A stretch of DNA of 64,000 nt from a virus (IMGVR_UViG_3300020477_001012:96001-160000); one strand, 5' to 3'; counted from the stretch's first letter, positions 1 through 64,000 are shown. A program made the numbers and translations. The notes: a model not told the origin generated them from the sequence alone.

Positions 1-381
1 TTCTTGTGCCCGTCTCATGGAGAGGCTTGGTCCATTCCGTCGTTTGACGCCATGGCGTTTGGTAGTACGCCAATATGTAGCAACTTTGGAGGCCCCAGAG
101 AGTTTATTTCCGATGATGACAACACAGGGAAGTGTATTGATGGGGTTTATAGCGTGTGCAAGTGTTCCGATGCTGCTTTTCCAGACATGTTTACCGCCCG
201 TGAGTATTGGTTCTCACCATGCGAAAAAAAGATAAGAGAACAGATGCGGACGTACTACAATAGATACAAGTCAAACCCAATCAAATATAAGGCTCAAGCT
301 CAATCTGCGGGCATGAAAAGCGCCCAAAGGTTCTCATACGACATTATCGGAGAACAGATAAAGGGACTACTGAATGACTAA
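1..381 (+). CDS. Glycosyltransferase family 4 (GT-B), C-terminal part; 5' end lies outside the window
   Basis: HGEAWSIPSFDAMAFG matches the GT4 E-x7-E/D (EGFGLPxxEAMAxG) donor-binding motif; frame is open to position 1. Confidence 0.8.
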   Translation, partial: FLCPSHGEAWSIPSFDAMAFGSTPICSNFGGPREFISDDDNTGKCIDGVYSVCKCSDAAFPDMFTAREYWFSPCEKKIREQMRTYYNRYKSNPIKYKAQAQSAGMKSAQRFSYDIIGEQIKGLLND

Positions 382-1369
382 TAAAACCATTTCAATTATT
401 AATAAAGCCAATAGGGTGAAAGAGAAATATGACATATTAACTTTTGATACCCATGAAAGATATCAGACACAGCTCTGTAAGACGGGGCACAATTTTTATT
501 CATTTAGGTACGATGACTGCAAAGAGTGGGATGATACATATGCCCCAAAACCCAGCAACCATTACGTGCTTCCCAAGAACTCCATACTGAATGGCATTGA
601 CTTTGATTTTATTTTGAGTCAAAGTAAGTTTGGGCAGTTTCAGGTTTCACAACAGATAAACCAGACGTTAAGAATCCCCGTAGTGTCTTTGGAGCACACA
701 CTTCCTATTCCTAGCTGGCCCGCAGACCAAACCAATGCTTTCAGGCATATGCTTGGGGATATTAATGTCTTTATCTCTGAGTATTCAGTTGACAAGTGGG
801 ACATACAGGGTGATTACGAAGGCCCCTTTGTTGTTCACCACTCAGTGGACTCCGAGACATTCCAACCAATGGACATCGAAAAAAAACCGGTAGTTCTCAG
901 TGTGGTTAACGACTTTGTTAACAGAGACTACTGTTGCAACTATAGTGGCTGGCAGCGTATCACAGAGAACTTTGAAACAAGACTGGTCGGAAAAACAGAA
1001 GGATTATCCAAACCAGCCGCTTCAGTTAAAGAGTTGGCTGAGGAATATAATACGGCACAAATCTTTTTGAACACATCCACAATTAGCCCAGTCCCAACCT
1101 GCCTGCTTGAGGCCATGTCTTGTGGGTCTGCTGTGGTAACTACCGCAACATGCATGATACCTGAAATAATTGAAAACGGTGTCAATGGGTTTATGTCAAA
1201 CGACGAAGAGGAATTAAAAGGGTATATTAAACAATTGTTAGACGACGAGGACTTAAGAAACAAGATGGGCAAAGCGGCCAGAGAAACTATTTTGACTGAT
1301 TTTTCAGAAAGCAAGTTCATCGATACATGGAACAATATTTTTGACAAAGCTCATGGAGTTATTATATGA
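374..1369 (+). CDS. Glycosyltransferase family 4 (Glycos_transf_1)
   Basis: C-terminal FLNTS..SPVPTCLLEAMSCG...EIIENGVNGF...LRNKMGKAARE is typical of GT4. Confidence 0.85.
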   Translation: MTNKTISIINKANRVKEKYDILTFDTHERYQTQLCKTGHNFYSFRYDDCKEWDDTYAPKPSNHYVLPKNSILNGIDFDFILSQSKFGQFQVSQQINQTLRIPVVSLEHTLPIPSWPADQTNAFRHMLGDINVFISEYSVDKWDIQGDYEGPFVVHHSVDSETFQPMDIEKKPVVLSVVNDFVNRDYCCNYSGWQRITENFETRLVGKTEGLSKPAASVKELAEEYNTAQIFLNTSTISPVPTCLLEAMSCGSAVVTTATCMIPEIIENGVNGFMSNDEEELKGYIKQLLDDEDLRNKMGKAARETILTDFSESKFIDTWNNIFDKAHGVII

Positions 1370-1782
1370 AATTACACATTGTTAAACCGGGTCAAGAGTC
1401 CATCGAAAACTATACGAGGGTTGAAGCCTCTCCCAATTCCTTGGATATATCTACGGTGTCCGATAATGAATGCACCTCTATCGTGGCTAATGATATATTG
1501 GATCTTTTTAGCATTGATAATATCCCCAAGGTTTTGGAGCATCTGGCCACTAAAATGCGCATGGGGGGAGATCTGGTAATAGGCGGAACAGACGTTAGAC
1601 TGTTTTGTAAATATGTTATCAACGATCAGGTAGACGAGCTATCCGCTGCCCAGTTAATTGGCGTCTGCGAATCAATGACCACATGCGATCAAATTTCTAA
1701 TACTCTGCAATCTTTGGGTTTAAGGATCGCATCTTCTCAAATAAATGGCATGCACTACGAGATTAAAGTAACGAGAGGATAA
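1366..1782 (+). CDS. Hypothetical protein, truncated or degenerate class I methyltransferase-like
   Basis: DNECTSIVANDILDLF..IPKVLEHLATKMRMGGDLVI resembles the Methyltransf_11 post-motif-II region; no GxGxG motif I; ATGA overlap with the upstream gene. Confidence 0.45.
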   Translation: MKLHIVKPGQESIENYTRVEASPNSLDISTVSDNECTSIVANDILDLFSIDNIPKVLEHLATKMRMGGDLVIGGTDVRLFCKYVINDQVDELSAAQLIGVCESMTTCDQISNTLQSLGLRIASSQINGMHYEIKVTRG

Positions 1783-1784
1783 AT

Positions 1785-2555
1785 ATGGATTGTGCTGGTT
1801 GCATATTTGCGGAGCTGGAGCAAGCTGAAAATGGGAATGATACCCAGACAGGTTGCAGCGTGTCTAGATTAAATGAAGATTGTACCATTATAGTAGATAC
1901 GGGTTTTTACAAGTTGCCACGAGTATGCAACATGAAAAGGGGTGAAGACTGGCTAAAGACAAAGTGCGACCCCAAATATAATGAGTATCACGCAACGGAG
2001 ATAGCCAGAAAAGAGGTGGAGCCTACTTTTGGTATAGTTGTATATGAGTACGATGATGGACAAAATGACATTCACAAAACAATAGAGAGTATTCGAGGGG
2101 CAGATTACAACAAAAATAAAATCACCATACTGTGGTCTACCACCGAACTTACAATGAGGCGTCGGGAAATATACCTCATAGATGCAGTTAAGGCTATTCA
2201 ATCTTTGAAGGTGGATGGATATGACGCTTGGCTTAGCTTATTCAAAGAAGAAGACAACGTCACCCTAAGAGACAAAGAGTGCTTCTCTAAATTAGTAAAT
2301 CGCTCTCACTGGATCAAGATACGATGCGGAGACATACTACCAAAATACGCCCTGAAGCATGTAGATCATTCCGTTAACGAGAAGCAAGAAACCATCGCTC
2401 TTTTCGAGGATGCCGGGCAAACATTTTCTATCATTCCCGCTAGTGTCGCAAGGCTGAAATATTTAGGCTACAATGATTATGACTTAATGGTTGACGCCAT
2501 TAGAGAGGAAAGTCATAAAGAAGGTTTACATACGGAACTAAATGAAACGAAATAA
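1785..2555 (+). CDS. Hypothetical protein (Cys-containing N-terminus, possible degenerate GT-A domain)
   Basis: 256-aa ORF with SD; TFGIVVY...IHKTIESI resembles a GT2 start but no DxD motif is recognisable. Confidence 0.45.
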   Translation: MDCAGCIFAELEQAENGNDTQTGCSVSRLNEDCTIIVDTGFYKLPRVCNMKRGEDWLKTKCDPKYNEYHATEIARKEVEPTFGIVVYEYDDGQNDIHKTIESIRGADYNKNKITILWSTTELTMRRREIYLIDAVKAIQSLKVDGYDAWLSLFKEEDNVTLRDKECFSKLVNRSHWIKIRCGDILPKYALKHVDHSVNEKQETIALFEDAGQTFSIIPASVARLKYLGYNDYDLMVDAIREESHKEGLHTELNETK

Positions 2556-3288
2556 GAAATATATAACTAGCCCCAAGAGTAAAACTGGCAAGGACGAGCG
2601 CGGAGACTTGGTTTCCGTGGTTCTGCTAAGTGAAAACCATGGGTATAGAATGAAATCTTATGGGCCTATTTCATTGGTTCAAGTCGGGGGAAAGAGCCTC
2701 ATTGAGCGTCAAATAGAATCTATTCAGGCGGCATTTTTAAACTTTGAAATAATATTGTGCTCTGGTTTTGAAACCGAAAAGATTGTCAACTTTGTCAAGG
2801 ACAAATATTATGACGTAAATATTAGGGTGGTGGAGAATCAAGTACACTACAATTCCAATTGCTGCGAAAGCGCTAGGCTGTGTATTAACAATACTACCAA
2901 TAACAAGATATTGCTATGCGGCGGAAGCGTATTGATACATCCAACACACTTGGAAATGATAGACCTACAGCAATCGTCTATTGTGACGCAAGATGAAAAC
3001 TCCAATTCTTCATTTGAAGTCGGTGTGATTCACAACCAAAAAAATAGACTAGAGACACTGTCTTTAGGGGTAAAATTTAACTACTGGACAGAGATAGTCT
3101 ACCTATCTGATGAAAAAATCATAAGAGCGATATATTCCATAGTGTCTAATCCCGAATACAAGAACAGATTTGTGTTTGAGGCGATTAATGAGCTTTCCTC
3201 TAAGCATGACATACGAGTTTTAAATAACCACCAGACGCCGCTTCGCAAGGTGGATAACCTCAAAACACTGAAAAGGATGCAAGACTAA
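2542..3288 (+). CDS. Sugar nucleotidyltransferase-like protein (NTP_transferase fold, degenerate signature)
   Basis: VVLLSENHGYRMKSYGPISLVQVGGKSLIERQIE aligns to ILAAGxGxRM...PKxLL..GKxLI. Confidence 0.7.
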   Translation: MKRNKKYITSPKSKTGKDERGDLVSVVLLSENHGYRMKSYGPISLVQVGGKSLIERQIESIQAAFLNFEIILCSGFETEKIVNFVKDKYYDVNIRVVENQVHYNSNCCESARLCINNTTNNKILLCGGSVLIHPTHLEMIDLQQSSIVTQDENSNSSFEVGVIHNQKNRLETLSLGVKFNYWTEIVYLSDEKIIRAIYSIVSNPEYKNRFVFEAINELSSKHDIRVLNNHQTPLRKVDNLKTLKRMQD

Positions 3289-4166
3289 TGAAAACCTTGA
3301 TACACAATTATTCATCGGGCATGACTACTGAGCCGATGTATTTCAATAGGTGCCTTGAATTGTGCGAGACCCCAACGCACCTGTGGGCAAATGAAGTCAG
3401 CGCATTTGATATGTTTGATGCTACTCAACCAGATGTGTTCATAAGTCACTATGCAATGTTAACCAACGATATTGTTAAATATCTTAGCCAAAATAAGAAG
3501 ATTAGCACCGTGTTAAATGTGACGGGGGCAAATAATCAAGAGCTGCAAACAATCGAACAGGTTTTTTTGGACAACAAGATGAACATCCCGTTCGTGTTTA
3601 CTAACCACCATGACTCTCTTTACAAACACAAAACCAAACAAATAAAAATGGTCAACATATGGCCTTCGGTCGACATATTTTTGCCTCGTAATCCCTTGCC
3701 TGATTTTAAAATAAACTTGGCGGTGCTAGCAACAGAGATGAGTGATCTGGTTAAAAGAGCAATCGCTTCCAAGGACACGTATCACCTGTTGTCATTGTCG
3801 GGTGACGCAGAAGGGTTTGATCTTGCAGTCAATGTGCAATCTTTGGGTAACATGTACGACAAATACGACGAAGTTATGATAGCGTCGGATGTAGATACAG
3901 TGTTTTCTCAGGTGCTTTTCGAGGCCGCCTTAAGCGCAAAGAAATTGTCGATAAGAGTCAACAAGCAGCAGCAGGGGACACTAGATAAGGTTTTGGCGTC
4001 ACTCTTTCATGACGACGGAAACAAGGATGTAGGCAGTCTGGTAAAGCAACAAATAAAAAGAAAACACACCTGTGTTAACAGGGCCGCCAGACTATGCAGA
4101 TTACTAAAAAATGAAGATGCGGCCAAGCGGCTTGGAAAACTTGGAGAGCAGCTATGCGAACAGTAG
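3288..4166 (+). CDS. Hypothetical protein, possibly a degenerate CgeB/Glyco_trans_1_2-like protein
   Basis: C-terminal KHTCVNRAARL resembles the HTYxxRAxxL end of CgeB-type glycosyltransferases. Confidence 0.45.
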   Translation: MKTLIHNYSSGMTTEPMYFNRCLELCETPTHLWANEVSAFDMFDATQPDVFISHYAMLTNDIVKYLSQNKKISTVLNVTGANNQELQTIEQVFLDNKMNIPFVFTNHHDSLYKHKTKQIKMVNIWPSVDIFLPRNPLPDFKINLAVLATEMSDLVKRAIASKDTYHLLSLSGDAEGFDLAVNVQSLGNMYDKYDEVMIASDVDTVFSQVLFEAALSAKKLSIRVNKQQQGTLDKVLASLFHDDGNKDVGSLVKQQIKRKHTCVNRAARLCRLLKNEDAAKRLGKLGEQLCEQ

Positions 4167-5050
4167 TAACAGGTGGATGCGGATTTATTGGGTCACACCT
4201 AGTAGACAGGTTGATAGACCAAGGCCATGAAGTTATGGTCATCGATGATGAATCATCTGACGCTCATGACAATTTTTATTATAACAATGATGCCGAGTAT
4301 ATCTGGTATGACATTGCTAACTATCACCAGATAGAACATTTGTTTGAAGGTGTAGACTACGTATTTCACCTTGCAGCCGAGGCTAGGATACAGCCAGCAA
4401 TCGAAAATCCTACCTTAGCGGTTAGAACGAATGTGACAGGAACCTGCAATGTCTTGCAGGCATCTAGACAGCATGGCGTCAAAAGGGTCATGTACTCTTC
4501 AACTTCATCAGCCTATGGATTAATCAATGAGCCTCCCCTGCTGGAGACAATGCCGAGGGACTGTCTAAACCCGTATTCGGTCTCTAAGTGCGCTGGAGAA
4601 GATTTATGTAGAATGTACTGGGATCTTTTCGGGTTGGAGACTATTATATTTAGGTACTTTAATGTGTATGGAGAAAGACAACCCACTAAAGGTCAGTATG
4701 CTCCGGTTATCGGGGTCTTTCAGCGTCAAATATCTGAGGGAAAACCGATGACAGTGGTTGGAGATGGATTGCAAACTAGAGACTACGTACATGTATCCGA
4801 CGTTGTTAACGCCAATATTTTAGCCTCACAGGTAAACTACCCGGAGGCCATTGGGCAGGTGTTTAACATTGGTACTGGAACCAGCCACAGTGTAATTGAC
4901 TTAGCAGACATGATGGGAGGCACCAACGCGCAGGTTGTTCACGTAGAGCAGAGGCCCGGAGAAGCAAGGCACACGGCGGCAAATATTTTTAAAGCGCAGC
5001 GAATCTTGGGGTGGCACCCCGAGATAAGATTGGAGGACTGGCTAACATGA
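4154..5050 (+). CDS. NAD-dependent nucleotide-sugar epimerase/dehydratase (UDP-Glc(NAc) 4-epimerase-like)
   Basis: VTGGCGFIGSH, HLAA, SSTSSAYG, YSVSK, RYFNVYG and GDGLQTRD motifs. Confidence 0.9.
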   Translation: MRTVVTGGCGFIGSHLVDRLIDQGHEVMVIDDESSDAHDNFYYNNDAEYIWYDIANYHQIEHLFEGVDYVFHLAAEARIQPAIENPTLAVRTNVTGTCNVLQASRQHGVKRVMYSSTSSAYGLINEPPLLETMPRDCLNPYSVSKCAGEDLCRMYWDLFGLETIIFRYFNVYGERQPTKGQYAPVIGVFQRQISEGKPMTVVGDGLQTRDYVHVSDVVNANILASQVNYPEAIGQVFNIGTGTSHSVIDLADMMGGTNAQVVHVEQRPGEARHTAANIFKAQRILGWHPEIRLEDWLT

Positions 5051-5781
5051 AATTCCTGATTCAATTCCCAACACTAAAAAGGCCAGACAAGTTTCTGGGT
5101 GTTTTAAACAAATACGTAAACAAGGCTAGCGGGCATTGGTACGATAACAAACGTAGCCCTATAGCGCTGTTCTTTAATATCAACTGCGACTTTGACGACG
5201 CAAGCATGAACAATACTTTTATGAAGAATAGGATAAAGCAGGTTTTCTTAAACAATGTCCACGCTGATTACCGAATACACTACGACAAAAATACTGACAA
5301 GATTAGCGCCATCAACGCTCATATAGATAGCGTGGATTTTGATGTTGTGATCTGCGCGTCAGACGACATGGTGCCGCAGGTGAACAATTGGGATTTTGAG
5401 ATCGCTGACGCTATGCAAGAATTTTTTCCAGACCTCGATGGTTGTGTTCATTTTAACGACGGCCACACTAACGGCAAATTAATCACCTTCTCGATTTTAG
5501 GCAGTAAACTTTACAATCGCTTTGGATATATTTATCATCCAGACTATAAGAGTTTGTACTGTGACAACGAATTCACGCAGGAAGTGACTAGGATGGATAA
5601 GGTGCAGTATGTAGACAAGGTCATTGTCAAACATGAGCATTATGGCGAAGAGGGTAACGAAAACTCTGGGGACTTTGACTTTGCCGCCCAAAAAACCTTG
5701 CACTACTCAGGTAGAGATGGGCAGGTGTTTCAGTTACGTCAGGGCAGAGGATTCCCAAAGGAAAGAATTACATTAGACTAA
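5047..5781 (+). CDS. Glycosyltransferase, GT2/GT-A fold
   Basis: FPTLKRP start, SDD metal motif, YCDNEF and KHEH; start moved to ATG 5047 (ATGA overlap). Confidence 0.75.
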   Translation: MKFLIQFPTLKRPDKFLGVLNKYVNKASGHWYDNKRSPIALFFNINCDFDDASMNNTFMKNRIKQVFLNNVHADYRIHYDKNTDKISAINAHIDSVDFDVVICASDDMVPQVNNWDFEIADAMQEFFPDLDGCVHFNDGHTNGKLITFSILGSKLYNRFGYIYHPDYKSLYCDNEFTQEVTRMDKVQYVDKVIVKHEHYGEEGNENSGDFDFAAQKTLHYSGRDGQVFQLRQGRGFPKERITLD

Positions 5782-5793
5782 AGGGCTAATCAA

Positions 5794-6447
5794 ATGGAAA
5801 TACTTGGTCAATTGCCGCAAATATTAGATCAGCTAAAGCAGCGCGGTAGATTTTTAAACGTGCGCGGATGCATACATATCGGTGCCCACGAGGGGCAGGA
5901 ATACCCCCTATACAAACATTTCAACATTCGCAACCTTCTATTCTATGAGGCCCTGCCAGATAATTTTCAAAAACTCAAGAGTAACGTTTCTGGAGACATG
6001 TCAATAGACATTAGAAATATTGCGTTAGGTAATACTTCCGGCACCGTAGAGATGTACCTTGAGGATCGCGGCCTATCTTCATCTGTCTTGCCGCCCAAGC
6101 ATCACCTAGAGCAATACCCACAGATTGCCTTTGAGGAAAAGGCGACCGTAAATATCACACGTCTTGACGACGAAGAGTTTGACAGGCTGAAATACAATTT
6201 CATCAATATTGATGTCCAAGGTTATGAAATGGAAGTTTTTAAGGGGGCCACAGACACCTTAAAGCACATAGACCTTATTATTACCGAAATCAACAAAGAA
6301 GAAATGTACGAAGGCTGTGCCCTAGTAGAAGATATGGATGCATTTTTATCTACACATGGGTTTTCCCGCATAGCTACTTACTGGCAGCAAGACGGAGGGA
6401 CTTGGGGAGACGGGCTATATCTAAAGGCTAGCAAGGAGCTACAGTGA
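5794..6447 (+). CDS. FkbM family methyltransferase
   Basis: HIGAHEG, YEAL, NIALG, NIDVQGYEMEVFKG and WGDGLY motifs. Confidence 0.9.
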   Translation: MEILGQLPQILDQLKQRGRFLNVRGCIHIGAHEGQEYPLYKHFNIRNLLFYEALPDNFQKLKSNVSGDMSIDIRNIALGNTSGTVEMYLEDRGLSSSVLPPKHHLEQYPQIAFEEKATVNITRLDDEEFDRLKYNFINIDVQGYEMEVFKGATDTLKHIDLIITEINKEEMYEGCALVEDMDAFLSTHGFSRIATYWQQDGGTWGDGLYLKASKELQ

Positions 6448-7313
6448 CCCATATATGCTGCGTTTCAGATTACAGCTTCTTGCCAAGAGGACTTGCTTTG
6501 TATGAGTCCCTGTCTAAGTATAATCCAGACTTTTATTTGCACTACCTATGCATAGATAAGCAAACACATGAGCGTCTGCAAGGCGAGAATGACAGGATTG
6601 TGCCTTATGATCTAAACGACTTTTTATCAAGAGACGAGGCGCTACTCAGCTTAAAGGAAAGCGACTACAGATATTTTTGCTGGACGCTCGCATCTTACTT
6701 TACAGATTTCTTGGTTGGGAACCTACAAGAAGATGTTACGTATATAGACAGCGATATTTATTTTTACAGCAGCATACACAGCGTGATTGCAGAGATCGGA
6801 CAAAAAGACATAGGGCTATTTCGGCATAGGCAAAACCCACTAGAGGTGCCAAACGGAAACGGTTGGTTTAATGTTGGAGTTGTTCACTTTAAAAACACCC
6901 ACATCTCTACTGAAGCTTTAGCATGGTGGAAGGACGCAGTTCTACACAAGAAACACCCAGAATTGGCCACATGTGGAGATCAAAGGTATCTAGACGCCTT
7001 TGTGCAATTAGATAAAAAGCACTTGTTTATAGAGGGCGACATAGGACATGGTTCTCCTTGGGAATGGCAGCTTTATAATTTTGATTCATATGATATAGAT
7101 GGATGTATTACGTGGGGTGATAAAAAAGAGAAGCTGGTGTTCAGTCACTTTTCACAGTTTGAATACTCTATAGAAGAGGAAAGCTATACCCCTTCAACTA
7201 CCCATTATTGTTTTACCCCCTTGGATATGTATAGTAGTATTCCACAGCTCAAGTCGATCCACGATGATTACTTTGGGCACATAAAGAAAATCCACAAGGA
7301 GTACAACTTATGA
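6444..7313 (+). CDS. Glycosyltransferase, GT-A fold (GT8/nucleotide-diphospho-sugar transferase-like)
   Basis: YIDSDIYF DxD motif, FNVGVV and GDQRYLD; GTG start overlapping the upstream stop. Confidence 0.8.
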   Translation: MTHICCVSDYSFLPRGLALYESLSKYNPDFYLHYLCIDKQTHERLQGENDRIVPYDLNDFLSRDEALLSLKESDYRYFCWTLASYFTDFLVGNLQEDVTYIDSDIYFYSSIHSVIAEIGQKDIGLFRHRQNPLEVPNGNGWFNVGVVHFKNTHISTEALAWWKDAVLHKKHPELATCGDQRYLDAFVQLDKKHLFIEGDIGHGSPWEWQLYNFDSYDIDGCITWGDKKEKLVFSHFSQFEYSIEEESYTPSTTHYCFTPLDMYSSIPQLKSIHDDYFGHIKKIHKEYNL

Positions 7314-8203
7314 TTTTTACGGTAACGGGTGGCAGAGGGTTTATCGGAAGTCATTTTGTAGATCGGGTGCTCAACGATGGGCATCAGGTAATAGATATAG
7401 ATAAAATGACCTATGCATCAAATTCAGTTTTGCCTTGGGATAATAACCCTAAATATACACATATAAAAGAGGACATATGTGATTTAAAACACATACCGGT
7501 GTGCGATGTGCTCGTAAACTTTGCGGCGGAATCTCATGTAGACAATTCCATAGAGGCTCCCAAGGTGTTCCTGAGATCCAACGTAGAGGGTGTGTTTAAT
7601 ATCCTTAGTCTTCTTAGAGCAAAGGTGTATCAGAAGCCCAAATTTATCCATATAAGCACAGACGAAGTGTATGGCGATGTTAATGAAGGCAAGAAGACAG
7701 AAGACAGTATTCTGAATCCCAGCAACCCATACTCGGCAACCAAGGCTGCTGCGGAGATGCTTATACTCGCCTATGCTCGCACCTTTGATATTGACTACCA
7801 AATAGTTAGGAGCACTAACAATTACGGCCCCCGGCAATACCCAGAGAAGTTAATACCAAGAATTTTACACTGCCTTGATACCGGTCAGAAAATACCACTA
7901 CATGGCGATGGGTCATATGTCAGAGACTGGTTGTTTGTGGAAGATAATGCCAATGCTATATACAAAATTTGCCAAACTGACCGCATGAACGAGATATGGA
8001 ATATATCCACATACAATTACATGAGAAACATAGAGGTTGTAAAAGAAATCTGTCGGTGGCACGGGATAGAAGGTTATCACGATCATATCGAGTTTATAGA
8101 AAACAGAATGGGCCAAGATTACAGGTATTCCATTTGCTCCGAAAAAACTAGGACTCAACTGGATTGGCTTCCAGAAAAAAAGTCACTATTCAAATTCATT
8201 TGA
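7310..8203 (+). CDS. rfbB: dTDP-glucose 4,6-dehydratase
   Basis: VTGGRGFIGS, DKMTYA, FAAESHVDNSI, HISTDEVYG, PYSATKA and NNYGPRQYPEKLIP. Confidence 0.93.
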   Translation: MIFTVTGGRGFIGSHFVDRVLNDGHQVIDIDKMTYASNSVLPWDNNPKYTHIKEDICDLKHIPVCDVLVNFAAESHVDNSIEAPKVFLRSNVEGVFNILSLLRAKVYQKPKFIHISTDEVYGDVNEGKKTEDSILNPSNPYSATKAAAEMLILAYARTFDIDYQIVRSTNNYGPRQYPEKLIPRILHCLDTGQKIPLHGDGSYVRDWLFVEDNANAIYKICQTDRMNEIWNISTYNYMRNIEVVKEICRWHGIEGYHDHIEFIENRMGQDYRYSICSEKTRTQLDWLPEKKSLFKFI

Positions 8204-8210
8204 GGTTATT

Positions 8211-9104
8211 ATGAAAATTGCATTCGGAATGATAGTGTTCGAGGGGGACTATGTCCTTAAGGAATGTCTAGAACAGGTATATCCATTTGCGGAACAGATC
8301 TTAATAGCAGAGGGACCAGTAGAGTTCTGGCAGCGCCAAGGTAGGACAACTTCCACAGATGAAACCAACAAGATTCTGGATGAATTCCCAGACCCCGAAA
8401 ATAAAATCAGAATTACGCATGGACAATTCTCAGAAAAGGATGACCAGTGCAAGGCTTACATGTCGTTTATTAATGACGATATAGATTACATTTGGAACTT
8501 GGACTCAGACGAGATCTATAAATCAGAAGACCTTAAGAAAATAATTGCCTTCTTAGAGGCCGAAAGGCCCACTAGTGTCGGGGTTAGAAGCTGCTCATTT
8601 TACGGCGGAATAGACCACTACCTCACTGGCTTTGAATTGGCCACTGATAATTTCTTAAGAATATTTAAATATGAAAAAGGGTCTACTTGGCTAACGCACC
8701 GACCCCCCACCATTCAATATCCCCCAGATAGCACAGTAGTCAAGAAGCATGTAGATAGTGACACTCTATACGAGGCCCTCGGCGTTCAAATGTACCACTA
8801 CTCATACGTGTTTCCAGACCAAGTATACAGAAAAGTTTCCTATTACAAAGACAGCGTATCTAAGGAACTGTGTATTGATAACTATTTCAATACTATATAT
8901 CTCCCTTGGGTTGTGGGTAATGATCGCGTGGCGATAGAGGACAAGTACTGGGGCGTTCACGAATTTAAACCTTCCGTCAGGGGGGAATGCAGAACAGAAC
9001 GGTTTACTGGTACTCATCCCCAGAGTATTATCAACAATGTGAAGACCCTCTCGAATAAGTTCCGTTCGCAATTAACTAAATACACAAAGGTGAGTGAACA
9101 ATGA
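8211..9104 (+). CDS. Glycosyltransferase, GT2-like
   Basis: N-terminal beta strand followed by LKECLE; WNLDSDE DxD motif; MYHYSYV. Confidence 0.75.
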   Translation: MKIAFGMIVFEGDYVLKECLEQVYPFAEQILIAEGPVEFWQRQGRTTSTDETNKILDEFPDPENKIRITHGQFSEKDDQCKAYMSFINDDIDYIWNLDSDEIYKSEDLKKIIAFLEAERPTSVGVRSCSFYGGIDHYLTGFELATDNFLRIFKYEKGSTWLTHRPPTIQYPPDSTVVKKHVDSDTLYEALGVQMYHYSYVFPDQVYRKVSYYKDSVSKELCIDNYFNTIYLPWVVGNDRVAIEDKYWGVHEFKPSVRGECRTERFTGTHPQSIINNVKTLSNKFRSQLTKYTKVSEQ

Positions 9105-10228
9105 ACACAAGTATCAAAATTAATATAGTCAGGCCGTTTTTGCCTGCGATAGACGAGATATTTCATGATCTTAAAGAGTGCCTAGATAGTGGTATGGTCA
9201 CCAATAACTCGAAACACGTCGTTAATCTGGAACAGCGGTTACAAGAGTATTTTGACTCCAAACTAAAGCCTTTATGTTTTTGCAATGGTGAAATGGCTTT
9301 ATTCAATCTGATACAAGCGCATAAATTAAAGATGGGCTACGGACCACATGATAGCTTTAATGTTCTGGTGCCTTCTCTGACTTTCTCTGGCACACTTAAT
9401 GCCATATTAATGAACAATCTCAAGCCAGTCTTTTGTGACGTTGATGATACGCTAACCATCGACCTAAGTAAAGCTGAGTTCGATGACGTGAAAATGATCG
9501 TCTTGGTTGGTGCTTATGGTAATTTACCCGACGTAGACCTTTTGTCTAGCATGGTAAACGAGCATGAGCTAGACGTAATATTTGATAATGCTCCAGCATT
9601 TGGTTCAACCTATAAGGGTAAATTTGTTTCTAATTATGGATATAGCGAAATTTTCAGTTTCCATGCATCCAAAATAATGAACAGTATGGAAGGCGGAACC
9701 GCCATAACTAGTGATGAAGACGTATGGAGCACATTATACAAACTGCGAGATTTTGGTCAATACGAAAAAGTTAGAGGAAATGTTGATGTCGCTGGCCTAA
9801 ACTCAAAGATGCAAGAGGTATCAGCTCTGGTCGGTTTAAAGAACTTAGAAAAAATAGACCTAATCGTAGATAAGCGTACCCAAAACGTACAAAGATACAG
9901 CGATTTCTTTGAAAACTTTGGAGACGAGATTGACACTATGTCAATTAGAGATGATGTTTTTTGCACATACTTATATTACCCCATCATCCTAAAGGAAGAG
10001 GCTACCGAGTTTGTTGACTATATGCAGAGTAATGGGGTGGTTGCCCGCAGATATTATACGGCAGTACATTTATTGGATTTGTATAGAGACAAATACAAAA
10101 CCCAAGATTTGAGTTTTACAAACAGCGTCAAAGATAGGCTGGTCGCCCTACCAATCCACACGATCATGAATGATGACGAGATAAATCACTTATTTGAGAC
10201 CGTGAGTAACTTTTTTAAGAGAAGCTAG
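9101..10228 (+). CDS. DegT/DnrJ/EryC1/StrS family PLP-dependent sugar aminotransferase (VioA-like)
   Basis: PSLTF, PVFCDVD, DNAPAFG, FSFHASK (catalytic Lys), EGG, GLNSKM and LPIH. Confidence 0.92.
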   Translation: MNTSIKINIVRPFLPAIDEIFHDLKECLDSGMVTNNSKHVVNLEQRLQEYFDSKLKPLCFCNGEMALFNLIQAHKLKMGYGPHDSFNVLVPSLTFSGTLNAILMNNLKPVFCDVDDTLTIDLSKAEFDDVKMIVLVGAYGNLPDVDLLSSMVNEHELDVIFDNAPAFGSTYKGKFVSNYGYSEIFSFHASKIMNSMEGGTAITSDEDVWSTLYKLRDFGQYEKVRGNVDVAGLNSKMQEVSALVGLKNLEKIDLIVDKRTQNVQRYSDFFENFGDEIDTMSIRDDVFCTYLYYPIILKEEATEFVDYMQSNGVVARRYYTAVHLLDLYRDKYKTQDLSFTNSVKDRLVALPIHTIMNDDEINHLFETVSNFFKRS

Positions 10229-10243
10229 AGAGGAACATAGATA

Positions 10244-19426: not shown

Positions 19427-20206
19427 ATGATTGATAACAGATCGCGGGTCGACGAAGACCTGTTTAAAGATGTTGAGCTACAAACACCGGAGAATACAGA
19501 GGTTGGGACTACTGACGTTATGGATGATGGCAGACCCAACATTGTGTCCCCCGAGTGGAATGATTTTGTCATGTCTCAATTTGAGGACAATGAACTCATA
19601 GAGGGCAGGCCAGTTGCCGCTGGTCTCAGACGTGTTGCGGAGATGATGCTTGGGGAAATTATTTCTAGTGGACCCTCGCAAGTGTTTCCCCCAAGTGATG
19701 ATAAGAGCATTGGTAGAGCCACGGTTGTGTGGCGAGTAGAGTTTTCTAATGGGACATCTTTTTCTGATGTGGCAGACTGCTGGGAAGGCAACACAGACGA
19801 CACATTCTGCGTCTATGCGGTCGCAACAGCAGCTACTAGGGCAGAAGGCAGGGCGTTGAGAAAGGCTCTTAGACTGCGAACTGTGGCCGCTGAGGAGATT
19901 ACCAAAAAGAATACGGCTAGTATTGCTCGCAGTATTAGCCAAGCCTCCGGCATGGAAACAACACAGGGCGAATACGAAGATCAGGGAAGAATGACTGATG
20001 CACAAGGCAACTTTATTGATGTCAAGTGCAGACAACTCAATATTAATGGCTCTCTATTTTTCAAAGAGGCATTTGACATCTCATCAAAGCGTAAAATTAC
20101 AAAGCAGCAAGCTAGTAACGCAATAGAGAGACTAAATGACTTTCAGAGAAACGAGAGTGGCGTACCAAAATCTATTTTAGGCTATAAAGAAGACTGGAGA
20201 GACTAA
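19427..20206 (+). CDS. Probable ssDNA-annealing/recombination protein (Rad52/Sak/ERF-like)
   Basis: ATAATRAEGRALRKAL core helix; C-terminal MTDAQ..FI...ITKQQASNAIERL helical-hairpin motif of the kind seen in phage SSAPs. Confidence 0.5.
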   Translation: MIDNRSRVDEDLFKDVELQTPENTEVGTTDVMDDGRPNIVSPEWNDFVMSQFEDNELIEGRPVAAGLRRVAEMMLGEIISSGPSQVFPPSDDKSIGRATVVWRVEFSNGTSFSDVADCWEGNTDDTFCVYAVATAATRAEGRALRKALRLRTVAAEEITKKNTASIARSISQASGMETTQGEYEDQGRMTDAQGNFIDVKCRQLNINGSLFFKEAFDISSKRKITKQQASNAIERLNDFQRNESGVPKSILGYKEDWRD

Positions 20207-20541
20207 TGAAAGTAACTTATACCACAAAGAACCATCGACTTACAGCAGAGATTGAGGGAGATTCTCCACGAGATGTCTTCGAGAGTATCGCAAGGTTTCA
20301 GGAGGTGTTTGAAGAGAATGTATGTGGCAAATGCGGTTCTGAAAACGTAAAGCTTGTGGTAAGGAATGTCGATGACAATTTCTACTACGAAGTGAGATGT
20401 TTGGGATGCGGGGCTAGACTATCATTTGGTTCTCACAAGAAGGGAGGTGGTCTGTTTCCAAAGAGGAAAGATGGCGAAGGAAACTGGTTGCCCGACCACG
20501 GTTGGGTCAAATGGAATCCTAAAACGGAGAAAAACGAGTAG
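20206..20541 (+). CDS. Zinc-ribbon hypothetical protein
   Basis: CGKC...CLGC pairs; TAATG overlap with the upstream gene. Confidence 0.7.
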   Translation: MKVTYTTKNHRLTAEIEGDSPRDVFESIARFQEVFEENVCGKCGSENVKLVVRNVDDNFYYEVRCLGCGARLSFGSHKKGGGLFPKRKDGEGNWLPDHGWVKWNPKTEKNE

Positions 20542-20561
20542 CTGTTGAGAGCACAGCTAAC

Positions 20562-20597
20562 AAAAAAGGGGGAGCATGAAGCTCCCCCTTTTCTTTT
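20562..20597. terminator. Bidirectional intrinsic terminator between the convergent gene blocks
   Basis: AAAAAAGGGGGAGC-ATGAA-GCTCCCCCTTTTCTTTT: perfect stem with an A-tract and a T-tract on either side. Confidence 0.9.
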
Positions 20598-20611
20598 GCT
20601 ACAATCAAAAA

Positions 20612-20818
20612 TCATTTAACGCAGTTTGGACATCCGCAATTTCCATCACAATCGCAAACATCTGCGTCAACGTGCTCGCATCCCTCTACACAGGTATCGC
20701 AGGCACAAGCCGTGTTAAGGTTTCCATCAATAATATTGTGAAACCATGTACACTTGGCGGCAAAAACAATCATAGCCACGCCAAGCAGGATTCCACAAAG
20801 TTTAATTCTTCTTGTCAT
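20612..20818 (-). CDS. Small Cys-rich protein with an N-terminal hydrophobic anchor (metallothionein-like)
   Basis: SD AAGGAG; basic then hydrophobic N-terminus; 9 Cys in the last ~31 aa (CACDTC...CDC..CGCPNC). Confidence 0.65.
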   Translation of the reverse strand: MTRRIKLCGILLGVAMIVFAAKCTWFHNIIDGNLNTACACDTCVEGCEHVDADVCDCDGNCGCPNCVK

Positions 20819-20828
20819 ATCTCACTCC

Positions 20829-21572
20829 TTACAGGTATTCTAAGGTAAAGTACAAACCATAATCAGTTTTGCTACCAATGCTATCTGGAGATGCGCTAAG
20901 CGCAATATACCAGTCGTGCCGCGTTGACTGGTGTGCGGAGCCTTCTTGGGTCAGCCAGTTCATGTAGCCATCGCCCGCCTCAGAGGGCAAAACCTCTGCT
21001 GCTGAGGTGTTCAGTCCGCTCATCCCCGGGGAAGCTGTGAAGGCTAAATCTGCCATTGCTTCTGGAGCATCATAAGATGTCCAGCCAAAATGATCAGAAC
21101 CCCGATAAGCCAGTGACCCGCTGCCTGTGTTATGCACCTCAGTAGGATGGGGATGTCTAACTTCCATCACCTGAGTGGTCACCCCGCTAGCATGCTTGGT
21201 GATATCGTTACGATCAAAGATGCGAAGCTTGCAATTTTGAACCCTCACAGCCTCAGAGTGTTCAAATCTGACATTTAAGGGGGCGTAATAATTAGGTACA
21301 CCAGAAGTTCCTGCGGTAGAGCCGCCGTTATGAGACATGCCACTCACGCTCACATACTTTGTATTGTTAATCTTTACGCCACTAGAAGTCCCATTAGAGT
21401 TCGTTACGTAAGATGAGTCTTGGTATTGAGAAACAGGCACAGATATACCAAATCCGCCCCCAAAAAACCCTATCCCAGACCCGGATGTATGGTTGATTAG
21501 CGATGGATCAGTATCATATGCCGTGCTATACTGGGCTTTATGCCCGTTTGCATGGAATGTAATTGTAGCCAT
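20829..21572 (-). CDS. Putative virion structural protein
   Basis: 247 aa, beta-rich and Ser/Gly-rich; strong SD AAGGAG; preceded by the GTGTATAAT motif. Confidence 0.6.
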   Translation of the reverse strand: MATITFHANGHKAQYSTAYDTDPSLINHTSGSGIGFFGGGFGISVPVSQYQDSSYVTNSNGTSSGVKINNTKYVSVSGMSHNGGSTAGTSGVPNYYAPLNVRFEHSEAVRVQNCKLRIFDRNDITKHASGVTTQVMEVRHPHPTEVHNTGSGSLAYRGSDHFGWTSYDAPEAMADLAFTASPGMSGLNTSAAEVLPSEAGDGYMNWLTQEGSAHQSTRHDWYIALSASPDSIGSKTDYGLYFTLEYL

Positions 21573-21601
21573 TTATTGGTCTCCTTAATAGAGTTCGTTA
21601 T

Positions 21602-21610
21602 ATTATACAC
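21602..21610 (-). promoter_or_regulatory. Candidate late promoter core GTGTATAAT
   Basis: Intergenic, about 30 nt upstream of ATG 21572, preceded by a T-run; the same motif precedes the tail tube gene. Confidence 0.55.
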
Positions 21611-21630
21611 GAAAATTAAGTTTTACTAGG

Positions 21631-24600
21631 TTAAACAGGGTCAATGGTAAGATCTATATATTGGTCACTATTGTTGGCGTAGCTACCCCAGTCGCCCCGA
21701 CTCCAAAAAGTGTGAGATATGTCGTTTTGGAAATGAAAAAATATGTCATATTTACCCTCATCAGAGGGGTTGTCTATCATGGCTTGAGTTACCTTATTTC
21801 CCTGTGTCAGCTCCTTGGGGTCTGAGTGTTCTTTTGGGTAATTAGGGGCTTGTATGGAAAGTTGGAAATTATCAATGGATGTTGCCATTTGGGGCTTAGC
21901 GTCCGTAGCGTCCATGGTTTTTACTCGCCCCTGAACCAGATATGCCTTAAACCCCTTACCGTGTACAGACACGGAGCTTACAGGCTCAATTTTGGCAGAT
22001 CCTTGGGTGAAGCTTTTGAGTTTATTCATATGAGCTTGGGTCATATTTCCCTGATTTGAGAGCTTAAAAAGTTTAGTATGATCAAAATACGTGCCTGAAC
22101 TTACAAGCTCAAATTGATTAATAAATCCTTTGTGATCACCCAAGTCTGTAACATAGCTCACCTTGAGTTCGCAATCGCTACCCGCAATTGTGAATCTGTC
22201 TCCCACCTTATAATTTTTACCCAAATCCTGAACCACCATGTTCACGACCCACGGAGTTTTCGTTTGCGCATCCGGCGTGCTTGGTTCATCAATGAACTTA
22301 TGGGTAGACAGGTGGGTCTGTGGCAAGCCTCCGCTGTGATAGACCCCGGCGCTTTGGGTCGCAAGAGATGCAACGTGATCAGTTAAGGTTATCTTGTCTC
22401 CTACATCCCAAGGAAATGCCACCCTCTTGTAAGCATATTTAAACGGAAGTAATTTCCCCCTTCTAATTTTGTTTATTTCCCACTTACCGGAAGGCAGGAG
22501 TGGATCATTAATGGCTGCGGCCGTGTCTTTGCACGCATCTCCGAATATCTGGTAGTCATTCAAAAGTTCAGTGGGAAGGTTAAGAACGGTAGTATCCTCT
22601 TGGTCTGCTTTTTTGACGCAGGTGGGGATTCTTATGTCCACCGTGCTATCTGCGATGGCAATGTTATGATCTGGTATACCGTCCCCATCTGTGTCTTGGC
22701 CCTCTCTCCTGACAGCCACATCAAAAATCGTCGCCCCATGATTGAAATGGTGGACCGCAAAGAATCTAGGATCATAAATTGTCTGCTCTCTGGGCCAAGC
22801 GTAATAAATTCTAGCGGACAAATTGGTGGTATGGAAGTCGTTATACGTTAATGAGGGACCACCCCAAGTAGATAACCACTTGGTCGTATCCCCAATCCTG
22901 TAGCCAAAGTCTGATTGCATTCCAAATATCTGATCAGTGGTGAAATTAATAAACTGAGAGGCCGAAACCGTGCAAATAGCGCCTATAACACCCACAGCGC
23001 CTGCTGGCTCTGAATCTGATGTGGTCGGCCCGAGCGGCCACTTGTTCTGGTGAGCTGACCAAGAATCGTGTGACGAGAAGTGCTCAGATGGATCATTTGA
23101 GGCAAATAAGGACTGTGGATAATCCACGTTAAAGCTAAGACCATAAGCTGGGCGATTATGAAAATCAGGAGCACCATTCATGTATAAATTGTTGAATCCT
23201 CCCGGGCCGAACTGCTTCTCTCTATCACGAGAAGTTTTGGAGACAAGAGTTCCTCCGGGTATGCTGAAAAGACCGTGTGAAGCTAGTTGCGACATTTTTC
23301 TTTCGCCATAATGATAAAAATCTCGACGCTCAAACTCTGCCAGAACGGCGGCTGTTTCCGACATAGGGGTAACACCAGCATATACTTCTGCCTTAAGGGG
23401 CCGGAACTGTATTTTATTGGCCGTTTTGGGCTGGAAATCATAAGCGCTGTCGTCCGCAGCTCCAACTCCAGTATAATCGCTGCCCAAAGTGGCGTCATGA
23501 CTAACTGTGTCTCCATCTGTATATTTCCGTTTATGTAACCAGTTATACGCACAATTTCCCAGAGGATCATCAGGGGAATAAAAGAAATGGTCCTTTAAGT
23601 GGGTTCTTAAAGCTGATCCGGTAAGTGTCGTATTATGTACCGCCTTGGTGATCTCATAAAGACTAGTTAATGGCCTACCGTAGCTGCCGCTGGGGGAAGC
23701 ATTCATAGCAATGTCGGCGGGCAGATGGGGGACATCATGGTTACCATTAAAAATATCCGCAAACATAGCTAGCCGTATGGTTTTGTCGGGATCATTGGGA
23801 TCTATTATTGACGGGCTTTCCGAATAAACATGCCTATCCGACTCCATACTAGTCCCGCCATCAAATGCTATTTCCGTAGAATCTATCCCTCCCGCGTTGA
23901 AATAAGCAGCATTCTGTCTTGGCGAAACCTCAAAAGATCGAGTGTCGGAATAATACTCTGCCCCATTTCTATCTACATCCTCATCCGCGCCCTTATAACC
24001 GTTCGGGAATACGCACCCAAAAAATGGCCCAGATGTTTCTGGTGGAGGATCACTAATCACAGTTCCAATGGGGTCTTGACCATACACGGTGGCCCCAAGA
24101 GACCTAGTCTCCCCTCTGGTTCCACCAACATATCTGTCCATAAAATCAAACGAGGTAAACTGATGATATCCATCCAGCTCAGTGTCAAAGGAACTGATAT
24201 TTCTAGTGTAGAGATGTGGGCTTTGGGCGGGATCGGCATTCCAATTGTCGGCATCACCATGGTAATACTGGACATGAAAGGATTTCTCGGCACGTTCAGG
24301 AGAAATCCTTGCGTTGTTCTTGTCTCGGAAAAAATACTGGAGACTTGTCGCAAAGTATGTAAAGTCCCATCGCCCCTCAAAAACCGAAACACCTACTGCA
24401 TCCTCTGTAACACCACTTCCAAACTCTAAGGGCATCCAAAGTCCGTTGATTTCATTAAGTATAACAGTTGTGTCTGTCTCCCAGATGCGCCCGGGATCAG
24501 GATTGTGTACAATAACCTTAAACTTTTCTTTGTTGTCCTTGCGGCAATCTTTAGGCAGAACGTAATTGGGCGTCCACTGCATGGGATTCCCATTCTGCAT

Positions 24601-25746
24601 GGTAATAGGTATTGCTGCCCCGCTCCCTAGAACCAAATGTTTTGGGTCTTCTGTGTCGTCTAAAACATCCTTGTTGTCTTGGTCCTCCATGTCTTTTGCT
24701 GTGGCGGCCCATGTCGCGGCGGGAATGGTCTGGGAAATTTTAGCTAACATCTGTTTACTTCCAGATTGCCATTTACCCGTCATGTGGTTCATGTGCATAT
24801 CCACATCTCCCACCACCTTGTTCTCGGGCTTATCTTCTACTTCCGAAATTTCTCCATCTTCCGAGTTTCCGTCCCGGCCAGCCACGTCTCTTGGCACCCC
24901 AGCGTGTTTCATGGCGCTCATAATGGCTGTTCTTCCGGTCTTTCTCTCCGACCTTTCATCGTAAAGGTACAATTGAATGTTAAAGGATTCCGTCTTGTGT
25001 GCCGGAACAAGGTTTCCAGCATCATCACTAAATAGTTGCCCCGGCGCTACATCAAAGGTTACTGCCACCGGGTATATTAAGCAACCAGATTTGCTGGTTT
25101 TAATATCTTCAATGAACCTATGCCGGGCTTGAGCTTCGTCATTCCACTTAGACACATCTGGCTCTTTCACTAAGTAGTCACGCACCCAGTCATTCATGGC
25201 AATAATATTAGTCACCTCGTATGTCCCACCGTCAGCGACTGGAAGTCCAAGAAGCCTTTTTGGTTCCAACAAATTAGAAAAAGTTCCATCGTTAATATCA
25301 TCACTTGCGGCTGGAATCCACTTAATGGCTTTGAAAAAATCTATGTCTAAGTCCGCGTAGTCGTAATTATTGCCATGCCACGGTTTATCTTCTGCCTCTG
25401 GTCTACCGTCAGCATAAGCCCAAGTTAGGTCAAATTTCTTTTCTTGATACTTACCCTTGTTGTTTCCCTCAAACCTCCACACTTCAGATGTCCCCTGTGA
25501 GGGCGGGTGTGGACCTGCGGCCCCCGCTATTGTCGGAGTCATGTTAAAAAACACACTGGGCGTTATGTGCGATTGGTCCTGTAAGACTAGAGACCTATTT
25601 ATAAACTTACCCCCTGCACCCCTATGGTACCACCAGTCGTACAGTGTTCCTGTTGTAAATGTAGAAAGACCTAGCTCTTTCATCCACTCACTGTCGGTCA
25701 CAAAGACGTGAAAATCCTCGGCCTCATTATTCTTAAATAAATCCAT
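21631..25746 (-). CDS. Large tail-tip/baseplate-region protein (1371 aa)
   Basis: Long ORF at the distal end of the tail module; contains DTDGDGIPD, a Ca-binding-like motif. Confidence 0.55.
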   Translation of the reverse strand: MDLFKNNEAEDFHVFVTDSEWMKELGLSTFTTGTLYDWWYHRGAGGKFINRSLVLQDQSHITPSVFFNMTPTIAGAAGPHPPSQGTSEVWRFEGNNKGKYQEKKFDLTWAYADGRPEAEDKPWHGNNYDYADLDIDFFKAIKWIPAASDDINDGTFSNLLEPKRLLGLPVADGGTYEVTNIIAMNDWVRDYLVKEPDVSKWNDEAQARHRFIEDIKTSKSGCLIYPVAVTFDVAPGQLFSDDAGNLVPAHKTESFNIQLYLYDERSERKTGRTAIMSAMKHAGVPRDVAGRDGNSEDGEISEVEDKPENKVVGDVDMHMNHMTGKWQSGSKQMLAKISQTIPAATWAATAKDMEDQDNKDVLDDTEDPKHLVLGSGAAIPITMQNGNPMQWTPNYVLPKDCRKDNKEKFKVIVHNPDPGRIWETDTTVILNEINGLWMPLEFGSGVTEDAVGVSVFEGRWDFTYFATSLQYFFRDKNNARISPERAEKSFHVQYYHGDADNWNADPAQSPHLYTRNISSFDTELDGYHQFTSFDFMDRYVGGTRGETRSLGATVYGQDPIGTVISDPPPETSGPFFGCVFPNGYKGADEDVDRNGAEYYSDTRSFEVSPRQNAAYFNAGGIDSTEIAFDGGTSMESDRHVYSESPSIIDPNDPDKTIRLAMFADIFNGNHDVPHLPADIAMNASPSGSYGRPLTSLYEITKAVHNTTLTGSALRTHLKDHFFYSPDDPLGNCAYNWLHKRKYTDGDTVSHDATLGSDYTGVGAADDSAYDFQPKTANKIQFRPLKAEVYAGVTPMSETAAVLAEFERRDFYHYGERKMSQLASHGLFSIPGGTLVSKTSRDREKQFGPGGFNNLYMNGAPDFHNRPAYGLSFNVDYPQSLFASNDPSEHFSSHDSWSAHQNKWPLGPTTSDSEPAGAVGVIGAICTVSASQFINFTTDQIFGMQSDFGYRIGDTTKWLSTWGGPSLTYNDFHTTNLSARIYYAWPREQTIYDPRFFAVHHFNHGATIFDVAVRREGQDTDGDGIPDHNIAIADSTVDIRIPTCVKKADQEDTTVLNLPTELLNDYQIFGDACKDTAAAINDPLLPSGKWEINKIRRGKLLPFKYAYKRVAFPWDVGDKITLTDHVASLATQSAGVYHSGGLPQTHLSTHKFIDEPSTPDAQTKTPWVVNMVVQDLGKNYKVGDRFTIAGSDCELKVSYVTDLGDHKGFINQFELVSSGTYFDHTKLFKLSNQGNMTQAHMNKLKSFTQGSAKIEPVSSVSVHGKGFKAYLVQGRVKTMDATDAKPQMATSIDNFQLSIQAPNYPKEHSDPKELTQGNKVTQAMIDNPSDEGKYDIFFHFQNDISHTFWSRGDWGSYANNSDQYIDLTIDPV

Positions 25747-25758
25747 CTTATTCCTTTC

Positions 25759-28700
25759 TTATTCCGGTCTTGGCTTTGGTGGTTTCGGGGCGGGCATATC
25801 AGGTTCATTGGGGTCATTAGAAACCCATTGAGCTAAAGAGTCATGGGCATCATTTAAGTTACCAATAATGTTAATAGCCATCTTACCACCATTTATAATC
25901 GCATCAAGCATTCCTGCGTCTGCCTCTGTGGAGGTGGCTTCCGTTTGATCCGGCCCCGATGTAGCTCCCCCTTGAATAGCTGTACTTACCACATCTTTGG
26001 TTCCATCAACAGGAACTCCATGGTTATATCTTTCTTTATATCCAACCAAATAATCCATACGAGCTGCCTCGCCCTTTTCTAAAGTGGTAAAATGCTCCTC
26101 TGTTGATTTTGTTCTCGCCACTAGTTCCGCTCCCCCCGCAGATAGAACACTACCAAACAAATTGACGTTGCTCGAAGATTTGCCCAACCCTCTTCTAATT
26201 GCAGAATTGTTTTGATCTATAATTTTTTGTCTTTCTCTGGATATTGTTGCTATGTTGCCCTCTTTTTGTTTTTGCAGCTTACCAAAGCTGGAAGTATATA
26301 GATCCATTTTTACGGCAGTGCTGATCTTATCAGTCCCAATGTCAACGCTAATCGAAGTGACCAGTGGGCCGCCCTTCTTTAATGCTTTTGCCAGACTTAT
26401 ACCTGTGGGAGCTTGAGGAAATGTAAAACCTCCACGCTCACTAAACAGAAGCAAGCTGTTAGAAAATTGGGCCTGCAATGATCCTGCCGCATTCATGAGC
26501 TGATACCCAGCAAAATTCCAAGGGGCAAGGTTTTCATCCTTAACAAATTCTATTTTGCCCCCAATATTCATCACCCCCGGAGATCCAGTGTTAGGATCTA
26601 ATGATGTTGCGGACAGCCAAGGTCCATAACATCTCTCCATTGACATTAATGGCATAGCCACCATGCTAGGGTATACCGGAGAAGGCGATATGAAAGATAG
26701 CTTACTAGCATCAAGGCTGGCCCCCTGCATCGCCTGCTTCTGCAATCTTCTTGCTGTTCCCAGATCCTCGAAATCAAACTTGACCACTTTATCCACATGT
26801 ATAGGTTTATCGCTATTTACAATCGGGGCCGGTTTGTCAAAGCCCGGGACACCCCTAACTACATCTCGCGTCATAAGGTTATACATACCAACCGCATTAA
26901 AAGAAGCTAATGGGCCATCTAGGTACCTCATGTCTACACCGGGTTTAATACGTCCCGGCAGTGTAATTAAGGCATACACATTGCTGGCGTCCAAATTATC
27001 CGTCCTTGAATTAACAATTTCGCCTTTCAGATTGTCATCATAGAATCTTACAAAGTCTTCATTTTGAACAGTTTTTTTCTTCCCCTCTGCTGGGGAAAAG
27101 CTAGGTTGTAATTTTTCAGTAACCTTTTTAGCCACCTTGCACCCATCCGAATCTTTGGTGAATTCTACTCTAACCTTGGGTTTTGATATTTTTACCTTAA
27201 AATCCCTTGCCCACACTTTTGTGGGAACCTCTGCTGTGCGAGGGGGCATATATAATTCTTCACTGACATCACATTTGACATAAGCAACAGACGGTCCCTG
27301 ACGTTTCAAAAGCTTATCATCTGCAATTTTGGCCTGCACCTGCTGCATGCTCATTTTCCTATCTGGATGAAGATTGTCTAACTCCTCCATCACATCAGGA
27401 ATAAAACCTTTCGCTGTAATACTTTGCTGAGCAATAGACTTAGAATCAACAGTGCTAAAATCGAGGTGTTCACTGTGGTCATACCTAGCATAGCAAGACA
27501 CCCTACCCCCATCGCCCAGCAGATTAGTTAAATCCATAGGGGCTAATGATTGCTGTGAGGCTGGAGGGAGGTTAGCAAACGGAACATTGCTTGCTTCTGC
27601 AAGCGACAAGTTTCTGTTATAGAGAGCAAAATTAAAGAACCCTCCTTGTGGCTCAGGCTTGTAATTAAATTCCCACTTTTCAGAGATAGGATTGAAGCTG
27701 CCCTTTAAAGCACCGTAGGTATACTTAGCCACATGAGTGTTGTCTAAATAATGCTCATATGTATCTTTAAACAGCACATTGCTTTGTAATATCGACATTT
27801 CTGTTGTAAATGAAAAGCTACTCGCAAAGTTCAGGGTGTTGTTCACTGGCTGGGGTCTAAAGCCAAACGGACCATTCTCTATGCTCCCAACCTCCTCTGG
27901 GCTGTACAGAGTTATATCAGAGGAATAATTTACATTGCAAGAGTTGGGAATCTTCACCAAGAATTTTTTGCCCAAATTCTCCTCAGCAACCTTCTTTACA
28001 AAGTTGTAAACTTTTTTTGCGTTTTTCAGGTGCTCTTTGGCCATACGGGACATATTTTTCACTAGACCCATGTTGGCATTAAGGGTGCTTTTTATTTCTT
28101 GTAGTTCAACCTTATCACTGGCCTGAATTGATGCCAACATCTGATCAAGTGTCTCTGAATATTTCTTGGCTTCCGCTATAGCGGTTGCGACTTCGGCTAA
28201 CTGGGCTGCAAGCTTGATTCGATCTGGCCAACCCATATCACCAAGAAGCAACCGATGCGTTCTCGCAAACGCTTTCTCCAATCTTGTTATTTCCTCCATC
28301 GCGTCGTCTTTTAAAATTTTGAACTCAGGAGCGTTGTTGTCTAGTTTCTTTTTAAGTCGCTCAACATTACTCATGCATGACGTGACTGCGCTTTGAATAG
28401 ACGCGATGCCGCCCTCGGGAATACCTATTTTCTCAGCGCGCTTGTAGTATAATGGATAACCATAAGGAGGCGCACACGGGCTGGCAGGAAGGCCATCTGG
28501 CCCCATGTAATTTTTATCAGAATTAAATAAACATCTTGGTACAGACACGCCGAAATCTCTACCCGTGAACATGGATTTTAGGGCATCTTTTGCGTCTGCG
28601 TCACCAGATAGTGCATCAATCTTGTTCTCTGCATCCGCCGTGAGTCCACCGCCCGCAGCGATCAATGTGGTCTCCCAAGTCTGGTTCTCTGACAATTCCT

Positions 28701-30573
28701 GCATGTACACTTCGTCATATTGCAATAATAATGTCTTCCACTGTTCATATGACACTAGAGCGGCACGAAGCTCAATTTCTGTAGCTATGTAATAATTCCC
28801 CACACCATAGGCATTTAAAGAGGTGGCATCTAGCATTATTTGTTGATAAGAACCAAAACCCTTGGGTATTGTTACAGCTTTATCTGCCCCAAGGAAACCA
28901 TAAAAGGGCAAAATTTGTTGTTTTAGGGATGTAGACAATCGCCACTTATCGGTCTGCAATAATTCATAGGAGTTGGGTCTGCCGTTGTTCTTTTTTCTAA
29001 GCTCTAAATTGTCCCTGTCTTTATTGTTACTAAAATAATACATCTCAACTTCTTGAGCGCCAACTACAAACTTGTCAGTTGTAACGTTAGACAACTCGTA
29101 ACCTAAATCTTGACTCTCTACGTCTACACCCCGTGCGTGCAGAGTATCCAAATAGGATTTGATGGCCCCGTATTTTGGAGGCTTGCTTTTATCTATAGCG
29201 TCCACGCGAATAATACCGGCAATGACCTGAGACGCATTAATGGGCGCTATATATTTATTCCACTCGTCGATAAAACTACAAGCAGGATGATCAATTATGG
29301 GCAATAAGCTAACAAACAGCTCATGACTTGTAACGTCACATATCTCTTGGGCCAACTCCAAAAGATTCATCTGATCAAAATCCATAAAATACATTGACGG
29401 AATATGCTTTGTGGGCAGCCCAGAGAAATCTACAACATATTTATATCCCCTAAAATCTATCGCCCCGCCAAAGCCAGCGTCAACATACTCTTGTGGTAGC
29501 AACCCATTGTAATTAAATAGCGATACTAACGCTTGTTCAATTCTGTACCAAGGCATACCCTTGTCGCTTCTTCTAGAGAAGCCTTGACCAGTAACCGGGA
29601 AGTACTCAGGAAGTTCACCAAAGGGCGGGGGCACATTGCATTTTCTAGCAGGGGCGCCAACTGGACCCAAGTAATACATATCATTACCAAAATACCCAAC
29701 GTTTCCAAATGCGTCCACCCCTTTAGTAAGTATGCTCTTACCCATAGCATTGCTGTCTAAGCAGTTCCGAACGCTATCGCTAAGATCATATTCTAAGAAA
29801 CCATATACATTAATTAGATTCTTATTATTAAATGTGCTTCCTTGGTAATTATTTAATAAGATAACCGCGTTGGTCAAAATTTCTCTAGGGTCAGTAACCT
29901 GCACTGAGTACAGCGGGTTGCCAGCAGAGCTACGATTTTGAGTGTAGCTCTGTAAAATTCCACCAAATGCAAAATGGTCTTTACCTCTCCATTTTGTATT
30001 TGGATTCCATAAAGCTGACCTGTCTTCCCATATCCCCTTCTTTGCATCTGAATCAGTGGTTTTTACCAAGAAGTGATGGGGCAATTGGACTTCTGTTGAG
30101 CCTGCTACTTGAGGGAAAGCAACTGGGGCAGCCAATGTGTCGCCGTAACTTGGGTATGTGTCATCAAATGTCTTTCGGTAAGCCTGCTCAATGTCTGCGG
30201 GGTTTCCACCAAACTTAAAATAAACAGGTGTCCCAACCACGGGGGGCATGAATTGATCCCTACCCCCGTTGTGGTAAGCGTCATCTCCGCTACCAAGAAG
30301 TGTCTGGTCAGACAAATTATACTCGTCGTTAACTAGTTCCACAGATAGAGTGGACGTGGTATCTCCAAAACCTGCGTTAAGATTAAAACTTCTAATTGAT
30401 GCGCCCAGAAAGGTCTGCTGAGGGAGGCCCTCATTACCCTTAGTCCACCCAGCCGACGAGAAAGAACCCCCTTTCCCGTGAGGCAGGTTGTGGTGCTTGG
30501 GCCAATCTTGCTGATAATATCCACTGGGTCTTACGAACCCATGAACATTGTCTGTGTCATAATTGTAACTCAT
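25759..30573 (-). CDS. Large tail-tip protein (hub/Tal-like, ~1600 aa)
   Basis: Position downstream of the tape measure gene; N-terminal FLGASIRSF..STLSVELV and FGGILQSY...VQVTDPR hub-like strands; central coiled coil; start refined to ATG 30573 (SD GAGGAAGG). Confidence 0.55.
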   Translation of the reverse strand: MSYNYDTDNVHGFVRPSGYYQQDWPKHHNLPHGKGGSFSSAGWTKGNEGLPQQTFLGASIRSFNLNAGFGDTTSTLSVELVNDEYNLSDQTLLGSGDDAYHNGGRDQFMPPVVGTPVYFKFGGNPADIEQAYRKTFDDTYPSYGDTLAAPVAFPQVAGSTEVQLPHHFLVKTTDSDAKKGIWEDRSALWNPNTKWRGKDHFAFGGILQSYTQNRSSAGNPLYSVQVTDPREILTNAVILLNNYQGSTFNNKNLINVYGFLEYDLSDSVRNCLDSNAMGKSILTKGVDAFGNVGYFGNDMYYLGPVGAPARKCNVPPPFGELPEYFPVTGQGFSRRSDKGMPWYRIEQALVSLFNYNGLLPQEYVDAGFGGAIDFRGYKYVVDFSGLPTKHIPSMYFMDFDQMNLLELAQEICDVTSHELFVSLLPIIDHPACSFIDEWNKYIAPINASQVIAGIIRVDAIDKSKPPKYGAIKSYLDTLHARGVDVESQDLGYELSNVTTDKFVVGAQEVEMYYFSNNKDRDNLELRKKNNGRPNSYELLQTDKWRLSTSLKQQILPFYGFLGADKAVTIPKGFGSYQQIMLDATSLNAYGVGNYYIATEIELRAALVSYEQWKTLLLQYDEVYMQELSENQTWETTLIAAGGGLTADAENKIDALSGDADAKDALKSMFTGRDFGVSVPRCLFNSDKNYMGPDGLPASPCAPPYGYPLYYKRAEKIGIPEGGIASIQSAVTSCMSNVERLKKKLDNNAPEFKILKDDAMEEITRLEKAFARTHRLLLGDMGWPDRIKLAAQLAEVATAIAEAKKYSETLDQMLASIQASDKVELQEIKSTLNANMGLVKNMSRMAKEHLKNAKKVYNFVKKVAEENLGKKFLVKIPNSCNVNYSSDITLYSPEEVGSIENGPFGFRPQPVNNTLNFASSFSFTTEMSILQSNVLFKDTYEHYLDNTHVAKYTYGALKGSFNPISEKWEFNYKPEPQGGFFNFALYNRNLSLAEASNVPFANLPPASQQSLAPMDLTNLLGDGGRVSCYARYDHSEHLDFSTVDSKSIAQQSITAKGFIPDVMEELDNLHPDRKMSMQQVQAKIADDKLLKRQGPSVAYVKCDVSEELYMPPRTAEVPTKVWARDFKVKISKPKVRVEFTKDSDGCKVAKKVTEKLQPSFSPAEGKKKTVQNEDFVRFYDDNLKGEIVNSRTDNLDASNVYALITLPGRIKPGVDMRYLDGPLASFNAVGMYNLMTRDVVRGVPGFDKPAPIVNSDKPIHVDKVVKFDFEDLGTARRLQKQAMQGASLDASKLSFISPSPVYPSMVAMPLMSMERCYGPWLSATSLDPNTGSPGVMNIGGKIEFVKDENLAPWNFAGYQLMNAAGSLQAQFSNSLLLFSERGGFTFPQAPTGISLAKALKKGGPLVTSISVDIGTDKISTAVKMDLYTSSFGKLQKQKEGNIATISRERQKIIDQNNSAIRRGLGKSSSNVNLFGSVLSAGGAELVARTKSTEEHFTTLEKGEAARMDYLVGYKERYNHGVPVDGTKDVVSTAIQGGATSGPDQTEATSTEADAGMLDAIINGGKMAINIIGNLNDAHDSLAQWVSNDPNEPDMPAPKPPKPRPE

Positions 30574-30591
30574 AATATCCTTCCTCAATAA

Positions 30592-31146
30592 CTAAGCATA
30601 TATTGTAGCAGCGTAGGGGACATATGCCGTGCTTACAATGTAATCAGATACGTATGGGATAAAAACTGGCAGACCTGTATCCAAATCGTAATGGTGAACG
30701 TAGGGATTGAAAACATTGAAATCGGTAACTGGCGGGACTGTCCCATGCTTGTTAAACTTTCCTTCAAATCCATTGTAATAAAAAACTCCGGTGTGCCCTG
30801 CTGCACTTGCGCCGGTCAAGACGCCATAAGTCTTCCAATGATTCAGATCGGGGTTCTCTGCTGGTACTTCCCCATCAGTTTTAATTAATCCTGACGCCGC
30901 CCAATACTCATCAGAAAACTTCCCATCCGCAGGGTGAGGAAAATACACATTAATACCACTACCATTATGATACTCGTGAGCCTGCCTAGTGTCATAAAAA
31001 TGAGCCTCTGAAGATGGCAACATCACCCCGCTACCTATACCCCACTGGTCTTCCCCAAGGGGCAAGCAAGGGTTATTCCAATGATAAGTATCATCAGTTT
31101 CTACAACGGTCGAAGTTGGTTGACACGTAGTCGTAGTAGTAGTCAT
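30592..31146 (-). CDS. Hypothetical virion protein with an N-terminal poly-Thr run
   Basis: 184-aa ORF coupled to the upstream gene by a TAATG overlap. Confidence 0.6.
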   Translation of the reverse strand: MTTTTTTCQPTSTVVETDDTYHWNNPCLPLGEDQWGIGSGVMLPSSEAHFYDTRQAHEYHNGSGINVYFPHPADGKFSDEYWAASGLIKTDGEVPAENPDLNHWKTYGVLTGASAAGHTGVFYYNGFEGKFNKHGTVPPVTDFNVFNPYVHHYDLDTGLPVFIPYVSDYIVSTAYVPYAATIYA

Positions 31147-33023
31147 TATTTATCCATCTCATATGTGAACGAGATATTAAAACTATAATTTCCATCCTTT
31201 GGACTCCAAGTCTCCGAAGGGGGAGACACAAAACACTTCCTGACACCCGGCTCGCTATTGGGGCTAACCTCACGCAATAATTCTGCAATCTGTGTGGCCA
31301 TTGGCTCAACTACGCTGGGCTTTTTAAGTATCAATGGGTTTCTACCAGAGCCATAAGGAATCTTAGTATAATCCATAACTAAATTCAAAGACACATCTCT
31401 TTTGTACTCTGTCCTGCCCCCAATATTTTGTAATATAGGACCAGTTGCTCTTCCTATAACGGGGACAATGGCAAAAACATCACCGGGATATGTATCGCTC
31501 ACTTGCAAAGTCTCTACTATCGCTCCAGATATAATATTTGTGGGACGATTATCAAACGCTAAACTGTAGCTAAGTTCTCCAGTGTACTCATTAGACCCTA
31601 TAGACACCGAAAGCGGTTGAGAGTTAAGCTGAACAGCAACCATATTGTTGGCACGCCTATAAATGTCTGACCCCACCCCAAAAAGCCCACTGTTGGATAT
31701 AGTGTTATATTTTCTTACGGCATTTTGATATGGGGTCTGCGCTGTTGTGGGTGTCGCCGGTGGTGGCGCCGGAGCCAAAGATTGAGGGAACCCACCAACA
31801 GGGCCTCCCAAGCCAATGCCGCCATACATTTCTCCACTGGGAGTGATGGTGCTCAGTCCCTTAATGTTGCCATCGATATTAACGCTCACGAACGGGGCGC
31901 TGTTGGATGTAGATAAATTAATATTGTAGTTCTCAAAAGCTGTGCCACTGGCCAAGAACCAGTTTTCAGTGACACTAAATGTACCCGCAGATTCACTAAC
32001 ATTCTCAGTTCTAACGCAGTTAAACCCACCATAATCATCCATTAGATTTATGACGCCACTGCTTATCTTCCCGTATATGTTGGGATAACCAGAGGGAACC
32101 GCATCCTTGTGTAAACGTTGTGTTACAAACTTCCGAGCAGATTCCCAAGCTGGAATTTTTTCTACAGATTCATTCTCCTTCATCATATAGTGTTTTTTGC
32201 CGGTAGCATTCAAAGAGTGGGATATTCTATATGACTTGGGCCTGATTTGTGTTACCCCGTTTGCATCGGTATATGTCTCGCCATTCTCGTCAACTTCAAT
32301 CGACCAGTCTTCACTGAAGTCAGCAATGAACGCCCCGCTCATTTCTACGACCAAGTCTTCTTCGGTTATACCAGAGGTTGCTGTACCGAAAGCTGGAGTG
32401 TCTAATAGTGATCTAAATTCTCCCGAAGCGTGCGGTATGAATGTTCCCTCTTGGTCTACGTTAAGGGCGGCGTCATCTCTGTGAAACAGAATGTCGGCCT
32501 CTAGGTTAATCGTATAATCTGACCTAAGAACGTATGGGCCTTCCGAGAAGTCAATATTGGTTAGTCTCGGAAAACAAATAACAGCAGGCTGGTCTTCACT
32601 AAGGTCTGTAATTTCTAGCCGTTGCCCATCCTGCGCAAACAGTGCCCTAAGTGCTCTTTGTTTTGAAATCAATGCTGTTGCATGATGATCCATAGGCACT
32701 AGCTGGGTGGGTGGCCTACTACTAACGTGAGATATATTGTTGTCAAAAGAGCCGTGTGGACCAATACGAAGGGGGGCAGGCGTGGGTATGCCAAAGAATG
32801 GGAAAGTTCCACCAACAATACCAGCGTTCAAGCCAGTGTTATCCGTAGCATAAGGCGTGCCCTCGTTGGGCAAAAGCGTGCCAGTTAATGTGATGCTGTA
32901 AGTAACACCATAAGCCTCGCCAGCACCATTCTTCAAGATGTTGGTAGATATTGAAATAAGCGGAGTGGGCCTAATGGTACACTCTTGATTTGAATCATTC
33001 TGATATCTAATTCTAATAGGCAT
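31146..33023 (-). CDS. Putative distal tail/baseplate protein (625 aa)
   Basis: Beta-strand-rich; position in the tail module; TAATG coupling on both sides. Confidence 0.55.
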   Translation of the reverse strand: MPIRIRYQNDSNQECTIRPTPLISISTNILKNGAGEAYGVTYSITLTGTLLPNEGTPYATDNTGLNAGIVGGTFPFFGIPTPAPLRIGPHGSFDNNISHVSSRPPTQLVPMDHHATALISKQRALRALFAQDGQRLEITDLSEDQPAVICFPRLTNIDFSEGPYVLRSDYTINLEADILFHRDDAALNVDQEGTFIPHASGEFRSLLDTPAFGTATSGITEEDLVVEMSGAFIADFSEDWSIEVDENGETYTDANGVTQIRPKSYRISHSLNATGKKHYMMKENESVEKIPAWESARKFVTQRLHKDAVPSGYPNIYGKISSGVINLMDDYGGFNCVRTENVSESAGTFSVTENWFLASGTAFENYNINLSTSNSAPFVSVNIDGNIKGLSTITPSGEMYGGIGLGGPVGGFPQSLAPAPPPATPTTAQTPYQNAVRKYNTISNSGLFGVGSDIYRRANNMVAVQLNSQPLSVSIGSNEYTGELSYSLAFDNRPTNIISGAIVETLQVSDTYPGDVFAIVPVIGRATGPILQNIGGRTEYKRDVSLNLVMDYTKIPYGSGRNPLILKKPSVVEPMATQIAELLREVSPNSEPGVRKCFVSPPSETWSPKDGNYSFNISFTYEMDK

Positions 33024-36000
33024 TATTTACCTCTCACCCTTAGATTTAATTGTTCAGTAGTCTGCGTGCTGGTCATATTAAGGTTAAGAGCACCTGAAGC
33101 TACGCCGCTCGGGGCATCAATGTACAATGGCATGGAGCCGCTGGCTATGTCACTGCACCCAAAAGTAACCAAGTCTACATTATTATACACATATGCTGAT
33201 GATGGGCCGGGGATCGTGAGATTCATAGACCCGCTAACAGGATGCGGCGCACCGGATATATGTAAGTTTAATGTAGCGTTAACAGGCGTGCCGGGCAATA
33301 AATCACCCGTTACGTACTCTACAAAGGGCCTGTGGGCTACAAAACCCTTAGTGGATGGATCAAATCCAGACGCCTCAATGAATATGTCTCCGTTGACGTT
33401 AGAGAAGATAATCCCGCTGGTAATGTAAGATATTGGGTCTCCTGTTTCATTCTGATACACCCTATTCGTTAGCCTGTTATTGCCATCTTCTGCTTTATCC
33501 CCAAATATCTCAACATCTATCCAGCTTCCTGCATTCGGGATAGACGGTAGCTGCTCTCTCAACATTGCGTCGTATGTGTATGCAGCACCAGCATTGGCAA
33601 GGCCACTCGTCATGTGGTTTCCACTTGTCGGGTGGTCATGGAACGGAGCGCCAACAGACAGTGTGTAATCGCTATCCCCACGCTCAGATCTATATATTGC
33701 TACAGATTGCCCAAATCCATCATTCTCACAACCACTAACAACTATAACCCCACCTGCCCCGTGAGTGGTGCCCGTTCTTGCTAAATATCCATGTGCATAT
33801 AATTTTTCTGCGTATTGCCACGTCTTGATTCTATTCGGCCAGTCTGTTATCTCGTGGCGGTAATTAAACACGGCCCCATTATTGAGAACCATGACTCCAC
33901 TGTCTCCACCAAACTGGTCGTATCTCACGCCAGAACTGCCCAAGTCATAATACTTATGTCCGGGGATTTCAAACTCCGCATTAAAGCTCTTGCGCTGGAA
34001 CGCCGAGGTGCCGCTATAAATGTGATCGTGCAGGGTTGCAAAATCATGATGTGGGGCGCCCACAGCTATCATGTCTGCATCAATAGCGACTGAATATCCA
34101 AATTTGTCTGTCCTACCAGCATGGTCTACTACAAAGTCTGAGTTGAGATTGTGGTCCCCTCTTTGTAACTGCAACTGAGACGATGTGCAATTATCCAAAC
34201 CAACATTAACGCTACTGGGTTTGATTTTTTCCTTGAATTCCCAAGGCAAGAATTCACTAACCACATTGCTTCCGCTGCCCGTTCTCTCAAAGTAGAATGC
34301 GGCTCCAGCCCCACCGTTTTGGCTGACCTTCATGCCAGATCGATTGGGGTCATTCTTAATCTCGTGCCACTGCACAATGCCACTAACACCACTGATTGCA
34401 TTCTCAGTATGGAATCCATTAAATGGAGTCCCAACAACCAGCTTGTTTTGTGATAGATCAACTGAGAAGCCAAACAGATCACCCGGACACCCAGATGTGT
34501 AGAGATCAAAATCAAGGTAGTCGGTACCATTGAACTTCATTAGGTCTGGCGGCCCGCCAATAGTTTTGGCGTCTACCAAGAAATCTTTAGTTACGCCATC
34601 TATAGTGTATAGTCCCTCGTTAAGGAAGTCTCCGCTGAATCTAGGATAAATACCAAACTTATTTACCGCTTCGGCGCCACCAAACTTATCTACTTCTTCT
34701 TTCTTTTTCTCTCCAAGAGGATCAGGCTCTCTGAGGAAGCCCGGGTTGGCGGGATGGTATGTATCTTCATTATCAACATATGAGCCTAAGTTTCCGGCGG
34801 CTCCTCCAGCCCCATAGAGAGGCATGGTTGTGTTCGCTATACCGCTCACCGCATAGTACTTGGCGGCACTGCCACGTTCCGGCGCCCTAAGCTTCTGGGT
34901 AAACTTAAACTGTCTACCAGTGTCATCATCCCCCTTCTGTGTGTTCATGCTATAGGCACTTAACGCCGAGTCCTCATGCGGACTTGTCGGGTACAGGCTT
35001 CGGATGAACTTCTGATTTTCCTTTATTGCATCGCTTCTATACTGGGGACACTGCCCCTGAATCATTGTGGAATCAGAAAGGACTACAATCTTAGACCTCT
35101 TGCCTCCAGCAGGGAACGCCGAGAACTGCTCAAATTCCTCTGCGGCAATCACGGGGCCATCTTCAATTTCATTGTCACCCCTATCATCACACCTAGCGTT
35201 TGGATTACAATACCTCTCGCTCTTGTGCTTAATTGGTCTAAATGCCCCCTTGACTGTTCCACTCTGTGCTGGCACATACCAAGGATGCTCAATGGTAATT
35301 TCACCGCTGGGAACTTGTATCCATCTGGTTGTGGTCGTTATCGTGGTCTCAATTGGGAGTGGGCACCCAGATATAGATAAAATACGCGGGGTCAATGGGT
35401 CTCCCGTGAAATCGCCATCTTTGGCAGGAATTATACCTCTGGGTAATTTATACCTGTCAGTATCAAGAGAAACCCTAATTGCAGAACCCTTGGCCCTAAC
35501 ATCCACATGCGTAGATTTAACCGAATTGGTTGCAGTATTGTTGAAATACTCATGCTGATTGAAAGACACCCTATCCATTGGGTCGTTGGGGTCTTCCTCG
35601 GCGCTCAACGAGATGTTCCGGGCTTCGCCATGAATCGTAAATTTCTCGTTGGGAGTTTCCGACACCCAGTCTACGAATATTCTATAGCCTGACCCCTCTT
35701 CAACGGGGAATTCTCCACTAGCCTTGCCGTTAATAAAGTAAATGGTTTTCTCGGTGTCATACGTGCAGGTGTCAGTAATTGCATCCTCGTAGTATACAAT
35801 TTTCTCAAAGTCCCCACCACCAGAAATGGGGATGTAATTTAACCTACTAGAGCCAGCCTCTCCCGCCTTGGGCCACAACGAGAGCTTTGGAACATTTGTT
35901 TCCACATTCACATGACTGTTCCACCCATAGCCCAGCTCGCATCCTGAAATAGCCTCTTCGGCATAGTTTAATTTTTGCTTGGGGGTCATTATGTTGCAAG

Positions 36001-39000
36001 TGTCTTGGGAGTCTACACGTTGCCGATTGCTATCACCAACTTGTGAAGACTGTTGAACAAAATAATCACCCAAACATGGACGGAAGAATGGCCTGCTGGA
36101 TATGCCCAGCTTTTCACAAAGAACCTTGACATTTTCGGCAATCGTCTGCCTCGTGTCTGGGTCCGTGCCGGAATAGGTAATTACAACCTTTTTCTTTCCA
36201 CCCTTAAGCCAGTTCTTTATAATCGAAATGTCACCATCATCTGGCTGGCCATCAGGATTAGCAATCCACAGAACGTCTACAGCCGCAGGAATAATGTCAC
36301 CTTCATTGTATATTTGATTCTCTTTAACGGCGTGATTTCCGTCTGTATCAATATACAAATTGAGCCTATCCAAAAGAACCGATCCATCATATGCTTCTTT
36401 AAATGATTGACGCTTAGTCCACCCTCCTAGCTGCACAATTAATGGCGCTTCGTCACAATCGTTCTTCACTAAATTCGCATAAAAGTAATGATTCCTATCG
36501 CAGTTACCATTGGGATCGTCAAACGCCTCCTCGCTCTCCCCGTTCAAGTGGGCGAGCAGATAAACGTTGTTATTGTCATCTACAGGGTTGCCATCTTCAT
36601 CGTCGTAGATATATTTCTCACGTAACGCTAAAACGCTTTCGTCTGAAAGTACTTTGTTAACCTTTTTAACTCCGCTTTCGATCATCCAATCGCCTCTACC
36701 CTGAACCAAGGCGTCTCGACGATTTTCTGCGGTTGCCGTTGGCCAAGGATCTGGGTCAATAAAGCCCCCTTGGGTTTTTTCTACATCAAAATAATTGTAG
36801 ATTCCGCTAACGTTGGAGTTGGAATCTTCAGCAACGTTGAAAGCCACTTCTTCCAAGTTGTAGTCAGCAAACTCAACCACCTTGTCAGTGGTGACCTTTT
36901 TGATAAACTTGTAAATAGTTCGTTTTTCAATACGCACACCGCTTCTGGCGGGAATGTACCAATGTGTATCTGGTAGGAACTCGGCGGCAGTTAGAATGGG
37001 CGAAACATCTTTATATGGTCTGTTGATAAACGGTTGAGGATCTACTGGGTAATCATCGCAGCCTTGCGCCGCGTTCGGATTAGCAAAATGAAAGCCCCAG
37101 TTCTTTTGGTACAGAACTTTGACTTTGTTACCTCTGCCAACTGTTTTTTCACATTCCTCTGTCCACTCTGCCCGTAGATCTCCATTATGTTTTAGGGGCA
37201 TATTGCAGACATCTGCATTCAGCTTATCGCATGGGGCTATCTGGACCATTTCTTGTAAATCGATATCTGACAGGTCCATCCTGATGTCGCCCACACCTTT
37301 GGCAAATATGTTATCGGTGCTAATCTTAGACTTGTAGCCATCGTACTTGGTGTGAGCGTATGTGGGCACATATGCTTTGGTTACATTCCACCTGTCATTA
37401 GAAACATCAGAAGAACTCACGCAATCCGGTAGCGATTCGTATTTTGTCGCCGCCGGATGGATACGCATTCTAGATCCCAGCTTACCAAGAATCTTATTGA
37501 CCAACTTGTTAGAATCGCCATACAAACCGTTTTCTTCATACACTGGGTCGTTACCAACCAGCACCAGCGTTCTATCTCCAAGGGCCAACCAGTGCTTAAT
37601 GTTGTCAATGATCTCATCGCTCGCAGCGTCAAGTTCTGGAGTAATAATAAACGCCAAACCAGCGTCTCTGGGGATTTCTATTTCAGAGAAGTCCATCCTT
37701 CTGAAGGACTTGTCATCTGGCTGGAAGTACAAGCCCATTTGATCATAGAAACCCTGATCTCGCTCTGTCTCATGAGCGGATCTGTCGAGGTTGCCAAACC
37801 TAGTGAACTCCACTACGCCACTATGGGGAATATATTTTCTGGACTCAAACATCCTCACAGCACCAGCGTTTGTGTAGGAGGCCCAAGTGTTCTTTTCTTT
37901 ATACCAAACATTAGTATCTTCAAACAGTGTCGTCGAATCAGTGGGGGCACCAAAGGCGACAATGTCTCCATCATCACTGACAGACGTGCTGTATCCTAAT
38001 CGAGATGTGCCTGCAAATTCATTTAAAATGAACTTCCACGTTCCGGTCGAGGTGATGTCGGAATAAGCATATTGATAAACTGGCTTATATAGCTCAATAG
38101 TTTTGTTAGTACCCCAGAAGTTTTCATCAATTCTAAAACTAAATTTATTACTCTGGGACAACTCGTGATACACCACATTCTGTGCTACAGACTTTCCAGA
38201 AGCAGCCAGAAGATCATCATACCTATTCACCTCAGCAGTCATTGATGTGAATACGAGCCAGTCCCGAAGGTTCTTATACATACGCTCATTTTCAGAATTG
38301 TCTCTTTCAAAGATTTCGCAAGGAGTATTCGTGAATGGAGAACCTATAGAAACTACCTGAGAATTTTGGCTAATGCCCACAGAGTGACCAAAGCGGTCGT
38401 TATATTCATCACGATATGGACCCAACCACTCCTCGTTCGACGCAGCAGTATTAGAGGGGTCTGTAACGGCCCCGCCGGTGTGGTATGTGCCACCACCTCC
38501 GAACTTCAAGGATTCTCTTACGCTAAGAGGTTTGATCTCTTGCACACAATTAAATATGCCACTTTCTTTCTCGAATATGTAAACTCTACCACCAGAACCC
38601 GGAGGAATTTGGAACTCATAGGCATTCGGATTTGCCCACTCTTGGCCAACGCCACTGGTAATGAATTTCATTACGTCATTATTGATTAAATAGCCAGAAT
38701 CAAGAGTGTCATGGATCAAATCTATAGACGTGTCAGCCCAATCCAGTGAAGACCCAGCCACCCTTCTGACGTGTCCAGTAGCAGCCAAGTCTACGTTGGG
38801 ATCAATGACGCCGCTTGCGTAAGAATACTGTTCATAGAAATCAACAAACTCATCAATGATACTTACGCCATCATGCACAAAAGCAGCGCCATTCATTGAA
38901 CTTGGGCTGCGTTCCTCGAACAGGCCCATAATTGGGGGTATGCCACTGTGGGGAGAAAATTCACTAGAGCCGCTCGGGAACACACGTAAGAACCCATTTT

Positions 39001-42000
39001 CTTTTATGCCGCTCAACATTCTGTCGTGGGTTTCCTGTTTTAGGTCAGCTAGATCTGGGTCTATCATACTTGGAATCCACGTATGGTGGAACCAACTCGG
39101 CCCCTCTGGCTCTTGCTTTGGCTCAGACCCTTTGTATGTCTCGAAGACCATAACATCCACGTTGATTTGTGGCTGGAATTCTTCTGGCGTCTGGGCGTTC
39201 CATGGAGCGGAGAAATATTTATACAATATGTCCCACTTGCCCGCTGCGTTTCCAATTCGACCAATGTCGGCTTCACTGTATTGAAACTCATCAATGAACA
39301 CAAACATGCAAACCGGAATGCCCGACGTTTGAATATCCTGAAACTTGCGGCTCCACCCAGCAAACGGGGCGCCAACGATAATGGTCTCTCTGTCTCCGCT
39401 AGCCCCGATGTCTAATGAGCTGCCAAACCTTCTGCCCTCTTGGCCAATATTCCATCTTTGGCCGGAAATACTAAATGTATCAAATTTAATAAGGTTGTCT
39501 ACTACCTTGCTGACATAATCCCTTCTGAAACCTGACGGCAGCATGAGTTGGTCCTGCATCTGCCAGTCTGCCTTCTTGCCCGCAACATCAGCTCCACGCC
39601 GATACACGAACGCAGAGCCTGCGTCTGGTATCATGTGCCCAGAACTATCTGCTATTTCTCTACGCGGAGCAGAAACAACCATGGCATCATCCATCACAGC
39701 CACGGCCTTGCCATACTGATCTTGCAGGTCTCGGGTGTTAGGAGGCGTGAGTGATGCATCGCCGCTCATGTGTGGGTAGTCGCCAATCATCTTGGCACCA
39801 GAATATACTAAGTTTTGATCGCAATCAGCGGTGCAGCATCCACTATCTGAATAGAAATCAGGCCCGCAGATTCCATACTCCCAGTCCTCAAAGTTTCTGG
39901 GAACCTTAATGGCATCAGTAGAGCCGGTGGTGATTTTCATTGTTGCCCAATATGGGGCGTGCGGGATAAGATTCCGACTTTTTCTTATACCATAATAATT
40001 GCCACTGTAGCCCAGCCCGCCAGAGAAGTTTATAGCCCCAGAGTTGGTATATAAACCAACAGCCCTGAAAATTCCCCCGTCATTACACGTCTCTTCTCTC
40101 CAGACTGTGTCATCAGTAACAATCGCCTTGTCAATGGCTTTGCGTGGGCTGTCACTCAGACAATGACCATAACCAATAAGGTCCACACCTCTTATTTCAT
40201 TGCCAACAGGTAACGATGCATATGTGTTGTCTTCTATATTTATACCGGTTCCATAATTATAATTGAACCAATTGAAGAACGTAGAGCCAACACCCCCGTA
40301 ATTGGACATAAACAGGTTCATACCCAGTTGCGGGCTACCAGTCGTCCCCGTCCCACTGGATGAGGCAAAACTGGTGGTAAGATCATCCCCATAAAGCACT
40401 AAGTTCATGTTCTCAGAAAGCAGCGGTGTGCCCTCTATGAACAGGTTCATCTTAACTAATGGTAAAGAATCCACCAAAGATGTAGAACCAAGGGTAAACA
40501 GGTTCAACAAAGTAGAAGAAGCTACCGGATCGGCAGCGTGAGTGTTTGCAAGGACCAACGGCATAGAATCTCTAAGGCCCACAGAACCACTGGTGGCATA
40601 AGTAAACAGTGGTAATAGCCCGCCGCTTGGAACATAAGATAGATCGTCGTTCCGAATCGAAAGCGGGAAGATAGCTGACCCAAGCCCAACACCTTCAACA
40701 TTTAAGTTAAATGCCCCACTGCCATCAGTAATTGGATAATATTTACCAGAAACATTAAGATTGATTCCAGAACTTTGCGTTACATAGCTTAGGGTGTTAA
40801 GGTGGAGACTTTGCAACTCTCTAAATGAACCACTAGTGAATAGCGTAAGGCCAGAGCCGTTATAACCACCAGCTCCCCCGGTTCCAGAGCTGCCCAGCCC
40901 TATCGGCCCGACAGCAAACAAGTTTAATATACCGCTGTCAGACGGAGCGTAGTTCTTTAAGAATAAGTCCAGATTTTGCGCAACAACATTACCACCACTG
41001 GCGATCAAGTTTACGTTAGAATTGGCATCAGTGTCCTTAACGTATGCATCATCCAATCTCACATGGGAGGTATGGATATTAATTCTAGACTCAAACGGTT
41101 TGCCAGAAGGATACACCAAGTCATATTGCAGGAACATGTCGTCGACATCCTGCGAATAATATTTCTCAGAGAATTCGCTAAGAACAGGCTCGTCTGGGAA
41201 GAGCGCCCACTGTTCAGACGTGTCTACTAGACTATCATATGTAAACTTACTGTCAACCCTCATAATACAGCTTGAAGGCTCTAAATAATGTATGTCTCTA
41301 TTGATCAGGCCCCAGTTAGGCTCATCAGGAACCCAGTACGGTTCTTTCTTCTTGGTGTACAAACTAACAATAAGCTTGGGTCCAACCGTGCCCGTACAAT
41401 TTGGCCACACAATATCATGGTCAGTTTTGTGCTCCATTACGGTTTCGACAACCAAGGCCCTATCGGAGAATACATAATCACGAGGTAAGTCTTTGGTAAT
41501 CCTTCTTTGGGTAGAATAGAAGTTGTCAGAGGTATCACTCAAATGGAATCGCAAGAAGTCATTCTCGATCTGAGTATGATACGACACCCCACTGTCAACG
41601 TTTGAAGGAAGTGTTAGATCGTTTCTGGTTATATATCCAGAACCATCATGGTTGATATTAAAGCTAACAAGGTCGCGGCCAGTACGCTTGGTGAGCTGAT
41701 TAAACGCTATGCCAAACTGGCAATACTTGAACGCACCTATATCCCAATCTGAATAAGTATTCTCATTAACATAATCCCAGAGCTTAAACGTATCAATATG
41801 ATAATCTTCATCTGGACTGTAGAACTTAGCCCGATGATTGTCAAAGAACTTCTCAGCAGTCACCTGCTTGTATGTTGCGTCTGGATTGGCTTCAACAATG
41901 TTGGTGCCGGAGCCTTTGACTCCCACCGTGTAAGTGGAAATACCAAACTCACTGAGTAGCATGTTCATCCCAACGCCAGAGCCGGGAGAGTGACCCACAA

Positions 42001-45000
42001 TCAAATTAGCGTTAGTGGTGTTCTTGTAGAATGGGACTGAACTAGCTCGTAAGAACAGGTGGTCGCCATCAAACCCATCACCAAAATCATGGGTATAAGT
42101 GTTCCGGTCGGCCTCATTGTCAGTATAAAGTTTCAGCCCGCTACCATTGTGGTCGTTATAAGTAAGAATAACGGACAGTGGGAATTGATAGCCACTATAC
42201 GGAAGGGTGTCAGCAACCGTAATAACATTGCCATCTATGTCTTTAGAGTACCCACACAGGAATCCTCCACTATAACCAAGGGCAAAGTCAAGATCTGCTG
42301 CACTGTCCCATTTAGAGAAGAGCACGCCAGAATTGAACAGATTGTAGTCTACTCCGCTAATATTAGCATCTGGTGTGAACCTAGTAAATATGGAGAACCC
42401 GCTAGTGGTGTCTATATTCCCAAAATTGATATTTTGACTGTGGCCGGATATTCTAACAACGTTATTGAATGCGTCTGCAATACGCCCATAAAGCTTGTCG
42501 TCCTCAAAGTTGGTGGAAGTGGAATCATTGGTCATGGATGTCCAGTCACTTGTCTTATAAGCCCCGCTATAACCCGGGAGTTGGTCACTGAACAATGTGC
42601 CGCTGCTAAATCTCCAGCCGATGTTTTTGTATATCTCAGGAGTAGTGCTAAACAGGCCGCTCACGTTGCCGAAGCCACTCCCCAGTGGGCGAGACTTAAC
42701 ATAGAGACCGTCCATCTCGTCAAAATCATAAAATCCAGACAGGAACGGGAAGTCCATGTGCGGATTCTCAAACCCGAACCCAAACATGTCTGGGTCAAAC
42801 GGACCACGGACGGTGCCCTCCATCCCTCTCCATCGACGGGAATAATTAGATTTTATACTAGAGGGCGTAGTAAAGGCGTGGGGAATTCCCTCAATCGTGG
42901 AAATTGGCCCATAACCGGAACCCGCATTAAGCATGTCATCTGTAGAGCCGCGCGATATCGGATAGATCGACCCTTCGGACCTACCATCCTGTATCTTGCG
43001 TATCTTATCCCCACCCTCAATGGACAACTTGAGGGCATTTTGCGGCTTGTACCTAACCAGCAAATGCACGCTTGCGATGCTGGCCCCACTGGGGAGTGGG
43101 TATATGTCTAAGTATAAGTGCTCAAAAAGAGAACTCATGCTGTAGTCTCTGGATTGACCCAGAGTTACCCGGTCGTCATATATCTTAAGTGGCACTTCAT
43201 AGTCGACAAAGTCGGTAGTGCTGACCACAGGATAGTTTGTCAAAGAGTAGTGATCGCCCCCAAGGTTTCCACTAGTTTCAGTGTATCTTTCTTTTTCAGA
43301 TAAACTCTCAGAGGCAATAGCAAGGTCGTCGCCATCGGCCAAAAATCCAGAGGTAACGGGATGAGTGCCATCGCTGCTGATTATCTGATCATTGAGCTGT
43401 ACGCTGTATGGATTTTGCAGAAAGCCACTAGGAGCACTGCTAACATTTAACAGTCCATCATCACTATATCCAACCACATCCAAAACGTAGTTTCTTGATC
43501 CGGTAGCCTTTTTAGCCTTGACCTTAAGTGTAATAGATTCAATGTCAAAGAAGCCATCGTCTACACCTAGCTGGGTTCTGTTTTGAGTATTGAAAGCTCC
43601 ACTGGGATCGAACCAAGTGGGGCAGATGGTCTGGTCAAAACCACAATCAAAAGCACCCTTAGTGACTTCATTAACTATTCCCCTGCCGTGGGAGAATTTA
43701 AGGGTTAGCTTTCCAGAATCCAGATGAGGCCCCGTAGAGTGAAGCTCGGCGTAGTCATGGGCGGTCTCTCTTTGTATTGCCGAAACTAATCCAGTGGCAC
43801 CGCAAGAATCCAAGTTGGAGCCTATAGTGACATGTCCCATGTTGCTATTTTTATGGTGCCAAATACTACTGACAGAAGGCCAAACCCCAGTGTCAAATTC
43901 AGCAAGAGGCATAAAGGATGGGAGAATCTTACGCTCCAGTCTTCGTCCCTTCTCGGGAACTTGGGCAAACAGGCCGATGTAGTCCTCTGGCCTTGGACCA
44001 TATCCGCCACTATTGCATATTTCTAATGCAGAGATTCTAATCGCTTTAGTCGGGTTAATTAAAGATTGATCTTGAGTAGATAATGGGGCGCCGTCTAACG
44101 CTAGGTAATCATCCCCGCTGGCGTATGTATCATGTATTATATAGTTGTCTTCAAAACCATCGCTAAAACCGGGAGCAAATGGATCATCCAACGCTTCAGA
44201 TCTAACATCGAATGTTAATTTATACCCACTAATCTGATACATATGAGGGGCGGATGTACGCTGCCAATCATACAGATCCGCCTTGTTGGTAACAGCCGCT
44301 GAAGAGTAGGTGGAAAAGTTAGCGTGAGTAGCTGAATTTGTATAGTCTACATCTCCATATACAATAATGTCTTCATACTTAACCACCAAGTTGCCAGATG
44401 GATCTTCAAACTTAATGTTATGGATAGTATATCTTGGGGGAACATTAGCTTCATAGTTATTGATCGGAGCTGAAGCCCTGATCCGTAAGCGGGTCTCCTC
44501 TGGTCTGACAAGGAAGTTGGTTAAGTTACACTTATATTGAAATAGCCCTTCTGTGTGAAACGTGTCGGGGTGGATAAATGAGTTGGCGTCGTCTGATATA
44601 ATAATACTGTTGCCAAACTGCTTATCATAGTCGCCCGTAAAGACGCCTTCGTCAATGAAGCGGTAAAGGTTGCCAGACGAGTTGTCTGAGCCAACAAAAT
44701 TGCCCATACCGGCATCGATGGGCAGGTCTCCGCTTGGGTAGAGTTTTTCTACGCATTCAAAATCACCAAAATCTCCATAGAACTTATCGGCGCGGGTTGC
44801 TCTAAGATTAAATCCGCCCAGCATCTTTTGATGAATGTTGTAGTCAGTTGTAAGCCCATTGTTAATTTTCCCCACAGCAGATAGGGAGTTTTCCCCCATT
44901 CTTATGCGACCAGACAACTTAGAGGAAATATGCACTGAGGCCGCAATAGATGTGGAGCACACCCTTGCCCTAGCAAGTCTGGGGTTGGACTGCTCAGTCT

Positions 45001-45466
45001 CGCTGCATAATTTGATAAGGCATATGTTGTCATACCCACCTGAGCACAAGCTAGAAATGGGCGTGTCAGGGGCATCTTGACCCAGACGATAAAAAAGGAT
45101 TATCTCCTTACTGTTGATGCCCAAGATAGAATATGTATACGTCTGACCCGACTTCTCTATGGTGGCAATATCCCCAACAGAGATATAGCAAGATACGGCT
45201 TCTTTAAGGGTGACGGTATAAATTGGGCCTGTACCGTCAACATCTGTAAACTCTACAGATTGGCAGAACTTATAGGGGGAAAAAAGCAGGCCGGTGCAGT
45301 GCATTCCGGCTCTGGATTCTCTACCGCACTTGCTTGTTACAATGTTCTTTTTAAGGGCGACATTGCAACTTAATTTGGCTTTAACCGTAATACCAGTAGC
45401 TGTCAAGGTGCCTGTTGCGGCCTTGACGCATAAGCATTCTAAGGTTTTTAAGTGCCTATTAGCCAT
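33023..45466 (-). CDS. Giant virion adhesin-like protein (~4147 aa) with a LamG-like domain and seven FG-GAP repeats
   Basis: FG-GAP motifs such as FGYSVAIDADMIAVGAP and FGSSLDIG...IIVGAP; LamG-like FSIFTRF...LFSKW...VILTY...LKLYTD; directly downstream of the tape measure gene. Confidence 0.75.
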   Translation of the reverse strand: MANRHLKTLECLCVKAATGTLTATGITVKAKLSCNVALKKNIVTSKCGRESRAGMHCTGLLFSPYKFCQSVEFTDVDGTGPIYTVTLKEAVSCYISVGDIATIEKSGQTYTYSILGINSKEIILFYRLGQDAPDTPISSLCSGGYDNICLIKLCSETEQSNPRLARARVCSTSIAASVHISSKLSGRIRMGENSLSAVGKINNGLTTDYNIHQKMLGGFNLRATRADKFYGDFGDFECVEKLYPSGDLPIDAGMGNFVGSDNSSGNLYRFIDEGVFTGDYDKQFGNSIIISDDANSFIHPDTFHTEGLFQYKCNLTNFLVRPEETRLRIRASAPINNYEANVPPRYTIHNIKFEDPSGNLVVKYEDIIVYGDVDYTNSATHANFSTYSSAAVTNKADLYDWQRTSAPHMYQISGYKLTFDVRSEALDDPFAPGFSDGFEDNYIIHDTYASGDDYLALDGAPLSTQDQSLINPTKAIRISALEICNSGGYGPRPEDYIGLFAQVPEKGRRLERKILPSFMPLAEFDTGVWPSVSSIWHHKNSNMGHVTIGSNLDSCGATGLVSAIQRETAHDYAELHSTGPHLDSGKLTLKFSHGRGIVNEVTKGAFDCGFDQTICPTWFDPSGAFNTQNRTQLGVDDGFFDIESITLKVKAKKATGSRNYVLDVVGYSDDGLLNVSSAPSGFLQNPYSVQLNDQIISSDGTHPVTSGFLADGDDLAIASESLSEKERYTETSGNLGGDHYSLTNYPVVSTTDFVDYEVPLKIYDDRVTLGQSRDYSMSSLFEHLYLDIYPLPSGASIASVHLLVRYKPQNALKLSIEGGDKIRKIQDGRSEGSIYPISRGSTDDMLNAGSGYGPISTIEGIPHAFTTPSSIKSNYSRRWRGMEGTVRGPFDPDMFGFGFENPHMDFPFLSGFYDFDEMDGLYVKSRPLGSGFGNVSGLFSTTPEIYKNIGWRFSSGTLFSDQLPGYSGAYKTSDWTSMTNDSTSTNFEDDKLYGRIADAFNNVVRISGHSQNINFGNIDTTSGFSIFTRFTPDANISGVDYNLFNSGVLFSKWDSAADLDFALGYSGGFLCGYSKDIDGNVITVADTLPYSGYQFPLSVILTYNDHNGSGLKLYTDNEADRNTYTHDFGDGFDGDHLFLRASSVPFYKNTTNANLIVGHSPGSGVGMNMLLSEFGISTYTVGVKGSGTNIVEANPDATYKQVTAEKFFDNHRAKFYSPDEDYHIDTFKLWDYVNENTYSDWDIGAFKYCQFGIAFNQLTKRTGRDLVSFNINHDGSGYITRNDLTLPSNVDSGVSYHTQIENDFLRFHLSDTSDNFYSTQRRITKDLPRDYVFSDRALVVETVMEHKTDHDIVWPNCTGTVGPKLIVSLYTKKKEPYWVPDEPNWGLINRDIHYLEPSSCIMRVDSKFTYDSLVDTSEQWALFPDEPVLSEFSEKYYSQDVDDMFLQYDLVYPSGKPFESRINIHTSHVRLDDAYVKDTDANSNVNLIASGGNVVAQNLDLFLKNYAPSDSGILNLFAVGPIGLGSSGTGGAGGYNGSGLTLFTSGSFRELQSLHLNTLSYVTQSSGINLNVSGKYYPITDGSGAFNLNVEGVGLGSAIFPLSIRNDDLSYVPSGGLLPLFTYATSGSVGLRDSMPLVLANTHAADPVASSTLLNLFTLGSTSLVDSLPLVKMNLFIEGTPLLSENMNLVLYGDDLTTSFASSSGTGTTGSPQLGMNLFMSNYGGVGSTFFNWFNYNYGTGINIEDNTYASLPVGNEIRGVDLIGYGHCLSDSPRKAIDKAIVTDDTVWREETCNDGGIFRAVGLYTNSGAINFSGGLGYSGNYYGIRKSRNLIPHAPYWATMKITTGSTDAIKVPRNFEDWEYGICGPDFYSDSGCCTADCDQNLVYSGAKMIGDYPHMSGDASLTPPNTRDLQDQYGKAVAVMDDAMVVSAPRREIADSSGHMIPDAGSAFVYRRGADVAGKKADWQMQDQLMLPSGFRRDYVSKVVDNLIKFDTFSISGQRWNIGQEGRRFGSSLDIGASGDRETIIVGAPFAGWSRKFQDIQTSGIPVCMFVFIDEFQYSEADIGRIGNAAGKWDILYKYFSAPWNAQTPEEFQPQINVDVMVFETYKGSEPKQEPEGPSWFHHTWIPSMIDPDLADLKQETHDRMLSGIKENGFLRVFPSGSSEFSPHSGIPPIMGLFEERSPSSMNGAAFVHDGVSIIDEFVDFYEQYSYASGVIDPNVDLAATGHVRRVAGSSLDWADTSIDLIHDTLDSGYLINNDVMKFITSGVGQEWANPNAYEFQIPPGSGGRVYIFEKESGIFNCVQEIKPLSVRESLKFGGGGTYHTGGAVTDPSNTAASNEEWLGPYRDEYNDRFGHSVGISQNSQVVSIGSPFTNTPCEIFERDNSENERMYKNLRDWLVFTSMTAEVNRYDDLLAASGKSVAQNVVYHELSQSNKFSFRIDENFWGTNKTIELYKPVYQYAYSDITSTGTWKFILNEFAGTSRLGYSTSVSDDGDIVAFGAPTDSTTLFEDTNVWYKEKNTWASYTNAGAVRMFESRKYIPHSGVVEFTRFGNLDRSAHETERDQGFYDQMGLYFQPDDKSFRRMDFSEIEIPRDAGLAFIITPELDAASDEIIDNIKHWLALGDRTLVLVGNDPVYEENGLYGDSNKLVNKILGKLGSRMRIHPAATKYESLPDCVSSSDVSNDRWNVTKAYVPTYAHTKYDGYKSKISTDNIFAKGVGDIRMDLSDIDLQEMVQIAPCDKLNADVCNMPLKHNGDLRAEWTEECEKTVGRGNKVKVLYQKNWGFHFANPNAAQGCDDYPVDPQPFINRPYKDVSPILTAAEFLPDTHWYIPARSGVRIEKRTIYKFIKKVTTDKVVEFADYNLEEVAFNVAEDSNSNVSGIYNYFDVEKTQGGFIDPDPWPTATAENRRDALVQGRGDWMIESGVKKVNKVLSDESVLALREKYIYDDEDGNPVDDNNNVYLLAHLNGESEEAFDDPNGNCDRNHYFYANLVKNDCDEAPLIVQLGGWTKRQSFKEAYDGSVLLDRLNLYIDTDGNHAVKENQIYNEGDIIPAAVDVLWIANPDGQPDDGDISIIKNWLKGGKKKVVITYSGTDPDTRQTIAENVKVLCEKLGISSRPFFRPCLGDYFVQQSSQVGDSNRQRVDSQDTCNIMTPKQKLNYAEEAISGCELGYGWNSHVNVETNVPKLSLWPKAGEAGSSRLNYIPISGGGDFEKIVYYEDAITDTCTYDTEKTIYFINGKASGEFPVEEGSGYRIFVDWVSETPNEKFTIHGEARNISLSAEEDPNDPMDRVSFNQHEYFNNTATNSVKSTHVDVRAKGSAIRVSLDTDRYKLPRGIIPAKDGDFTGDPLTPRILSISGCPLPIETTITTTTRWIQVPSGEITIEHPWYVPAQSGTVKGAFRPIKHKSERYCNPNARCDDRGDNEIEDGPVIAAEEFEQFSAFPAGGKRSKIVVLSDSTMIQGQCPQYRSDAIKENQKFIRSLYPTSPHEDSALSAYSMNTQKGDDDTGRQFKFTQKLRAPERGSAAKYYAVSGIANTTMPLYGAGGAAGNLGSYVDNEDTYHPANPGFLREPDPLGEKKKEEVDKFGGAEAVNKFGIYPRFSGDFLNEGLYTIDGVTKDFLVDAKTIGGPPDLMKFNGTDYLDFDLYTSGCPGDLFGFSVDLSQNKLVVGTPFNGFHTENAISGVSGIVQWHEIKNDPNRSGMKVSQNGGAGAAFYFERTGSGSNVVSEFLPWEFKEKIKPSSVNVGLDNCTSSQLQLQRGDHNLNSDFVVDHAGRTDKFGYSVAIDADMIAVGAPHHDFATLHDHIYSGTSAFQRKSFNAEFEIPGHKYYDLGSSGVRYDQFGGDSGVMVLNNGAVFNYRHEITDWPNRIKTWQYAEKLYAHGYLARTGTTHGAGGVIVVSGCENDGFGQSVAIYRSERGDSDYTLSVGAPFHDHPTSGNHMTSGLANAGAAYTYDAMLREQLPSIPNAGSWIDVEIFGDKAEDGNNRLTNRVYQNETGDPISYITSGIIFSNVNGDIFIEASGFDPSTKGFVAHRPFVEYVTGDLLPGTPVNATLNLHISGAPHPVSGSMNLTIPGPSSAYVYNNVDLVTFGCSDIASGSMPLYIDAPSGVASGALNLNMTSTQTTEQLNLRVRGK

Positions 45467-45500
45467 CAAAAAATATCCTTTATGTCCTGCATCTTAAGAG

Positions 45501-48500
45501 TTATTCACCCATACCGGCGATTTTCTTTAGTCCATTGTTAGTTGCTTTGTATTTAGGTATTTCGTCACGCACGGCGTCAAGCACTATATCTCTAATGGCT
45601 GGTTCAAGTTTTGGAAGAACCACGTTAACACTGATGGGCGGCATGGAGTTAATATCAACACCCATGGTAAACCCTGTAAGCTTGTCAATAGCATTGGCAA
45701 ATGAGGTTACAGCCGTGCCTAACGCTGGCATAGCATCACCAAACATTGAACCCATTTTCTGCACAAGGTCACCAAATTGATAATAACCAACTGGACCGCC
45801 TGCGCTCATGGCGGTGGCGGGCGCGGTGGCATCTTGTCGACCACTGCTATTCATGGCCCTAAGTATCTGCAAGTTATTACCACGATTAACGGCAGCACGA
45901 TTAACCACAAATTCTCCCGGGGTCAACATGGCAGGAACAGTGTCAGTTCCACGAGGAACAAAAATACCCCTATTGGCATAAACTACGCCGCCTCTATACA
46001 TGCCAGCTAGTTCTCCCACTCCCCTATCTGCCGCAGTTTGCGAGGCCACTTTTCGTTGCATCGTTTCATCAAATACTACTTGAGCATTTGTAATTGTTAC
46101 TGTAGCCTTAGCAACTTCCATCTTCTTAATCTCTGCCATTTGCTGGGCTTGGGCGCCCAACTCTGAGGCCAACCCTCTACCCTCAGCTCGCAGGGCCTCA
46201 GTTTCTGCATCTCGCCCAACCATGACTCCGGCAGATCTGGCATCCGTAATGCCCATAGTCGACAGAGTGATACCAGCAGCCCGTTGCATTTCCGCATCAG
46301 ACATCCCAGTGCCTTCTAGGCTCTTCATTCCGGCACCAAGGGCTGACGGGCTAAACAAGCTAGCCATGTTGGCGTCCCCGGCTCGTAAGGCGGCAGCAGC
46401 CCCAGCAGCGGCTTGTTGCTCGATGAAACCCTCAATATCTCCAGCCATTAATTTTTCAAAAGAACTTTTTTCAGCAGCATTCTTCTTGGCTATAATAGCA
46501 ATCTCTTCCTTGATTTGATCAATCCTCTGTCTCGTCAGAGCCATAAGGGCATCGTTGGTCTTGGCTAATTCTGTTGTTCTATCTTCGTCAATTCCTCCCG
46601 GCCCCTGAAAACCACCGCTGGCCTTGCGTGCCATCTGCACATCAGTCTTGGCTGCCACCTCTTCTCTTGCTCTGGCAAGCTCGCCAGCACTAGCATTGCG
46701 AAGAGTCTTGATCCCAGCGTCTTGGGCGACCAAGTTGAACTGAGCCACACGCGCTTGCTCTTTTTGTTCTGAGCTAAGCTTGTCTCCACCAAAGTCCTCA
46801 AAAATCTTAGCTGCCTGTAACTGCACATCAATAGCTTTCTTCTGTGCCTCAATATAGGCAAGCTCTGACGCCCTCCTAGCCTTGGTTAATGCTACGATGG
46901 TCTTTTGGTGTTCCAGTACAGCCTTGGCGGATTCCAGAGCAGTTTTTCTGAGTGGGTCTAAGCCGGATTTGATTTCTTCAATTAAACTGCTCGCGTCTCT
47001 GCCTCTGATGTCTCCTAGACTCTGAACAGCCCCCATTATAGCTTCTTGGGTAGCCTTGTCGGTAACACCAGCTAACAGGGAAGTTTCTAAGCTTGACTTG
47101 GCTGCCGCCTCACTACTTTGGTTAATGTCTAACCCGCTAATTCGCTTCTGCAAGCTGCCCATGAACTGGTTAACGCCCTGCGCCCGATCAAATGACCGGT
47201 TAACAGCTTGACCAACAGAGCTATTCTCACCCCCACCGACTGAGGCTAAAACTTGTTCGCGCGCGTCGTTTAAAGCCCTCTCGCCCTCTTCTCCCATCCC
47301 CATGTTAGCTTGAGCAGTCTCTATGGTCGCAATAGTGCTTTCTAATGCCAGCGATCCGGTTTCTAACGACGATAAGAAGTTATTCACAGCGTTGCTCGAC
47401 GCGGCGAACACCGACATAACCTTAAGATTATCAAAGTTTGCTTTCGCTACCGCCTCCATCGCCGCTTTCATCTTGAAGGCCGCAACTGCTGCCGCTTTCT
47501 GTGCCTCTGCTCCTGCGGCAGTAGCGCCTCCAAACTCATCAAAGAATTTAGTAAGCTGATTAATGCTCGTGGCATTCTTACCCATAATCGCGGCAGCTTC
47601 TAGTTCTTGTTTCTTGAGGGCATTTAACTTTTCAGTCTTTGCCTGCCCCTCATCCATCCTATTGATGAAACCCATAGCCTCGGTGCTGGACCTTAACACC
47701 GACTCGCCCAGCTTTTCTACCTTAACTCCTCCAGCTCCCACAAATTCGCTCGCTCTACCCTCTACGGTCTTTCCAGTCTTTGCTTCTTCAATGAACTTGG
47801 ACTGTTTGCCCACCGCCGCCTCTGTCGCATCCGTTGCTGCCTGAGTAACGACCTGTTGGTGTATCTGGTCTCTTAGTTCTTTTGGGTCCGTAGTAAGCGC
47901 CCTGATGATTCCTTGCATGGTGAACATCTCCGAAAATGCTTCATTCATTGCACGCTCTTGTCCAGCCTTGCCCGCCCCCGTCACATCTCCTTTGTCTTTT
48001 GCTTTTTCAGCTTTTCTTCCGGCTATCTCCGCTAACGCCCCGAACACTTGACCTGAAATCATGGCTGCCGACATCGCTAGTCCCGCCGCACCGCCAATGG
48101 CGGTAGCGCCCCTGCTCATGCCTTTCCCGACCCTGCCCTTCATGCGGGACATCATCCCGCCACCTTTCGTTTTTCGCATCTGGGCGTTCATTTTCTTCAG
48201 GGCGCGAGCAGCTTTGTTGGCGTCTTTTGGTAGTATCTTTAATTGCTTACGGAAGCCGTTGAGCTTCTGTTTGCCCTTTGTGAAGCCAATGCTTAATAAT
48301 TTCAACCCGTATCTGTACCCTTTGGTTCCTTTTAACGCTTTCCTTTTTGCTATTAGCTCTCTGTTTAGTTCCCGCCCGTATGCCCTCGCGTGCTTCACGG
48401 CGGGATGATAGTGTTTGGCCTCTTTGTTTCTAGTCATCGCCAATTTTTTGGCAGAAGTCCGAAGATTGTTCTGGCTACCAGCTAATTTCTTGTTGGCTTG

Positions 48501-51500
48501 ACCAAGATCATTTTGCGTTGTTTTCAATCTCTTTTGAGTATTAACGTATCTATTGTTAGCATCCCTTGAGTCTTTCACAGCCGCTGCTTCTTTCCTGAGT
48601 GCTTTGGCTTTCTCCTCTGCGGCAGCCTTAGTAACGACGGCTTGCTTCTTAGACGCATCGGCACTGTTTTTGGCTGCTAGAATTGCGGCCTTTTCCGTTC
48701 TAACGGCACCTTCCCGATTCTTATTATAGCTCTTCTGTCTCCGCTCTGCGTTCTTCAGTTCGTCTTGCAGTTTTCTAAGTTGTTTCTCCCACCCTGCCGA
48801 TTTAACACCTCCGCTGACACCTTTCTTGGTGTGAATGAAAGCGCCGTCGCCTTTCCTCCTCTTCCTTGTAATTCCTCGGTCTTCTAATTGCTTCCTGTGG
48901 GCGCGTATCTCGGCCTTCTTTCGATTTACCGCCTCGGCTTTTTTACCGCCCGGCTCCCAACCCTTCTCCATTTGCTTTCTGTGTCTTGTTGCGTCGTCAG
49001 CCCCAGCCTGATCTTTCGCTGCTTTGGCTTTTTTCTGTGCTAGACGGGTTTCTTCTGTCGCAGCCACCCCAGTCGCTGCCGCCGCCGTTTTCGTAGCCGC
49101 TCTTTTCCTCTTGTTGGCTTCAGTCCGGTCGCCCTCATCAACAGCGACCTGCTTCTCTAGTCGGTTCCTTTTTTTGTGTAGCCTTCTTTTTTCGTTTCTG
49201 TCTTCTTTCATCTCCTTGCCTTTGTTGGCAAGATCTTTCTCTCCCTTTTGTACCGCTTTCTCCTTGGCAAGCTCAGACACGTTGCGAGCGTCACTGACCT
49301 TTTTCTTCTTCTTCTTGCCCTTCTTTTTAGACTTCTCCGTTTTCTCTTCTTCTTTTTTGGTCTTGGTCTCTTCAGTGGCCGACTCGGAAGTTGCCTTGTC
49401 TGCCTTCTTCTTGTCTTTCTTCTTCTTGGACGAGCTTTTTTTGGTATCTTCTGCCTCAGACGAAGCCTCTGCCTCGGCCTTCTTCTCGGTCTTCTTCTTT
49501 TTCTTCTTCTTCTTGCCCTCGGCCTCCTCCAAGGCTTTTTCTAACTTAGGCTTCTTGTCTTTTTTCTTTTTATCTTTCTTGACATCTTTGGCGGATTTCT
49601 CAAGAGCTTTCCCCCATTCTTTGAGTTTCTTCGTAAGCAGCATACTAGCCTGTATGATAATAGCAAGCTGTATTAGAGACTGAGAAACCCGCTCCGCAGC
49701 AACGGCGGATACGAACTGGGCGTCAGTAGCTTCTTTGCTCTTGTCTCCAAAATTGCTTAATGCCGTGGCCGCGAAGCCAGACATAAGCATCATCTTTTCC
49801 ATACCCCCAAATCCGCCACCACCACCAGCCGCGCCACCCTTGGCAAATTTCTGCACTCCCACTGGGCCGCCCGCAGCAAACCCAGTCACGCCCTTTTTGT
49901 TCATTCGGTTCAGGTTAGCGTAACCGATACTTCGAGCAGATTTTTTATTGACGACAAATTCGCCGGGAGTGAGGAGGGCGGGGACCGTGTCTGAGCCAGA
50001 AATTCCACCGCCAGAGGCTCGCCTTGTACGTCCAAATTCGCCAGCTTTCCTTCTTTTTCCTACTTCTGATTTACTCAGCCCTGTAAGTTTAGCAACTGCG
50101 CTATCGGCCACATCAACTTGCTTGCTCTTGGCGTAAATAGCATTAATCTCGCTACTTTTTGCAGCAAGGGTTTCTTGGCCCTTGAGACTCTTAAACAGTT
50201 TGTATTCTTCTGCTAATAAGTTGGGGTATTTCTTATTAATAACCTCGTCAACATATGATTTATTTAGGGTTCTTTTTGCGTCTATTGGTATACTGGCAAA
50301 CTCAGAAAATTTACCTCTAGCTAGAGATCCTAAACCTGACGGAAAATCAAATGCTGAATTGTTATCTGATTTAGTCTTGGCTCTTTGTCGTGCGTCTTGC
50401 GATCCAGAATCAAAGGGCGCGCCGATCTTAACCAACAGAGCTTCAAATGCATTCCCAATAACCCCTTCAATCCCAAGCTTATCCAAGTCTGTGAGAGATA
50501 AGTCTCGACCGGTAACCTTTCCTTCTCCAGATAGACCCGAAAAATAGGTCTTTAAGCTATCGCCACTGGCATTGATAGCCTGTAGAAACGAATCCTTGAT
50601 TGCCGCTTCAGTTTTGTCTCCAACGGTCTGATCACCAATCGCCATGCCGCGCGAGGTGACAGATAGTGAGCCACGCTTAGCTAGGAGTTGTTGAAATTCT
50701 GGACTAAAACTCCTCTTGGCACTCTGTAATACTTGTGCATTTTCCCTTATTTTCTTAACGCCTTTGGCATCTGCTGAAAATCCAGCTTTACCAGCAACAT
50801 CTTTGAGTGTTACAGAACCCTTGGCTTCCAGAGGTTTGTTTGGGGGGTCTTTGTCATATGGTCGCAGCGCTATAATGCCACCTGCGGCATATTTATTTTG
50901 ATTCATCGCCTGAAGCTGGTCGGCCCCAATCTTCTTCACGCTACTCTTGCGAATAACAAATTCCCCGGGCTGTAGCATAGCCGGGACTGTGTCTCGGTTT
51001 CCAGAACCGGGCACAAAACCACCACGGGCAAAGTGGTGGATTTTACCACCCTGATGTTTTGCCTTGACGCCCCTGAGTGATGCGCCAATTCCAGCAGCAA
51101 AACCGCCAATACCTTGACTGACCTTAACTGCGGCAAATGCACCAAGAAGTGGGATGATGGGCTTGAGGGCATCGGCAACTTTGATCAGGGCAGAAGCAAG
51201 ACCAAGGGCCGTTTTTGCCATCACCTGAAAAGATGTGGACTCAGTAATTCCCCTTACCAAGGCAAGAAATTCTTCTTTAACCTTGACGATCTGAACGGCC
51301 AAAGCCTGTTGGGCCGTGGCAGCGTCTCTTGTTAAAGAGTCCCCACCAGCGATGGCGGCCTGTCGCGCCCTCTCGGCTGTCTCAAATTGCTGCAAGAGGG
51401 GGATGACTTTACCGATTTGCCTAAAGCCACCAAGTTGCTCTGCTATCTGAATAAACTTCAGGTCACCAGCAGGAACGTCAGCAAGAGCTTTACTGAGTCT

Positions 51501-52403
51501 TTTTACGGCCTCGAATGGGCCAACAAATCTACCATTAAGATCTGTAAGAGAAACACCTAACTCCTTTAGGTATTGAATGGTAGCTGGTCTTTGAATACGT
51601 GTAAGAATGGTACGCAAACCAGTAGCAATAGACTCAGAACTTTCACGAGTCGTAGCACGGATGGATGTAAAGAGACCTAGAAATTCTTCGAGGCTACCAC
51701 CAGCAGCTTTAAAGACACCACCAGTACGGCGAATAGCACCAATAAGGTCACCAGACTCAACGGCAAACTGGCCTGCCACAGCATTGATGGCACCCAGTTG
51801 TCTCTCTAATTCTCCCACGCCCTTTCCAAACTGGGCGAGAATAGCAACAGCACCTTCTGCTGTCTTGTTTATATCCTCAAAGGTGGGGGCCAAGGTAGTT
51901 TTAGCTAAAGCTTCTAGCGCAACCTTCAAGTCACCAGCCTGAATACCAGCCTGAGCCAAGATTCTAGTGACAGCCACCAAGTCTGTAGAAGATGTACCTA
52001 GAGTGACAGACAAACGAGAAATTTCATCACTAAGGCCCTTAAGCTCTTTAGTGGTCTTGCCCGTCACTTGGGCAATTTTGATGATTTCCCGTTGAAAATC
52101 TATAGACTCTTGGACGGCACCAGCTAAGCTATTGGTAAACAGGCTAACTGCCCTAGAAGCAATCGTAAAGGCAGCAAATCGCTTGAGGGCGACCCCAAAC
52201 GTTTTGCCCATATTGTGTGCAGCACTTGTGGCTTGATTTGTAGCCGCAGTAATCTGCTTGATCTGCCTTTGAGCCTGTGTAGCACCTTTAACATTTACAT
52301 TTACAGACACACCAGATAATTGGCTTTTTATCTGGTTTACAACCTGTTGAGTATTCTTAGGCGCTTGTAGCTTAAGTTGTGCAGTCAGTACAAATTTAGA
52401 CAT
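45501..52403 (-). CDS. Tail tape measure protein (TP901-type N-terminal domain), 2300 aa
   Basis: Ala/Lys/Gly-rich helical protein; TRESSESIATGLRTILTRI TP901-like core; three DTVPAxLxPGEFV motifs; follows the tail tube and chaperone genes. Confidence 0.9.
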   Translation of the reverse strand: MSKFVLTAQLKLQAPKNTQQVVNQIKSQLSGVSVNVNVKGATQAQRQIKQITAATNQATSAAHNMGKTFGVALKRFAAFTIASRAVSLFTNSLAGAVQESIDFQREIIKIAQVTGKTTKELKGLSDEISRLSVTLGTSSTDLVAVTRILAQAGIQAGDLKVALEALAKTTLAPTFEDINKTAEGAVAILAQFGKGVGELERQLGAINAVAGQFAVESGDLIGAIRRTGGVFKAAGGSLEEFLGLFTSIRATTRESSESIATGLRTILTRIQRPATIQYLKELGVSLTDLNGRFVGPFEAVKRLSKALADVPAGDLKFIQIAEQLGGFRQIGKVIPLLQQFETAERARQAAIAGGDSLTRDAATAQQALAVQIVKVKEEFLALVRGITESTSFQVMAKTALGLASALIKVADALKPIIPLLGAFAAVKVSQGIGGFAAGIGASLRGVKAKHQGGKIHHFARGGFVPGSGNRDTVPAMLQPGEFVIRKSSVKKIGADQLQAMNQNKYAAGGIIALRPYDKDPPNKPLEAKGSVTLKDVAGKAGFSADAKGVKKIRENAQVLQSAKRSFSPEFQQLLAKRGSLSVTSRGMAIGDQTVGDKTEAAIKDSFLQAINASGDSLKTYFSGLSGEGKVTGRDLSLTDLDKLGIEGVIGNAFEALLVKIGAPFDSGSQDARQRAKTKSDNNSAFDFPSGLGSLARGKFSEFASIPIDAKRTLNKSYVDEVINKKYPNLLAEEYKLFKSLKGQETLAAKSSEINAIYAKSKQVDVADSAVAKLTGLSKSEVGKRRKAGEFGRTRRASGGGISGSDTVPALLTPGEFVVNKKSARSIGYANLNRMNKKGVTGFAAGGPVGVQKFAKGGAAGGGGGFGGMEKMMLMSGFAATALSNFGDKSKEATDAQFVSAVAAERVSQSLIQLAIIIQASMLLTKKLKEWGKALEKSAKDVKKDKKKKDKKPKLEKALEEAEGKKKKKKKKTEKKAEAEASSEAEDTKKSSSKKKKDKKKADKATSESATEETKTKKEEEKTEKSKKKGKKKKKKVSDARNVSELAKEKAVQKGEKDLANKGKEMKEDRNEKRRLHKKRNRLEKQVAVDEGDRTEANKRKRAATKTAAAATGVAATEETRLAQKKAKAAKDQAGADDATRHRKQMEKGWEPGGKKAEAVNRKKAEIRAHRKQLEDRGITRKRRKGDGAFIHTKKGVSGGVKSAGWEKQLRKLQDELKNAERRQKSYNKNREGAVRTEKAAILAAKNSADASKKQAVVTKAAAEEKAKALRKEAAAVKDSRDANNRYVNTQKRLKTTQNDLGQANKKLAGSQNNLRTSAKKLAMTRNKEAKHYHPAVKHARAYGRELNRELIAKRKALKGTKGYRYGLKLLSIGFTKGKQKLNGFRKQLKILPKDANKAARALKKMNAQMRKTKGGGMMSRMKGRVGKGMSRGATAIGGAAGLAMSAAMISGQVFGALAEIAGRKAEKAKDKGDVTGAGKAGQERAMNEAFSEMFTMQGIIRALTTDPKELRDQIHQQVVTQAATDATEAAVGKQSKFIEEAKTGKTVEGRASEFVGAGGVKVEKLGESVLRSSTEAMGFINRMDEGQAKTEKLNALKKQELEAAAIMGKNATSINQLTKFFDEFGGATAAGAEAQKAAAVAAFKMKAAMEAVAKANFDNLKVMSVFAASSNAVNNFLSSLETGSLALESTIATIETAQANMGMGEEGERALNDAREQVLASVGGGENSSVGQAVNRSFDRAQGVNQFMGSLQKRISGLDINQSSEAAAKSSLETSLLAGVTDKATQEAIMGAVQSLGDIRGRDASSLIEEIKSGLDPLRKTALESAKAVLEHQKTIVALTKARRASELAYIEAQKKAIDVQLQAAKIFEDFGGDKLSSEQKEQARVAQFNLVAQDAGIKTLRNASAGELARAREEVAAKTDVQMARKASGGFQGPGGIDEDRTTELAKTNDALMALTRQRIDQIKEEIAIIAKKNAAEKSSFEKLMAGDIEGFIEQQAAAGAAAALRAGDANMASLFSPSALGAGMKSLEGTGMSDAEMQRAAGITLSTMGITDARSAGVMVGRDAETEALRAEGRGLASELGAQAQQMAEIKKMEVAKATVTITNAQVVFDETMQRKVASQTAADRGVGELAGMYRGGVVYANRGIFVPRGTDTVPAMLTPGEFVVNRAAVNRGNNLQILRAMNSSGRQDATAPATAMSAGGPVGYYQFGDLVQKMGSMFGDAMPALGTAVTSFANAIDKLTGFTMGVDINSMPPISVNVVLPKLEPAIRDIVLDAVRDEIPKYKATNNGLKKIAGMGE

Positions 52404-52438
52404 CTTATCTCTCTAAAATTAAGTGACTACACTATCCA

Positions 52439-53302
52439 TTAGCTTTCCGTGGTGCTTGTTTCGGGAGTTTCACTATCTGTTTTTTTTGTCGTTTTCCTAC
52501 GCTTGGGTTTAGGCTTAGGGGTCAGATCGTTTTCGTAATCCACCATAACATAAGAGCCATCGTTGTCTAATGGAAAACCATCAACATCAACACGATTCCC
52601 CTTCTCGTCTAAATAGTGCCCATCTTCATTGATCCTGTTCCCTTTGCGATCAGTCAACTCTCCCTCATCATTAACTAACCCCAAGTCTTCATTAATTAAC
52701 TCAAAATTCTTAAGCCATTTATTCTCCGGCAGATTCTCCTCAAAAGAAGCGTCCAGATTATAAAGGATATCCCCCAGCATAGACGCGGCGGCAAAAGCCA
52801 TATCGTCTGAGCTACGCTGATTATAATCCTCTAAGCTATTATACACCTTTTTTTGAGTATCTTTATAAAAGGTACATGTGGCCACAAAATAATCAAATCT
52901 AGCATTGTCTGCTAAGGATTCTGCCGTGTTTTCCTCTAAGGCCAATCGCTCACCAATAAGCTCTCTCAGCTTGATTCTGAGATCCCTCATTTGCATGGCA
53001 ATGTCCCGCCCCTCAGAGACCTTGGGCTTCTGGCCATCTTTACCCCTGTATAGATCTCTTTCCAAGCTCTGTATATTGTCGGTTATCTCTGTCTCCTTGC
53101 TGCTTTTCTCCTTGTTCCATATGCCGCGATCTTCCATTAATACAGAAAGCTCTTTCTTGGTGATAATACCATCCCTGATACATTCATTCCACCTCTTCGC
53201 CCTGATCATGTCCGCTTGGGCAATGGTCTGGTTATTAGGCTTCACCACATAAATAGTGGTCTTGGTTCCATCCGGCAGTGTAATTTCTCGTTCTTCGTTC
53301 AT
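52439..53302 (-). CDS. Putative tail assembly chaperone
   Basis: Immediately upstream of the tape measure gene; helical and charged; start refined to ATG 53302 (SD AGGAGG). Confidence 0.55.
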   Translation of the reverse strand: MNEEREITLPDGTKTTIYVVKPNNQTIAQADMIRAKRWNECIRDGIITKKELSVLMEDRGIWNKEKSSKETEITDNIQSLERDLYRGKDGQKPKVSEGRDIAMQMRDLRIKLRELIGERLALEENTAESLADNARFDYFVATCTFYKDTQKKVYNSLEDYNQRSSDDMAFAAASMLGDILYNLDASFEENLPENKWLKNFELINEDLGLVNDEGELTDRKGNRINEDGHYLDEKGNRVDVDGFPLDNDGSYVMVDYENDLTPKPKPKRRKTTKKTDSETPETSTTES

Positions 53303-53306
53303 AGTC

Positions 53307-53681
53307 CTAGTCCTCCTGAGATTGATTTTCACATGTCTTAACTGGAATAGTAACAGAATACCTCAACCATTTTACATCATACTGGTTGAGTTCTGCATCG
53401 ACATTGCGTGCCTGTGTATTACCTTTGTCTAAAATTTCCGATCTTACTTTTTGGAACGTGTCGTGCATAATCTTCTGCTCTGGGGTTAACTCTCCCCCGG
53501 ACTGATTAGTCCATAGAAATGAAAAGTGCTCCTCCACAGAACTGAGAGCACCGATCATGGTGGTCTCTACTTTTTTCTTTAATATTTTAGACAATCTATG
53601 CTTGGAATCATGTTTAAACTTGTCCTCTCTTACGCTCTTGTATTCCTTTTGCTGCCTAATCAGCTCATTAAATTCGTCCAT
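53307..53681 (-). CDS. Hypothetical protein (tail assembly region)
   Basis: 124-aa helical ORF with SD AGGAG. Confidence 0.6.
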   Translation of the reverse strand: MDEFNELIRQQKEYKSVREDKFKHDSKHRLSKILKKKVETTMIGALSSVEEHFSFLWTNQSGGELTPEQKIMHDTFQKVRSEILDKGNTQARNVDAELNQYDVKWLRYSVTIPVKTCENQSQED

Positions 53682-53683
53682 AA

Positions 53684-54724
53684 TTATCTCCTAAATTTTC
53701 CCTTAAACTGTTCATTGGATTTTTGAGTCATCTTGCGTTGTTGGTCCTTGAAGTCTAGATCTCTTGCCTGTCCTTTGGACTGTATAACTTCCATTCTTTC
53801 TTTTTTAACCATTTGGGATTGAAAAGTGTTTACCCTGTTGATACTGTTTGCATCATCTTGAGTTTGAGCCATCACAAACACTTCCTCTGAATTAGAAATC
53901 TTCTCGTTGCCCACTCTGTTCTCAAGCTCTGATTCGGCCCTGTCTTTTTCTTGCTTCTTTCTTTGGATAACAAACCAGCCGTCTAGCATGTCATCATCAT
54001 TTATAACATCATCGCTAGGGCAGTCCATTGACTCTTGAATATTGTCGTACATCCTTGACCAAACAATAATATTTTTTTGGTCTATAGACAGGTCTCTGTC
54101 TTGATTGGCAAAAATTGAAAACTTACAAGACTCCCTCATCATCCACAAAGATCGCCACGGGTCGTTACGTGCTAAATTTCTAATGTCTCCTTCATCCAAA
54201 ACCATATTGTTAAACTCGTGCAGTACATTATTGATGTCAATGTCGTCAAAATTGCAAGGCTCAGAACCAACGAACGTACATTGCTTTATGAAAGACAAAG
54301 ATTTTTCTAAACTTGCTAATCCTTCGCAGGTATTTTGCCGATTTCCATGCTTCTTTTCTAGTTGTTCACCAATGGCTTTCTCTGTCACCCTTATGTATTT
54401 TCTAATATGCTCTCTTTTTTCGCTTTGATACCTAGCATTGAAAATCTCCACACGCAGTCGTTCTAGGTTATCCTCTAGTTGTTTAACTTGGTTGTCGTCA
54501 TCCTCTGTCCATAGCTGTCTGGATCTCATCCAGTCAAGCATCTCCTCCTCTGTCATCAATCCCGCTTCGAGCGCCCTTTCATAACTCTCCATGTGAGCGG
54601 CGTTAATAATGAAATCATCTTCAATTGAGGGCGAAACAATTGTAAGAGTAACTCCACTTTGTTTGACCCTATAAACTCCACTGCGTATCCTAGATATAAA
54701 ATACTCCCGCTCATGATTCTTCAT
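53684..54724 (-). CDS. Hypothetical protein (possible tail assembly chaperone)
   Basis: 346-aa charged helical ORF between the tail tube and tape measure genes; N-half (MTEEEMLDWMRSRQLW) resembles the 52439-53302 protein (ITKKELSVLMEDRGIW). Confidence 0.6.
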   Translation of the reverse strand: MKNHEREYFISRIRSGVYRVKQSGVTLTIVSPSIEDDFIINAAHMESYERALEAGLMTEEEMLDWMRSRQLWTEDDDNQVKQLEDNLERLRVEIFNARYQSEKREHIRKYIRVTEKAIGEQLEKKHGNRQNTCEGLASLEKSLSFIKQCTFVGSEPCNFDDIDINNVLHEFNNMVLDEGDIRNLARNDPWRSLWMMRESCKFSIFANQDRDLSIDQKNIIVWSRMYDNIQESMDCPSDDVINDDDMLDGWFVIQRKKQEKDRAESELENRVGNEKISNSEEVFVMAQTQDDANSINRVNTFQSQMVKKERMEVIQSKGQARDLDFKDQQRKMTQKSNEQFKGKFRR

Positions 54725-54770
54725 ACAAAAACCTCATGGCGGGAGTATGGTATTTCATATATGTATCCTT

Positions 54771-54870
54771 CCTTTAACGCTACGACATACTTGCCTATCC
54801 TCTCCCCTCTGGGGTATTAGCTATCGCAAGTCGTAACATTGGTTCCTTAGCGGTTAAAGCCCACTAATAC
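54771..54870 (-). ncRNA. Candidate structured cis-regulatory RNA in the intergenic region after the tail tube gene
   Basis: Nested complementary segments CUUUAA(C)CGCUA/UAGCGUUAAAG, ACGAC/GUCGU, CUUGC/GCAAG and CCCC/GGGG, plus a crossing GUAUUAGU/GCUAAUAC pair. Confidence 0.45.
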
Positions 54871-54872
54871 TA

Positions 54873-56063
54873 TTATGTAGCTTGATATATATTCGCTGGG
54901 AACGTGAATTCCCGAGCAGCTCCATTAAGCACTTTTAACTCTTCAAATCCAATATAGCCATTTTCTGTATAGTGTTGAACATCCAACTCATTAAAGTTAG
55001 TGTAGCTGTAAGTGCAGGTTGCGTTTCCACCACCGGCATCGCCTCCACCATAACTGACACTAGCCAGTCGGTTCTTTTGGCCAAGGTCAAAACCATAGCC
55101 CGCTCTGGTGCAGAAGAAGATATTTTCTTCACTCGTGTTGTTTCCAGAATCGGCTGTGGTATCTAAAGCAGAATCACCAAACTCATAGGCGTTTACAAAA
55201 TCGCCAGACGTGGTAATAGCTTCAATTTCACAACTAACTTCAATTGGGAACGTGGCAGGACGCGCATATGGAGTTTTCCGGCCAAGCTCTAAGATATCTT
55301 CACGAGAGAAGTCGGTGCTAACAGAAACGTTCTGGAGGTGAACGCGATTGTTAAGCGTTGTACCGTCAAGGCCATTTGCATAATTTGTTCCAATAACGCC
55401 CTTGATGCTGGCTGGAAGAATAGAACCAGACATTATAACATCTTCACGCTGCTGAATACCACCACTATGGGTAGCAGCCCCATCGCTCGTTCCAGCGGTT
55501 TTAGCTGCGGGAGAATCTGTACCATCAAACGGATCTACCGCTGTAGCAATCATTTTCTGCCCAGTCGTCAACCACACCTTGTTGTTACCAACCAAAGTCA
55601 CGGACTCTGTAGCGTTGCCATCTACCGGCAATGTATAACTAATACTACTGACGTACATGCCAGAGCAGTAAACTTCAGCTTCTGCTGGGTCAGTTCCTGC
55701 GCCAACGTTATTGAAGTTGTCTGGAAAAATGCCAAGGCGAATGTCAGATCGGGCCTTGGACCGTCCCACTAAACCTGAACCAGCGGGCGAGCCATCAAGA
55801 TTACCCCTAGTTGCCATGTGGTAAATCAGTGGATATCCATCTAAAACTTTCTCTAATGTCATCTCGACATCAGGCGTGCCTTCGATATTTTCGTAAATCT
55901 CAATCTGACCAAGCTCAAAAGCCTGTTCCAAGTTGAAATTCGTGTTCATACCCACACTTTGCAGACCATGCACCATGTCCGCAGGCACCACATTCAACCC
56001 ATCACCGTGAGGTTGAATGCCTACGGCCTGTGTTGCATAAAATATTCTATCATTAGTTGACAT
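54873..56063 (-). CDS. Major tail tube protein (internally duplicated)
   Basis: Position before the chaperones and tape measure; own candidate promoter and strong SD AAGGAG; twin motifs LQSVGMNTNFNLEQAFELG and LQNVSVSTDFSREDILELG. Confidence 0.7.
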   Translation of the reverse strand: MSTNDRIFYATQAVGIQPHGDGLNVVPADMVHGLQSVGMNTNFNLEQAFELGQIEIYENIEGTPDVEMTLEKVLDGYPLIYHMATRGNLDGSPAGSGLVGRSKARSDIRLGIFPDNFNNVGAGTDPAEAEVYCSGMYVSSISYTLPVDGNATESVTLVGNNKVWLTTGQKMIATAVDPFDGTDSPAAKTAGTSDGAATHSGGIQQREDVIMSGSILPASIKGVIGTNYANGLDGTTLNNRVHLQNVSVSTDFSREDILELGRKTPYARPATFPIEVSCEIEAITTSGDFVNAYEFGDSALDTTADSGNNTSEENIFFCTRAGYGFDLGQKNRLASVSYGGGDAGGGNATCTYSYTNFNELDVQHYTENGYIGFEELKVLNGAAREFTFPANIYQAT

Positions 56064-56100
56064 TGTTATTCTCTCCTTGGATGGAAATAGTTTCTAGTAA

Positions 56101-56109
56101 ATTATACAC
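56101..56109 (-). promoter_or_regulatory. Candidate late promoter core GTGTATAAT
   Basis: Intergenic TTTTTGTGTATAAT about 38 nt upstream of the tail tube ATG. Confidence 0.55.
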
Positions 56110-56116
56110 AAAAAGC

Positions 56117-57109
56117 TTAAATATTTGACTTAATTATGTCTGTAGTCACTCTAACTACGCCCCCAAAAATGTTACTATCGACCATAGTCATCTCTTGAAC
56201 AGTGGATTTGCTTAAGCGGCAATTACCACCGTAATAAGTCTCTAGTAAATCGGGATATCTAAGGGCGCTAGGAACAGGAGTTCCTCTATAATCCAGCGGA
56301 AACGCTCCGCTACTATTAATCCTGTTACTGTCAAAAAGAGCGACATTTTTATCGTTTTGTAACGAAAATATGTCTACAAGCTTATTTCTAGTAACCTCAT
56401 CCTCTGCAATGCAGTGAAACAAAACGTCAGTATATACCCATTGGCCGCCTCCTAATTGGTACCCCTTGAAAGTCCTAAAGGGCACCACTTCAATAGCCAC
56501 AGCGGGAAGCTGCAACCTGCTCTCTGGGGGTATGTTCCAAACACCTTTGTTTGAATCAAAAAAGCTGCTCGTGGGCTGTAGCGTTCTTGTTTGTAACTCC
56601 TTTAACCAAGGTATATTGTTGGCGTATACTACGTTAATATGTTTGTAGCTATGTTCAACCTGCACTTTCGAGCCAGTTGGAATAGCCGTATCAAAAATTA
56701 CCCTACCATTGAAATAGTCGACGTGGTGTGAGTAATCCCCAGTAGTATCAGAAGGATAAAAGGCATCGTCCACCCAGACCCCAGACACTCCCGGTTTTTC
56801 ATGGTTGGTTCCTACAATTGGTGGTGTTATCAAGCCGTCTAGCCCACTTGGAGCAAGGCCGCTTTGCCAGACCCAGTTTTTCCTAAACCCTTCCCACACC
56901 TGACCAGATGTATATTGATCGTTTGCGGACAATCTAAGCTTGCTGTAATCTTGACCATTGGGGGCCAGCTCTGACAGAGTGCTATTAAAATAGTTGCCCT
57001 TATCAAGTAGCGCCCAGTCAAAATACTCAACTAGATTATCCTGAATGTCGTTACTTAGGGTAGACTGAAAAACACTAGTAAACCCTTTTAAAGGAGAATA
57101 TCTATGCAT
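56117..57109 (-). CDS. Putative tail terminator/completion protein
   Basis: Directly upstream of the tail tube gene; QLPAVAIEV and DVLFHCIAED..TRNKLVDI resemble tail-terminator patterns. Confidence 0.5.
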   Translation of the reverse strand: MHRYSPLKGFTSVFQSTLSNDIQDNLVEYFDWALLDKGNYFNSTLSELAPNGQDYSKLRLSANDQYTSGQVWEGFRKNWVWQSGLAPSGLDGLITPPIVGTNHEKPGVSGVWVDDAFYPSDTTGDYSHHVDYFNGRVIFDTAIPTGSKVQVEHSYKHINVVYANNIPWLKELQTRTLQPTSSFFDSNKGVWNIPPESRLQLPAVAIEVVPFRTFKGYQLGGGQWVYTDVLFHCIAEDEVTRNKLVDIFSLQNDKNVALFDSNRINSSGAFPLDYRGTPVPSALRYPDLLETYYGGNCRLSKSTVQEMTMVDSNIFGGVVRVTTDIIKSNI

Positions 57110-57113
57110 GGTT

Positions 57114-57746
57114 CTACTCTAAGAAACTGGTTAATATTCTTGCCAACTCTTTATCTCTACCCGAAAACGCTCTAGTGACAAAGTTATTATCCGCCGTTCC
57201 AGAATATTGCGGTGGAACTCTAAACACGCCACCTATATCCATCGTTCCTCCCCCTGACCTGCCACTATTAGACGGCTGGTATAAGTACCCCTTGACAATA
57301 ACGCTGTCCCCCTTCGTGATCAGCCAGTCTAGCCAATGTAAATCTGTACCCGCTTCTGAGAATTGGTGTCCTTGTGGTAACCCCAAGAGGTTGACAAAAT
57401 CTGTTGACTGAAAATTAAATGTAACCCCTCCTTCAAGTGTGTTTGATACCCTTCTAAAGTCTATCGAAATAGCTTCCGCTATCTCAGAGACAATCGCCTT
57501 AACAGCATCTTCCGGGCTGCCGGGAGTGAGGCCGAAGGTGGCGTTAAGACTCCCGGGGATTCCCTGACTTAGCAAGCTTTCTATTTCTTCTGATTGCATC
57601 ATCCATTTTTTAATATTTTCCTTTAACTCGCGTGTGTTTCTCTGAACCTTCTTCCTCATTATTTGGTTTATCTGGACAGCTAAAGCTTTGTATATGTCTT
57701 TTTCAATTTTTGGAAAGGAGTCTATCAGCTCCAATGAGATACTCAT
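57114..57746 (-). CDS. Putative neck/tail completion protein
   Basis: Synteny; C-terminal SGTADNNFVTRA resembles HK97 gp10-like G-x-x-F ends; start refined to ATG 57746 (ATGA overlap). Confidence 0.45.
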   Translation of the reverse strand: MSISLELIDSFPKIEKDIYKALAVQINQIMRKKVQRNTRELKENIKKWMMQSEEIESLLSQGIPGSLNATFGLTPGSPEDAVKAIVSEIAEAISIDFRRVSNTLEGGVTFNFQSTDFVNLLGLPQGHQFSEAGTDLHWLDWLITKGDSVIVKGYLYQPSNSGRSGGGTMDIGGVFRVPPQYSGTADNNFVTRAFSGRDKELARILTSFLE

Positions 57747-58225
57747 ACTGAACGCTCCCAAAAACAGCCGAAGTATCTTTCTTGCTTCAGACCCATTGGA
57801 AACGGTTCGCCCAACTTCTTAAACCTCATTTCCTTCAGGTCTTTGATACCCTTGTGAGCAATTAACTCTTTCGCCCTCATAATTTTATGGAGATCTGTTG
57901 CGTAGAAAATCGTTTGGATAGAATTGTCTGGGATAACCATATCGCTGCCCACTTTGGTCCAGCTTTTGCTATCCCAGTATATCTTTAGTATAATATCCTC
58001 CAGCTTCTCTACTTCTTTAATTGTCTTGTTCTGTCTTTTATACTGTTCCTGTCTCCTGCGGTGAGAATTAATAGAAGGGTTGCTTGGGATGTTATCAAAC
58101 GTATTGGATATCTCTTCTACCTTCTCAATATATACTAATTGACAGGTGACTCCGAATATGTTGAACGTAGAGTCCACCACGTCATAGTACTTATCGAAAA
58201 CACTCTGAGGGATGTTTATTGGCAT
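57743..58225 (-). CDS. Putative head-closure/head-tail joining protein
   Basis: 160 aa; FGVTCQLVY pattern and position upstream of the neck and terminator genes. Confidence 0.45.
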   Translation of the reverse strand: MPINIPQSVFDKYYDVVDSTFNIFGVTCQLVYIEKVEEISNTFDNIPSNPSINSHRRRQEQYKRQNKTIKEVEKLEDIILKIYWDSKSWTKVGSDMVIPDNSIQTIFYATDLHKIMRAKELIAHKGIKDLKEMRFKKLGEPFPMGLKQERYFGCFWERSV

Positions 58226-58233
58226 TTGTTGCC

Positions 58234-59061
58234 CTATATAGTTATTTCTAATTTTGCGGGATTGCTGTTAGTGTTGTCATAAGATTCAAAACTAACGTAG
58301 TTAGTCAGGCCGCCACTGTACGCTCCTGAGTACGCCGCGTTGTTCAGGTACATGACAATCACTATCGCGTTGCCGGACGACCAGCCGCTGCGGTTGACAA
58401 TTTCTTGAATTACGTCTTTAAGATCTGGGGATGTAACCTCACTGGAGTTGCTTTCTGCTCTCAGTGTGTCGTGGTCCCACAATCCTTCCGCTGCGGTATA
58501 TAGCCCCGGAACATTGCCGCGCAGATCAGACGCTGACGATGGGGCCGCCGGATCGTCTTGGTCCAAGGCTCTGATTTTGAAATTAATGTCCGGGTTGACA
58601 GCACTACCCACAAACGACATCTTGTACGGTTTGAGGTACGCACTCTGGATAGTGGCTCCTTGAGCAGCGGTAATGTTATCAAACCGGAAAAACCCGATGC
58701 TGTGATCCCACTCGACTTCCTCCCCCTCATATAGCGCACCTATCTGAATGTACGTTCTGCTGGTGTTGAGGGAAGAGGGGCTGAGGGTATTGTTTGTGTA
58801 GGACACGTAGCCAGTTGACCCAACTCCGTCATCTCCGTTAGCAGCCACTGTGTAAGTTGTAGTTGTTTCTGGGGGGGTAAGCCCATTTTCGTCACCGCTA
58901 TAAAATCTATGGAGTTTCATGCGATTCTCAAGAATACTAGAGTGGTGAACACCGTCAAGCGAAACACTGACGGGGACAACCTCCGAATTTCCAAGCTGAT
59001 CGGTGGAAAATACGGAGGAGCCGTGCCTTATGTCATTACCACTAATTATTTTTTCAAACAC
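58234..59061 (-). CDS. Virion accessory protein with a DNRLRE/CBM96-like beta-sandwich domain
   Basis: GFFRFDNITAAQGATIQSAYLK...SPDLKDVIQEIVNRSGWSSGNAI...PAKLEIT; GTG start uncertain. Confidence 0.55.
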   Translation of the reverse strand: MFEKIISGNDIRHGSSVFSTDQLGNSEVVPVSVSLDGVHHSSILENRMKLHRFYSGDENGLTPPETTTTYTVAANGDDGVGSTGYVSYTNNTLSPSSLNTSRTYIQIGALYEGEEVEWDHSIGFFRFDNITAAQGATIQSAYLKPYKMSFVGSAVNPDINFKIRALDQDDPAAPSSASDLRGNVPGLYTAAEGLWDHDTLRAESNSSEVTSPDLKDVIQEIVNRSGWSSGNAIVIVMYLNNAAYSGAYSGGLTNYVSFESYDNTNSNPAKLEITI

Positions 59062-59078
59062 TGTTATTGTACCCCAAG

Positions 59079-59285
59079 TTAGTCGCTGGTGTCACCAGTG
59101 TAATACCTAACATCGTCAAACCGATCTTCATAGCGAGTCTGCAACGTACCAGAAGGTACGAACTTATTGATCATGGAACCGGAAGCTGCTACGTACTGTC
59201 CCGTTTCCCGAACAAAAGTCACAATCCCGCCATTATTAATCGGGCTTACTGCCGATTTGGCTCTGTTTGTAATTTCGTCAGGCAT
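59079..59285 (-). CDS. Small hypothetical protein
   Basis: 68-aa ORF with SD GGAG filling the gap in the co-directional operon. Confidence 0.55.
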   Translation of the reverse strand: MPDEITNRAKSAVSPINNGGIVTFVRETGQYVAASGSMINKFVPSGTLQTRYEDRFDDVRYYTGDTSD

Positions 59286-59315
59286 TTTTTATCTCCAAAA
59301 ATTGTTAGTGCCATG

Positions 59316-62300
59316 TTACATTTCTGTCAAAGCGTCAGTTTTAAACCAATTAGTTCCATTAGTTACTATTAGTCTCCAATCGCTTCCGTCCTTATATAAG
59401 GCAACGACTCCTTCTTCTTTGTCTATTTTATATTCTTGATCGGTTAATGTTGCATGTGTATATGCGTTGGCAGTCGAGCCAGTACCATTGACGTTGAGGG
59501 CTACCGGCAATTCCAACCACCCATGTTTATTCACGATAGTATTCGCAAGCCCAGCAGAAGTGATAGATGACTGTATCTGGTCAGCCGACTGGGCTGACTG
59601 CTTGCGGGTTTTTAGTACAACATCCGTGGAAGACGCGGGATTTAGAGTCAACGTTGTTGTAAGTAAATCGGTTAAGCCGGGAACATTGCCAATACTTAAA
59701 TTCTTTGAGGATGTTCCATCGGATCTGCCATGAATAATATCTGCTATGTCAATATAGCCATCCAAGGCACTCGTCGTCCAAGTAGTTGGGACGACCCTAT
59801 TGCTCGGATTGATAACCAAGTGATTATCGGTATTGACTTGCATTCCAAAACCAGCCCTGTATCCTAAGAAGATAGAGTTCTTGTTTTGGTCTACCCCCGA
59901 ACCAGCTTCAGCTCCAATAAAGATGCTGTAATCACACCCTGTGCTAGAAGCTCCAGCCTTGTGTCCTATTACGGTCCCGTAGTCAAGACCCGAGGCCGCT
60001 TGACCAGCATGACGACCAATCATTTCGCTAAGCTTGATATCTTCTGCGTATGTTCCGGCAGAGTGGCCAATGGCGACCGAGTTTTGAATTCCGGTGCCGT
60101 GAGCAAAAGCGTTTAACCCAATACCCACTGATTGCTTAAGCCCACTGCCATATGCTGCGGCGCTCTCTCCCAGATAAACCCCGGTCGTCGCATTAGCGCT
60201 CTCTTTGCCCGCATTGACACCAATAAATGTAGTGCTATAATTACCTGAAGAAAGAAGACCGGCTTGATAGCCCATCATATTGGCGTGTTGAACATGTTTC
60301 GTCCCAGATCCAGCAGCCCAACCCAAAGCAGTATTATGACTACCAACAATAGCCCCAAATGCGGCATCTTTTCCAATGGCTATTAAGTAATCGCAACCCG
60401 AAGCTTGAAATGCAGCATGATGGCCTATAATATTCACATAGTGAGAATCTTTTGTAGAAAATCCAGCCCTGTAACCAACCATGGTACTTGAAGAGCTAAG
60501 CATAGCACCATACCCAGCCCCGGGACCAACCATAGTCGCGTGGGGGCAGCCACTGGACTCGTAGCCCGCACTCGGGCCAACCATTGCGGAGTAAAAATTC
60601 CCGCTCGCCCGGGAACCCGCGCTTAACCCAGCCATTAGTGACATGTTGCAGCCGCTGGCGCGATATGCTGCATAACGCCCAATCATAACGGAATTAGCAC
60701 AATCCAGCGAACTATATCCCGCATGGCCGCCAATCATATCTGCGCCCACGTTGTTATGGGTATTATATCCAGCATTCTGACCTATCATGGTTGAGTCAAA
60801 ACAGCCAGTCGATAGATGACCAGCACCCGACCCAATCATATTGGTATAATCACAGCCGCTAGACAATTTCCCAGCATTCTGACCTATCATCACGGTGGAG
60901 TCATTACCGCTAGCTCCATACCCAGCAGCCGTACCGATGGCTATCCAGTGCGACCCCGTGTCTCCCAGATCAAAAGAATCGCCACCACTAGTGCCTATTC
61001 TAATCTGATCATTGTTAAATATCAGGTGCTCTAATTGACCAGAACCATTAATGTCCATATGGATGGTGTCGTCCACCTTGGTTAAGCCACTACCGGCAGC
61101 AGTGCTGCCAACACTAATACCGTCAATTTGAGACTGCATAACCCCAGAAAGACCGCTGGGATTCAGCGTAAGCATGTTAGTACTAGCGTCGTAATGCGTA
61201 CCAACACCACTAACACCACTAATGGTAACTGTTTGGCCACCGGCAATTAAATCATCAGCAACCCAACCGTCTGTTATATTCCAACCGGCATAAGTAGCGG
61301 CATTATCAATATCATAACGGAGAACACCAGACAGGCCGCTGGGGTTCAGCGTAAGCGTATTAGTGCTGGCATCATAATGGGTGCCTACGCCACTAGCTCC
61401 ACTAACGGTAAACGTCTGGGCGTTGGCAATATTGTCTCCGGCGACAGTGCCATCTGTAAATGTCCAGTGTGTATAACTACCCGCAGCGAGTACTGCTGCG
61501 TCGGTATATGCCTTGGATACGCCATGAAGATCTTCGGTATACCCTGATATGGCAGCGCCGCTAGCTGAATTTACTCGTATTTCACCGAGATTGAAATCAC
61601 CACTGGCTGAATTAACTCGAATCTCTGTTAAATTAAAGTTACCACTGGAGGAGTTGGCTCTTATTTCTGTAAGATTAGACGCTATTTGTGGCGTCAATAC
61701 CCCGGATAGCCCACTAGCATTAAAGACAAGATGATTAGACGAGGCGTCATAATGCGTACCGACGCCACTCGCTCCACTAATAATAACCGTTTGGGCGCCA
61801 CCAATCAAATCACCCGCAACGGTGCCGTCTGTTAGATTCCAACCCGCATAAGCAGTAGCATTATCAATCTGATATTGCATAACACCAGACAGGCCGCTAG
61901 GATTAATTATAAGTAACCCGCTGTTGCTCGCTGGGTCAGTCGTGAACTCTGTGTGAATACCACTCACGCCACTAATAGACAGAAGGTATTTAGTATGAAT
62001 ATCACCGGAGGTGGCCGCACTGTCTCCAATCTGGAAAATGTTTCCGGGGAAAGTTAACCCGCTAACATGAATCTTCTGATCAGTAGTCCATGCGTCCGTA
62101 GAGTCTCTCCATGTCCACTTCTTGTCAGTATCAGTAGACTTGACGATAATACCAGCATCGTCTACATTGGCGTCATTATAGAGTGCGGTGCCACTCATCG
62201 ATGCCAACTCAAGATTCTTGTCCCAGATGGTAACAGTACTGCTATCTACATATGTCAAATCACCACGAACATCAAGGTTACCACTGATCGTGGCATTTCT

Positions 62301-63362
62301 CCCAACCACCAAATCTCTAGTAAGCACAGAATCACCAGAGACTAAAATATCACCACTGACACTAGCCGCCCCATTGACATCCAATGTGGTTCGCGGGTCA
62401 TCTATGTTGACACCCAGCCTGTTGTCAGTTTTTAAGAATACGAGCTGGGGATCATAAGTTACAATACCACTCTCTTTGTATAGAGCAACCGACCCCGCTG
62501 GGATAGTAGAAGCATCAATCCCCATGTTGGTATCTTGAACAATGTAAAAGTCGCCAAGATCGGGGATGTCACCTGAATTAAGAAGCCTAAATGAGGGATA
62601 GTCCGGGGTGCAGCTCCCATCAGCACAACCACTAATTGGGCCAGCAAAGAAGGTGTTCGTATCTTGCTTCAACAGGGTGATTCTCTGGTCTACAAGACCG
62701 CTCAACGCAAACACGGCATTCGATCCGGTTGTGGCATCAAGCTCATTTCTGACAAAGGGTTCTAGCTGCCTACCACCTGAAGCTACAGTGCCACCAAGTG
62801 TGGTTTGCCCACCAGAGAACAAAATTCCAGATCCACCATCCAAGAAGCCGGAAGCCTGAATTTGTGAATAATCAACGGTACCGCCAATGTCCAAAGCATA
62901 CTGGGGGTCTGGCTGGGTAATTCCCAGCTTGTCTCCTGACGCATTCCAGACCAAGCTGTCGTCATGACACAATATCTGAGAACTACCCCAGAAAGCTAGC
63001 CCGCTAGGCTTAGGCTCTTTAAAATCGCCCAGACCGGACGCAGTGAATACCGCATACTGACCCGGGTACGTAACATAAACTTCTTTAACTCCCGCAGCAA
63101 AATCAACAGCATTGTTACTATTAGTACTCCTGAAGGGAAATCGTACCAAGCTATTGCTGCTACCATCAGGAAGATATTGGCCAGAACCAACTTCATAGTC
63201 TGTACCATCAGTCACGGCATAATACAACGCATCGCCAGACTCATAGAAATCACCAAAGGCACTAAAGCCCGTGGCGGCCCCGTCTAAACGAAGAGATCCC
63301 GTACCTATGGAATGAGATAGCTCTTTAATTCTATCTGATAATACAATTATTTGGTCTGACAT
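59316..63362 (-). CDS. Fibre protein (trimeric, with YadA/Hep-Hag-like repeats)
   Basis: RLGVNIDDPRTTLDVNG fibre motif; 61-aa and 14-aa repeats; about 20 copies of a 16-aa xx(M/I)IGxxAG beta-roll repeat. Confidence 0.8.
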   Translation of the reverse strand: MSDQIIVLSDRIKELSHSIGTGSLRLDGAATGFSAFGDFYESGDALYYAVTDGTDYEVGSGQYLPDGSSNSLVRFPFRSTNSNNAVDFAAGVKEVYVTYPGQYAVFTASGLGDFKEPKPSGLAFWGSSQILCHDDSLVWNASGDKLGITQPDPQYALDIGGTVDYSQIQASGFLDGGSGILFSGGQTTLGGTVASGGRQLEPFVRNELDATTGSNAVFALSGLVDQRITLLKQDTNTFFAGPISGCADGSCTPDYPSFRLLNSGDIPDLGDFYIVQDTNMGIDASTIPAGSVALYKESGIVTYDPQLVFLKTDNRLGVNIDDPRTTLDVNGAASVSGDILVSGDSVLTRDLVVGRNATISGNLDVRGDLTYVDSSTVTIWDKNLELASMSGTALYNDANVDDAGIIVKSTDTDKKWTWRDSTDAWTTDQKIHVSGLTFPGNIFQIGDSAATSGDIHTKYLLSISGVSGIHTEFTTDPASNSGLLIINPSGLSGVMQYQIDNATAYAGWNLTDGTVAGDLIGGAQTVIISGASGVGTHYDASSNHLVFNASGLSGVLTPQIASNLTEIRANSSSGNFNLTEIRVNSASGDFNLGEIRVNSASGAAISGYTEDLHGVSKAYTDAAVLAAGSYTHWTFTDGTVAGDNIANAQTFTVSGASGVGTHYDASTNTLTLNPSGLSGVLRYDIDNAATYAGWNITDGWVADDLIAGGQTVTISGVSGVGTHYDASTNMLTLNPSGLSGVMQSQIDGISVGSTAAGSGLTKVDDTIHMDINGSGQLEHLIFNNDQIRIGTSGGDSFDLGDTGSHWIAIGTAAGYGASGNDSTVMIGQNAGKLSSGCDYTNMIGSGAGHLSTGCFDSTMIGQNAGYNTHNNVGADMIGGHAGYSSLDCANSVMIGRYAAYRASGCNMSLMAGLSAGSRASGNFYSAMVGPSAGYESSGCPHATMVGPGAGYGAMLSSSSTMVGYRAGFSTKDSHYVNIIGHHAAFQASGCDYLIAIGKDAAFGAIVGSHNTALGWAAGSGTKHVQHANMMGYQAGLLSSGNYSTTFIGVNAGKESANATTGVYLGESAAAYGSGLKQSVGIGLNAFAHGTGIQNSVAIGHSAGTYAEDIKLSEMIGRHAGQAASGLDYGTVIGHKAGASSTGCDYSIFIGAEAGSGVDQNKNSIFLGYRAGFGMQVNTDNHLVINPSNRVVPTTWTTSALDGYIDIADIIHGRSDGTSSKNLSIGNVPGLTDLLTTTLTLNPASSTDVVLKTRKQSAQSADQIQSSITSAGLANTIVNKHGWLELPVALNVNGTGSTANAYTHATLTDQEYKIDKEEGVVALYKDGSDWRLIVTNGTNWFKTDALTEM
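61141..61905 (-). repeat. Imperfect 183-nt (61-aa) repeats interrupted by three 42-nt (14-aa) tandem repeats in the fibre gene
   Basis: NPSGLSGV..IDNA..YAGWN.TDG...SG.SGVGTHYDAS recurs (183-nt period between 61141 and 61324); NL(T/G)EIR(V/A)NS(A/S)SG x3 at about 61558-61677. Confidence 0.85.
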
Positions 63363-63380
63363 TTATGTTACCTTTATACA

Positions 63381-64000
63381 TTAAAATGTTGGACTGCCAA
63401 ACTCATCTAGGATGGCCGGTTGTGTACCAGAGGTCTCAGCAGGCTCAAAGCCATAAGCTACAAATTGACACATGGCGCTGTCTGTGTACGAGCCGCCTTC
63501 ATCCCTAATGACATAAGTTACCGACCTCAGCATGGTCTCATCGTTCCCAGACCTAGCTATGCAGGCGACAGTATTAGTTTCCATGTCGTTGAGAGTGCCG
63601 CTAGCGTCGGTGCCGTTAGAGGTACCCATTGCCACAAAATTATTGTTATCAAAAGTACCCGAAGCAAACGTAATCTTAAGCTGCCCCTTGGCCTTTTTCG
63701 ATACACTATGAATGTTGTGCGAAGCGTGAACCACTGGCAGATGCCCACCAATCCCGCTAGCATTAAAATAGGCCCAAGCCTTAGCTGTGCCCTTGGCATT
63801 TGCTATTGTAGAGTTATCACCAAACTTAAGTGTTCCAGACGTGAGAATATTTTGAGTTTTGCCGTCTGAAGACCGTGGCTCAAATTTCAAACCAACGTTA
63901 TCATAACCAGATGCATTAATCCAGTTATTGCCCACTGGAACATTACCATTGAGAACATTGTTAGCCTGATCCACACCATCAACATGATAGTACTGAGTGT
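63381..64000 (-). CDS. Fibre/virion protein, C-terminal part; 5' end lies outside the window
   Basis: Frame is open to the window edge; AKAWAYFNASG...ASHNIHSV...GQLKITF resembles a common phage fibre C-terminal domain. Confidence 0.7.
   Translation of the reverse strand, partial: TQYYHVDGVDQANNVLNGNVPVGNNWINASGYDNVGLKFEPRSSDGKTQNILTSGTLKFGDNSTIANAKGTAKAWAYFNASGIGGHLPVVHASHNIHSVSKKAKGQLKITFASGTFDNNNFVAMGTSNGTDASGTLNDMETNTVACIARSGNDETMLRSVTYVIRDEGGSYTDSAMCQFVAYGFEPAETSGTQPAILDEFGSPTF

Follow-up and report, generated by a model that had tools for sequence, protein, structure and literature searches.

The locus examined here raises the question whether seven FG-GAP blades, scattered over some 2,000 residues of a single viral protein and separated by large insertions, build one propeller, and what such a propeller would be for. 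In the window (the whole stretch of viral DNA that was analysed, IMGVR_UViG_3300020477_001012:96001-160000, 64,000 nucleotides), the minus strand encodes a giant tail-module protein (33023..45469) whose open reading frame spans 4,148 codons when read from a TTG; translation probably starts at the ATG at 45466, which yields 4,147 aa and is supported by cluster members of 4,146-4,147 aa and by the closest relative, which starts at Met. Our favoured answer, which we hold to be probable, is a giant tail protein with one closed propeller (residues ~1913-3975), two inserts and, as its most likely function, adhesion to host glycans.

The gene order and the predicted folds suggest that the 4,147-residue product belongs to the tail of a marine phage that has not been cultured. 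The propeller gene is placed directly after the gene for a tape measure protein of 2,300 aa (45501..52403, minus strand), which is context outside the propeller and was recognized by PF10145 (93.5 bits) and PHROG tape-measure families; in siphophages, this is the distal-tail position. The same order of tape measure and propeller protein was observed in a 44%-identical relative; the set of downstream genes, which here encode large putative tail-tip proteins (625, 184, 1609 and 1371 aa), is conserved as well. No sequence match to a Dit, Tal, fibre or receptor-binding family was obtained in Pfam or NCBIfam, or to any PHROGs family (0 families), profile searches of the PDB with aa 200-1520 gave no match, and a search for a cultured relative found none. 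Gene position and folds are what suggests the tail-tip location and receptor binding.

The preliminary description had listed seven FG-GAP motifs, and all of them fall within this one open reading frame, at residues 1918, 2014, 2359, 2490, 3665, 3789 and 3918 (window positions 39718, 39430, 38395, 38002, 34477, 34105 and 33718, respectively). Pfam FG-GAP_2 (PF14312) matched the protein at E = 1.1e-18 (67.6 bits; cut-off 23), a result that was seen again in the genome-wide scan, with the Pfam model picking up only 4 of the 7 blades. A custom blade profile, for which 41 relatives supplied the blades, recognized all seven sites (i-E 9e-9 to 1.5e-16) and detected no eighth blade in the protein, the next best site reaching only i-E 0.18. 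Exactly seven blades in the same 4+3 spacing (about 101/338/129/1178/127/126 aa) were found in 151 of the 173 relatives of at least 3,400 aa, all from marine metagenomes. Extra blades, or several propellers, had been named beforehand as the findings that would speak against a single ring; neither the profile nor the family revealed any extra blade. Given the FG-GAP_2 score, the i-E values of the blade profile and the family-wide conservation, a chance origin of the seven motifs was rejected.

The blades span 90-130 aa, have extended loops and show the short FG-GAP_2 type of motif, without calcium loops. All are encoded on the minus strand. Blade 1 (aa 1913-2005, 39455..39733), blade 3 (aa 2355-2470, 38060..38407) and blade 4 (aa 2485-2556, 37802..38017) were delimited by motif, blade profile and model, as were strands 1-2 of blade 2 (aa 2008-2040, 39350..39448); strands 3-4 of blade 2 (aa 2290-2315, 38525..38602) were located at model positions 406-413 and 416-423. 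Between its strands 3 and 4, blade 3 includes a helical insertion of ~65 aa (2391-2454), which the preliminary description did not mention. Blade 5 (aa 3659-3780, 34130..34495) was placed by motif, blade profile and the two-chain model described below, blade 6 (aa 3784-3910, 33740..34120) by Pfam, motif and blade profile, and blade 7 (aa 3912-3975, 33545..33736) by motif and blade profile.

The AF2 model of blades 1-4 (pLDDT 83.3, pTM 0.73) overlays four successive blades of integrin alpha (Z 18.3, rmsd 2.7-3.0 Å, 196-203 aa aligned, 19-20% identity), and in a structure search with this model, most top ranks were taken by integrin chains (17-24% identity), with one WD40 chain at rank 5 (Z 16.2, ~10% identity). 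For ring closure, aa 1909-2557 were folded as one chain with aa 3650-4000 as the other. The ipSAE values were 0.77, 0.77 and 0.75, compared to 0.00 for the best control, a pass to which solved integrin propellers remembered by the model may have contributed in part; the mark applied is one that 58 of 80 solved complexes attained, as did 2 of 110 mismatched pairs. Between runs, at least 83% of contacts agree, with a partner pLDDT of at least 65, and the confident contacts join blade 1 (aa 1913-1936 and 1958-1969) to blade 7 (3921-3967) and blade 4 (2490-2511 and 2532-2542) to blade 5 (3650-3681). In the models, this is the pattern of one closed ring, in agreement with the single closed propeller that had been proposed. 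Blades 1-4 and 5-7, which ~1,100 residues separate in the chain, are predicted to build one seven-bladed propeller of the integrin type. Under a different arrangement, the 4+3 blades would stay open or form two partial rings completed between the subunits of an oligomer (domain-swapped). That the folds cover parts of the chain and that the partner pLDDT in the two-chain fold is moderate (65-72) are compatible with such an arrangement, but in the model the two ends of the 4-blade arc meet those of the 3-blade arc, with expected errors of about 1 Å and controls at 0.00, and 4+3 gives the integrin number of seven, a count conserved across the family; we regard it as the least probable of the readings considered here, and as very improbable.

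Integrin alpha chains use seven FG-GAP repeats for a closed propeller, and some carry an inserted ligand-binding domain. The alpha chains that bear an alphaI domain (alphaM, alphaX, alphaL and alphaE; PDB 7usm, 5e6u and 4neh) have the seven FG-GAP blades in common with the phage protein, the four modelled phage blades superpose on them at Z 15-18 with 17-22% identity, and in both an alpha/beta domain is looped out near blade 2, so that a rigid hub would display the insert. The phage domain, insert 1 (aa 2041-2289, 38603..39349, minus strand), was delimited by secondary structure and modelled at pLDDT 82-95 per 10-residue block; in accord with the preliminary description, it comprises ~250 aa within blade 2; it is located in the loop between the second and third strands of this blade, whereas the integrin domain lies between blades 2 and 3. 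When blades 1-4 were searched together with insert 1, Foldseek placed alphaI integrins first (E about 1e-6, long alignments), compared to E about 2e-3 for integrins without the alphaI domain; the VIA alignments to integrins span only ~200-240 residues, i.e. the blades without insert 1. The first strand of insert 1 is followed by an invariant Asp within a DxFxY motif, whereas alphaI integrins have the MIDAS motif DxSxS, which was present in 0 of 119 relatives, the aligned site reading DxFxY in 103 of the 119. Profile comparison revealed no relation between insert 1 and GIFT-like domains.

Further differences set the phage protein apart from integrins. A pattern search of the protein found no DxDxDGxxD calcium hairpins (1-2 loops short), and thigh and calf (Integrin_alpha2) domains are missing, with Pfam at E up to 1 giving FG-GAP_2 only in this comparison; an integrin alpha subunit proper was rejected on these grounds. 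Moreover, the phage protein adds the ~1,095-aa insert between blades 4 and 5 and the helical insert in blade 3, has no accompanying beta-subunit gene and is, judging from gene order, a phage virion protein. With the FG-GAP_2 (PF14312) proteins of bacteria and viruses it shares a score above gathering and the same short blade motif, but inserts that add up to about 1,400 aa interrupt its repeat array.

Insert 2 (aa 2557-3655, ~1,095 aa, close to the ~1,100 aa noted at the outset between blades 4 and 5) was modelled by AF2 at pLDDT 83.2. In the model, it appears as a nest of a GIFT/DUF4350-like domain, a beta ribbon, a CBM-like jelly roll and a second GIFT-like domain, an order deduced from the first and last aligned residues and the secondary structure of the predicted model. 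Along the minus strand, the first part of GIFT/DUF4350-like domain 1 (aa 2588-2740, 37250..37708; weak Pfam DUF4350 and IFT52 fold match) is followed by a beta region with a 26-residue strand (aa 2768-2870, 36860..37168; model strands 284-328), presumably the outgoing half of a ribbon that would serve as a stalk. Then come the first part of the jelly roll (aa 2873-2972, 36554..36853; TmCBM61 fold match), GIFT/DUF4350-like domain 2 nested within it (aa 2990-3180, 35930..36502; DUF4350 above its Pfam cut-off in relatives, hhalign and the alpha/beta pattern), the second part of the jelly roll (aa 3219-3371, 35357..35815; fold matches), the returning long ribbon strand (aa 3372-3420, 35210..35356; model strand 834-860) and the second part of GIFT-like domain 1 (aa 3434-3545, 34835..35170), which has no Pfam match by itself and is reached by GIFT/ThuA/GATase1-like alignments at model positions 956-993.

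The N-terminal (GIFT) domain of IFT52 matched the insert 2 model at Z 15.0-15.3 (208 of 242 aa, model positions 10..960); other matches with the three-layer alpha/beta fold of the GATase1-like type were a ThuA-like protein (Z 12.8) and STM3548 (Z 13.0), and DUF4350/GldG-like models of the ESM-Atlas matched at TM up to 0.70. Pfam DUF4350 reached 17.1 bits in the window protein, against a cut-off of 30.4, compared to 31.7-33.9 bits at aligned places in four relatives (P0020, P0025, P0032 and P0049); the DUF4350 matches fall at two separate places, which hhalign relates at 85-91% probability. Compared with known proteins of the GIFT/DUF4350/GldG type (5fmr and 5fms; ThuA-like 1t0b; PF14258 and PF09822), which insert 2 resembles in fold at Z 12-15 over 200-218 residues, the phage protein has two copies, the outer one split by an insertion of ~690 aa, and the known context is gliding, ABC transport or cilia, whereas here it is a tail protein. 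TmCBM61 matched the jelly roll at Z 10.6-10.7 (140 of 145-146 aa, rmsd 2.9-3.0 Å, model positions 334..833), and CBM16, CBM4, CBM22 and CBM35 at Z 9-10, values of 9-11 being only moderately above the quoted background of the tool. In the model, the jelly roll covers the whole CBM as a likeness of fold; Pfam at E up to 1 showed membership in no CBM family.

Could the protein be an enzyme that strips away capsule or slime at adsorption, i.e. a polysaccharide depolymerase or another glycan-modifying enzyme? Several polysaccharide lyase families are beta-propellers, and the structural matches of the insert include glycoside hydrolases with GATase1-like domains and CBMs (GH42, GH164, GH5 and endo-arabinanase). 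These matches, however, fall on the accessory rather than the catalytic domains of the enzymes, no catalytic family matched in Pfam, NCBIfam or PHROGs, and the first part of GIFT domain 1 (model positions 45-205), where the GATase1 nucleophile is expected, has no invariant or nearly invariant Cys. An enzymatic role therefore appears very unlikely to us. A catalytic class I glutamine amidotransferase was rejected as an assignment for the GIFT-like domain, the conserved nucleophilic Cys being missing.

Comparison among relatives bears on whether the inserts contact the host. Mean identity is 0.51-0.73 in the blades versus 0.30-0.42 in insert 1, the ribbon, the jelly roll and GIFT-2, and dN relative to a 71%-identical relative is 0.087 in the blades versus 0.28-0.31 in the same four parts, i.e. 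amino-acid change is ~3-fold faster in the inserts (for insert 2, in its distal nested parts) than in the blades. At the same time, dN/dS is 0.02-0.13 along the whole gene and 0.05-0.09 in the inserts, indicative of purifying rather than diversifying selection. GIFT domain 1 matches the blades in conservation, and no other 50-residue stretch of the protein is as conserved as its aa 2601-2650 (86% identity). Purifying selection and the conserved GIFT domain 1 fit a role in structure or protein docking equally well as ligand binding.

These observations are shared ground with a structural role, under which propeller and inserts would only dock the downstream tail-tip proteins, with no host contact, and receptor binding would be left to those proteins or to the variable N-terminus. 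The presence of both inserts in all relatives under purifying selection, the 86%-identical stretch, the GIFT look-alikes, among them the N-terminal domain of the IFT-B complex subunit IFT52, the conserved downstream gene set and domain swapping at the N-terminus instead of in the inserts are all in line with such a hub. Nevertheless, the nearest folds of the jelly roll are carbohydrate-binding modules and the receptor-binding domains of tailspikes and toxins, and a threefold faster change of the distal nested parts is unusual for a purely internal scaffold; on balance, we judge a pure docking hub unlikely, and host adhesion remains the reading that we prefer. The preliminary description had seen the propeller as a platform that displays the inserted domains, with insert variability among homologues as a check. 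The nested GIFT/CBM-like module and the faster change fit this proposal, but the inserts, present in every relative at low dN/dS, are not swappable cassettes, and the most variable, domain-swapping part of the protein is the N-terminal ~200 aa; relatives carry Calx-beta, cadherin-like, LamG and RCC1-like modules at or near the N-terminus.

In the preferred reading, residues ~1913-3975 would form one closed seven-bladed FG-GAP propeller from blocks 1-4 and 5-7, from which the chain would exit twice, between strands 2 and 3 of blade 2 (the 250-aa domain) and after blade 4 (the ~1,095-aa module). In the latter, a non-catalytic GIFT/DUF4350 (GATase1-like) domain would be interrupted by a long two-stranded beta ribbon carrying the CBM-like jelly roll, itself interrupted by the second GIFT-like domain. 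Propeller topology suggests that the 2-3 and 4-1 loops open on the same face, the one from which integrins present their inserted alphaI domain and on which they bind ligand; the strand formed by aa 2551-2554 could count as the outermost of blade 4 or as part of the GIFT domain, and the exit loop of insert 2, hence the argument for a common face, is therefore uncertain. The propeller would then be a hub that is rigid and evolves slowly, with the inserts as an arm that evolves faster; at the far end of a very long tail of the non-contractile type, the protein would probably adhere to glycans on the host surface, and the N-terminal modules of relatives would add further specificity. A more far-reaching version, which we offer tentatively and rather doubt than expect, is that a three-level nest (propeller, GIFT domain, ribbon with jelly roll, second GIFT domain) builds a rigid arm, which holds out a lectin-like head from the 'ligand face' of integrins. 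It would be a single-chain receptor-binding device convergent with alphaI integrins, and long-tailed marine phages of a large, abundant and entirely uncultured lineage would have it as their conserved organ of adsorption. Such a design would recall the human integrins that display a binding domain.

Propellers in phage tail or fibre proteins also serve as binding platforms in phiKZ gp131, a host-recognition protein with a seven-bladed propeller (PDB 4GBF), and in Gp45, the receptor-binding protein of Staphylococcus phage phi11, whose five-bladed 'platform' propeller is not of the FG-GAP type. Both propellers are, to our knowledge, contiguous and terminal, and we know of none described with large domains nested in the ring. 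The architecture had been called unusual for a phage, but FG-GAP propellers have been predicted in viral proteins before: in BFVD, Foldseek matched such models from giant viruses and from a small number of uncultured Caudovirales (E 5e-8 to 1e-4), and a preprint has treated a marine viral 'FG-GAP repeat protein' as a protein of adhesion or host recognition (10.1101/2025.10.05.680483). These proteins are much shorter (280-1350 aa), and no 4+3 split or nested insert was seen in them. Past the propeller, the C-terminal 173 aa of the window protein (33026..33544, minus strand) end in short repeats of the xNLxxxG type.

The giant tail-module protein analyzed here is encoded on the minus strand at 33023-45469, an open reading frame of 4148 codons when counted from the TTG that the ORF finder takes as the start (45469). 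Because an ATG (45466) directly follows this TTG as the second codon, and the closest relatives (4146-4147 aa) begin at that ATG, the true start is probably 45466. The gene starts 32 bases past the stop of the tape measure gene at 45501-52403, whose 2300-aa product matches Pfam PhageMin_Tail (93.5 bits) and several PHROG tape-measure families, and co-directional genes for proteins of 625, 184, 1609 and 1371 aa lie downstream; the order of tape measure and subject gene is common to a 44%-identical relative. The gene is real and strongly constrained, and occupies a tape-measure-proximal position in the tail module. Tail length usually follows a rule of ~0.15 nm per tape measure residue, which for 2300 aa would imply a tail of roughly 350 nm; one relative has a tape measure of 1834 aa.

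The source genome, a 173,842-bp IMG/VR virus record, is complete by CheckV. Its putative large terminase (663 aa; L007:934-2925, outside the window) is only ~25% identical to the best cultured-phage matches (Bacillus phages Stills and Slash, Microcystis phage MaeS), and megablast and tblastn against 50,697 phage records returned no match to the subject gene or its product, which, by sequence comparison, marks a lineage without a cultured relative in the collections compared. The whole protein matched no families in PHROGs or NCBIfam, and PDB sequence-profile searches with aa 200-900, 880-1520, 1890-2600 and 2540-3720 gave chance-level matches only. At E ≤ 0.001, the protein's family comprises 355 clusters (90% identity), the best 120 of which are 42-92% identical to the query, all but two spanning aa 1880-4148 entirely. 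The sources are marine metagenomes, including Tara Oceans viral fractions. Lengths range from ~3,600 to 5,400 aa, the variation being confined to the first ~200 residues and the vicinity of residue 1600; Pfam domains of the Calx-beta, cadherin-like, Big_9, LamG and RCC1 types occur in the longer relatives, most likely within the variable N-terminal part.

The protein belongs to the FG-GAP_2 repeat class. The Pfam FG-GAP_2 model itself (E = 1.1 × 10−18, 67.6 bits vs. a cut-off of 23) sees only four blades; all seven FG-GAP motifs quoted in the preliminary description were found, at residues 1918, 2014, 2359, 2490, 3665, 3789 and 3918; blades 1-4 lie within aa 1913-2556 and blades 5-7 within aa 3659-3975. 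A custom blade profile, trained on all seven blades from 41 relatives, detected seven sites (i-E from 9 × 10−9 to 1.5 × 10−16) and, the next best site in 4148 residues having an i-E of only 0.18, no additional, eighth blade. The seven motifs are kept throughout the family. Among the family proteins of at least 3400 aa, 151 of 173 have exactly seven blades, with nearly constant spacing in these 151 (medians of 101, 338, 129, 1178, 127 and 126 aa). The other cases are the most divergent members, in which the custom profile loses blades, together with P0079, a family member with an eighth, N-terminal match, and one unrelated 7078-aa repeat protein.

Blades 1-4 and insert 1 (aa 2041-2289) were folded as aa 1890-2600 with a 119-sequence alignment (pLDDT 83.3, pTM 0.73). 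In this predicted model, strands 1 and 2 of each blade come from the FG...GAP motif, and in blade 2, strands 3-4, with a 'GRVYIF'-like sequence, resume only past an alpha/beta domain of 250 aa, which bears out the insertion of about that length proposed earlier within this blade. A further, helical insertion of ~65 aa separates strands 3 and 4 of blade 3. In integrin alpha chains, a run of four consecutive blades aligned with the model at Z = 18.3 (196-203 aa, rmsd 2.7-3.0 Å, 19-20% identity), and integrin chains make up most of the top structural ranks; WDR5, a WD40 protein, ranked fifth (Z = 16.2), the WD40 matches being only about 10% identical.

Ring closure was assessed by folding the two natural pieces as separate chains, namely blades 1-4 plus insert 1 (aa 1909-2557) and blades 5-7 (aa 3650-4000). 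The ipSAE values were 0.77, 0.77 and 0.75, compared to 0.00 for the best of three controls; in calibration, 58 of 80 solved complexes attained the ipSAE mark, as did 2 of 110 mismatched pairs. At least 83% of the contacts were common to the runs, and the partner pLDDT was at least 65. Blade 4 (aa 2490-2511 and 2532-2542) confidently contacts blade 5 (aa 3650-3681), and blade 1 (aa 1913-1936 and 1958-1969) confidently contacts blade 7 (aa 3921-3967). Each end of the four-blade arc thus meets an end of the three-blade arc, as in a single closed seven-blade ring, and the two-chain prediction supports the assembly of all blades into one propeller, as originally suggested. Part of the closure score may be memory of the integrin fold, given that integrin propellers are abundant among solved structures. 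An arrangement in which the four plus three blades complete rings between subunits is argued against by the closure model. With good confidence, the protein is predicted to form one closed integrin-type propeller, from which an alpha/beta domain and a nested module of GIFT and jelly-roll domains are looped out. Blades 5-7 (window 33545-34495) were modelled only within the two-chain fold (pLDDT 65-72). Blades 5 and 6, at ~125 aa each, are twice as long as a usual FG-GAP blade and would therefore have sizeable loops of their own.

Insert 1 is a confident alpha/beta domain in the predicted model. The top Foldseek ranks were alphaI-bearing integrins (alphaM, alphaX, alphaL and alphaE; long alignments, E ~10−6), with integrins lacking an I domain at E ~2 × 10−3; in a second, more careful structural aligner, the alignments span the blades only, not insert 1. 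An invariant Asp follows the first hydrophobic strand of this domain, and the motif at this site is DxFxY in 103 of 119 relatives. DxSxS occurs in none of the 119, which rules out a MIDAS-bearing vWA domain; a third GIFT-like domain was likewise ruled out (hhalign probability <1%).

Insert 2 (aa 2557-3655), between blades 4 and 5, was folded as aa 2540-3720 (pLDDT 83.2, pTM 0.68). The IFT52 N-terminal domain matched this model at Z = 15.3 and 15.0 over 202-208 of 228-242 residues, followed by other GATase1-like/GIFT structures (the C-terminal part of site-1 protease, Z = 14.1; STM3548, 13.0; ThuA-like, 12.8). These GIFT alignments extend from model residue ~10 to ~960, and GIFT-1, the first of two GIFT/DUF4350-like domains, is therefore a ~200-residue domain assembled from two segments ~700 residues apart; the returning segment (aa 3425-3560, along with nine relatives) had no Pfam match, so that the split is a purely structural assignment. 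Jelly-roll carbohydrate-binding modules matched at Z = 9-10.7, the best being CBM61 (Z = 10.7, 140 of 146 residues), with further matches to CBM16, CBM4, CBM22, CBM35 and Cry toxin domain III as well as to the C-terminal domains of CBA120 TSP4 and Klebsiella phage fibres. The jelly-roll alignments are discontinuous, running from ~334 to ~833 in the model. On either side of the jelly roll is an exceptionally long strand (model 303-328 and 834-860), and the two would form an antiparallel ribbon. Between the jelly-roll halves sits a second alpha/beta domain (GIFT-2, aa ~2990-3180), which is matched in relatives by Pfam DUF4350 and ABC_transp_aux, the DUF4350 whole-segment score, summed over two stretches, exceeding the cut-off in four relatives; hhalign relates it to GIFT-1 at 85-91% probability. 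An ESM Atlas shape search returned DUF4350/GldG-like models (TM up to 0.70 by the match), and a feature look-up in the same atlas gave DUF4350/GIFT at 0.81, a lead only. The resulting picture, read from the alignment ranges, from how the secondary-structure elements are ordered and from two separate Pfam matches, is a predicted nest in which the propeller encloses GIFT-1, GIFT-1 encloses the ribbon and jelly roll, and these enclose GIFT-2.

No conserved Cys was found at the place in insert 2 expected for a glutamine-amidotransferase nucleophile, and the GIFT-like domains are presumably non-catalytic. A rival reading makes the module a glycan-degrading enzyme; no catalytic family or residue was found. 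Four invariant or nearly invariant cysteines are located just past the first part of GIFT-1 (window 37058-37231, aa 2747-2804; positions 208, 216, 234 and 265 of alignment A2) and might be disulfide-bonded or bind a metal in the virion protein. An exhaustive profile search with insert 2 among 1.84 billion representatives yielded 120 clusters (50% identity) at E < 10−30, all from its own family or fragments thereof; the search for a free-standing version matched only these and generic FG-GAP repeats, with no free-standing cellular version.

The 2-3 and 4-1 loops of a four-stranded blade share one face, opposite that of the 1-2 and 3-4 loops; it is the former face that binds ligand in integrins and bears the alphaI domain. 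In the models, insert 1 is in a 2-3 loop, and insert 2 comes after blade 4 and before strand 1 of blade 5. Both large inserts would share an exit face, opposite that of the blade-3 helices, if aa 2551-2554 are the outer strand of blade 4, an ambiguous assignment in that the integrin alignments end at ~aa 2545 and the GIFT alignments begin at ~aa 2549.

Mean identity to the query was 0.51-0.73 in the blades and 0.60 in GIFT-1, vs. 0.42 in insert 1, 0.36 in the ribbon, 0.30 in the jelly roll and 0.37 in GIFT-2. The high conservation of GIFT-1 fits an alternative in which the inserted module is a docking scaffold for downstream tail proteins. Under the more likely, host-binding reading of the looped-out module, the propeller would be a rigid hub at the distal tail end, the lectin-like head of the arm would contact host surface glycans, and the N-terminal modules would add further specificity. 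Within the protein, variability is greatest in the N-terminal 199 aa (window 44873-45469; mean identity 0.16, 40% gaps), and these ~200 aa are a candidate specificity region, unusual for the N-terminus of a tail protein.

Against the closest, 92%-identical relative, dN/dS was 0.023 in the blades and 0.05-0.09 in the inserts, with no diversifying selection on the latter; against a 71%-identical relative, dN was 0.087 in the blades and 0.28-0.31 in insert 1, ribbon, jelly roll and GIFT-2. In the comparison with the second-closest relative, synonymous sites are saturated. By these sequence estimates, the inserted domains change at about three times the rate of the hub, yet under clear purifying selection. 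The comparison of insert variability called for in the preliminary description thus showed faster change and spoke against exchangeable cassettes, both inserts being kept in every relative compared. Nucleotide identity to the closest relative (L008:201-12641) alternates between ~0.96-0.98 and 0.75-0.85 in 100-codon windows, a swing that suggests frequent, patchy recombination along the gene; segment-wise dS ranged from 0.12 to 1.6, and divergence is highest at aa 1604-1803, 3005-3304 and 4105-4148.

The architecture resembles an alphaI integrin head in combining a propeller hub with a displayed insert. Unlike an integrin, this is a phage protein without calcium hairpins (integrin calcium loops were looked for in it and none found), thigh/calf domains or a MIDAS site, and it is therefore not an integrin. 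Viral FG-GAP propellers in BFVD come mainly from giant viruses, plus a few uncultured Caudovirales. Literature searches on FG-GAP in phage tails or cyanophages turned up nothing specific except one 2025 preprint (10.1101/2025.10.05.680483), which mentions FG-GAP repeat proteins of marine viruses as putative adhesins. A propeller ring into which ~1,400 aa are inserted, with a three-level nested insert, conserved across a large uncultured marine phage family, seems to be undescribed. If the model holds, the integrin principle of a seven-blade FG-GAP hub looping out a binding domain would extend to a phage tail protein, with an insert much larger and multiply nested compared to that of integrins; this bears on how much insertion a propeller tolerates in protein-architecture evolution and on convergence between phage and metazoan adhesion receptors. 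The protein is also a marker of a large family whose phages include no cultured representative; host specificity is most obviously to be sought in the jelly roll and the N-terminal modules, and recombinant fragments are possible probes for finding the host.

Outside the propeller, an ESM-Atlas feature look-up of aa 200-1500 gave LamG/ConA-like viral proteins at up to 0.90, again a lead only. Short repeats of ~15-19 aa with the core xNLxxxG or LPLxxxG (e.g. LNLFAVG, MNLFIEG, LNLHISG) flank the propeller region on both sides, at window 40220-40969 (aa 1501-1750) and 33026-33292 (aa 4060-4148), and occur nowhere else in the tail module; they could form a fibrous shaft (beta-spiral or solenoid). 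Relatives have up to ~290 extra residues after aa 1600.
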